A DNA stretch of 59,964 nucleotides from Catajapyx aquilonaris (lineage: Eukaryota). Positions 1-59,964 of the stretch are shown here, in pieces (position 1 is the first letter of the stretch; every line of letters starts with the position of its first letter). Under the pieces are notes generated by a model that saw only the letters and a program-made list of their open reading frames with translations, ran no database searches and was not told where the DNA came from. The stretch is from the NCBI GenBank assembly GCA_000934665.2, contig KZ539130.1:1-59964 (forward strand), read 5' to 3'. A program made the translations under genes and the position numbers.

Positions 1-579
1 TACTCCGGAACGGGAACTGATATCTTAAAACGGAATATGCCAAAAAAATCCAAAAAATATGGGCGAATTTATTATGTAGTTTCCAAAATGAAGGCTAGTT
101 CCCCATTCTACACCTATACATCATATGTGCGCAAAACTTACGTCATGATGGCACAGCCCTCCCAGTCATATAAAACTATTTGAGCATGTGTGGCTCAAAT
201 TGTTTTAAAATGGCAATACTTTTCTTGAATCCCCACTCCTTCATGAATACTGCAGTTTGGTCCTTGTTCTTTTGGGGAATTCGACGGCAATATTCACTGT
301 AAATGTGTATCACATGACACTTGACGAACCTTTTTCAAGTGAAATAGGACATCCCTCACTACCAGTCATATTCAAGATACAGTATTTACCCAAGTAAGAA
401 AGTTAATTGAGTAGCAAGTGAAGCTACATCATGTTAATACTCATGCAAACAATTTTGTACTGTGCAACCATCATGTAGTAACAACAGCCAATTGGTCAAA
501 TATATTTTTCTACACTACATTGTACCTGTTTATTTCTGCCTTGAGAGGCAACTACATTAATGCCAGTCATTATCACAAC

Positions 580-702
580 CAAGGGGTTAGCAACTCCCCA
601 AAAAAGTGTACACCAGATCCTGGAACCGGGAGGTTCCACCCGGTTCCAGGCTGGTTCCTTGGCCAGTGTGTACACCGGTTCCAGGGAGTTGCTAGCCCCT
701 TG
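580..702. mobile_element. 123-bp hAT-type MITE
   Basis: TIRs CAAGGGGTTAGCAACTCCC / GGGAGTTGCTAGCCCCTTG; 8-bp TSD ATCACAAC at 572-579 and 703-710. Confidence 0.8.
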
Positions 703-1318
703 ATCACAACCCATTTTATCCACATGTCAAGCCCACTCTTGACATGCCCCCCTCATAGTGGAAATTTAGGCAAATCCCAGGTGATGCAGAGTCATTTTAC
801 CCATGTTCCCATGTTGGTAGCATGGTCAATCATGTTTATGCACACATCATTCAAAATATACATGTACAGTAATATATTTTTAAAATCTAACGTCAAATTA
901 AGGCAGTTTTATGAGAAGCTAAAGGCTCCTTTGTGGGATGAATGCGGACAAAGGAGACCGAGTTAGGCCTAGTTCCTTGTGGCCTTGCCAGTTTAGTCAG
1001 ATAGCCAGGCTACAGTTGTTATGTTGAATCCTATTCTCTTGCTCATAGAGAGCAAAATTGAGGACGTATCCTCTCTTTGGAAAATGAAGGTTGATCTTAT
1101 GGTAGATATGTTACACACTTCCCACCAGAATTGAGAGAACCCTCCCACTTTTCCCATGATCATGTGCACTTGAGATTAGGCCTTGAGAAAAGTTCACCCC
1201 ATGAAGAAACGCTAAATTTATTTTTTTAAAGGCACATAAAATAATATTTGGTCAGGTTTGCCATACGACAACAATCTCTTGACCAAACTTTCAAAAGGAT
1301 GAGCTCAAGTGGCAGTAC

Positions 1319-4300
1319 CTGGGTTGAAGCGATGAAGATCATTGAAATGGAGGTCCATCAAGCCATTGTAGCCACCAAATATGTACAGGAGTCCATTCAG
1401 CACAACTAAAAGAGAAAAAACTGGTGATTAAAAATTGTTCTGGTGATGGTAGAGAGGATATTCTGTATTTCTTGGTTAATTTTTAGACATGTTCCAAGAG
1501 AGTTTGAAAAGAAGTCACTGACTCTTCCTTTTTCAGTCCTAAAAATAACCCTTTACTGCTCTTTCCAGAACAGGTTTTTCCATTACCACAATAATATTTG
1601 AAGTTGTCATAACACAATGAAACCTGTTTATAGCTGAATCCCATGGGATCCAAAACAATTTCCATGATGGACAGGTTTCCGCTATATCTGTAAAAAAACA
1701 AAAAAACACGGTCCTATCTTATGTTTTTCACCATTATCAACATGTTTAGCAATTTGACGATGGACAATGAACAAATACGTTTATTTCATGTCTTTATATT
1801 TATGGGCCTGCCATGGGTTCAGTGTGGAAGTCTGGGAAAAGATTTCTTCTGAAAATGTCAGGTGTAGTACTTCGTCATTTACATTCACCTAAGATTGTGT
1901 GACCTTGAACACAAAGCCTGGGCCCGTCCATAAATCATGTGACACTTTCTTGGGTCATTTTTGACCCCCTGCCCCTTTGTCGCATGATATTCTTTGTTCC
2001 TATTGAGACTGCATTCGTACTTGACAATGCTATATTGCAAGACATATAAACGGCGGTATATTGAAAGAGACGAACACTAACAACCAAAGTAACTCTTCTT
2101 ACCCTCATGAATTTTGAAACATTTTGGATTTTCTAATTCTCCTTGGCCTATAGTGTTGAGAAACCACACCTCCACTGCCAATCTCCACGTTAGAAAATAC
2201 AGTCAAAATGCGATGTTCCGAAGCCACAACACCTGCATCCGGTCGCGAGTCGCCGGTCCCGTCTGGCTGGTCGCGGTCGCCTTTCACCGCGTCTGTAGCG
2301 CTCTCCGGTGCCGCGAAGGAGAAGGGTCATCTCGCACGCTTAGAAGTCGAAGGCGATTATAATAATGGAGAGCCTTCCTGGCAGCTAGGACCGGCGACTC
2401 GCGACCGGATGCAGGTGTTGTGGCTTCGGAACATCGCATTTTGGCTGTATTTTCACCCAGCTAACGTGGAAATTAGCAGTGGAGGTGATGTTTTCTCAAC
2501 ACTATAGGCCAAGCAGAATTAGAAAATTCACAAAATTTCAAAATTCAGGAGGGTAAGAAGAGTTACTTTGGTTGTAAACCCAATAGACAGTGCTGGCATT
2601 GAATTTGAATAATTAAATTCGATTATCTACGTCTTCTAGCCGTAAGCGAAAAAAATCAACTAGAGTGAAATCGTCTTTAAAAATGTCTCACATATGAGGG
2701 GTGTCAGATCAAAGGAAGCTAAGTCAACATGAAGTGAATTTACAGGAAATACAAAAAAACCACTAATGACTTAACTTTCACCTGTACAAGCTTGAAAATT
2801 TGAACGTACATGTGTTACCGGAGTTCAATTTCATATGCAAATGTACGCAAATGTGCCATCAATAATCATTGACATTGATCTGGGCTTGGCCGTATTTGAT
2901 CCAAACCACTGGACTTGGCCGTCTTTGAAAGTAATCAAGCACTGATATGCTGCAAAATTAGGATAAATTTTGGTGACAGGGACAGACAACATGAAGACAA
3001 CATATCCCTGCAAGGATGAGCACTCATTCACATGAATAAATATCACACAATGACTTTAGTTGCAGTATTAGGCTTGCAGCTATGTAAAGGAGGGGTCACA
3101 TGACTGCAGGACGCCCGTTAATTGGCCGATTTGGACTTGGCCATCTTCGATGCCAACTACCCAAAGAACTTGGCCGATATTGATCGCAACCACATTTTTT
3201 CAACGCTCCGCACATAGTCTAGAGGTTAATTGTGAATAAAATTGGGTTGCCCAATTGGTAAAGACTGGCAATACCAAGTGCATGGGTGACTCTGATGCAT
3301 AACCCCCCCCCCAGCAGCATCACGTGATTTATGGACGGCCCCAAATTTTCCCCTGCTTGTTCTTTTCGCAGTCGTTTTTTTTTTACTTAGTATAGTTTCT
3401 GTTCGCATATTGCACCGCTGGTAAGTGCGGCCCACACTAATCTCTATCAAATCTCAATCTAGTCGAGTTTGACACCTCTCCTCTACAGCATAAGGCAATG
3501 GAACGTAAAAGAAAGCCACAAGATCACGAGAACCCTCACTACTCACATGCAGAGTGGCTCCTCCTGCCAACCAAGACAGGCTCTGGAACTTCTGGCCTAT
3601 GCCACTTGTTCGTGACTGTGTCTAGATATATTATCTGGTTGCAATATATCTCATCCTGGGAATGGTACGGTCCACTCACATCACCCCTTCCACCAAAGAT
3701 GTACATTCGCCTGCCAATAGCTGATGCGGAGTGGAAATCTCTGTATGCAGGTGGCGCACCGGTTGTACTTATGTATGACCATGTCATACTGCGCAGGTCA
3801 AGGGCATGGACATCCTGGGAGAAGCGATCCAGATCTTCTTCATAGCCGCCAAACACGTACATGTGGTCATCAATCACACAAGCAGAGTGCCCATCGCGGG
3901 CACCTGGGATCATCCCTTCCACTTTTGGCCGGCTCCATTGGTAGGTGGCTGGAATAAATTACTTGTAATAGTTACTATATTGAAGATATATTACTATATA
4001 AAGAGTAACCCCTGTCATCTCATATGCAGACACATACAGCCAATGAATTGTCATGTGTGGGCAGTTAAGCACTAAAGGGTAACTACCAGGGTAACACATC
4101 AAAAGTATTAGAAGTACGCAAGTTACCATTGCTCTCCAGAGCAGGACACTAAAAGATGCTTGCTGGAAATATTTATGATGCCTATTCTCATTTGTAAACC
4201 TAAACTTTTGGTACAAGAAGTGCATGGGAGTGTCAAATAGCAAAAGGAAAGGTAGAAAATTGCAAAAGAAGTAGCTTGAACCGATATGCTGAATGTTTTT

Positions 4301-7300
4301 TACTAGTAGGTCCACCTGGCTGTCAGTGTATTCCTTGGCCCAAAACAAGTCAAAAATGTAGGGGGGAGAAATGTCAAGGGAGTAACCATAGACGACATAG
4401 ATGATGATGGAGATTTGGATTCTGCTTCCACCCACCCAACAGCTTTTCTGTAGGGAAGGAGGCAAACCGATCTACACCCGCTTGTGCAGTGGTTGATTAA
4501 GTGGCAGAATATGATCCCAATATCGATGGACCTGAGCAAATAGGTGACCTTACCAGATACGAGGGGCGTTCTGAAAGTTCGCGACTTTTTCATTAAGGAG
4601 TTTTGATATTCGATATTAAAATGGGGCACCAAGTAGAGGCATTCTTCGGCTGATCACAGGATATTTCACCATCCCTATATGAATCATATAATATTATAAT
4701 AATGGATACCCCGTGATAGGCCCCTTGGGCCTCTTACGGGATCATCTTTTAATAGACCGACTTTAATCATTTGCCTGTAATGTGATGGATTTTGATAGTG
4801 GGAGGAAACGGGAGAACCCCGAGAAAACCCACACGAACACGGAGAGAACCCATCGAAACTCCATCCACATAAGTATCCTCCGTCCGACCCGGGGATCGAA
4901 CTCGGGACCTTAGAGGTGGAAGGCTGCTGCGCTAACCACTCGGCCACCGTGTCGCCCTATGAATAATATAAAAGGGAGGAAAAAATTGAGCGTAGTGCAA
5001 AGTGCAGTGAGTCTTCTGCATGGACAACACTTAGCATCGCTCTGTCATCAAATATCTCACCTTGAAGTGGATGAGCACTGTGGATATTTATAAGGACATG
5101 CCAGAGACAATGAGAGGCTGTTGTCCATCATACTCAATGGTTACGATATGGGTCGTATGCTTCAAGTGTGGGAAAGAGAGCATAGAAGATGACCCCCACT
5201 CGGGAAGGCCAGCAATTGCTGTGACCGATGAGAACATCTTTGCTGTGGAGACCATGGTAATGGGAGACAGGCAGTTGACGGTGTATTACGTAGCAGAGGT
5301 ACTGGCCATCATTGGCTGTGGTGGATGCCATCCTTCATCAACACCTTCGCCTTAGCTAGGTCTCCTCTCTTTGGGTACCGCTCAGTCTCACAGTTCGCCA
5401 CTCAAGCTGAGCTGTCACAGACCAACTCGGAATTATTTTCCGTGACAAGGACGTCTTTTTCGCACTGTTAGTGCTACAAAACGAAACTTGCAGCCTTTTT
5501 CTATTCCCCAATATCAAAATCAACTTTATGGAAGGGTCAATGGATCTGTCTATGAAGTGATTTCTGCTGTGGAGGCACTGTTGGGTGGGGTTTCAAAAAC
5601 AATTTTTTGGGGACCAAATAGAACAATGGGAGAAACTCGAGACAAAGCTTATTAACATGAAAGGAGGCTTTGTTGAAAAATAAAATATCATTGTTTGCCT
5701 ACCTCTTGTTTTTCAAGGAAAAGTCGCGAACTTTCAGAACGCCCCTCGTACATTAGTTATCCCACGCAAAATGAAATGAACATATCTAATACTAAATGTG
5801 GTCAAACTAAATGAAAGATGGGGTACTGAAGTTTGGTGAAAGCCGAATTAGCATCAACTAGGTGTGTGTCACATTCATAAATGCCATCATGCTGGGGGTG
5901 TTTTTGGTCCCTCTCCAGGAAGATGGTAGAAGAGAGGTGGAAGAGGGCGGGGCTTCCGGAATATCCCCCACATCCCCCCTCTCCACCATTAAACCCAAAA
6001 ACGGGCGGAATAGTGTAGAGGGGAGAAAACTCTCAAAACACTTGAAGAGAGCCAGGCGAGGACCCTGGCCAAGATGGAAGGCGGCGGCAGCGGCCCACAG
6101 ATCCAGCCTCGCGCTTCCCGCCCTCCCTCCGCTCCACCCCCCTCTCCAAAAAGTCTCTTCCACCTCCGAGGAGAGAAGACACTTTGTGGGAATTTGTGGA
6201 GAGCTCCGCCCATTTCACCCCCCTGCAACTTTCTGGAGAGGCACCAAAAACGCTCGGGTAGAGGCCACGCTCCCTCCCCAGCTTCCTGGAGAGGGACCAA
6301 AAACACCCCTCTGTCTTTTGCTCCCTCTGGATGTATTTTGTATTGTACGTGGTCAAACGCCCATTATTGATTACTAGTAGTCAAATGCCATGCTTGTGAA
6401 CTACACCTTCAGTAAGGCTAGACCAGCCCCCGGACACTTATACTACATTCTGATCTTATCGCCTGCCGGAGCGTTTTGCAGGGGGTGGGTGGGAGTGACC
6501 AGATCTGAGTATTCTAAGATCATGGGCTAGACCCACCAGATGCTTTTCATCATGTATTCTGCACCATTTAAATATGGGTATGAGCCATTGCTATTCTGAC
6601 AAGGGAAGTGTTAAGTGTTGTCCGTGGAGTTTCTGAATGAAACTTGGGACAATAATATGGGCAGGTAAGTTATTAAAGAAAATGCAAACAATTTAGGCGG
6701 ATGCCCACAAGGTCAAAAGTTATGACATCTCGAACTCACAAGGGACACTTTCCAAGGTCTTACCGATTTTCTTGAAATTCGGTACATTGGTAGCCCACCC
6801 CACGGGATGAAAAACGCACCGAAAGTGACCTGCTCAAAATGACCAGGTGACCCCTTTTTGGGGGGCAGAGGTCAACTCTTAAATGCCGAAAACTCACCCA
6901 CTTTCTTGATATTCGGTGCATTGGTAGCCCCCAAAAAGGGGACACCGGGTCCTTTTGAGCAGGTCACTTTAGGTGCGTTTTTCATCCCTTGGGGTGGCCT
7001 AACAATGTACCGAATTTCAAGAAAATCGGTAAGACCTTCGAAAGTGTCCCTTGTGAGTTCGAGAGGTCATAACTTTTGACCTTGTGGGCATCCGCCTAAA
7101 TTGTTTGCATTTTCTTTAATAACTTACCTACCTATATTATTGTCCCAAGTTTCATTCAGAAACTCCACGGACAACACTTACACTTCCCTTGTGAGTTCAA
7201 TGGGGCTAGTATGTTAACCCTTTGAGGCCTATGGACATCATACGATGTACTGCTGGTCTTTGAACTGGGCGTGCCAGAGTTTAGACAGAAATGGCGCAGT

Positions 7301-10300
7301 TTGAGGCTCAAACTGCTCCTACCACCTCATGGAAGGGGATTCAACTACCATGGCGTATGCTATCAGTTTGTCTGCCTCCCAGCGTGAGCTAAACATACCC
7401 TCTCTCGCGGCGTCAGAACAGGGTGTGCCGTAAGTCTGGACTCTTAGGAATTTCTCAAAGTAGTGTTTTAGTATTATTATGTAACTATAGTAACAATTTC
7501 ATAGTGACTATAAAAATTTTGACAAATTTAATTAAGTTTGAAGTTAATTGCACTTGAAAAAACCAAAAAAATCTGTTGGGTGGGGTGGATGCATTTGTCT
7601 CAGGGGAACCCAAATCTCCATCGTCAACAGTTATTCCCTCAACATTTCTCCCCCTTACATGTTTGGCTCATTTTGGCCAAGGAATACGCTGACTGTCAGT
7701 GGACCTACTAGTAAGAAACATCCTGTATACTTGTATAGCATATATGCCACTATTTACAAAGTTCTGTTGGGAACACATGCATCCTGTGTATTTTCCCTGT
7801 CACTCTCACAGGGTTTTGTCGGTGAGTTACACAGTAGGGCGGTAGCAAGTGATTTTTTTCACTCTTGCCCCATCTCTGCTCCTGGACTATATCATCAGCA
7901 TTCCCAATTTTATGGGCACTTCTTTGTCCTATTTAACCCTAATAAGACGGGCGTATCATATGCTGATACGCTGGTTTTAAAAAATTCTGCTGGCGAAACT
8001 ATAGTGTTTTCCCACTATGTAACGTGGTTTCTGTGTGGCTTTTTAAATTTTCTGTCGCGTAAAAAATCGCGAGTTTTGGACTACAAAATCGTGCATAAAT
8101 AAACCGGATTAACCAGATTAACTTGAATGAAATCATCTTTTTGCGGCCGCTGAAAAAAAAAACTTTTTTTAAAAAAATCCGACCTTGACCAGCAAATTTT
8201 TGGCATACATAGTTGCCCCCAAACCTCCTCAAGAGATTCCACCCTAAAATTAGTGCAAAAGATGATTCAATAATTTTAAAATAAATAAATAACGTTCGTA
8301 AATGACAATTAGCCGATGGCGGGAGTCTGTGCACTTCAACGCCGGCCTTCGTGTGGCTGGAGGGCGCATATGTACTGCTTTCTTCAGCGGTGCCAAGGCT
8401 ACATACCGCTAATTTTTTGTGAAGCAGGCAGAGTGACAAAAAAATGGGAGTCGGCGCGAAAAATAACCCTGCGCCACCTTGTTTGCGAGTTTAAGACTTT
8501 TCATCTCCGCATGGAATGAGAGGAGGGTCACATAGATGGCCTCAGGATCAAGCCTGGACACTAGACGATCTTATTCACTAGTGTTTTCAAGTCTCGTCCC
8601 CCAAGTCCCAAAGAAAGAAATTTTTTTGCAAATACTTGCAAAAACGCGAAAAACCACCCGTCTTATTAGGGTTAAGCCAGATAATTGAGCAACTACTGCA
8701 TTGCTATACTGGGGGGTTAACCAATTATCTTTAATGATTTTAACTGTAAATTGATGGGTTCCATAATTTCTTATTTATTGAAAATTTTGGGAGGGGGCAA
8801 CAAACACAACAACAAAACTGGCCTCTTGCTATAAGGAATGGTCGAAATTGCATTGGGTTAATCTAAACAGTTGTTGCAGTTTGGGTCACAGCCAAAAAAA
8901 CAATTCTTTCACTCACGGCAGGGGAGTCAATGTATTCCAGTAACCGGAATATTTCATCTCTCTTTCTACACTTCCACCTTTAAAAATGACCAGCACCAAT
9001 AGCATTGTTTTTTAAAAATATATGTAATTTTTTTGGAATGAGCAAAAAGTGCGACATTTTCAAAAAAATTCTGCCCGAATATACTGATGAAATATGTTGT
9101 GATTACAATTTTGTGATTTTTTTCCCCAAGATGTGGATAGGGCATAAATCCACACAGACACAGCATTACTTTAGGAAGAACACTATGTTTTTGCCAACAT
9201 AATTTTATTTCCTCTGCTGCCATCACATACAGGGTGTCCCAAGTTCAAGTGATGATTTAACAGTTATGAATGTCAGTGATTTTGCGCCATTCATGTAGCA
9301 GCTACGTCTGAAATGTTACCTCTCCAGCATCATCAGCTGCCAATATCAGCATACATGTAATGAATCCTGCTGGGTTGACCTGGAAAAAAGTAGGTGCACA
9401 CATGACCTGAGATGCGCCTGGGTGAAATGGGTAACGCTCAAAGTACCAGATGGACTTGGAATGCCTGCACATGAAGCACAGGGTTACTCCAAGTCTTTAT
9501 TTGGTGTAGCTGTTTCGTTTGCAGGCTTACCCCTTGCATTCCAAGTCCATCTGGTACTTTGGGTGTTACCCATTTCACCCAGGCGCATCTCAGGTCATGT
9601 GTGCACCTACTTTTTCCAGGTGAACCCAGCAGGATTCATTACATGAATGCTGTGATTGTCAGCTAATATTTTCGACGACGCCGAGGTAACATTTTACCCG
9701 TAGCTACTACATGAATGGCTCATAATCGCTGATATTCATAACCGTTAAATCGTCACTTGAACTTGGGACACCCTGTATATGTAACTCCCACCATATTAGT
9801 GTTATACTCATTACCTTGACAAGAATTTAAGCGCACTAATTTACTTGATGGAAAAGTAGTTAAGGAGTTCACTCACTTGTGTCAAAGCAGAAGAGTGTGT
9901 TGCAGGCTAGTTCATCATTTCTTCCTCCCCAAATGTACACCTTTTCACCATACACTACAGCAGTGTGCCCATATCGTTGGTAAGGAGTGTCATAATACTG
10001 CGGTGTTCCTAGGGCAGCGACAGGTAGAGCTGCCCATCGGTAACTCACTGCAAGGAACAAAGCCCTCTAATTAGTCAAATTCCATTTACCTGTAAAGGGT
10101 TTATCTTTTTAAAGCTGCATTGAGTTGCACAAATTTCATTCATGCTTGAAATGTTTTTGTATAATATTACAAAGTTTTTCCCTTACAACTAGCAACCTGG
10201 TTGCTGCACATAGATGCATGCAATCTATCATCATCCTAACATTAATACAGTTGTACATTTGTTTTAATACACTTTTGCATGGAGTTGATTCAACACAAAT

Positions 10301-13300
10301 TCAAAGACCCAATTTAAAAACCACATTGATTTCACAGAGTTGTCAAAATTAATTATGGAACTATTTAGTACAATGACAGGAGGCTATTTTGGTGACTTTT
10401 GTCTACCATATTTACGCGCATATAAGACGCACACGCGTATAAGACGCACCCCGGTTTCGAGGCGAAAAATCGTGGAAAATCGGTTGTTGACTTATATAAG
10501 ACGCACCCAGATTTATTGCCGTAGTTTGGGAACTGGCCTCGAGCTGCCGGCAGCAACCTCGTGTGCAATGCATGTGCAATGCATGTGCGTGTGGAATCCA
10601 TTAGAATCCAGTAAAAAGGGGGGGGCAAGTGGAAAATGGCACAATGCTACGCATCTGAAACGTGTAGGTAGCAAGGTCACACCGGAATTGTGCACGTGTG
10701 TGGACGGGGAGAGCATAACAATGGAAGTGAAGGAGAAACGCAGGTCGTACCGCGTGCCGATTCCAAGAGGAAAGTGATCAACTGTGCTGACAGGACATCA
10801 AACTGACAAGCTTAAATTTTTCAATGAACGATTTTCACGATTTCTCACGGGTTTCACCAGTTGTGCCCTGCCATATAAGACGCACACTCGTATAAGACGC
10901 ACCCTATTTTTTCAGCTACAAAAATCGGAAAAAAAGTGCTTCTTATATGCGCGTAAATACGGTACTTTCTTGTCAAGGTCAGCATGTAATGATTCAATGA
11001 CTTAGGCAGGTAAAAAGGTAAGCCCAGAACGAGTGGTCCACATTTTTCATACAGGATTCATCACATGTGCTAGATTTACTATCAATCAGAATGCAAATGT
11101 CCTTCAAATCATAAATTTTTAAACCCTACAGTTTACCCGGCTCATTTTCAATCTATACTAGCTGGGAAATTGTTACAAGTTGTTGCTTGTGTGTATAATA
11201 TTTGCACTGGCAAATTGGGACAACATGGCAAGGACTGTGGCAAGGGCATGACCAATTTACATGATACTTGTAATCTATGACTTTCTTAGCTCAACGCCTA
11301 CAATATAGGAATGAAGATAAAAACTGTGATATCACATATGCCAGTGACCATGGACATTCCACTTCTCTTGCTAAAGATACCACTGAAGGTATAATAAAAC
11401 AGTCCAACACTAATATGTTGACACATTCAGCTCTTACAGACATTATTCCAAGAGATTGACTACTAATGAGAAGCTGCAATTCCATATGTGCAGAGGTGGA
11501 GAGTAACACATTAAACTTTGGTATCTTTGTTCAAACCTTCAATAAATGGTCCTGAGTGTTGTGTCAATCACCACAAGCAAGAGAGGAGCCAGTGTGAAGT
11601 GGAGGAGACCAATCTGGTCAAACATGCAAGGTGTTTGATAACAACATCGACAATGTTCTAGGGTGAACTCCAGGAACCAGACGGTCTCAATCTATCCTTT
11701 ATGAATCCTGTAATCATCATGGAACCTTTATTTCCCTCTACAAAACGTTTCCAAATCTCGGCCAATAAAACTCTGCACACTATGTTAATACCATAACACT
11801 GCAGAATAATTCTTTGTTCACTTGGCAAATGACTCCGCATCATGGAACCCTTCAGATAGTCCCAAGAAACCCTGGAGTTTTGAGGAACACCAGTTTAAGA
11901 CCTCCTTTTTAGATTAGAGTATACTAGACAGCAACTTGCCAAAATTAGGGCAAATTTCTAAAGGAGGGAGAGAGATTTTAACTAGTTTAACACAAACAGT
12001 GTCTCCTCTCCATGTGCATATGCAGCACAGCCAAGAGAGAATTCAAAATCAGGTAAAGGAAGCTTCACACCAACATAACATCTCAATGTCAATCAAATGT
12101 AGACTTTTTTTTAAAAAAATACCCCATCATTGGGAGAATCGGCGCTCCATTAGGGGGGTGGAATACCACCATTGGATGGGGTCAAGGATAGGGAAGGAAG
12201 CGGCTGTGTCCTATTATATGAAAGAGACCCAGGAATTATCCTAGGGGGACCGTGGAAAACCACAGAAAACCAAGGTTGCCAGACGCCGCCATGGTGCGGG
12301 TCCAAGACCTCCTTCACGCAGGTGAAAGGCAACTCCGGGGGGGGGGNNNNNNNNNNNNNNNNNNNNNNNNNNNNNNNNNNNNNNCCCCCCCCCCCCACAC
12401 ACACACACAATTTCTGGATCCGCCACTGGCTGAAATACCTGAATTATTGGGACATAATACGATTCCATCATTGCTACCAGCACTGCACAATTAAATGTGA
12501 CAATCGCCACATTGCATTGCTTGTAAAGTGAAGCAATGAGTGGAGAAAACATTATATGTCCTAGCGTTCTATAATTATATAGGACGCCTTGTAACTTCTG
12601 TCATAATTAAAATTTCACGCTGAACTATTTTTTTCTTAGTTTTCGCCTTCTAATGCATGCCTTAAAATACTTTAAATAATAGTTAAGCGGGGAAGACCCG
12701 GCCAATATGGCCTTGCATCCCTATAATAATACTATTAAAATATCATCAGTAGATCAACCTCACGAACAAATTAGTTAATTACATAATATTACCAGTGCAT
12801 AATTGCCATATGGACAAGGGCCTTCTCTCTACTCCTGTTCAAGTTCAGTTTGTAAATTTTTAAAAACAAACAAATCAGTTCACCAAAGTTATGTGAATTT
12901 CCTAATTGTGAACATTTTTAGGGTAAATGGTATAAACTATAAAGTCTAAGGGTTGAATTTGGTGTAAGTCTACAACTAGTTTTTATCTCATTGTAATGCA
13001 AATTCTGACTTCCTGACTCTTCTACTTCCTGCAAAAATTCCCCCATGAAATGTTACTTTTAGACTTTTTTGAAGTAAAGTCTTATAGAACGGCTCTGTCT
13101 GTGGATAGGTATCAGACAGACAGAGCCGTGCTATAAAACTTTTTTCCATTATCGGGTTCCGGGTTCACTCTATCTGGCCCTTCCCACTGGATGCTCCCTC
13201 CCCTCACCACCCCTCCCCCAGATCACCTTTTCACCCCTCCCTCCTCCTACCCCATGATACCAGATACCTGTCCACAGACGGACGGATGGACAGCCAAGCA

Positions 13301-14454
13301 ATAAGACTTTTTTCGATGGATGAGAAGAGGCCTAAAATATGGGTTTGCTAGGATAGATTTTTTAAAGGGGAAAGGGGCCGTCTGGGGGTAGGAAGAGGGA
13401 GGGGGAAACGGGTTAAGTCCACTTTTGACTGAAAATGAGTTAAGGGTAATTTCAGTTTCAGTCCCGACCCTGTGATGGACGTTGGGGACAATAGCAGTAA
13501 ACATGAAAAAGTCTACTCTAATCACGCTCATGTGATTTGCCAATCTTGTTTCTAAAATCAAGCCAATAATTAGGCTGTATTTTTACACTCCGATGATAAG
13601 ATAAATAGGGGCTTGGATATTTCAGTTTCCACAAACTCTTGAAATGGCAAAAAAGCTCCACACTGTAAAACAAACACGGCAGCCAAGAAAAAGCACCAAA
13701 AAAAATGTAAATAATAATAATAATAATCTTGAACTACAAACATGTCAAGGTGATTGCACAAAAGCATCAGATTGAAAAATTTGGTCAAGCAACCACGTTA
13801 GACCACTTCATATGGATTGACCCTTTTAAAAAACAAGTATGACAATTACCAAAAAATTGAAGACCCCAGGATAAATATATTCTGACCTCATATTTGGTTT
13901 CAGCATCAGGACCTATATCAGAATAGCTCAAATTATTATCTATGTCACTAAATCACTGCCGGCCAGTGTTTTTGAAGTTCGGACTGACATCACCCTTGTC
14001 ATTAATATGCGGCTTACCATAATAACAACGCTGACATACGCCCAAGCTTTCAAAAAGCTGAGTATAGTCGCACTGTAAAGATATCCAGGTTTCAGCCACA
14101 CTTCTCCCTAGCCACCGAAACTCCCACCAAAATCCACAAAATGACCACCCAGCTGGTACATGACCCACATACTTCTGCAAACAGTCCCTAACCCTACAGG
14201 TCAAATAAGGTCCATATCTCACCCCAAAGTCGGGGTCATTGAACGGCCATAGCCCCCCCACCTATCCTTCCCCGATTTAAATAACCCTATTCCCAGTCCT
14301 TACTGGTGTTCAGGACGTGTACATCCATGGGGCTCCGATTCAAGTAGTTCTCTCCAGTACAATATCCACCAAATGAGTAGATCCGTTCTCCGACGGCCAC
14401 TGCAGCATGGTTGACACGACGCGGGCCACCTTCCAGAGACACCGTCCACCTCAT
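1319..14454 (-). CDS. KLHDC3: Kelch domain-containing protein 3, 5' part (4 coding exons; remainder apparently left of the window)
   Basis: Exons 14304-14454 (MRWTVSLEGGPRRVNHAAVAVGERIYSFGGYCTG), 9877-10047 (YQRYGHTAVVYGEKVYIWGGRND), 3547-3948 (PGARDGHSAC...RDFHSA...GRRSHSA) and 1319-1405 (FVLNGLLYIFGGYNGLMDLHFNDLHRFNP). All junctions are GT-AG and phase 1, and splice in frame. The N-terminus and kelch GG repeats match KLHDC3 as I remember it. Confidence 0.93.
1920..3342. mobile_element. Non-autonomous TIR element (GGGGCCGTCCATAA termini), PIF/Harbinger-like
   Basis: 23-bp inverted termini with 2 mismatches. The same termini occur at about 56511-57259. The TSD is not clear. Confidence 0.55.
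2081..2574. mobile_element. Fold-back MITE with TAA TSD (PIF/Tourist-like)
   Basis: Near full-length palindrome CAACCAAAGTAACTCTTCTTACCCTC...GAGGGTAAGAAGAGTTACTTTGGTTG, with TAA on both sides. Confidence 0.85.
4560..5748 (+). mobile_element. Internally deleted mariner element
   Basis: 30-bp TIR CGAGGGGCGTTCTGAAAGTTCGCGACTTTT with TA TSD. Transposase HTH remnant at about 5030-5310 (VIKYL..SYSMVTIW..FKCGKESIEDDPHSGRP) and a C-terminal FFLFPNIK remnant. Confidence 0.9.
4692..4957 (-). mobile_element. tRNA-derived SINE, family A (inserted in the mariner)
   Basis: A box GGTGGCCGAGTGG and B box GAGTTCGATCCC; 14-bp TSD TATGAAT(C/A)ATATAA. Homologous copy at 20456-20714; tail fragment at about 36950-37010. 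Confidence 0.85.
6600..7191. mobile_element. Fold-back MITE with TGA TSD
   Basis: Almost perfect 590-bp palindrome CAAGGGAAGTG...CACTTCCCTTG flanked by TGA. Related remnants at about 46905-47120. Confidence 0.85.
7937..8671. mobile_element. piggyBac-type non-autonomous element
   Basis: TTAA TSD and TIR CCCTAATAAGACGGG. Confidence 0.85.
9230..9775. mobile_element. Fold-back Tc1/mariner-type MITE
   Basis: TA-CAGGGTGTCCCAAGTTCAAGTGA...TCACTTGAACTTGGGACACCCTG-TA; palindromic along most of its length. Confidence 0.85.
10406..10962 (+). mobile_element. Tc2/pogo-type non-autonomous element
   Basis: TA TSD, TIR CC(A/G)TATTTACGCGCATATAAGA, repeated TATAAGACGCAC subterminal motif, and a transposase-start-like MEVKEKRRSY. 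Confidence 0.8.
12347..12384. other. Assembly gap (38 N) between a poly-G and a poly-C run
   Basis: Run of n in the sequence. Confidence 1.
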
Positions 14455-16759
14455 GTTGCTGCGTACGTTTCTCCGGTGGCGCTTCTCAAGGGGAGGGGGG
14501 AAAATAGCAGCAGCCAGGCTGAGGCAGTGTGCTGACAATCGTACAGTGTAAATCCAATATATTGTCTGCCCTCCGCGTCTTCCACAAGACGACCAGAGAG
14601 AGGGCAATGATTCCAATAAAGGGAACCTTGCACCTTGCACTGCCTTGCAGGCCTGGAACGGTTACGCGTTACCACCCCTTCCCCCTATTCCCTCTATCCC
14701 TCCCATCCCCCCTACATCAGCTGTCTAGCATAACAGTTTAGGATCACTGTTCCCAAGAACTGTTGTTTGTTGGCAAGTTATGTCGCTGTGGCAGGCTGTG
14801 GTCAAAGAGGAGTAAGGATACTGTACATAATCAGAGAAGTCAGTGTATTGTGGACTAGTTATAGTAGATCTTGTCAGGTGTACACTTTTTGGGGGTCCCT
14901 AATTCCTTGGAGGGGTTATGAATAGCTTCGAAACTAATATTTCATTATTTAACTACTACGTTGTTTATGGCCTCACTTCCGTGATGCGCGACTTGGTAAC
15001 TAAACTTGTAGACCCCGCGTCATTTGTGTGGGAGATCTGAATAGGATCAGCTGCTTATAATTATTATTAAGTTGATATTATCATATAAAATATATATCTT
15101 AAGATGGGTGGTATGAAGCTAGACCAACTTAATTTACGTAACACAGGGATATATAAAAAGGCCACCAGAAGCAGTCATTCCCAGGTCCGCTCAGGTCATT
15201 ACGTAGAGCCTAGATCTATGTAGTCAACAGAGTCAACAACAAGCCCAAAGGAAATATAACATAGCTAATGGCACAAAATGGCATTGCACAATAATTCAAA
15301 CTACATACATTAATTTCTTTAATTCGTCCATGAATTCAGCTATTTTAATAAATATTTAATACATGGTATTAAATAGATTTGATAGTTACAAGCAGTTACA
15401 AGAATGCTGGTTACCTGTCTCACAAGATACCATCAGTATGTAGAAGGTTTCAAATATGGCTTCAATATTTTCAGATATCACAGTATAACTTATGGCACTC
15501 AATATTACAATTATGTTGTCAAAAAAAAGCATTTTTAACGATGAAAATAGTAGCCTACAGCCAAGCATTGCTCATGTGATGGGTGATAAATAATGGGGTG
15601 ACCAATGATAAGGGTCACAGAAGCATGGTGTATCAAGTGAATCACGAGTCATGCAGTGTATAACAATGTAGCCAAGGTGATGATTTGAGCTCCAAAAACC
15701 AAAAAAAATGAGTTAGCGCCGGCAATGCATTCCTCATGCCATGGAGTACATAATACCTGAATATGGTATTTAAAACCCTACAACAAAGCCGTCAAATTCA
15801 GGGGTGAAAAGCGACCTCCGTAACAAAAACCGCCAGCTCCATCCCCACTCGCAGAAAATCACAGATCAAAAACCGCCAGCTCCCACGAAACTAAAGCTGA
15901 CATGGGAGACAGTACATACTGCGAAGCTCGTACGGATAACGGCGGTGCGAATGAGATGCGCATTTAACAGAACACCTTGCGTAATGTAATGGAACGTTGG
16001 TATGTAAGCGTGGAATAAACTTAAACATTTACACGCCGGATAAACCTGTGTTTCATGTGTCCCTCACTCAATTTTGCATCAAAAAGCGCCAACTCCAGTC
16101 TGTTGCAAATCAAAAACCGGCCAGTGCGTGGCAGAATGGACGGTCCACAGCTCATTGGGTAATGGCGGATGATTTCATAATAACTTACCAATGGTTGAGT
16201 TGCTAGTAAAGGAATCTATAGCCGCTACATTCAGGTGTCTACGTTGACATACGGCGAAACTGTAGGTTTTTCTCGTTTTCCTCCGTTACGTTTATGACGG
16301 AGCCGTCGGTTTTTGATTTTCACCCCCTCATTTAGTAAATAAGGGAGTCAAATAAAACCAGCAAAATTGTCTTATAATATGAGAAAAATCATTTAATATA
16401 TTCAATTAAGAGCTAACCATAACTTTGGATTTAATGGAAATACTTTACTGTAATTAATCAAGATACAAGAGTCTCATCACTTTATTGTTAATGGTGAAAA
16501 TAAAGTTTTCATTGGCGACCACTAGCTTTTTTCCTCCAATATTGCATTTTGATCCATATACCCATATTAATTGGGTCAATACTCGCCCTTGACCATGTCT
16601 GGTTAAGGGCAAGTGTGGCCCCCTCTAATTATTCCAATTTATTCCACCAAAACAGAACAATAACAGTGTGATAGTACACCTTAACCTCTTACGTACCGTG
16701 CCGGAGCAGTTACACAGCATGAGATTCAAGACTCGTCAGAAATTCTGCAAAAGATACTT

Positions 16760-16815
16760 ACATACTCGCCAGAAAAGTTAAAACACCACCTTGAGCTTGG
16801 CGGCCATTTTTTAAT
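16760..16815 (-). promoter_or_regulatory. Candidate KLHDC3 first non-coding exon/TSS region
   Basis: AAAATGGCCGCC (YY1/Pho-like) followed about 40 nt later by GCGA|GTATGTAAGT donor-like sequence, 2.3 kb upstream of the KLHDC3 ATG. Confidence 0.4.
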
Positions 16816-17226
16816 CAATGTTACGAAAGGAAGATTATCGTGCGGAAGATTACTTTTAGCAGAGTGGGCAAAGGTCGTCGTGAACGTTTACGTAAATTTC
16901 AATAGCTCCTGCCACCTTGTGCTATACATTAGAAGCAATTCCACACTTGCCCCATTGTCACACTTGCCCCATTGTCGTACTTACTCCAACTTATCCTACT
17001 TCACATGATGCAAATGTAAGCTTAATTCGGAAGCACATGGTACAGTACTATAAACAGGTTTTCCAGTACCGCACAATGAAAGCTTCTGCTCCATTTGAAT
17101 GGCTAAATGGCATAAATCATATGAAAAGCTAGTTTCAAGTATAGTATGGCACCTTGCAGATTTGTCTTCACAGTTCACTTAATACATTTGCCATTAACAC
17201 TTTACACAAACAATGTTTAAATATAC

Positions 17227-17229
<3 letters not shown>

Positions 17230-17298
<69 letters not shown>

Positions 17299-17631
17299 TT
17301 GTGGGTAATGCTTTCACCCCTTCCGGGGTATATAGCATGGACCTTTATTGTATTTTAGGTTGTTAAGTACATGGTGCCTATTTAATGAAAGCCCGGGCTC
17401 ACGGGCAGGGTGACAGGAGGGGATGTGCAAGGTGCAGTGCAATGTCGTAGCTGTGGTCATTTTGTGAACTCCCCCGGGTGGTTTAGTCAATTGGAAATAC
17501 CACCCGAGACGAAGCCAGAGATGACAACAAACTCTGCACGAGATGAAGGGGGTGTCCCCGGGCTGGGATCGAACCCGGGACCTTAACATCCGTGGGCGCA
17601 TACGTTACCGCAGCACCACTCCGCCTCCCAG
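17230..17631 (-). mobile_element. tRNA-derived SINE, family C, with (ATT)n tail
   Basis: B box GGGTTCGATCCC; 15-bp TSD GTTTAAATATACTAT at 17215-17229 and 17632-17646. Homologues at about 51070-51420 and 56757-57090. Confidence 0.85.
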
Positions 17632-17907
17632 GTTTAAATATACTATATCTGATAAGTAGTACTTTTGACCAAATATACCTGAGAAAAACTCAACACAATA
17701 TATTACTAAAGGTGCTGACAATGTTTGCAAGTGTTCCAAGAGTGGAAGAGGGATTATGCGGAGGTAAGTATCAGCAAGTCAATGAAAGAGGAAGCTGTCA
17801 GAGCTAGGGGGAGATATTGATGACTCAAGATGAAGGCCTGTTCTGTGTCGGCAGGGGATGAAATCACTAGAGGCAAGCAAGAATGAATATTCTCAAGCAT
17901 GTGTATA

Positions 17908-18875
17908 TGTTAGGCTCAAACCCCGAAAACGGCCAATGGCCGGAAAAAAAACCCACCATACCAAGAGCTAGGTCTGGTCACCTTACTGGTTGTTTCAAAG
18001 CAGCCAGACCTAGGTCTGGTCGTTTTAAAACAGCCACAGCTAGTTCTGATCATTACTGCTTATTCATATAGGCCTACCTATGGATATGGAGGTAATGGGG
18101 AGATGGATAGAGCCCTTTGTGTTGTTGTGGCTGTGGGGCATTGGGGTGACCATGGCAGGCACAGTCAGTCGCATTGCCCGATGATTTCAGGTAGTTGTGA
18201 GCATAGCAAGCTGAGCACTTACTGTGGGTTGTGTATCCTCCCTACAATATTGTCCGTCTTTGTGCGCCACAGGCCAACGAACATTATTGTGGCCTGGCCA
18301 ATCATTGGAATGTGATTGGCAAGCCACACTAACATTTGTTGCCCTGCCACAGCACAAGACAACCAGTATTGTTGGGCAGATACACAACCAACAATAAGTG
18401 CTCGGCTCGCTACGCTCACAACTTACTATACAGGGTGTCTCAACTTTTTTGTTTGAACAGTCATCGGAAATATTACACTAAGCTGCTACTTTGTAAGCAA
18501 TGTATGCCACTTCAACCTAAGATTCGCAGGGAATATTCCCCATTCCTCCGACAAACCGGTTGAAAGCCACTAATTACAAAGTAGCAGCTTATAGTGCAAT
18601 ATTTCTGATAACTGTTCAAACAAAAAAGTTTAGACACCCTGTATAATTATCAGGCAATGCAACGAACCATGCCCGGCAGGGCCACAACAAAGAACACACT
18701 TTGGTGCAGTCACCCCAAAGCTCCACAGCCACACCAACACAAAGGACTCCATCCGTCTCCCCATCACCTCCATATCCATAGGCATATTATTAAACAGGAA
18801 CGACCACACCTAGTTCCGGCTGGTTTGGAAATGACCAGACATAGGTATGGTCGTTTTAGGGGTTTGAGCCTAACA
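17908..18875. mobile_element. Fold-back MITE with TGT...ACA termini (Ginger-like), containing a nested 211-bp CAGGGTG MITE at 18431-18641
   Basis: TGTTAGGCTCAAACCCC...GGGGTTTGAGCCTAACA; the inner element is TA-CAGGGTGTCT...AGACACCCTG-TA. Confidence 0.75.
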
Positions 18876-19187
18876 TATTATATACTTTTGTGGGTACCAG
18901 TACAGTACCAGCTGTACCATCTGCTTTATTGTGGACAGGCATTTGGCTTTGTTAAACGCCTGAGGGGGGTTTGGGTTTTGCCATTGATATTGTATTTCAC
19001 TATTTGCCATATTGGATTGAAATATATTAGTGTGTGTTAATAAATAGGGGGACTGGATGACGAAGATGGTGCAGGGCCCTCATGGGCTGGGTCACCACTG
19101 TCCCTATACCAGCGGTATACTCTCAGTATAAAGTAAGTTGACAAAATAAAATTGTTTCTGGAAGAGCATGTGCAAAAAATCATTTAA

Positions 19188-20846
19188 CCCCTTTGCTACC
19201 AGATAGGCTGAAAACGTCTAGTTTTCTGCTTACGCCTACTCGGAAGATAAAGACAAGATATTTTACAAATAATAACAGCTAAGAGTATATTTACCCATTC
19301 GTAGAAAACCCATTCATTTACCCATTCATAGAAAACATTCTGAATGTGTTGCGAACAATTGTAGTCCTCTTGATTCTAGAAGGTCCTAAATTAATTTCCG
19401 AAAAGACCACTATAAAAACTCGAAATTCGAATACTATCGGCCAACTGTTGGGCTGATTTAATTATGAATTACGCTAAAATATGTGGAACAACAACCTTGA
19501 GAACCATGCCAGACAAATTTGCTGAAATCGTACCGGTAATAGTTCGAGAGAAATAAATAAGTACTTATTTGTGGCCTTTTGACACTTTGGAAAACTCCCA
19601 AATTGATTTACTTCTCGCGAAGTGTCAAAAAGTGTCAAAAGTGTCAAAAAGCCGCAAATAAGTATTAATTTATTTCTCTCGAAGTACGCCGATTTCAGCA
19701 AATTTGTCTGGTCCGGTTCTCAAGGTTGTTGTTCCGTATATTTTCGCATATGTCACAATTAAATTAGCCAAATAGTTGATCGGTAGTACTCGAATTTCGG
19801 GTTTTTAAGGCGGTCTTTTTGGAAATTTCATTTAGGACCTTCTGGAGGAGTACAATAAATTGAAGACGTCACTTGGCAAGGGCCCAAGTCCACAAGGTGA
19901 AATTTTTCAGGAGGAAAAACTGCACATGCGTAATTGCTCATTTCAGTTTCGTGGTTTATGATGCTAATATGGCACCATTATACACACCTAGTGGCATAAA
20001 CATCATCTACAAGAGAGCAATAGGTCAGATTCTATTGAAGGTCAAAATCAGTGGACTTGGGCCCTTCGGCAAGTGAATGTCCGCACCAACATTTCATGCT
20101 GCAAATTCAGTCATATAGCCATGCCTGTCCATTTGAACACATCATATTCATAAAGGAGTACTACAAAGAAAAGTGGGCCCATTTTTAGTTCCATCCTATG
20201 CTAATTATTATTAACATCAATCAGAATCTGATTTACGTCCAGTCAGTTGCCGAAGGGCCCAAGTCCAGTAGTAGGCAATAGACCACAAATCATCACATTC
20301 AATTTTCAGGCACTTCTGATTGACTTTGTCCCTTCATCTTCACCAGGGCTGAGGCCCGACTCCAAGACTAGGAATCCGCAATAAAACAGTTTTTCGAAAT
20401 TTTGGGACTTGGGCCCTTTGTCAAGTGACATCTTCAATTGTTCACAACACATTCATAATAATTAATACCCTGTGATAGGCCTTCTTGGGCCTCTTAGGGG
20501 GATCATCTTTTCGCGAACCTTCTTTAATCATTGACTGCGCTGTGATGGATTTTGATTGCAGGAGGAAACGGGAGAACCTGAGAAAACCCACGCGAACACT
20601 GAGAGAACCCATCGAAACTATCCACATCAGTATCCTCTGTCTGACCGGGGGATCAAACTCGGGACCTCAGAGGTGGAAGGCTGAGGCGCTAACCACTACG
20701 CCACCGTGTTGCCCTTAACACATTCAGTGTTTTTTATGAAAATGGTTAAATATAGCTGTTATTATTTGTAAAATATCTTGTCTTTATCTTCCCAGTAGGC
20801 GTAAGAGGAAAACTAGGCATTTTAGGCCTATCTGGTAGTGAAGGGG
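19188..20846. mobile_element. piggyBac-type fold-back element with two nested insertions
   Basis: TTAA TSD and CCCCTT..CTACCAGATAGGC termini. Nested TIR element at 19862-20435 (AATT TSD, Sola-like) and SINE A at 20456-20714 (TSD AACACATTCA). Confidence 0.85.
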
Positions 20847-22313
20847 TTAAGCGGCCTTGTTGTTCCTACACCATAGGATCTCATCATGAGTGATGATAAA
20901 ATTATAGATGATTAGTGAAATCTCATTTACATACGCATGCAAGTACCATAAACAAAAATGTGGAATACACTTTTTTCTCCTGAAGGGTCGGCACAGTGCA
21001 GTGGTGTAGTGTTTATTGCCGTAGCCTTCAACCTTTGAGGTACCAAAGTTCAATCCTCATGTCAGTCACGGATGCCTTACTTCTTACGACATTTGGCCAG
21101 GAAGTCTTGCAACACCCTCCCTCCAGGTCTGACCTTGTGCCTAGTGAGTCACAACACTTTGATTCTCTAAATGATGTTCCACAGGCCTGTCAGAAAGAAT
21201 CTGCGAACATATTTTTGATAACTACAAATGTTGGGTATCAAGCATAGCACCATGATGCAGTGCAATTGGTTAATTAAAAAATGTCACAGGGATGATTTCG
21301 AGGTTCAGGAATTTTGCAGAGGAAAAATGTTTCACAACAATAAAAAGGCTGAAGACCACTGCCTTTTTGTTTTTAATGCTTCATTTGAAAATTCACATTG
21401 AAAGAGGTGAAATGTGTGGTGATGGCTGTGTGCACAAGGAATGGTAATCCATAACACATTGAAATACGGTACCTGTCTTTTTATGGGACAAATTCACTTA
21501 TATCTGCAGTGAATTAGCAAAAGTTCATTAACCACCACTCAATGCAGTTTATTCATTAAAAGAGGGAAAAATTACAACTATATAATTTTTTTAAACTTGA
21601 TTAATCTTATTCCAAGTAATTTATGCCATGTGTAATGACTAGCTCAGGAAAATTCTATTGATTTTAAGTTGATTACATTGAAACTGCATTAACTACTGTA
21701 CATAAAGTACCTGTTTCAGATTAAGGTGTGTCCATCCTGATCACAATGTGTACATTAGCTCATGTTCTACAAAAAATATCATATGCTCATTAATCAATCA
21801 ATCACGTCTCAAGACTCTCAACTTGTAGGATAGAGGGGCGACTACTCTCCACCAAGTGTCACAAATCACACTGTGCCAATTGCATGCAGATATATTATTT
21901 CCTACACTTCCGACCTTCTTCAATAGCTCCTTTCAGTAACTGCTTCTTTCATGCAACTTCCTTAACTTTTCATTTCCTGTAAATACTGTGGATCAGAAGT
22001 GCAGACACGCTATGCAGAAATTTTTTAGTTCATATCAATTTCTATTACTATTTTATCTTTCAGGCAGGCTGTCAGCAACACATGGTCAGCTGTGTTGTAA
22101 CCCTCTGCTGGAAGACTTCAGGTGCACAAATTATGCCAATAAAACAAATGTTAATACTGACATATAAGCTATTTATTTATTACTTATCCCACTTTACAAA
22201 ATTGTACCAAGCAAATAGGCAAGAAGTGATCTTGGCACAGAATGGCATGGTACAAATTGACACATGCCAGAGTAAAATGGCAGGTTTGTCTAGAAAAAGT
22301 CACAATGAGGTAT

Positions 22314-23044
22314 ACAGTAAAACCTCGATATAACGCTCTTCAATGGACTGGCCCAAAGTATCATTATAAGCGGGAATTCATTATATGCAGAAAATGCAAC
22401 AATTAACTTTGTACTCAGGAAACGTATGCCGTCACTGTTGCTATGTAGATGGATGCCTATAAACCACATTTTCCTGACCTGACCTGCCCACGTACCAAGT
22501 AGACCCTGAAAATATCCCCTGAAGAACCCAAAACAATAGTGACTAACTAGGGTCATAGTTAATATAAGCCACCTCTTATCAAGGTCCACCTTACACCATC
22601 TCACAATGGCCCTCCCAGGTGTATGAAAAAAAAACTGTTATTCATTGCTTGTCAATTGCTCATAGCTCCCATACTGCCAATCCGGATAATTTTGAGCCCC
22701 CACCCTTCCCTAGTGGTTCTCAGACCACACCCCACCAGGACTCAGCAGAGCCTCCCCACTGTTGTCACATCATTCACCAGCCCCCCTCTTCTCCACCAGT
22801 CCACCCCAGATGTCTTTTCTCACCAAACTAAACCTCATCCAGCAGGATGAACTTCAAGCCCCATACACATGGTGTGAATTTTGATGTTATATGTGGAGAA
22901 GTTTCTCTGGGGACCAGCGAAACTGAGTGGTATATGCAGGAAAATTTAGCATTGGCCCTTATGGAGCTGATCAAGGGACCAGAAAAAAAGGAATTAAAAG
23001 CCAGATAGTGTAATATGTAGGAGCATTACATCGAGATTTTACTG
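22314..23044. mobile_element. Tigger/pogo-type MITE
   Basis: TA-CAGTAAAACCTCGATATAACGC...GCATTACATCGAGATTTTACTG. Relatives at about 26948-27392, 29600-29683 and 54547-54719. Confidence 0.7.
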
Positions 23045-23904
23045 GATTTTCTAAGAATCTTGGTATGTGGAAGTACTGTAATCTTACAAATGCAAAGAAC
23101 AGCTATTAGCAGTGGTGTTTTTGAATACCAGATACCTGCGGTGTATAGTATGGTTTTGCATAACCACAGCAACTGCTGATGCTTGACTCCTTCAATAAAG
23201 ATTAGGTCCCTCACTTCCTTGTCCACCCAGTCACCAACCTTGTTTGAATTTCCATAGTTTTTTTGTTGTTGTTTTTTGCGGCAAGATGAACGCTTCATCT
23301 TCCTGTCTGATCATTTCCCATTATTCCTTATCCTGTTGTGTTATCAGCATCAGCTTTATCTGACTCCTGCACCTTCTGCTGCCTGCTTTAAGCCTCCCAC
23401 TGGACAACTGTAGAACTGACCAAGTAATTTTTAAAGAAGCAGACAGTTTTAAGACCATTTCTGACTGTTCCATTTCACTCCCATCCATTTGCAGCCATTA
23501 CCTCATTCAAGTTTACCCACCATTCACCAATAATAATTATAAACATGAATATGTATAAAAAGGCACCAAAGCAGACATTAAATTGTGCAAGAGTTGTAAG
23601 GAACTGTACTGACTGCTTGACAAACTCATAGTGCCTACTAGTGGGAGGAGCTCAGGTGAGCAGGAGCATGTCCCACACAGAATCCACATTATGCCACATT
23701 ACCTCTGCCCCATTTCCACCATGCTACTCTCCCCAAACTTACCATGTCTTATGCCCTTCCTCCTCCTGATCTGCAAATTGTATTGCCTGAAGTATTACTG
23801 CTGTAATGCATGGCATTCACACCCAACATGCACTTAAAGTTGCCAAGCATTACTGTGCAAGTACTATGGAAAAGCATTGCCTAAGGAATGTTTTGCAAGG
23901 GATT

Positions 23905-26900
23905 TTAATCCGTAACCGTCAACCCAAGCAACTGCCTCACAACTTCTTGGTTCAAATTAGGCTCACTGCACATTGGGTTCCCACCCAGCAAAACAGATTC
24001 TAAAGCAGGCAATTTCTGCAATAAATTGGTAGAACTGGCTACATCTGTCAGCTTGTTTCTCTGAATGCGCAGATCCCTTAGGAATATACAACCTTCCAGT
24101 CCCTCTAGTGTTTCCAAATCATTATCATCTAAAAATAATGCAATGCAGCTCTGCAGGCAAGAAGCCCACCATAAAGACTTTAATCTGTTTCCACTCAGGT
24201 CTAGAGTGTGCACGAGACACAGGCGTTCAGGGTAGGCAACACGGGTCAGGTGAAGACCTGAAAGGGTTAGAATCTTGGGAGGCTCCTCCTGCGGCCAATT
24301 CCAGAGAGCCTGTTCAAATACAACCTCACTCAAGGTGTCTTGGTAGCAGTTCTTTCGATGGGGATCTACTTCCTGAAGTCGCTTTAAGGCTGCTTGGACC
24401 TCAGTAAAGTTCTGCTCGGCATCTACTGATCTCATCAGGAATACCGATGTCAGTAATGGCCCTAGAAAGAATTGTATGCTGTTTTATTACCAACTCCATC
24501 CAGAGGTGTAACATTGAAGCTGAACCCTCAGTCATGTAGTGTATGTAGTTATTTATTGGGAAGGTTTCAGGGGTCTAAGTGTTTATATTTGTAATTAAAT
24601 TGCAATTTTCATGTCTGGGAGTGCTTGGAAAAATTTCGCAGGGGGCTTAGGCCCCATTGTGGCAGGAATTATTACTGGTGTGTTGGATTCCACCCCATTG
24701 TTCCCCTCAAGAACTGCACGGAAGTGGTGAGAATTTATGCCGCTGGACATGGCCTTCTCAACGTTATTATAGAATAAAGACTGCCTCTCTATGAAGGTAT
24801 TCTGTTTCGCTTTCGGCACAACAGAGGATAAGCTCTGGCGTTCCAAATGAAACAGATAAAATGTTAAAAAACTGTGACATCTGGCTAGTATCTCATAAAT
24901 GTTAATGTTACATTGCCACACAAGAAGTTGTATCAAAGTCAGAACACTACAACTTATGCTACAGGTTAAGTTTTTCACAAGCTAATATCTTGAGTAGGTA
25001 CACTTAATTGATAATACAAGTGTTCAACATGTTACACTTTACTCTCTCCCATAAGTTGCATTACCTAATGCAGAATATTCAGAGAAGCAGGTCAATAGTG
25101 CCTTCTTATTATACCCAGGTCAAGCAAGCAGTAGGTCATAGCCCATGTGCTATAGTGGTGGTCCTCCAACATCACTTAAAAGCCGACTCCTCAGTTCTTT
25201 GCCTTTGTTCTTCCAAAAAGATAATTTTTCCCTTTTTAGCCAAAGTAAATTCTTTAAGGGGATACAGTAGCTTGGGGAGGGTGGTTTTCCTTCATTTTGT
25301 CACATCTGAAAACTCTTCCTATAATATCTGCACAGATCGGGGTCATTACCTTGAAAAAAATGGGGTTCTTCATGATTCCAGCCAAACACTTGTTTAGAGT
25401 TACCAACACTTACATTTTGCATCTGGTTCAAGATCCATAAGATCTCTACAGGTCTGCAGCTCCTCCTGAAGTCGCTTTGCACTGGCCTCACTGGTTTCTT
25501 TCCGTGGGCTCAGGCCCAAGTTGTAATGTGCAGTTCCTTCTTCCTGGCCTTCCTTCATCTCCACTGACATTGTCCTGACATGCTCTGCTCCCTGGTCAAC
25601 AGTAATCACCTTAACCTCTACTCTGCAAGCACTGGTGTTATCATCTGGGAGGTCTGCCACCTATCAAAAGTCAATACATTTTAACTCTACCATACATCTG
25701 TATATTTCCAACTTCCATCTCATGCTCAAAATGAATTTTCTCAGAACCCCACATTTGCATTTATACTTAGTTTTTTATGAAAATACTAAAGAATATCAAC
25801 AAGTAAGGGTGGGACATGGAGGAGTCCTGTTTTGATTCAGGATCTGCGATTTTTGGTGCACAAGATGGATAATATTGTTTATTAAATTTACATACCCCAT
25901 GTTAAGACCAGTGGCCTTTATTGGTGCCCTCATCACCATTTATGTAGATAGAGCCATTTCTTTTACATACATTTAAAAAAGAGTCCAGTTTGAGCACCTC
26001 TTGTTTGGTTATGTTAGTCAAGAGAAATGGCAATTTGTCAGGAGGGTGGTCAGAAAGAGAATTGCAAGGAGCATAATGGTGTGAAAGAAAAAAGTGAAAG
26101 CTATACCTCCAAAAGAGTGACAAACATCAGAGATATAGGGGTTGAAATATTGCTTTTGCAAGTTTCCCAAACTTCCAAGGGCTGCAGAAAGCCACAGGAA
26201 CTAGGGAGTTTCGATTCTAAATTTTTATAACAGTGGCAGCTGCCACCCAATATTTTCAGTCACATATTGGTCACAAAAACTTATATTCAAAGAAATCAAT
26301 GATTGCATAACAATTTGTACAGTGTGACAACTCTGCAAATGGTGTAATACAATGAGAAATCATAAATGTCAGTTTTAGCAAACAATATGTGACTCGCAAC
26401 TGGGTGCATTCCACCACTACCATAAAAAGTGAAATGTAATCCTGTGTTCTTGTGGCATCCTCTGACTCTTGGATGCTCAAACAAATTGCAATTTCACAAT
26501 ATTTCGACCCTGCTACCTCCAACATTTGCCACCATTTTGGAATATTACAGATTTCACTTTTTTTCATTCTAACTAACATGCACCACGTGCACCAAAAATC
26601 CTAGTACCAGAAGCAAAATGAACCTTACAAATTCCCACCCTTACTTGCAAGCATTCCTTTAATGTACCGACAGCCCTAACTTCCTTTGTAAAGACCTTTA
26701 AATAATTTCAATGTGAGTTAGTGGCAGGGTTGGCATGATTATAATCAATTGATTATAATCATTGATTATAATCATGATTATAATCAACTGATTAATAATG
26801 AAAAATCTTGATTATAATCACTAATAATAATAATAATAATAATAATAATAAGCCCATGAGGTAGCAGGTGTTATTTGATTCCACTAAAGAAGTTAAAATG

Positions 26901-29900
26901 TTGAAAGGCTAAAAAAATATCCTACCATAGAACCATAGTACCATGTACAGTCAAACCTCGTTTAACATCAGGGATAGCCGGATAGGTTCGTGACTTCGTG
27001 TAAAGTGAAACATTATTACAGTAATCATTTAATCTTATGGGAATTGGGAAATAGGGGGATAGGTTCCTGGGGGACCAGGTTCGTCATACATTTATCCTAC
27101 CAATAATCACAAACTCACCAGTCAAAAAGTTAAAAGTTAAAAGTCTTGACTCTTGACTTATTGTATATGTAGTAAAATACAGTTTAATTATCAGAATCAG
27201 TACATGAGAACATGACAGAGCCACAGAGGTAGTACATCAGGCACTGCTTTCTGCGTAATAAAGATACAGTAGTGTACAATAATACTGTAAGTGTTACAGA
27301 CTTACAGGTATGTACACAGGTACACTACTGAATAGTGTAGTAGGCTAGTCGCTCCCAAGTAAGCGGAATCCGTGTTAAACGAGGATTGACTGTATATTGT
27401 AGAATGCACTTTCCTTGGAATGTAACATGTTTGACAATATTGACATACATTTCTTGATTTTCTTCAAATGGTAGGTGGTGTTTTTATCAGGAAAATGAAA
27501 TAAAGTGCTGTACTACAAATAATAACATTCAAAATAATCCGATTATAATCAAAATAATCTGATTATAATCAAAATAATCCGATTATTTGATTATTTTAAA
27601 ATAATCATTGATTATTGCCAACCCTGGTTAGTGGAGTGCCCATGTTGAATGTCTGGAATAATACTGTCATTTGCTGACATGCATAAATACCACAATCCCC
27701 AGAACTCATGAGCTAGTGAGTGTTGACTAAAAGAGGAGAAGGAATGCATGTGCAAGTAAAATGTTTGGTGAATTGCCTTGGATGGACAGTCAAGCAAAAT
27801 TAAATCTTTTCAGTAACTAATAACTTTTCCACTCTGAAGCCCAAGCAATACATGAAACACATATCTGAGCATGACCATAAATGAAACGTAAACAAAGATA
27901 TGACATACCCATATCAATGATTTCAAGGGAGATGTCATTGGATTGCTCCATTCAACAGCTTCATTGTTTCCATTGCATCTAACATGCAGGGATTCTTTAA
28001 AGACAGGCCGTGACGTAACAGTAACCATCCTGAGAGCTGGGAAAGAAGGCGACTTATGAGGGTGCCTTCTGATCACCACTGCCACTGGCTCTGCAGGTAG
28101 TTCCATTGGAGCTCGCAGTCCCAAAAGCCACCTAAGGTAGAGCCATGCACTTTGGTCCTTTGGATCAGTGTAGGCAGCACTCCTCACAGCAGACATCTCT
28201 TCCAGAAAGACTGGCTCAGGAAGTGTTGGGTTCTCTTTAGAGCAATGAAGACGGGGAAGGAGGGCACTGCGGTAGTGCCAAGCTGAGTAGTTGGAGAAGT
28301 TGGCACCAATCTTCTCTTCACAGAACTGAAGTTCCTCTTCCAGGGATGCACCACAATGCTGAGCCACCCAGCGGCGGAAGTCCCAGCAATGAACTGATGG
28401 TAAGTGAAATATTCCAGAATTAATATACATTACTATATGTAAGCACTTACTTGTTAGAATACTAGTGATGTTACAATTGGAAAAAATTACTGTTAGCAAC
28501 ATCAACAATGTAACTATCAATTATTGGTTGTTCTAGTGCTATTCTAAGGCTGAGCACATTATGCAAGCACCAGTTTTCCACAAGATGGGTCCTTGCCTCA
28601 CAACCACTTCCAAGTTTGGCTTGTTTGTATTGAAACCACTGCTTAACCTTTGTGGACCCATGAATATGCATCTGAACTTTGTACCTTTGACATACATGAA
28701 ATACCCGCACTTCATTTATATCCCACTATTATCGAATAACCTCCAAAAATTGCAGCAGGATAGTTTTATGTGATTAACATAAGAAAGCACGCTGCAGCAT
28801 GTTTAGCAGGAAATGTGCAGTTGGTATATCAAAGCCCCAACGATAATTTTTTCTAGAAATATTTGCAATCTTGTTCAGGTGCAGTTCACTGGTCAGGTTT
28901 CATTTTATTCACTCTTGTATAATGATAAATTAGTACCATAACATGGGGAAACAATGCCTGTAGTGATTCCAAAAAATTTCATAGTTCAAGGAATCAATAT
29001 TAATTTAAACTGGAACTACTCACAATTTAATTTTTTTCTAACATCTAAACCTTAATACATAAGGAGAACAGTACAATTCCGTTCATCCATCTGCAATGCC
29101 TTGTTGGCAAGGCGCAGCTCCCTGTCCCATGCAGGGTTGGGCATAGTCTGGAGGGCCCAGGTGCGATGGTTCCAAGCCCCATATGACTTGGGATTGTTCC
29201 TCAAACTCTGCTCCACCAAGCTCAGCTCCCCGGAGAGGAGCACCTGCACCCGATCCTGATCACCGCCATCGTTGCCTTCATCCCCGCCTTCATCACAACT
29301 ACTCTTGCCACCTGCTTCAACATCTTCATTGGACAACCGCTTAATTTGGTATAAGAGAGCTTCCCGACGTACATTCCACAAGGAATACACATCAGGGTTG
29401 GCAGAGAGTATCTCTGCACTTACAGTCAGTATTTCAGTATCCAATTCCCCTTTAGAGCGCTGCAAATAATGATTAAAAACTGGTGTCATAATAATATTGT
29501 TATAAAAATGTGACACTATTATTTATGTTGCAGTTTGGGTGAGTGGAACCAACATAGTAATGCCTTCAAATTAAGACTAATGCTGCTGACTCTAAATATA
29601 ACAACCTCGGCTATAACAGATTCTCAGTTATAGTAGACTGATTTCTGCAGTCCCTTGAAGTCTGTTATATCCGGAGCCTACTGTGTAAATATTGCCCTTT
29701 TCCTAAATCAGACAGTTTTGAATAACCTATAAGTGATCAATATATCCTGACGTGAATGTGTGCAAAAAATGCTTTGCAAAGAGTTAAGCCATGTACACAT
29801 TAGGCTTGTCCCAATTTGTTGTTTAATTTACAATCACAGGTGCTCTTACATAAACTGCAAGTGTCCCTATTCATACACCATGCCAACCAGCAGTTGCTTT

Positions 29901-32900
29901 ATGCCGAGTTACCCTATTTTCATTAAAAGTTGAGACAAACCTGGCCTGACTTAAGTTATTCCCCTGATTCTAATCTAAACCTGCCACATATGGAAGAGGA
30001 GTATGTACCGAGTCCAACACTACATACACTAGTGGTTCCCAACCTTTTACCAACTGCGACCCCCTAAACATGTTTCCATAAATGTGCGCCTCCCCCCCGG
30101 CCCCTTCTACAACTACCCCATTTCCAGAAAACATACACTCTGTACGGCTGCAAAAATGGTTCAATTTACACAGAACTTGAAAAAAAAAAAAAAGTGAACA
30201 AAGGCTCGTGACCCCCCGGTTGGAAACCACTGGCATACACCCAAAAATCCAGTCTGCATTAATAAGTGTGCAATGTTCTGGTGAAAATTGAAATTGCTAA
30301 GAAATATAGCTACCTATTCAGGGTGTTTGTTACTAGTCCAGCCAACAGCCATCAGTGTATTCCTTGAGGTAAAAGAAGTCGACAATGTAGGGGGAAGAAA
30401 TGTCGAGGGAGCAACCGTTAACATGAACTTGACCAGAAACATGGCCAATGGTTGCCGAAGGCGCAGGATATGAGCGTAAAAATGTTGACTGTTGAGATTT
30501 GCAAGGTCACCTCTTTCACAGAAGTGATTATCACCGCTCATATCCTGCAACTTCGGCAACCACCGGCCAATGTTTCTGGTCGTCTACCTCATTAACGGTT
30601 GGTCCCTCGACATTTCTCCCCCCTACATTTTAGACTTGTTTTGGCCCAAGGAATACCCTGATGGAGGTTGGGTGGACTAGTTAGAAACACCCTGTAGTGT
30701 TTCTTACTAGTAGGTCCTCCCACCGGCAGTGTATTACTTGGCCCAAACCACATCTAAAATGTCGGGCAGAGAAATGTTGAGGGACCAACCTGTGACGAGG
30801 TAGAGGACCATAAATATTGGCCTACCCCTAGACACAGGCGGCAACACATACAACGCCTCTTTGTAGGGAGGTCCCCTGTCAGATGGACTTGCATACCTTA
30901 TAGGGGTTGCCTAGGGATGTAGGGAGGAGGATATGAGCGAGAGAATTATGACTGGTGGGATTTGCGAAATCGGTTCTTTAGGAGTCTGATTATCTTGCTC
31001 ATGTCCTGCTCCCTACATCCCTAGGCAACCCCTGTAAGGCACACGAGTCCACCTGACCTACAAAGAGGCGTCGTGTGTGTTGCCACCTGTATCTAGGGGT
31101 AGGCCAATCATTCTGGTCCTCTACCTTGTTACCGGTCGGTCCCTCGACATTTCTCCCCCCTACATTTTAGATGTGGTTTGGGCCAAGGAATACGCTGCCG
31201 GCGAGATGTCCTACTAGTAAGAAACACCCTGTATAAATAGGATTCATGAGATCCTTCTAAAATAACACAATATTAAAGATAGCCAAAATAAAGAAACGGA
31301 TGGTAAGAAAAAAATGTAAAATGGGGGGGGGGGGGAGGGAGAGAGAGAGAGNAGAGAGAGAGAGAGAGAGAGAGAGAAGTAATTCTTCTGGACATGATTG
31401 ATCATTATTCAGGATGGCTACAGATCTGCAACACTCTTCACACTGGCTAGTAGATCATGGCAAGGGTTGAAAATGAACCCATTGTTGGGGCTCTGAATAC
31501 ACTGTAGGAAATTTTGACGTTGTGGGTAAATTTGGGAAGAGAATGACCTACTTTGCTGGACTCAGCCCCTGATAATTTTCCTTGTATATTCTGCTTGCAT
31601 CGAAAGTAAATGAGCTCACCAACTGAACAGTACTACCCTTGGAAGTTCACAACTGGGTCTAAGAATGTGGGAAACTGATATTGTCCAGTTATTGCTCACA
31701 ATAAGCTTATTATGTTCTATTTCACTTTCTTAAAGTCTGGCCTGCTCCTCCTGCTTCTTTCTCCCACGCTAACTTATGATAATGCAGCCATAAGCAACCA
31801 AACAATTTTGAGCAATGCCCCTAATCCATATGATTCCTGTGTTGAGAGGGAAGGCAAGGCTAAAGCCTTGCCTTCCCTCTTCTCTATGTTTAGTTGTAAA
31901 ATGCATGGTACAAAATAATATGAGTTACACCTTTTCCATTATAATCTTCATGGCATTCCGATATGCAGCCAACTTCTTCTCTCGCTCCTTCTGCTTGAGA
32001 GCTTGCTCTTCGGCTGTAGTGCGTACTTTTATTCTCCCATGCTGAAAATAAAGAGATGTTATTGGATGATGTTCCTCCTCCCCTACTAATTTCATGAAGG
32101 TGTGCAATACTGTATTACAAAAACTAGCTATGATTAATCAGTTATTGCCTACCAACAGGTAAGATATTAACAGCTATTCAGCTTTTACATGCTTAAATAT
32201 TACCAGCTGTCCTATATTGTGCAAATATACAGGGTGATTCTCCCGAATGGAAACCCAAACATTCCTCAATAACTTTTTAACTTATGGTATGGTTCCCGAT
32301 GAAAATTGACATGTACTCACCTTGTCTCATGCCAAACAAGGTCTGTCTAAAGAATATACCAAAAGTGGTCCCCTCCAGCATCCAAGAATTTTTAAATGCG
32401 AGTCTGCAGATTGCCGAAGACTCCCGCAGATTGCCGGCGGGAATGGCTCAACTCCCGCCCGCCCACCTGCTTGGCGAGAGGGCATCGCAAGGCCAAGGTC
32501 CCGTTGCCTTGAGATGCCCTCTCGCCAAGCAGGCGGGTGGGTGGGAATGGCTGGGATCGCCGCCGTCAATCTGCAGGAGTCTTCGGCAATATGCAGACTC
32601 GCATTTAAAAATTCTCGGATGCTGGACCACTTTTGGTATATTCTTTAGACAGACCTTGTTTGGCATCATACAAGGTAAGTACATGTCAATTTTCATCTGG
32701 AACCATACCATAGTTAAAAAGTTATTGAGGAATGTTTGGGTTTCCATTCGGGAGAATCACCCTGTATGAGCAATCTAACAAAACAAATTGAGCAGGTGCT
32801 GTCCTATTTTTTGAAATACTTTTCATGATTTAAAACAATGTCTTTAAGACTGGCAGTAGGGTGTCAATAATACCTTGATAATACCAAGAGCTGATAATAC

Positions 32901-33416
32901 TGATGATGATGATGCAAAAACCCTGCTCCAAGTTGCTGCCCTTAATACAAAACATGCCAGCCATCCCCTAGATCTCAAGTAAAATGTGGAGATATGCAAT
33001 ATTATCCAAGCTTCATACTTTGAACAATTACAGGTACCAGTGTATTTACAAAACTTATACTCTCATAAATCGAGTGTGCCAAATTCCCTTTTCCATGAAA
33101 ACTACTGGTCCTCATCACTGATAAAGGTACTTGCTATGTGACACTGTATTGCAATAGGTTCTGCAATAGGTTATGACTATGAACATGTGCACAAAATCCT
33201 GCCATTCTGATATGGCATTTAAGTTTCGCTATTGCTCAGATCACATTAATGACTTTCGTTCTCATTTGATCCGTTTTCCACTTTACCGATTCATTTTCCA
33301 CAGGGCCCAATTATGTAGCCCCCCAGAAGAGGGACGTTCAGACACATATACTGGGAGCAAGAGTTTTCTTCATTTAATGTGGTGCAATGCAGTTTCCTGG
33401 CAGTTAAGCTTACCAT
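23905..33416 (-). CDS. RABGGTA: Rab geranylgeranyltransferase (type II) subunit alpha, about 595 aa
   Basis: ATG at an exon end 33414-33416 (ATG|GTAAG), then exons 31931-32041 (HGRIKVRTTAEEQ), 29075-29459 (NPDVYSLWNVRRE; NPKSYGAWNHR; MDERN), 27909-28393 (FHCWDFRR; NFSNYSAWHYRS; DPKDQSAWLYLRW), 25414-25660 (LQEELQTCRDLMDLEPDAK) and 23905-24461 (WPLLT...VDPHRKNCYQD, then LRRs LDLSGNRL/LFLDDNDL). Total 1788 nt, phases consistent. PFTA repeats, Ig-like segment and LRR domain are present. Confidence 0.95.
26725..27626. mobile_element. hAT MITE with GATTATAATC tandem subterminal repeats and a nested Tigger-like element
   Basis: TIR CAGGGTTGGCA and 8-bp TSD GTTAGTGG at 26717-26724 and 27627-27634. 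Confidence 0.85.
30030..30232. mobile_element. hAT (Charlie-like) MITE
   Basis: TAGTGGTTCCCAACC...GGTTGGAAACCACTG; 8-bp TSD (A/G)CATACAC. Confidence 0.75.
30319..31231. mobile_element. Two adjacent fold-back MITEs of the CAGGGTGTTTCTTACTAGT family (30319-30694 and 30697-31231)
   Basis: Shared TIR and the subterminal AAAATGTAGGGGGGAGAAATGTCGAGGG motif. Other family arms lie at about 4290-4470, 7560-7727 and 56320-58350. Confidence 0.8.
32230..32764. mobile_element. Fold-back Tc1/mariner-type MITE
   Basis: TA-CAGGGTGATTCTCCCGAATGGAAACCC...GGGTTTCCATTCGGGAGAATCACCCTG-TA; near-perfect palindrome. Confidence 0.85.
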
Positions 33417-33589
33417 TTCTCTATCCCTTCTTCTGACGTCAGCCGATGTATCAGTAAGGCAGCACAGGGCAAGCTCTCAGCCACTCTTTCACAATTCCAC
33501 CAGAAGCTACTGTTACCGCACTTTTGCCTTGCCTCCACTTGCCTCCCTACTCTCGTTTCTGTGGGAGTGACAATGCAAAATTGCTAACC

Positions 33590-33800
33590 TATCTGTTCGT
33601 GGGTGCGGCCATCTTGGATGATGACGCTCAGTGGAGGTGCCAGCTGAAATGGGATATCACATAATAATTTATTATACGTATTATAATATATGAAAAGACT
33701 AATGACATAATGTTACAGTCAAAAATAAAAAATATTACATTATATTACTGATTTATATTGATGCTGATAATGCTGTTTCCACATCATGGCGGTCGTGGCG
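33590..33800. promoter_or_regulatory. Probable RABGGTA promoter/5' end with YY1/Pho-like motifs on both strands
   Basis: CAAGATGGCCGC on the minus strand (33605-33616) and CATGGCGG on the plus strand (about 33785-33792), separated by an AT-rich spacer. Confidence 0.4.
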
Positions 33801-34839
33801 GGCTGTATGAATAAGCCCAGAATGTTTGTTGGCGGTTGGTTGGTATGTTTTGTCTGAGCTACCTTATCCACTTTCAGACTACTGAGAGGACTGAATCTTG
33901 GAACACTGATGGCTTATGTGCCCCTCATTGAGGGAAAAGTCCGAGAACTGCACTTTTTTCTGAGTTTAAATGCTCAAAATTCAGAATATTTTCTGGTGTT
34001 TGCGGCATCAATTACGGCTACCCCGGGTCTGGTTTTCCGTTCGATCCGTTCGAACGGAAAACCAGACCATGTCACATATTTTACCTTCGGAGGACATTAG
34101 CACGCTCCCTGTAGGTCCTACCAAGTTCCTACCTCGAAATGTCCCTATCTAACAGCTTCATTGATCAGGACGGTCTGGGCTACAACATATCCAATTTTCA
34201 GCAGGCAAATCGAACGCACGGAAGGGCACTGGACCATACATTTTAATTGTGCCATGTACTTTTGTTAAAATTTTGTGAATTTTTACCAAGTATGATTAAC
34301 AGTCAGTCACAGCGATAAATCCTGACAGAGTGACAGATATAGGCCTATATACCGCCTGACTACCTGTCTAGGTAGATCAAAAATGCACTTTTATCTTTGT
34401 TATATTGATTTTTATTTCGTCAGCTTTGCCAACGCTTAAAAACAATCAAAAACGCCCTGTTTTTGATCTAACGCGTCTCGCAATCATCTTGATTTGTAAG
34501 GAGCCTATGAGTGCATATAAACACTTACGTGACTAGGCGAGTAAATGATGACACATTCTTTTTCCAGGCGTTTGACCTCTTATCCTGCTCTGCCCCTCCC
34601 CTTGACTTGCTGGTCTGGTTTATGTTCCCCCGAGGCGATCGAGTCTATTTAGGGAACGACCCCTTGCCCAACCATTGACCAACGTACATTTTCGGCCGAG
34701 ATCCACACACATTATTTTTGGTGCAGACGACCATCAACACACGTTTTTGGGACGGACCGGACCGACAGACATTTTAGGCCCGGACCAACACATTTTGCTA
34801 GATCATCGTCCCAACCAGCAGAGCAGAACACAACTAGCC

Positions 34840-35840
34840 ATGAGCCTCACTCCCGACATTGTGGCCGCTGTAGTCTCCGGGATTTTCCTAATAAGCGCAC
34901 CTGACTCTGACTGCCAGCTTCATTGCACTCGGGCGGCTCACCGATCCCTCCCTGTTGATGGTGCCGATATTCGTTACTTTTTTGTACAGTGTCAAGTAAG
35001 TAGGCCTATAATGTGTATTCTTCAAGTTGGTATCTTCTATCTGTAATTATTTTCAGCCCTGACATTCAGTTCGAGGCTGCCGGCACTGGCCAAGTTTGCA
35101 GCGGGTACATACAATAAAAAAAGAAGAAGTGGTTACTGCAGGCGCTGTCCTACCCCTGGTGACCCTATTGAGCGACGGTCAACTGCGTGTTGCACAGCAG
35201 GCAGTGATCGTAGCCCTATCCAACATTTCTGACAAGTTTTCAATCATCAGCGCTGGGATAGTCAAGCCTCTTCTGGACCTCATCAAGCCCATCACCACTA
35301 TCGCTATAGTGTAAGTCCAGCATAAATCTTGAACATCATGATCAACTATTTCTTGTCTCCATTGTTGCAGATTGACATGTTGCGCAGAATCACCTGGACT
35401 GTCGTGTCCAACCTGTGCCGTAACAATAACCCATCGCCTCCTTTTGAGGCCATCCGCCGGCTCATTCCCGCACTTTGGCCAGCTAGTTTACCATATACGG
35501 ACAAGGAAGTGCAGGGTATGCCCGGCATGTGAGATTATCTACTTCATTTTATTACTTCATAATGACACTATTTGTCTTCAGCGCATGCCTGTCGGGCTTT
35601 CTGGCACGTAGTGGAAGACGGGACCAACATCCAGGAGGTGAGTGACTCTGGTGTTGTGGAGCACCTCGTGCAGCTCCTGGAGTCTGATGAGCAGTCTGTG
35701 GTCATTCCTGCTCAAAGTGATTCCCAGGATGATGTGGTGAAATGCAGGGCTCGACTCATCCATACTTACATCCCTGCTTTCTCATCCAAAAGACAACGCA
35801 GTCATGGATGTCTCCTGGAGTCTCTCGAACATGGTCTTAC
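34840..35840 (+). pseudogene. Unprocessed, frameshifted importin-alpha (karyopherin alpha 2/Pendulin-like) pseudogene
   Basis: ARM-repeat fragments in order: DCQLHCTRAAHR; PDIQFEAA then a frameshift into ALAKFAAGT; VVTAGAVLPLVTLL..VAQQAV..ALSNI; GIVKPLLDLIKP; LRRITWTVVSNLCRNNNPSPPFEAI; AHACRAF..IQEVSDSGVVEHLVQLL; DVSWSLSNM. GT-AG intron remnants persist (about 34996-35057, 35310-35370, 35516-35581). There are several frameshifts and deletions and no recognisable IBB domain. Confidence 0.8.
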
Positions 35841-36029
35841 AATAATTGTAAGGCCTGGGCACGGCTTAGGGGGCCTGACGGCGTTTCTTTGTCCGTACCA
35901 ACATGGGGTTGTGGCTAATAATTTCGTGTGGTTTCAGGTGCTGGACGTGCAAGAGGACGCGGGAGGGGACAACCATATACGTATATGTTTGATATATATG
36001 ACTGCAGCATCTGGAAGCAGTTATTCAGT

Positions 36030-36290
36030 CGTTCAAGGTGAATTATTTCTTAGCGAAAGAAACAATTTTGCACTCATGTTAAATGTGGATTGGTTCCAAC
36101 CTTTCAAAAACCGGAATGATTACTCGGTGGCTGTAATGTTCATTAGCACAATGAATCTACTATGACGAGAAAGCTTTTTATTAAAAACATTATTCTGGTT
36201 GGGTGTAATTCCTTCTATATGAGTAAGGAGCCTAGCTCGTTAAATTCCTTCATGGAGCCGGTGGTGGAAGAACTGAAGAAATTGTGAGTG
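36030..36290 (+). mobile_element. CACTA/EnSpm (Transposase_21/tnp2-like) transposase fragment
   Basis: FALMLNVDWFQPFKNRNDYSVAVMFISTMNLL* followed, with frameshifts, by NIILVG..IP..KEPSSLNSFMEPVVEELKKL, which is the typical animal CACTA transposase core. Confidence 0.7.
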
Positions 36291-37502
36291 TGTGGGGGGG
36301 GGTTCAGTCAGTTCAGCGATTGTCTAGTAGCGGAAATGAAGTGGGTATACAATCAGACCTCAAAAATGTAGAAGCAGAGAGAAAAAGGACATAACTAATA
36401 AGATTGCATCTATAATTGAGAATTTATTCATTCAAGAAAACAAAAGTATACTCGTAGTAAGTCCAAATCCCCAGGTTAACACAAAATTTAGGTAGGGGCA
36501 AAGGACAGCTAGCGTAGAAACGTGGCGACGGATTTAGATTAACAAAGATAATCCCTTTACCAATCCAACATGAGCAAATCAATGGTATGGGTGAATCAAC
36601 CCAACATCAATAACAACAAAAGGAACTGGAAGTATCGTACTGGTTCAAGCCCAATTCCAAAATACACACAGGGGTTGCTGTAAAGATGCATTTCCCAGGA
36701 GGTGTAGGGTTTTATCAAGATCGACACATTTGTTCAAGTTGACCACTTATTTATTGAATCACACTTAATCCAATGAAATGCACATGGGGTTCTCATAGGA
36801 CAGGAAGGTTGCTGATGGCCAGGAGTAACTTGGATTAGCTCTTGCTAGGATGCACCGGTTGGTCAGGGGAAGGACGGTTCGACCTGGTCTTCCGCTGGTG
36901 TAGATACTATCGGGTGCAAAAACTTTCAGCAATTATTAAAGTCTGTCAATTAAAAGATGATCCCGTAAAAAGCCCAATGAGGCTTATCATGGGGTATCCA
37001 TTATTATTATAATAAGAAAAAAGCAATTAGTCCTTCATTTAGGAAATTATTTTATTGTGTAAGGATATGAGTTATTCATACATAACGGTACTTTTGTTCA
37101 ATAAAGCACAGTAAATTGCATATCTTATACAGTACTGCAACTTACAAGTTACGGTACTGTAAGATTTGTACCACCTGGGCAATTCCACCAGCCAACATGC
37201 AGGGTGGGTTTTAGGTGAGTGCAAACAGACACATGGATACAAAAATGTAGGTTTATGCATTTTACTTATTTTGGCTGATTTTTAACGGACTTGCCTCACT
37301 ATAAAGTTATAAACAATTAAGTGATTGTTTTCTTACTATTATCTAAGAATTAGTGCAAGTTTTGATGCTCCATTTGTAAAAGTATGCAATAAACAAAAAG
37401 TTAGACTACCCACTAAAGGAAAAAAACCAAAAAAAATAAAAGTTCTGATTAATCATGATGTGATGCAAAGAGACCTTCCATATTTCTTGCACAAGATCTC
37501 CA

Positions 37503-40235
37503 TTACAGCTGATCGCAAATAACTTGAGGCACAAAATCTTGCTTTGCTGCGTTGGATATGGCATCCCCATACTTTTCAAGTCGCTGGGTCATCTAAAACA
37601 AAATTGTTCATTAATATGACGAATAAATATATCATTGCATGTGAGTTTCTGCAAGCTCTCAGCTAACACATTGCACCAGCGTTTCTCTACCGGGGTTTCG
37701 CAACCAATCACTAGGGCTTCTGCGAGAAATACTGATGAATAAGATAATCATATGTGCAACTCTAATGCAAAAGTTGGGCTCCCTGCAAATTGCACTGAGG
37801 GAGGTGATGAAAAATTGAGCATAAAAGAAGTACGAGAGAAGTTGGATCTTGCGGAAATAGTATATGGCATATTGACACATTAACTTTGGAAGCTTGCTTC
37901 AAAAGTATAAGGCACCATGCAGTGCATGTCAAAAAAATTCAGCCAGTTTCACTGTACTGCCCTCCAAGATGTGCCGCTTCAATGTCACTCATACGCGTAC
38001 TTCTTGTACCCATATGTTGGATTTTTCCTTATCCCCTCAGTGGAATTTGCAGGGGGCCAAAAACTTTTGCTTCAGAATTGTTTTTAGTTATTATTTGATA
38101 TAAATTATAATAATTGTTATGTAGGAGTTTCCTGAGTCATGAACATTATTTCAAAGGTTCCATAAGAGTAAGAAGGTTGAAAAACGCTGCATTACACTAT
38201 GCAAGCTACTGCTAAAGTGTTTTCTGTGTAGCCAATTAAATCGGTATCTCATTATTCTGCTGCTGTAAACATTATAAAGTTGAAAAACTCCTGCTTATTT
38301 ATAACAAGTGAAATGTTCATATCCAAAATAGACTCCCCACCAGATTGAGTTGTTCCCCAAACAGCAAAGTTCAACTAACTGATTACTCACCCTGAATCCC
38401 CACTTGTCCCTGGCCTGCCTGCACAAGTTCAAGTCCACCTCACAGATCAAAAGTCCATCATGAATGCGTGACATACCCTGATATAATGACAAAGGGCGAG
38501 AGGAAAAAAATCATTATTAGTAAGTGTTTGTGAGACTGTGAAGAATGTGAGCAGATTGAATGACATGTAAATTAATGTACCGGACTGCGGCTCCCGTCAG
38601 GAGCTGCCATGTAGCTGGATCCATAGAAGTGTCCAAAATCTTTGTGTGGAGGCTTTCCGTCTCCAGAGTTAAACTCATTTGGGTATATTTCAGTTCCAAC
38701 ACGGTTGATTGCACATGTAAAGTAACTGTTGGCAATGGCTGCATTGCGAGCCTCTATGGGCCACATTTCCTCACTGAAGAACAAGAAGTACAGGAGTCAT
38801 GACAGTGGATTTCACAATAATAAAATTAATTTGCTGGTATCTAATAATAATAACAGTCGAGTCATCAGAGACAGAGGGATCAATTTCAATGCTATCAATG
38901 ATGCATGAATGTGCAATAAGCAAAACCAATATTAAGAACATGATAATGACTTAGAGAACCCTATGCGATGTTAACTCGATTGTCACTATATATTTGCATG
39001 CTGGTATATCAAAGTGTCTGCCACATACCTCAGTTGAACAACGGTAGCATTGGGGTTGAAGACGATCTCAGCTCCATTTAAACCATACATCATCCAGTTT
39101 TGAGGGTGGTGGCGTCCATAGCAAATGTTAATAGCAATTTTGCCAAACTGAGTCTGAAAGACCGGGTGTCCGAGAGTGGACTCCATGTAGTATGTGGACT
39201 CATTGAAGTCTCCCTTTCTGGGGATGTGGTTTTTGCGGCTCTTTCCAATAATTTTTCCAGAATTGGAAATGACCACAGCTGTGTTCCACAGAATGTCTCC
39301 GTGGGCAGCATCACGTTCCAGTATGGGACTGACGATCACCATGTTGTAACGCTGGGCCAACTTTTGTACCAGCTTGATAGTGGGACCCTCTTCTGCAGAT
39401 TCAGCGAATTCGGTCCAGGGAAGCCTCTCTCGAGTACAAAATGCAAATGGCATCACTGTAGGCATAGAAAAAAAATATGTGATTTTCAGTGCCATAATCT
39501 GACTCTTTGTGTCTGGTCAAGGATATATGCAGCACGTTGTTTATTATTTTAGCCCGATCAGTTCCACTCTTATACGCAATTATCATATATTACATAATAA
39601 TACATCATTATATTTACATGCATTTGTGCAATATTAATGATAATACTTGATAATTAATAATTGATTGATTAATAATTATATCAATAATATTGCATACACG
39701 TTTTTAAATGACATATCACTTGGACTTACTCCAAGCTTCCTGGATGCAAAGGATGTTGACTCCGCAGAGAGAAGCAGCATGGATGATATCAGAAATGCGA
39801 TTGTGGAGGGCCTCTTTCTGATCACTTATGGGCGCAGTTGTAGGCAGAACTATCTGGTTTTGTATGGCACCAACTCTCACCAACCTGAAGATGAATGATA
39901 CCTATTATTTCATGAAAATTATGTGAATGCGTCACAAAATGAAAGGGTCTCACCTTGGGGGTCGAGTGCCTTCTTTGGCAGCACCACATTGAAATCCTTT
40001 CAGTTCAAATTTCTTCTCATCTGCTAGGGCGTGGGCCTCTTTTGGAAGCTCAAGAGGTCTGGTTTCACAGAAAAAGCAACTCGTTTAGTCAGTCAAACCT
40101 CAAATCTATCAAAATGACGACAACTCACTTCCAGGATTCCCCGTACAAGATACGTTTCACTTGCTTTAAGTCTTCACTGGGCAGTTTTTCCAGAAGCAGA
40201 TCCAGACTTTCAAATTGTTCTGACAGGGCGTCCAT
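37503..40235 (-). CDS. UPB1: Beta-ureidopropionase (beta-alanine synthase, nitrilase family), copy A, 387 aa
   Basis: Seven exons: 40129-40235, 39954-40058, 39730-39884, 39029-39455, 38581-38773, 38391-38477, 37503-37592 (1164 nt, in frame). The nitrilase triad motifs QEAW, SRKNHIP and NICYGRHHP are intact, as are [21 protein letters not shown] and [10 protein letters not shown]. Confidence 0.95.
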
Positions 40236-41036
40236 ATTTTGCGTGAAAATGCAAAATTATGTGAACTGAAATTAAAATTGAGATTAGCAAAGCATACTTG
40301 ATTGCAAATTATTTTCGGAGGGGGGACACTAATAATGATCTTAATCTTACTTACCATCGCCTTCAAATTTACACGCAGTTTCGAACTTCTCTATTATTTT
40401 GCTGAAGGTACAGGTACTCTACACCATGTGTCCATGTCTAACTTGGCAGCTCGTTTCCATCTGATTTTTGGTTTCGACAATGTTCCGAATATCAAAAGGA
40501 TTAGCTAAGTCGAATTTAGCCATATACTGTATTTATACTCTCAGCATTGCAAAATGACCCATTAGAACAACTGGCATAAAAAAAGATTGATAGAATCCAT
40601 TTTTGCATGCCAGACCCCCTGTATCCAGTGAGCCAGCAATGAACTACCACCCTTTTAGACTTTTTCGCATTGAAAAAAAATATGTCTTATCGAACGTATT
40701 TGCCCGTGGACAGGTGTCAGGGTCTAAACCGCAAGAGATAGAGACACACGATTTTCAGATTCGGATTTAGCTGACACTAAATAGATTTAGTGGTCATCAA
40801 CTTCGGGTTCTCCGAATTCACTCTATTAGCTAAAATCAAGTTTAATGGCGGGTGTTCTTGACTTCCTCAGAAACCGGACATGAAACTGACAACACTCCAT
40901 GTCATTGTTGTCCAAATTGAATTTCCTTGGAAATGATAAAAAGTCTACTCGAATCACGCTCGCGTGATTTTCCAATCTTGTTTAAATAATATATAATAGT
41001 ACCAAATTCTGACAGATATAAAATTCAAACACTTAC

Positions 41037-41118
41037 CTTGAAGATGACAACTAACTGAAGATGAATTGACCACCAACTGTGCTCACTACCTCTTTATATA
41101 GCCAAGAGATATATCGAT
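41037..41118 (-). promoter_or_regulatory. Core promoter and first non-coding exon of UPB1 copy A
   Basis: TATATAAA at 41093-41100. An Inr-like TCAATT has its A at 41067, 31 nt downstream of the TATAAA. Donor AAG|GTAAGT at 41037/41036. DRE-like ATCGATA near 41112-41118. Confidence 0.55.
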
Positions 41119-43364
41119 CAAGTTTGCCCTTTGGTCACTGTCGAGGTCAGTGTGGTGTATAGCTCCTTGTGACAAGTAGGAGGAGGTGATAACGGTGTGG
41201 AGGGGGGAATAGTAACCGGAAAAAATTCTTAGAACATGAACCTTCCACCCCGAAGTTAATAAACGGAGAGAAGATAACAAAATGTAGTACCAATACGAAG
41301 TAGCCAATTGTAGACTATAATTATATAATTCCAGGCGTGCTAGTCTGAAGTCCTGCAAGAACAACATATTATTATTTTTGCAAAGCCACACAGTAGGGAT
41401 AGTAGTGATGGTTACTGCAGGAAAAAATTTATTCGTAGGCTTATATTAAAATATTATATCCGACATCTTGCTCCCATCCCACTCGCACCTCTGCTGCTTC
41501 TTGCATCTATATTATTAAAGTTCTAATTTGCATGCATGTTTTAGAACCTTTCGGAATAAGTGACTCAAGAACGGTGTTTCCTTCCAAAAGTCGACTGCCT
41601 TTGAGGAGTCTGGCTAGATCAGACTTAGAGGTCTGGCCTTTACGACCAGGCGTGATACGTTAGTGGCGATAGTGGCAAGGGTAATGCAACTCAACCATTC
41701 AATCATTAACATTTCTCTCACCCCAGAATGAAACTGGTGAATTCCGAATTCAGCTAGATAGGACCAAGTTTGTCAACAAATAAAGTCAGCAAGATTTTTT
41801 TTTTAAACGTGATCAGAAAGGTCACGAGGATGACCTGCATATCCCATCATGTGCTCAAATCGTGTGCATGATTGGCTATGATGTCGTTGGTTCTTCTTTG
41901 ATCGTAAGGCTCATAAGACTCGTACACGTAAATGCATTTTCGATTTCGAGAGGAGAATATCAGGGTTCACTCATATTTTTGAGATGGGATTAACCATGTT
42001 TTTCGCGATTTATCCAACTCTCTCTCTCGACTCTCGATCTCGACCCAGGCTTTCTCGCATAATTTATGTATACAGGCTTATATGCAAGGTAGATTTACAA
42101 CCCAAAATCCGAGGCAGTGGAGAAAATAGAGCTCCATCAGACACGGTCTCTGTAGCACAGATCATTGCTCCGTAAGGTCAGTTCAAGGGCTCAACCTGAG
42201 AAAGATCAAGTCGGGGCCACCCGTCTTCCAAGAATCCGTGATGTCAACTGGCGACCCAGAGAAAACATTGACTCTTATCCTCAATATAGGCAGCCTATGG
42301 AATTGAATTTTTTGCATGCATTGGCTCGATTTGTGCCAAAAGGCAAAGTAAGTTATATACATCATATCTATGTCTGGAATCTCCTGCTTGTTGACATGAG
42401 AATGTCCATTTATGTCAATCCTGCCAGCCATTGCAGAGGGTGTACAATATGACTCTGCAAGCAGATAATAAAATAATAGAGACGCGAATATTATGAGAAT
42501 TAAATTGATACTTTCATTAGACATAACAATAAAAATATAAAACACTCAAATACTATTCGAACAATGCTTTCAGTGCAAGCTATATGCCTGAATTATAGAT
42601 TGACACTGTCGCATTTTTAACCTTTTTCTATTTTTTTGTTTTAATTCGAGTTTCCAACTAACAGTTAATATACACCTGCCTGTTAAAAGCCCACCACAAT
42701 TAACAAAACCTCAAATAACCATTAGCAAAATAATGTTCTTTTTTTCCACAGCTTAGTTTTTTCTTGTCTGTTTTGTATATTCTTTTTTGAATGCCTGAAA
42801 CAGGTTAGAACATACTTTTTAATTAACGGCAAGCAAATTACGGCAAGCAAATTATATAGGACTATTAAGACTTATCATCGCTTATCATGCTGTCAGGCGC
42901 ATTAAAATTTTTTTACTTACTGTAGGCTACTTAGAGCTTACCTCCATAGTAGAGCTAACCTCCACCAAGACCTAGCGTCTTAGACTCATAGAGCCTCCAC
43001 ATCTAACAGGGCGATACAGAAGAAGTATACGGTAGTGTACAGGCCTAAATTAATATAAAATCAAACAGGGCAATGGAAAAGTTATTATTAGGAACGTTCC
43101 AATAAAAATGGTCGTGTGTGACCGCAATCTCAATTCTTTAAGGTAGGGATCCTATACCTTTAATACCTGCACTGCTGCACATCATATTATGGACCCATAT
43201 ATGGACCTGTAGTCGACCCAGCCTAACCTGACTGACGTAATCGTTTCGCTTACTAAAGTGATATAGTCAACGAAAATCTTCCTAACACACCTCAGGAATC
43301 TGCCTAACACACCCAGTGCAAGCGCACCCAGCAAAAGGACCAACTGTACTAGCTGTACTATTAA

Positions 43365-43822
43365 AGGGACACTCCACTCAAAATACAAGTTGGGTTCTAA
43401 AAATCGGGCAAAAAATCCTGATTCCGAGGGTAGTATAAGCAGTTTTTCTTAGAGAGGAACGGTAAGGCCAGTGTGAAAGCTGGAAGTGTGTCGTTCGAAC
43501 ACCGCGCGCGGGGCAGGTGGCGCAGGTGGCGACGGACGCCACCAGAGTGGAACCGGGCGGAACTAGACCAGGCACGCCTGGCGCGGCAGGCGCGGCAGGT
43601 GTTTACTGTGCGCGTTATACTTCTCCGGTTTGCCGCGGGATGGTGCTGTAGCGCCCTTCTTAGCAGACGACGCGCGACGTGTGTAGATATCAAGTAGATA
43701 TATGATTTTCCGTGATTTTCCGTGTTACCGTTGGGCGTAGAAAAAAACCGATTGCACATTCGGAATCAGGATTTTTTGCCCGATTTTTGGGGACCAACTT
43801 GTATTTTGAGTGGAGTGTCCCT
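43365..43822. mobile_element. Kolobok-type non-autonomous element
   Basis: TTAA TSD and TIR AGGGACACTCCACTCAAAATACAAGTTGG (purine termini, unlike the CC termini of piggyBac). Confidence 0.75.
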
Positions 43823-43878
43823 TTAAGCAAAATAAAGGTACTGTGCAGGCTGCCCATTGGGCGGAGCACACTAAACCC

Positions 43879-43889
43879 ATCATCATCAC

Positions 43890-43922
<33 letters not shown>

Positions 43923-43924
43923 TA

Positions 43925-44005
<81 letters not shown>
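43879..44005. repeat. (CAT)n(ATT)n microsatellite, tail of a retroelement 3' end
   Basis: Visible trinucleotide tract that follows sequence similar to the tail of the SINE C copy at 51320-51420. Confidence 0.9.
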
Positions 44006-44006
<1 letters not shown>

Positions 44007-44630
44007 TGTGGCTAATGGGAAATCCGACGCTGAACACACCTCTGGAACTGCTGCCACTTTTCCCGTTTCCGCATGGAAACAGGAAAAGGAAACACAAACA
44101 ATCGACATAAAACCGAACACACGACATCATCAAATATGTCTCCACACTCGCTGTGACTGTGCCAAATTGTGCCAACTCTTGTCTCCTGTCACTTGTTATA
44201 TGCATGGTTTAGCCAATTTCCATATTTATGACAGAATCCGACTCTGACCTACCGGTGCGTCGTATGGACAGCCCATTCAAATATCAAAATATTCAAATAC
44301 CGCGGGGATCAAGGCGTTTTAATGGCGCCTCATGGCACGAATATATTATCTCTTTATTTGCCTGTGATGTAGGCTACTCATTTGAATATTTGAAGCACGT
44401 CAAAATAAGACATCGCGCCTGCCAAACATTTTATTCCACATTAAAGTAGTAGAAATTCAGCCGGGCTCGTTCCTTTCGATTTAATTAATTAATCCTTTTA
44501 AAAGCTGTTCGGTTGCATCTGGCATCCCTTGAATTCTGTCCGTTGGTTGGGAGCCATTTTGTTCCACGGTAGTTAGAGATTTTGTTCCTCGGCGTTCCAT
44601 ATTCCATCAGCCAGCTAGGTTATTATAACG

Positions 44631-46487
44631 ATGGCGGCCCCGGGGTATGGACGAGCGTCTTTCGTCGCCCCGAGCCTCAATATGCATGTGAGCAAGGCGT
44701 CTGCAGAGGGGCTCCCTGGACTCCTGGAGCACATGGCTAAGCCCACGGCCACCCTCACCTGGCTGTCCATGGATAGGCTCGTCCTTGCCCTCAGGATGGC
44801 CAAGGTGAGTCCATCAGAACCATCTGTATAGCTGACATAATCTTCTATTATTTCAAAAGAATGAGAAGAGGCTGACCAAGGGTCAAGTTTCTACACTGAC
44901 CACCATCCTGACCAAGGCATATGTAAAGAATCAGTTGACTGAGGATATGATTGGCTTGGTGACTTCTATTGTCTCGGTCCTGGTTGATTGGAATGTGGAC
45001 CTAATTCAAGTTGGGTTCCCCACTGCTTGGGGTGACTGCTCTGCGATGATCGCGCTGTTCTACACCCTGACTGGCGACTGGGATATGAGCACGGCTTGCT
45101 GGCTGTGGAAGCCACTGCATCAGACCTTGATGATGACCAATGCACTTCCAGAGAGGAGGCTGGAAGCAAGTGAGGTCATGGGCCAGGTTTTGGAATATTT
45201 TCCAAATGGGATTATGCCTGCCTTTGCCGACCGGAACAGAGAGGAGTTGTATGTATTGTCACAGTTTGTATATGAAATAGTAGACCATGCAGATACACTG
45301 CAACACATTGTTCCATTCTGAACAGGTCAGAAATGAGCGCAGCACTGGTTCAGATGGGTTACTACCCCCTCCAAGAAAAGTGCGTGATGTGCCTGGAGTA
45401 CATATTCCGCACTTGTCAGAGTGACGAAGCATTGTTGAAGGATTGGTTTCCATACAAGAAGATGAAGCATGCCAAGTTCCCTCACACCACCGCCAACTTG
45501 GCACAGGTTGTTGTCACAGTTCATTCTTACATCTTACAGTTAGATGTAACAGCAGTACTCATGCCACAATTGTTTTCAGGATTGCCGTTTGTTCTTAAAC
45601 TACCTGAACCTTTCTGCACTATCCAACAGAACCGTATTTACATACATTTGTAACTGCTTCTTCTTGGGTGATCTGGAGCTTCATCCCTATGTAAGTTGAC
45701 ATGAGCCATTAAGTGTGGCTGATAAATTACAAATACTGCAAGGGCATTATTTTATATAAAGAATTATTGTCGCGTTTTAATTGTGATTGACGATGACAGC
45801 CTGCTTTGGCCTTATAGTTAGTAATTGCATGATTGCATTTGCATGTAATTGCAAGGTGGATGTGGCATGGTGACCCAAATCTTTCTCTACATGACGTACC
45901 CGTACTCTTTCCCTGACCACCATATTATTAGTTTTTGGGTGATAAAGTGCTTACATTAAATATATCACTTTCTGCAGAAGCCAGTCAACCGTAACTGGTG
46001 GGTAGACATCAATGTTGGTACCCATTCGCTTGGTGTCAGTGTCCAGAGACCCGAGCCAGGCAATCCTGATCTCACTGGATACGATGAGAAACAAGATCTG
46101 GAACTTAGCTGCCGCTGGGTGCGGCGCGTGAAGGTGCTTGCCCCCAAAAGTAGGAGGGGACCACTCCTGGAGTTTGACATGGCAGTGGATGCAATGTATC
46201 TCTTGGGCCGGGAGTTACCCAAGGTTCTTAGCAGGAAGCCCAAGGGACATATGATACATATTTTGTTGGGTGGAACTAGGGGAGCTCCTGAGAATGGTGG
46301 TGGAGATGAAGGTGAGGAGGAATGGAGTTATGAAGCCTTTGATGTGTTGCTGAGTGCCCTGCGCAGTATGTTTGAGCAGAGGGCTGTGGTGCCTGAGGTG
46401 GTCTACGATGACAACGAACTGCCCTCCAGGGAGTGGTGTGCAGTCGAGGAGGTTAGTTTGGGGGAAACTGAGGATGTGATCGCATGA
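44631..46487 (+). CDS. SYCP2/SYCP2L-like protein (ARM-like plus PH/Spt16M-like N-terminal module only), about 454 aa
   Basis: Exons 44631-44804, 44860-45248, 45326-45506, 45580-45690, 45978-46487. All introns are GT-AG and the 1365-nt join is open. Motifs MGYYPLQEKCVMCLEYIFR..DWF, DCRLFLNYLN..RTVFTYIC..FLGDLEL and WWVDINVGTHSL are colinear with remembered vertebrate SYCP2 motifs AGDYDLQV..EALCR..QWF, DCRIFLNLVN..RRVFTFPC..AFL and FWIDFNLGSQTL. The gene model is more certain than the family call. Confidence 0.75.
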
Positions 46488-48398
46488 TAACATCCCTATT
46501 CAAAGTTGTCTTCAAAATCATAGGGCCCACTGCCTTAACTTAATACAACCTGCCTAGCCAATCCAAGCAGGATAATAGACCCGTAATGCATATTCAACTA
46601 TACCTTTCCCTGCTCCTTTTCATGGTAAAGAATCCAAGATAGCACATTACAAAACAAGTTCGATGAACAACTGATTTTCACACGCCTTTGAAAGTACTTG
46701 CATCAGCTTGCATCATGACATTAAAATATTGTTTGCAGAGGATCACCATACTGGCTGACACCCTAGGATTGCACCATTAATCACGACATGATTGGAGATC
46801 CCATCACTAGAAGACTAGCTGGAATCAACAATCCTCATCATCATCATCAATCATCAAATCTTTCCCATCCTGCCAATCCTGGTGTTTTTTTTTCTCATTA
46901 AGTTTGTCTTTCATCCTCTGGTGTGGGCTACCAATCCACCAAATCAAGGAAATCAGTAGGCGGAATATGACGAGTTGACCAGTGCCACCCAAAAAAAGGG
47001 TTCACAGGGTCATTAAAGCAGGTCACTTTATGTGCATCTTTCATCCCATGGTGTGGGCTACCAATCCACCAAATTTCATGAAAATCCGCGAGTGGCACTT
47101 AGAAAGTGTCCCTTATTGTTAGCAGATGTCAAGAAATAGAGGCACATCAATGGTTCCCATTTACTGATTGGCATAAGCTACACAGGATTTTTTTAAATGT
47201 TCAAGTAGCATAGGGATCAATACCATATATAATTTTTATATTCATGCACATTAAAGGTGCACTCAATAATAACACATGTAACAAATTTTAACTTTATGTT
47301 TGTGTTAGGGCATTTATTGTGTGTTTCAGTTTCCCCGTGTCTAGAAAGTACAGAAAATGGCAATTATGGTGTAAAAAGTTTGCTTTTGTGACCAGGACAA
47401 TCATATGTATACAGGGCGATCACAGAAGAAGGGGACCCGGCTAAATTCTTTTTAACTTATTAGAGTAAAGTTTTTAACTTATTAGAGTAAAGTGATGTGC
47501 AGTACAATCGTAAATCTAGAAAAACCACACATTTCTAAATATTGTCTTTGTTTTGAAGTAGAAATAAACATTACTTTTGATCTAGATGTTGTCTGTTTAT
47601 AAAAATTGAAATTTGTTACCCAAGTACGTATATGGGGATATGCAAAATATATAAGTCATTCTCCTGAGCACAAAGGCAAACTTTGGCAGGTATAATGGCC
47701 ATTATCTCAAGTTTTTAGGCATAAGAAAGCAGGACATAACACTCACTTGCCAAACACAAAAAGTGTGTTACATAGTGGATAATGCACAACATGACGTTGT
47801 TCCAACCAGATACGGGCACTGACGTCACAATAGTAACAATGATTTCAACACTGTCACCCATGAAGGCATTCTGTAAATTCTTACGGTATGTATTGTTTAT
47901 TTGGTAGACTACAATGTTACAAAAAATATGGTAAAGATGCATAACTGAATATACTATTTTATGCTAGTAACTTACCCATAAGTTTTGTGCAAGAATAACA
48001 TAATGGTAGGTTTATTACCATGGTAGTAAAACCTTATGTTACTCATAACGTACGTAGGTCGTAGCTACAGGGTATGGCCTACAGATGACATTTAGCAGTT
48101 AAGGATCGAGTGATTGTACTTTTTTTAAAAACATGTATAGCATATTTTGATCTGCTGTTGTAGAGGCCAAAGTCATAGGTCGGACGGATCACACACAATA
48201 AACTTATGATCTGTGACATTTTTATTAGTTCTCTTCAGTGCAATCCCTTCCTGCTTCACCAACGCGGAACTGCATTACGACTACCAGGTACGTAGTCACT
48301 GCTCCGGTGATCTGAAGGCAGGAGTTGAATTTTAAAAATTACGATGTTACCTTGGCCTGAAGCGTATAATAAGTTACTGATTATAACTTATGGTAGTC

Positions 48399-48764
48399 CG
48401 GGGGAGGCACGGTGGCCGAGATGGTAACGTCTCGGCTTGCTATGCGAAAGGTCCCGGGTTCAAATCCCCAGCCGGGAGCAAACGTTTCGCTTGCGTCATT
48501 GGGTCGTGACCCGCGCCTAAGGAGGCGTCTTGGCAACCTGACCTCCTGGGGGACTGCACCTGGCCCACCGCTGGACAATGCACCTGCACATGTGTCCCCT
48601 CCCCAAAACACCCAACCCTTACCCTATTTCCTAGTCATCCTTGCACTGGAGTTCGAAGTAAAATGTGCAGTCAGAAAACTATATGGTGGTCTGCCACCCC
48701 CCTATAACGACCAAGTAGTTGTATCACGGGGTAAATAAAATAAATAAATAAATAAAAATAATAA
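48399..48764 (+). mobile_element. tRNA-derived SINE, family D, with A-rich tail
   Basis: A box GGTGGCCGAGATGG and B box GGGTTCAAATCCC; 14-bp TSD AACTTATGGTAGTC at 48385-48398 and 48765-48778. Confidence 0.85.
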
Positions 48765-49394
48765 AACTTATGGTAGTCAGAAGTCGTTGGTTGATGGACA
48801 AGAACGCTGTTAAAAAGTGGATCACTGTGCTCCGGTCTCCCCTAGTAATTATTATTGTGGGCACTTACCAGATAGTGTGATGGGGTGTGCTTTCTTTCAC
48901 ACTTATGGTTAATATTGGGGACAAGTTGCGTCAATATTTAAGCCTGAGGTTTTTCTCAACACAGAGTTGATGACGGTACCTTATTTTCATGGACATTAAT
49001 GCCAAAAACAGCTTCGCATAATTTGGCAGTTAGTAAATGGTATTAACTATTAAGTACTTCTGAGCACTGGTTGCAGGCTTCCATTTTTTTCAGCCCAATG
49101 TTCAGAAGGGTTTTTTTCTTCTCAAACTTCCATTCGTCGAAATTTTGATATTTTCCTGACTATGCACTGACATGTTTGGGAGGGGTAAAGAAATCTCAAA
49201 ATCCTGATGCAATATTTATTGGCATGTCCATCTCGGAAAAATAATTTCTGAACTATTACGCCAGTTGATTTATTTGCTCCAATATGTTGCTTAGACGCTG
49301 ACCTCCACTGGGCCACCACTGTATATTATTTGAAATTCTTGGAGTGTTGGAAAGAAAGCAAAAAATTTGCTTCCTCGTATATGTTACGGTAAAT

Positions 49395-50150
49395 GTGTTT
49401 AATCCGGGAGTTTTGTAAAATGACCGGGCACTGTATAGAATGCCCCATTTTTTGGGCAGAGTGTATAATTCCCTTAACAAGTTTCAGTCAATGTATAAAA
49501 TGCCCTGTCATTATACAGAATGCCTAGAGGGTGGTGGTCAATGTATTGAATCGCTCTGACAAGGAAATTTCAAAAATGTGTTTTTTATTGAGACAATAAA
49601 TCCCTTAGTCAAAATCAACATACAGGCATTATAATCAGAGTTAATCATAAGGAGCATTATTTTATTGGAGCAAGGCAAATGGAATTACAGAGCTGAACGG
49701 TATCTCTGCACGTGCACTTTTTTGAAACACATTTGGTTTTGCATTTCTTATACCCCTGTGACCCTGACATGCTGCGCTGTTGTAAGATGCCACCTCCCCC
49801 AGAGAAATAAGGTTGCTATCCGCCTTTTCAGTACAGCAGCTAAGTCTAATAATCTTTCTTTGCACGGATGTATTTCTGCACGTGTGTACATGTGCTTGAG
49901 TTGGCCATGTTCAGAGCACATTGTGTACAGGTCATCATCAACACTCTTCACCACTGCTAGGATGTTTTTGGGGGACCCACGAGCCCTTTCAACGTCAGGA
50001 ATTAATTGATAGGCGATAAAAGAATCAACACACTGCTCAACAAGTCGTGGGCATTATATAAAATGTCCGGCCCATATCCACACTGCCCAAAAAATTTCAC
50101 ATTCTATACAGTGCCCCAGTCATTTTACAAAATGCCCGGGTTAACATATA
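49395..50150 (-). mobile_element. Deleted Ginger2/TDD-like DNA transposon (KRBA2/SCAND3-like integrase C-terminus)
   Basis: Inverted termini CCGGG..TTTTGTAAAATGAC..GGGCACTGTATAGAATG, ending TTAACA. The minus-strand remnant reads LIPDVERARGSPKNILAVV..LYT..HGQLKHMYTR and carries a Cys cluster QGYKKCKTKCVSKKCTCR..LCNSIC. Confidence 0.65.
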
Positions 50151-50979
50151 CACAACCTTCCCAAAACTGGAATTTCTTGATCATAATTCCTTCGATTTTG
50201 TTTTGCACATGAAATGTATTGGTGGTGATGATGTCTTGAAGCCGTCTGCTTCATTTGTTGAGACTCGAAAAATGTTAGGCCAGGTAGATCAGCCTGCACA
50301 GGCAGAGTTTATTTTCAAATCCTTCACAACATCAGAAAGTTCAGCGGTACTAGAATTGAACCAGATATTACGAAAAGGACTTAACTTCACTTTTTGAAAT
50401 TTTCGAGTTATTACCGCCATGTTGCTTCTTGAGTTTCAACGTGTGTGCTGAATGGAAATGGCAGCAATCAGAAAATGCATCTGCATATTATAATAAATCT
50501 TCACTAACATAATAATAGCAAAAAGAAAGATGGGAATATGTAGAACCATTATTTGTCTTTTGCAGAAGTTGGTTCATTCTTGTTGAATCAGAATATTATA
50601 GTTCCCACAAATGTATAGACTGGACGCCATTGCACGATATCTTTCACGTACCCCCAAAATTGTGTTCACATACCCCCAGGGGTACGCGTACTCCAGTTTG
50701 AAAACCACTGCTCTAGAGTCTAGTCCACACTGGAGAATGCTCAAACATGCTGTTCCACTTGAATTTATTGCTGGAGACTGACGCGCAACAATGCCTAACT
50801 TCACATGGCAGTCCTTACGCAGCACGTGAGAAGGAATGACATTCCCATATGCTGACCATGATGGAATGCTGTCTATAGTGTCACTTGAGTGGAGACCACT
50901 GATTAAGATAAACTGCATTATCCAAGCTGTCATTTTGTTTAGGTCAATGTAGCTTATGTTAAATAATGTTTTCCAAAGA

Positions 50980-50982
<3 letters not shown>

Positions 50983-51057
<75 letters not shown>
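50983..51057. repeat. (TA)n microsatellite
   Basis: Visible dinucleotide run. Confidence 0.95.
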
Positions 51058-51061
<4 letters not shown>

Positions 51062-51069
51062 TCTATTTA

Positions 51070-51420
51070 AGGGGAGACTGAGTGGCGCCGCAGTAACGTG
51101 CGCGCCCACGGATGTTAAGGTCCTGGGTTCGATCCCAGCCCGGGGACACCCCCTTCATCTCGTGCAGAGTTTAGGGCCATCTCTGACTTCGTCTCGGGTG
51201 GTATTTCCTATAGACTAAACCACCCAGGGGAGCTCACAAAATGACCACATATGTCATTGCACTGCACTTGCACATCCCCTCCTGTCATCCTCCCTATCGC
51301 TCGCGGTACCCAGGCGTTACGGCAAAAGGACCAACTGTATCAAGCTTGTACAAATTTAAGCATAAATAAAGGTACTGTGCCGATGCCCTAGGGCGGTGCA
51401 CTAAAACCCAATTATTATTA
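51070..51420 (+). mobile_element. SINE family C copy
   Basis: Head and core match 17400-17631 (reverse complement); flanked by TTTTCTATTT direct repeats. Confidence 0.8.
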
Positions 51421-51709
51421 TTCTATTTTTTCTATTTCTCTTAGCAAGGAAAGTTTCGTTTTTAGATGAGAAATGTTTTTATTATATGTTATTATTTGAA
51501 GTTAATTGAAGCATTAACTTGAAAGGATATTATTGCCCTTCCCTCGTCAGCATTCATTTTCATTTGTTGTCGATAAAACAAATATTGTTAGCCTATTCAA
51601 GTCAAGGAGATTAAATTCCAATATTAAGGGCAATGATTGCAAAGTTTATTGTTTCAATTGATGCTATTGATGTTACAGTTGGGTGAATTTGACATCACTT
51701 TTGTTGAGA

Positions 51710-53271
51710 TTACACTTCGTCGTGAGTGACCTGAGGCTGGAAGTCTGGTTTTGCAGCATTGGTTATGGCCTTTCCGTACAAGTCCAGGCGCTGGGTCATC
51801 TAAAATGAATAAAATAGTTAATAAATTTGTTAATTTTATGTAGCAGAAGTTGGACTAACCCTGAATCCCCATTTGTCCCTGGACTGCCTGCACAAGTTCA
51901 GGTCCACTTCGCTGATCAGAAGTCCGTCGCGAACACGAGACAAGCCCTGATAACACAAGGAAGTCATAATGAGTTCATTGGCATTATCTAGAACCTTATG
52001 CAATGGATAATAAATTATATACAGGGCTGCGGCTTCCGTCCGGTGCAGCAAAATAGGTGGACCCATAGAAATGTCCAAAATCGTTATGGGCAGGCTTTCC
52101 GTCTCCAGAGTTGAACTCCGTGGGGAAGACCTCGGTACCAATACGGTTGATTCCGCAAGTAAAGTAGCTGTTAGCAATAGCAGCATTACGAGCCTCGATG
52201 CCCCACATAGGCTCACTAAAAAAGGAAGTCATCTATAGTTATGCCACACTTATAAAACCTACTATGCAGACTTACCTGAGAGATACAGTGGTGCAGGATG
52301 GGTTGAAGACGATCTCGGCCCCATTGAGGCCATACATCATCCAGTTCTGGGGATGGTGTCGGCCATAGCATATGTTGATGGCTACCTTCCCAAACTGGGT
52401 CTGGAAAACCGGATGTCCCAGAGTGGACTCCATGTAGTAATGGGACTCGTTGTAGTCGCCCTTCCTGGGGATGTGGTTTTTGCGGCTCTTCCCGAGCACC
52501 TTGCCTGTGTTGGAAATGACAACAGCACAGTTCCACAGCACCTCACCATGAGTAGCATCTCGCTCCAGGATGGGGGAAATGATGACCATGTTGTAGCGCT
52601 GGGCCAGCTTCTGCACCAATTTCGTGGTGGGGCCATCTTCGGCAGATTCAGCAAATTCGGTCCAGGGAAGGCGCTCGCGAGTGCAGAAAGCGAATGGCAT
52701 CACTATAGGAGAAAAAATTGAAAATTAAGCTTCTGAGGGGTTGGTGGATTCACCCATTTCTGGAACTTGACTTACTCCAGGCTTCTTGCAGGCAGAGGAT
52801 GTTGACGCCGCAAAGATGAGCTGCATGAATGATATCTGCCAGGCGCCGGTGAAGAGCCTCTCTTTGTTCGTTCACTGGAGCCGTAGTGGGCAAGACAATC
52901 TTGTTCTGAATGGCAGCAACCCTCACAATCCTACCAAAAGCAAGTTCATGAACTCATTGCTAGTAACAACAACATTTTACCAAATCTCACCTGGGTTGGC
53001 GAACGCTTTCCTTCTCAGCTCCGCACTTGAAGGCCTTCAATTCAAAGTTCTTCTCCTCGGCCAGTTTCTGAGCCTCTTTTGAAATATCCAGTGGTCTGCA
53101 GTGTTATAACCAATGTTTAAGCCAACATGAACAACTATCGGAGTTTGACTAAAATACTCACGTCCATGATTCCCCATACAGGATTCGCTTGACTTCCTTC
53201 AGCTCCTCCTGAGGCAAGTGCTTTTCCAGAGTCAACTCCAAGCTCTCCATTTGCTCCGTAACACTATCCAT
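51710..53271 (-). CDS. UPB1: Beta-ureidopropionase, copy B, 388 aa (possible 24-aa N-terminal extension from exon 53390-53464)
   Basis: Seven exons: 53162-53271, 52991-53095, 52776-52930, 52276-52702, 52023-52215, 51860-51946, 51710-51799 (1167 nt). Exons 2-7 have the same sizes as in copy A (105/155/427/193/87/90). Catalytic E-K-C motifs are intact. AATAAA at 51645-51650 on the minus strand. Confidence 0.95.
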
Positions 53272-53838
53272 TTTTGGCTCTTCGGGACTGGCTGAGGACT
53301 ACAGATTCTCATTACTTATTTAAATCTAACAGCTAAATATGGACTAATGGAGACGAAAGGATGAGGCCACGCCATGCCTTATTCCTTACCCCGATCAGAG
53401 ATGAGAACCAACCATCGGCGGTGTTGCTACTCATCCTTTCGTCTCCCTCCCGGTACGACTGAACCTAGCAGCACAAAAAAATGCATCAACATAGATACAA
53501 TTACATATCCCTGTAACGTACAAGTAATGCAGAGTGAAATCTACACTGATAGTACATTAGAAATTCTGTCCTTTTAATGCAGGTGTCCTCTCAACCCAAA
53601 TGTTATCATATCGAATAATTTTCAAGAAAATAAATCATCAGAAATTATGCTAATGAAGATAGGGTTATTGACAAAACTGAATTAAAAGCAAAAGAAATTT
53701 GCAAATATTAACAGTTAACCTATCAGTTACTGTTGCCCTAAATAAGGAAATTACGAATAGAGCTTGGAATATTTTGCCCTGCTACATTTTAGCAGATTAG
53801 TTAAGTCAGTATAGCAGGTACCGTAAATAGAACGTTAC

Positions 53839-53897
53839 CTTTCAAGTAAGAGTCACGAGAACTGACTCCGAAGTACTCCTCGAGTTCTCCTTTTATT
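53839..53897 (-). promoter_or_regulatory. Core promoter and first non-coding exon of UPB1 copy B
   Basis: Perfect insect Inr TCAGTT at 53860-53865, TATA-like AATAAAA at 53891-53897, donor AAG|GTAACG at 53839/53838. Confidence 0.5.
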
Positions 53898-56319
53898 GTG
53901 AGTCCTATCTCAACCTTAGTTGCTGACCCATGGATGGTTATCATCATGGTTATCATCATCAGGTCCATGCGTGAACACTCATCAGCACTGGCATAGGTTG
54001 TTCTCACAAGTCATCCCAAAAAGGAGTATAGAAGGTTGATGTTGTTGGGGGAGGGAGGTAAGTGTGGAAGGGAAAGGGTTTGGATCAAGAGCATGACCTG
54101 GTTGACTAGATAAACATTTTAGACCTTGGGAGAAAATTGGATAAATGTCAAGTGGACTTGAGAGTGCCAATTCCTCTGAATTTGGCAGCTGCTGGCTATT
54201 GGGGCAGATCATGGTTGAAGGAAAATGATTGGGGATTACGTAATTCCATAATTCTTGCCAAGTTGAAAATTATTATCTGGATGGATCATATAAAAATACT
54301 GAATTGTTTTCATTGACACTACCACATCTACTAATAAGTGACCAAAAACTTGGCCAAACATATTGAGCATATTGAATATTATTTTGTTTTCCGTCCAGTA
54401 CAGACCCAGTCCCAAACTTATTTTTTGCTATTTGAAATAAGTATCTGTGTGGTGAAAATCCGAAAAAAATTCATGATTGATTCCGCAATGAGCTGTACAG
54501 GTTGAGACAATGGATGCAAATGATACTGTTTACACAGGTTAATATACAGTAAAACCTAGATATAATCCTCCCGCATATAACGCTTCCTGCTTTTAACACC
54601 CCTTTTTTCCGGTCCCGTGATCATTTCCATAAGGTAAATTTTCCCAAGTATAATGCTATCCCGCTTATAACGCTACTTGTGGGCGGTCCCTTGAAGAGTG
54701 TTATATCGAGGTTTCACTGTACTAATAGTTTTGCCCAACGGCTATGTATTATTCCAGACACATCAAAAGGATATCAAATGTAAGGTGTCCCATAGGTTAT
54801 CTGTCTCTAAATGCCTCCCAGAAATCCCCTCAAAATTGTGTGTTTAAGTAATAAGCAATCATGTTAAGGAAATTGTAACTATTCTGTGTTTAAAACAATT
54901 CACCATAATACAGTAGTTTAAAGACAAGAATTCTCACATCAATCTTACTCTCCTTGTAGTGTCATTCGTTTTCTAAGTTTTATTTTACTTTTGTCGCCCA
55001 CTATATGCTGAGGGGCCTTTGTTCAGTTGAACTGTCTGAACTACACCCTAGCTTCGAGGCTTAATATCCGAAATTATGACAACAGTATATGTTTGACCTG
55101 ACCACGTCCCACAAATAATGTACTTTCTCTTCATGAAAGTGAAGGACCACTCAAGGTTTGGTGTGAGCACTGATAACTGTTAGGACATCATGCTAATAAT
55201 ATCTGGGGTAAAAGTGCAAATAAATATTATATTTTCATTGCCTGCTCCTTGAGTTGTGAATATCCTGGTTTGAAAGTTGCTATATTGCATATTCCAGTTT
55301 GACTTTGCCAGTATCCTCTCAGGGTATGGTAGAAATTATCGTGAACCACAAAACATGTGGTGTATGGAGGAAAGACAGTAGGCCTATGCGCATTCAACCG
55401 GCCAATATTTATTATGAAGTCGGTTCTGAGATAATAATATCATAGCCCACGAAAAGACCCATGGCGTAGCTTTGACCCATGTGAACAAGATAATAATTAT
55501 GGGGTAGCACGTATCCAGTACAAACCAGTAGCATGTTTTTCTCGCCTTTCTAACTAGACAAGATAGGATGGCTGAGACAGACGATGACTGACCATAGTTG
55601 TTTCTGCAATTCCAAGCTGATGACATTGACACGAGTTGCAGTTCTCAACCTCCCTTGTCATAGTACTTGTTATACATATACCCTACGCCGCATTTCCAAT
55701 TACTCAAAGTTGTGAACTTGTTTATGAGGCCATGCAAAGTGAAGAATGTGATTCTTGCCAATTGCAATAGATGCACAGCAGGCTTTCTTGAGAGTGCAAA
55801 ATGCACTTGAATAATAATAACAAATAAGCCCCGTCAAAAAAAATGTCTGTAAAAGTCATCATGCAACATGATGATATACCGTATATATTTAAGTACCACT
55901 GGACACAAACCCCATGTTGATCTAACAATTTTTCGAACTGTAGAAGCAGATTTTGTAAGACAGTGTCGACGAGCATACTCGCCGCAAAGCATATCCGTCT
56001 GTCGCTTGGTCACTTTATAGTACCTCACCTCGAAAAACTATCTGGAAGTTGCAAAACAAAAGAAGTTTACATGCTGCGAGTTATGGACCATGGTAGGGCC
56101 AGTAGGGGTGCTAAGATAAGCCACACATTAACTCTGAGAGACTGTCAGTTATAACTATATTTCCCACTGTGAACTACCATTTGCATACATCATTCTCTAA
56201 CAATTCAGGTGGAACGTTTCTGACCATTTTCAAAACAGTCCAGGCGATGGTCCAGATCCTGCATTGAGTAACCTTTACTTGTGTCTCCATTTCCAGAAAC
56301 TTTTTGGGAGGACAGAATA

Positions 56320-57627
56320 GGCCTGCACGATTTTTCTTACTAGTATGTCACCAGTGGAGACTACGCATTGGCCCAAAACAAATCAAAAATGTAGGGGGAA
56401 GAAATGTCTAGGAACCAACCGGCAACAAAGTAGACAACCTGACGCATTGGCCGACCCCTACACACACGCGGTAACACAGGTGACACCTTTTTGTGACCCA
56501 GCAGTGGTTGGGGGCCGTCCATAATCTGCGCGGACAAGTGAAGGGGGGGAGGGGAGTTGCACTTTGTCCGCTTTTGTCCGTACAGGGGAGTGGGGGTAGA
56601 AGTATGTTGTACGCGTGGACAATAAACGTCAAATTAATATGAAGGACTTGGCCGTTTTTTAGTCAGACCCGTCAAATATACCAAATTTGTCAAATTTGTG
56701 TGCAGATATCAAAAAATACAAATACAAATGTAGGCCTGTTGAAAATAACACTTTCATGGGGAGGTGAAGTGGTGCTGTGGTAATGCTCGCGCCCACGGAT
56801 ATTAAGGTCCCGGGTTCGATCCCCACCCGGGGTTCCCACCTTTATCCGTGCAGAGTTGGGCCATCTCTGGCTTCATTTCGGGTGGCAATTTCCGACAGAC
56901 TAAGCCACCCGGGGGAGCTCACAAAATGACCATTAGAGACATTGCACTTGCACTTTGCACATCCCTTGCACATTAATTAAGATCTTCTTATATGGCTCTA
57001 ATTTTCGATGGTGGTAATCCACCCCCCTAAAGGATATGGTAAATCCCAATGGGGTAATGCAAAAAACAACAACAACAACAACAACAACAACATACACACA
57101 CTTTCAGTGTGGTGAAAGGGGGGGGGGGGTCAAGGAGGCCATGTCAGCGCAATTTTTAGGGGGGGAGGTAAGATATTGTCCGCTTCTGTCCGCAAAGGGA
57201 AGGGAGGGAGGGAGGTAAAGAAATGAAAAAATATGTCCGCGTGGATTATGGACGGCCCCTTGCCTAGGGAGCAGGGTATGAATGTGATAATCATCATTAT
57301 TGATGAGATTTAGTGAGGTTGCCTCTTTCTTCGCAGTAATGATTATTGCCTGATTAACCGAAGCAGTTTGGAGGAGGGGATATGGTGTCCGACTGCTAAT
57401 TGGGAGGTCCTGGGATCAAATCCCGGTGCCAGCAACTCTGATGGTGGTTTTCTGTGGTTTCCCACGGTCCTTCCAGGAAAATTGCAGAGTTGCTTCTGTA
57501 ATTAATAGGCCACAACCGCTTCCTTCCGTCCCTATCCTATCCCAAAGAGCACAGTAAAATGAAAAGCAGAGTTCCAGGCAAAACGAACTTCCCCCCTAAA
57601 GAGCCGGTAGCTGATAAGTACGGGGTA

Positions 57628-57692
<65 letters not shown>

Positions 57693-57998
57693 TCATACCC
57701 CGTTATCAGCCAGCGGTTCTTTAGGGGGAGAGTTCATCCCAATTTTGTTTTGACTGGAACTCTTTGCTTTCATTTTTACTTTGCTTTTTGGGATAGGATA
57801 GGGACGGAAAGAAGCGGCTGTGGCCTAATTATTTAGGAAGCAATCCCGGAATTCTCCTGGGGGGACCGTGGGAAACCACAGAAAACCACGGTTAGGATTG
57901 CCGGCCCCGGGATTTGATCCCAGGACCTCCCGATTAGCAGTCGAACACCTTATCCACTCCACCAAACTGCTTCGGTGTTGTTGTTGTTGTTGTTGTTG

Positions 57999-58078
<80 letters not shown>

Positions 58079-58350
58079 GGCTGATTATGATTATATCATG
58101 CTCCCTAGGCAACTATTGTATAAATTGAGCTGGTCCATCTGCCAGGTGATCTCCCTAAAACCCCCTAAACCCCCCCTAAAATCCCCCTAAGCACATGTGG
58201 CGACACACACGGCATGTGTGTTGCCACGTGTGTTTAGGGGCAGGCCAATTTGTCAGGTTGTCTACTTTGTTGCTGGTTGGTTCCTCGACATTTCTGCCCC
58301 CTACATTTTTTATTAGTTTTTGGCCAACGAGTAGCCTACACTGCCGGCCA
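56320..58350. mobile_element. Nested repeat stack: CAGGGTG-family MITE containing a GGGGCC element (56511-57259, itself holding SINE C) and an inverted SINE B pair (57358-58078)
   Basis: Matching inverted arms at 56330-56480 and 58200-58350; the inner termini and SINE B boxes are visible. Confidence 0.7.
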
Positions 58351-59172
58351 GATGAGGTATGACACCCTGTAAATATACTGACGAAGAGACAACAAAATAG
58401 GCCAATTGGGAACTACTTATTTGATAAAACTTGTCAAAAATACAGTATATGCATCTGATGATCTGCACCAAATATATATAGTTTACCTAATTGTTACAGT
58501 ACAGGTCCAACTTTCAAAAGTTATTACTGATGTAATCTGCATGACTGAAAAAGGAACTCTGATATTGAGTAAGTTACTTTAATTAACTCTACTACATTTT
58601 GTAACATCGCAGATGATGTTGAATAACATCTCATAAACTGCATTGGAATGTTCTATTATCTGCCAAAGGGAATGTGTAGTTATCGATTTTATTGGCCACT
58701 AACTATGAGACTCACCCAAAAAATCATCGCAAAAGTACCCTCGAAAGATACGTGTCATTTATTATCACTGACCTGCTTGTTTTAATGACATTTTGCCATA
58801 TTTATTATCAGTCAGTTTATTATCAGAATTAACTTATGCCCTTTTTTACATAATATTTGATATATGCATATATCATATGTCAAATATAAATGCTGACTTT
58901 CCATTGGTGGTCACCCGGGTTTCCAGATAATAAGAGACCGATCCGGGCCATTACCAGAGATATGAAGGTGAGTTGACTTCCTTTCCATTTGGTAAGCTAT
59001 GTATTTATTGGTACAGCCTATATAGATATTATATTACAACTTGCATAATCTGCAACAGGAGGCTACACACTGTACGACCTTATACATATTTTTAAAAATA
59101 GCTTAACTATGTTGTATGCAAATGTTATTTAATACACACTTATCACACTATTATTTTATCCTCTTCTGAATT

Positions 59173-59964
59173 GAGTCATTCCATGCGAAATGGGCCAGGG
59201 TGGTTGCTCGACCATCTAGTTAATTTTTTATATTTTCACCATAGGTGGCCTTGATATTGACTTGCTCAAAACTATTTTTGTTAATTTTTTATCTGCCACC
59301 ATGTTGGATTTACACCCATTTTTTTTCACCGCGGCGAGTAAAAACGAGCGCTTGCAAGGGTTCTGAAAAAAGGCTACTGTTTGATGTATATTCAAGATAG
59401 GGTGTTCTGGTTTTCACTTTCTGAAAGTAGAGGTCTTGGCCTTTCAGAATATGTACATACATGTAGGATAAAACTTTGGAAACTGGGACTGTAATGGTCT
59501 TACATATAGCCTTCGAAATGATAAATTTTGCCATTTTCAAATGCCTGTAAAATCAAAGAGGCTTGAAACAACAGGATGTAATTTTTTTTTTCAAGAACTC
59601 CGACTGGGAGGAGATCCAGCCATAGTGAAATAAATCCGGGGTTGTAAGCCCTTCCGGCCGATTTTTAGGTTCGAAGTTGGGAAAATTCCGAAAATTCCCG
59701 AAATTTGCGAATTTCAAAGTCAAATATCTCAGAAGGTGGTATTTTTAAAAATTTGAAATTTTGGCCATGGATGCTCCTACCAGTACTCAGTAAAACCACA
59801 TGAATTTCATTTTGGACTTTTCATCGATGTTCAAGTTACAGGGTGTCAAATATCTCTAAAAACGACTATGTGAAAACACGTCTATCTTAGGCTTAAAATG
59901 GTCTCATTTCCGTTATTTTATAATCTAATGATTTTATAATGGTAAATATAATTTAACAGCCTAG
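59173..59964. mobile_element. Left end of a probable TIR element (GAG terminus after AATT, Sola-like), running off the window
   Basis: AATT-GAGTCATTCCATGCGAAA start followed by AT-rich repeat-like sequence. The right TIR is not in the window. Confidence 0.35.

Follow-up and report, generated by a model that had tools for sequence, protein, structure and literature searches.

A gene between two beta-ureidopropionase copies in Catajapyx aquilonaris may encode the head of a SYCP2-type meiotic axis protein without its coiled-coil tail

We analysed a window of 59,964 bases of Catajapyx aquilonaris DNA (GenBank assembly GCA_000934665.2, contig KZ539130.1, positions 1 to 59,964 of the forward strand). 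On the plus strand of this window we found a gene of five exons, called here the SYCP2-like gene. Joined from the window coordinates, the exons form an uninterrupted frame of 1365 bases, made up of 454 codons and the terminal stop. The gene stands between two copies of a beta-ureidopropionase gene (UPB1), in the opposite orientation. The features of the locus are as follows.

37522..40229, minus strand: beta-ureidopropionase copy A, with the 5' end towards the SYCP2-like gene and about 4.4 kb from it
44631..44804, plus strand: exon 1; residues 1-58; donor AAG/GTGAGT
44860..45248, plus strand: exon 2; residues 59-187 and two bases of codon 188; candidate armadillo-like part, predicted to be all-helical
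45326..45506, plus strand: exon 3; last base of codon 188, then residues 189-248
45580..45690, plus strand: exon 4; residues 249-285; putative start of the Spt16M-like/PH domain and the only SYCP2 sequence match of the gene
45978..46487, plus strand: exon 5; residues 286-454 and the stop; candidate remainder of the PH-like domain, Gly/Glu-rich loop, helix and 34-residue acidic tail
51729..53298, minus strand: beta-ureidopropionase copy B, convergent with the SYCP2-like gene, whose stop is about 5.2 kb from the 3' end of this copy

All four introns of the SYCP2-like gene (55, 77, 73 and 287 bases) have GT...AG termini, and their acceptors are pyrimidine-rich. Positions -3 and +4 of the start ATG are A and G, respectively. 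Upstream within exon 1 the frame is closed by a TAG at 44616-44618, in frame and 5' of the ATG. At the other end, the stop TGA is directly abutted by TAA, and two successive stops thus end the frame. A list of open reading frames taken from stop to stop breaks the gene into pieces of 70, 161, 125, 49 and 175 residues. An earlier reading made from the letters alone (the sequence-only reading) had described five exons with canonical splice sites, joining into an open frame of 454 residues that such a list shows only in fragments, and this description holds on both points.

We scored codon usage with a training set of ten Pfam-confirmed open reading frames from other genes of the window, and found that the model frame was the highest of the six frames in four of the five exons. 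The scores were 33.7 for exon 2, 20.8 for exon 3 and 65.4 for exon 5. The exception was exon 1, where a reverse frame scored 19.1 against 13.4 for the model frame. The score was 0 or lower in all three plus frames of each of the four introns and of the 3' flank. The G+C content was 52% in the coding sequence (61% at third positions) against 37% in the introns. The runs of N in the window are at 12347-12384 and 31352, and none is near the gene. Codon usage and G+C content set the exons apart from the introns, and the five-exon gene model is real.

Both UPB1 copies matched the Pfam family CN_hydrolase (E values 3.7e-35 and 4e-35), and the top PDB matches of copy B were beta-ureidopropionases (E 2.6e-77). 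This agrees with the earlier description of the gene as flanked by two UPB1 duplicates. The main exons of copies A and B have 127 of 145 residues in common, and DNA identity over four exon blocks is 67-80%, which indicates that the duplication is old. We considered whether a second copy of the SYCP2-like gene lies beside the other UPB1 gene, and rejected this: tblastn of the model against the window returned the gene itself, and the remaining matches had E values of 0.54 or worse. Arm-repeat open reading frames at 35-36 kb were also rejected as part of the gene, since UPB1 copy A, on the other strand, intervenes.

The evidence for the family comes from exon 4. The open reading frame that holds this exon (49 residues, of which 37 are exon 4) had one match at E<=10 among 177,635 distinct PDB sequences. 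This was 5iwz_A, entitled 'Synaptonemal complex protein 2', which represents mouse SYCP2 residues 1-390. The match scored 21.1 bits, with E values of 0.0029 (whole sequence) and 0.017 (the stretch), and query residues 10-45 were aligned with chain residues 262-297 (36 aligned residues). In this alignment the D of DCRLF, model residue 249, stands at position 263 of the 401-residue chain. The match is therefore preceded by 248 residues in the Catajapyx model and by about 262 in the mouse chain, which makes it colinear; the two leads come out close because exon 1 is counted in the model. For six other pieces of the model, from exons 1, 2, 3 and 5, the PDB search returned no SYCP2 match and no E value better than 0.2, suggesting that such matches are not routine for short queries. 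The sequence-only reading had likened three colinear motifs of this protein to the SYCP2 head. The one in exon 4 (DCRLFLNYLN...RTVFTYIC) is borne out by the match to 5iwz_A, whereas those in exons 3 and 5 had no PDB match at E<=10.

The Pfam models for the head domains of SYCP2 are SYCP2_ARLD and SYCP2_SLD (PF18581). None of the five exon translations and none of four further pieces matched the SYCP2 models at E<=10. Because the domains are divided among several exons, and because HMMER filters drop weak partial matches, an exon-by-exon search does not test the whole protein fairly. The single Pfam match listed was SAPC2_N on exon 1, with an E value of 0.14 and 12.5 bits against a cut-off of 27. 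All our library comparisons were made exon by exon, on unspliced stretches, which weakens each result.

For membership among the SYCP2-type axis core proteins (SYCP2, Red1 and ASY3), we followed Tromer et al. 2021 and West et al. 2019. The inclusion criteria given by Tromer et al. are similarity to the last ARM repeats together with that to the PH domain, plus a C-terminal coiled coil (PMC8131943). Of the stretch that runs from the last ARM repeats to the end of the PH domain, the similarity we found covers 36 residues, in exon 4 alone, at the start of the mouse Spt16M-like domain (SLD). These 36 aligned residues suggest that the 454-residue protein belongs to the SYCP2 family, and the support they give is specific but thin.

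Relatives of the gene did not appear in larger libraries. Exon 5 had no homologue at E<=0.001 among 1.84 billion representative proteins. Word-indexed protein searches with exons 2, 4 and 5 found no homologue among the proteins covered, which for exons 2 and 5 were the longer ones. Of the 39 and 91 pattern matches that came from two metagenome scans, tblastn upheld none. The silkworm study describes insect SYCP2 as too diverged to be found by blastp with mammalian SYCP2, so that PSI-BLAST was needed (PMC10151401). Given that insect SYCP2 escaped blastp, the absence of homologues in the libraries is typical of the SYCP2 family.

To characterise the domain type, we examined the nearest families of exons 2 and 5 by a protein language model. 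The neighbours of exon 5 were PH-like families (RDR2 PH, RME-8_N, GRAM, syntrophin PH, BBS5, UBFD1 PH and Vps36) with scores of 0.76-0.81, and eight of its ten best neighbours fall in the same family or clan as the first. The neighbours of exon 2 were families of helical repeats of the HEAT/ARM type (MMS19_N, Xpo1/Cse1, HEATR5A, GCN1 HEAT and ARM_TANGO6) with scores of 0.84-0.85; as for exon 5, all scores were below 0.9. These exon 2 families are all alpha-solenoids. Just one of the ten best neighbours of exon 2 falls in the family or clan of the first, and the tool flags that first family as probably wrong. Since the neighbours are scattered over families, no single family is indicated. Single-sequence AlphaFold2 models were too poor to use for either exon: the low-confidence model of exon 2 was all helical, with six helices (mean pLDDT 44.9), and that of exon 5 had a mean pLDDT of 36.0. 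We thus treat the helical-repeat-like character of exon 2 and the PH-like character of exon 5 as leads only. The head of mouse SYCP2 is described as an ARLD followed by an SLD, within residues 1-390, and its solved structure as fourteen helices followed by a ten-stranded sheet with two flanking helices (PMC5498334). A helical part followed by a PH-like part, as predicted for the Catajapyx protein, is the domain order of the solved SYCP2 head.

Exon 5 is predicted to consist of strands, a Gly/Glu-rich loop and a helix at about residues 400-420, followed by the tail of 34 residues. This tail is acidic and holds one arginine and no lysine. In mouse and silkworm, the closure motif is reported to sit directly after the head (PMC6349405; PMC10151401). 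The vertebrate closure motifs are described with conserved basic residues, R398/K399 in one case and R468/K469/K470 with KKMSE in another (bioRxiv 10.64898/2026.06.03.730022). We found no closure motif of the vertebrate kind visible in the 34-residue tail, and it lacks the basic residues that are conserved in the two mouse motifs. Closure motifs vary between lineages.

The following features lie around and beyond the stop.

46449..46457, plus strand: possible alternative phase-0 donor, GAG/GTTAGT, after codon 443 (position 46451) and 11 codons before the stop
46720..46725, plus strand: candidate polyadenylation signal, the first ATTAAA after the stop; consensus match only
46739..46780, plus strand: possible alternative final exon, encoding 13 residues up to a stop and preceded by the AG at 46737-46738

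An alternative splice from this donor had been proposed before, and we recovered both the donor after 46451 and the 13 added residues; the start of the exon needed correction by one base, to 46739. With a good donor 11 codons upstream, the listed stop could come from reading on into an intron, in a transcript that is spliced to exons further 3'. Further candidate polyadenylation signals are found at 47012 and 47250 (ATTAAA) and at 47563 (AATAAA), and dispersed repeats begin about 430 bases 3' of the stop.

We then looked for a coiled coil in the protein and downstream of it. By a composition scan that was crude and uncalibrated, we saw no coiled-coil-like stretch in the 454-residue protein. 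The same crude and uncalibrated scan found none on the plus strand of the window, where the best downstream stretch reached 16 of 28; the highest score in the window was 23, on the opposite strand at 31.9 kb. No plus-strand frame between 46488 and 51750 was coding-like: the best of 45 frames of at least 35 residues scored 8.8, compared with 33.7 for exon 2 and 65.4 for exon 5, in a scoring whose training set included the exons of the SYCP2-like gene itself and so favoured them. In the flanks (40.3-44.6 kb and 53.3-59.96 kb), no codon score on either strand exceeded 13.6. The earlier observation that no coiled-coil exon precedes the convergent UPB1 copy was therefore reproduced, as these 5.2 kb contain no coiled-coil-like or coding-like plus-strand frame. 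The head-only layout is supported only by absence. As to the second of the family criteria, a C-terminal coiled coil with a SYCP3-type partner, we found none, and the protein ends at residue 454. For this reason the protein would be a homologue of the head, and not a canonical axis core protein.

We compared these features with those of known systems. The closest likeness is to the N-terminal region of mouse SYCP2 (PDB 5IWZ, Feng et al. 2017, PMC5498334), as the sole and colinear PDB match and by the order of a helical part and a beta-rich PH-like part that the two appear to share. The Catajapyx protein differs in that it stops about 34 residues past the head, and outside exon 4 its similarity to mouse SYCP2 is below detection. 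Among arthropods, it would resemble by description the full-length SYCP2 of Bombyx mori, a protein of 1,800 residues that has an ARM and PH head and is beyond the reach of plain BLAST (Xiang et al. 2023, PMC10151401). Again by description, it would resemble the divergent SYCP2-type orthologues of Lepidoptera and Diptera, which have an ARM and PH head and likewise escape plain BLAST (Tromer et al. 2021, PMC8131943).

According to Tromer et al., SYCP2-type genes have been duplicated repeatedly, duplication of the coiled coil alone gave rise to SYCP3-type genes, and the ASY3 of seed plants has lost its ARM and PH domains (PMC8131943). SYCP3, ASY4, KKT16 and seed-plant ASY3 are thus tail-only derivatives, of which the Catajapyx protein would be the mirror image, a head-only derivative. 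Other SYCP2-type paralogues are reported to have taken on new roles, such as KKT17/18 and the diplonemid SYCP2L1 (PMC8131943; bioRxiv 10.1101/2024.08.06.606595). Compared with these neo-functionalised paralogues (vertebrate SYCP2L, kinetoplastid KKT17/KKT18 and diplonemid SYCP2L1), which accompany a canonical SYCP2-type gene, the Catajapyx protein differs in being without a coiled coil. For SYCP2L1 of Paradiplonema, expression in mitotic culture is reported and no closure motif is predicted (bioRxiv 10.1101/2024.08.06.606595). In the literature that we searched, mostly at the level of search results, no head-only SYCP2-type derivative was found.

We put the chance that the gene is an intact, head-only SYCP2-type paralogue at about even, and weighed three other explanations against it. 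The five exons may be the 5' portion of a SYCP2-type gene of the ordinary, long kind, in which the donor at 46451 or another one splices to exons that we did not recognise. Such exons might be short or compositionally bland, as expected of a disordered middle, or might lie beyond the UPB1 copy or outside the window. This is suggested by the consensus phase-0 donor GAG/GTTAGT 11 codons ahead of the stop, and by the size of the SYCP2 proteins described from arthropods and vertebrates, which have 1,500-1,800 residues and a coiled coil at the far end (PMC10151401; PMC5498334). Moreover, our scans covered only frames of at least 28 or at least 35 residues. However, neither the 5.2 kb before UPB1 copy B nor the region at 53.3-59.96 kb has a coding-like plus-strand frame (best scores 8.8 and 13.6), and the composition scan found no coiled-coil-like stretch on the plus strand of the whole window. 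In addition, a dispersed repeat begins about 430 bases 3' of the stop, and the nearest acceptor yields just 13 residues and a stop. We therefore regard a long gene as unlikely. Only slightly less unlikely is that the gene is a functionless partial duplicate of a SYCP2-type gene, an unexpressed or decaying relic of the rearrangements that also duplicated UPB1. The region is duplicated and carries dispersed repeats, and an orthologue was found in no library searched, as would be expected of a relic. But the 454 codons are unbroken and none of the eight splice-site dinucleotides is damaged, and the duplication of UPB1 is old, as judged from the 67-80% identity of the exon DNA. Third-position G+C of 61%, against 37% in the introns, and a strong in-frame codon signal are unlike the outcome expected of long neutral decay.

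It is also conceivable that the gene is real and unrelated to SYCP2, being a lineage-restricted gene with helical and beta-rich domains whose 36-residue match arose by chance. The match is a single short one of 21.1 bits, the single exons have no Pfam SYCP2 match, and the other two proposed motifs are unmatched, all of which would fit a chance likeness. Yet the E value of 0.0029 applies to the whole PDB, and the single match was to the protein that had been named before the search, and it falls at a colinear place (after 248 residues in the model and about 262 in the mouse chain). A helical-repeat-like part before the match and a PH-like part after it also correspond to the domain order described for the SYCP2 head (PMC5498334). 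We consider an unrelated gene improbable, and the least probable of the alternatives.

If the gene is an intact head-only paralogue, its five exons would encode a 454-residue diverged homologue of the N-terminal head of the SYCP2-type meiotic axis core proteins. This head would comprise an armadillo-like helical domain followed by an Spt16M-like/PH domain, and the protein would end about 34 residues beyond it. The long disordered middle of SYCP2 and the C-terminal coiled coil, which is its link to SYCP3 in the axis filament, would be missing. Lacking the coiled coil, the protein would be unable to join a SYCP3-type filament or to polymerise. It could then act as a soluble module that occupies the ligands of the SYCP2 head. 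The ARLD of mouse SYCP2 is reported to bind CENP-J and CENP-F (PMC5498334), and the ARM-PH head is described as able to bind HORMAD1 (bioRxiv 10.64898/2026.06.03.730022). By occupying such ligands, the Catajapyx protein might modulate the full-length axis protein in germ cells, or compete with it. A more specific and doubtful proposal is that Catajapyx keeps, under selection, a separate gene for the ARM-PH head alone, alongside a full-length SYCP2-type gene. In germ cells its product, unable to polymerise, would compete for the ligands of the head (HORMAD, centromere or chromatin partners) or act as an adaptor for them.

The coiled-coil tail of the axis core proteins is well understood and builds the filament with SYCP3, whereas of all parts of the meiotic axis core the head is understood least. 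If the head-only reading is true, the Catajapyx gene would be a natural separation-of-function allele for this part, and would mirror SYCP3, which consists of just the coiled-coil tail. It would also suggest that very diverged meiotic genes remain hidden in arthropod genomes, as our searches of large protein libraries found nothing that resembles the SYCP2-like gene. A head-only gene would show that the ARM-PH module can function apart from the filament, and would offer a natural construct for probing the binding partners of the head.

Two copies of a beta-ureidopropionase gene (UPB1), both on the minus strand and in the same orientation, flank the five-exon SYCP2-like gene, which lies on the plus strand. 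The genes and repeats annotated around it are as follows.

Genes and dispersed repeats in the window (gene domains from Pfam)
3542-3958 and 14290-14661 (-), Kelch-repeat ORFs
23908-24483, minus, leucine-rich-repeat ORF
27813-29522, minus, prenyltransferase alpha-subunit repeats (PPTA)
35063-35311 and 35566-36162, plus, Arm-repeat ORFs (Pfam Arm, E 1.2e-07 and 4.6e-05)
37522-40229, minus, UPB1 copy A
46922-47131, dispersed repeat, with copies at 6723-7052
51072-51294, short dispersed element of ~200-225 bases, with copies at 17404-17629 and 56768-56965
51729-53298, minus, UPB1 copy B

Judged on the exons seen, both UPB1 copies look intact. They share 88% protein identity in the main exon and 67-80% DNA identity across exons, and the introns are longer in copy A. 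The two Arm-repeat ORFs, upstream of copy A, are a separate armadillo-repeat gene.

By a crude composition score, the highest coiled-coil-like value in the whole window (23/28) was found at 31931-32014 on the minus strand. It falls inside a gene on that strand and lies upstream of the SYCP2-like gene, at a distance of 12.6 kb.

Repeats were found on both sides of the SYCP2-like gene. About 500 bases upstream of its ATG is a long trinucleotide-type simple repeat (43700-44110), which reads as poly-N, poly-I or poly-L depending on the frame. The dispersed repeat at 46922-47131 starts ~430 bases past the stop codon and looks MITE-like; internally, a unit of 50 bases is directly repeated (46907-46954, 47037-47086), and the copies of this dispersed repeat near 6.7-7.05 kb occur in both orientations at 75-78% identity. 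Copies of the short dispersed element are 82-89% identical to one another, and next to the one at 51072-51294 a long simple repeat, rich in TA, occupies 50.95-51.06 kb.
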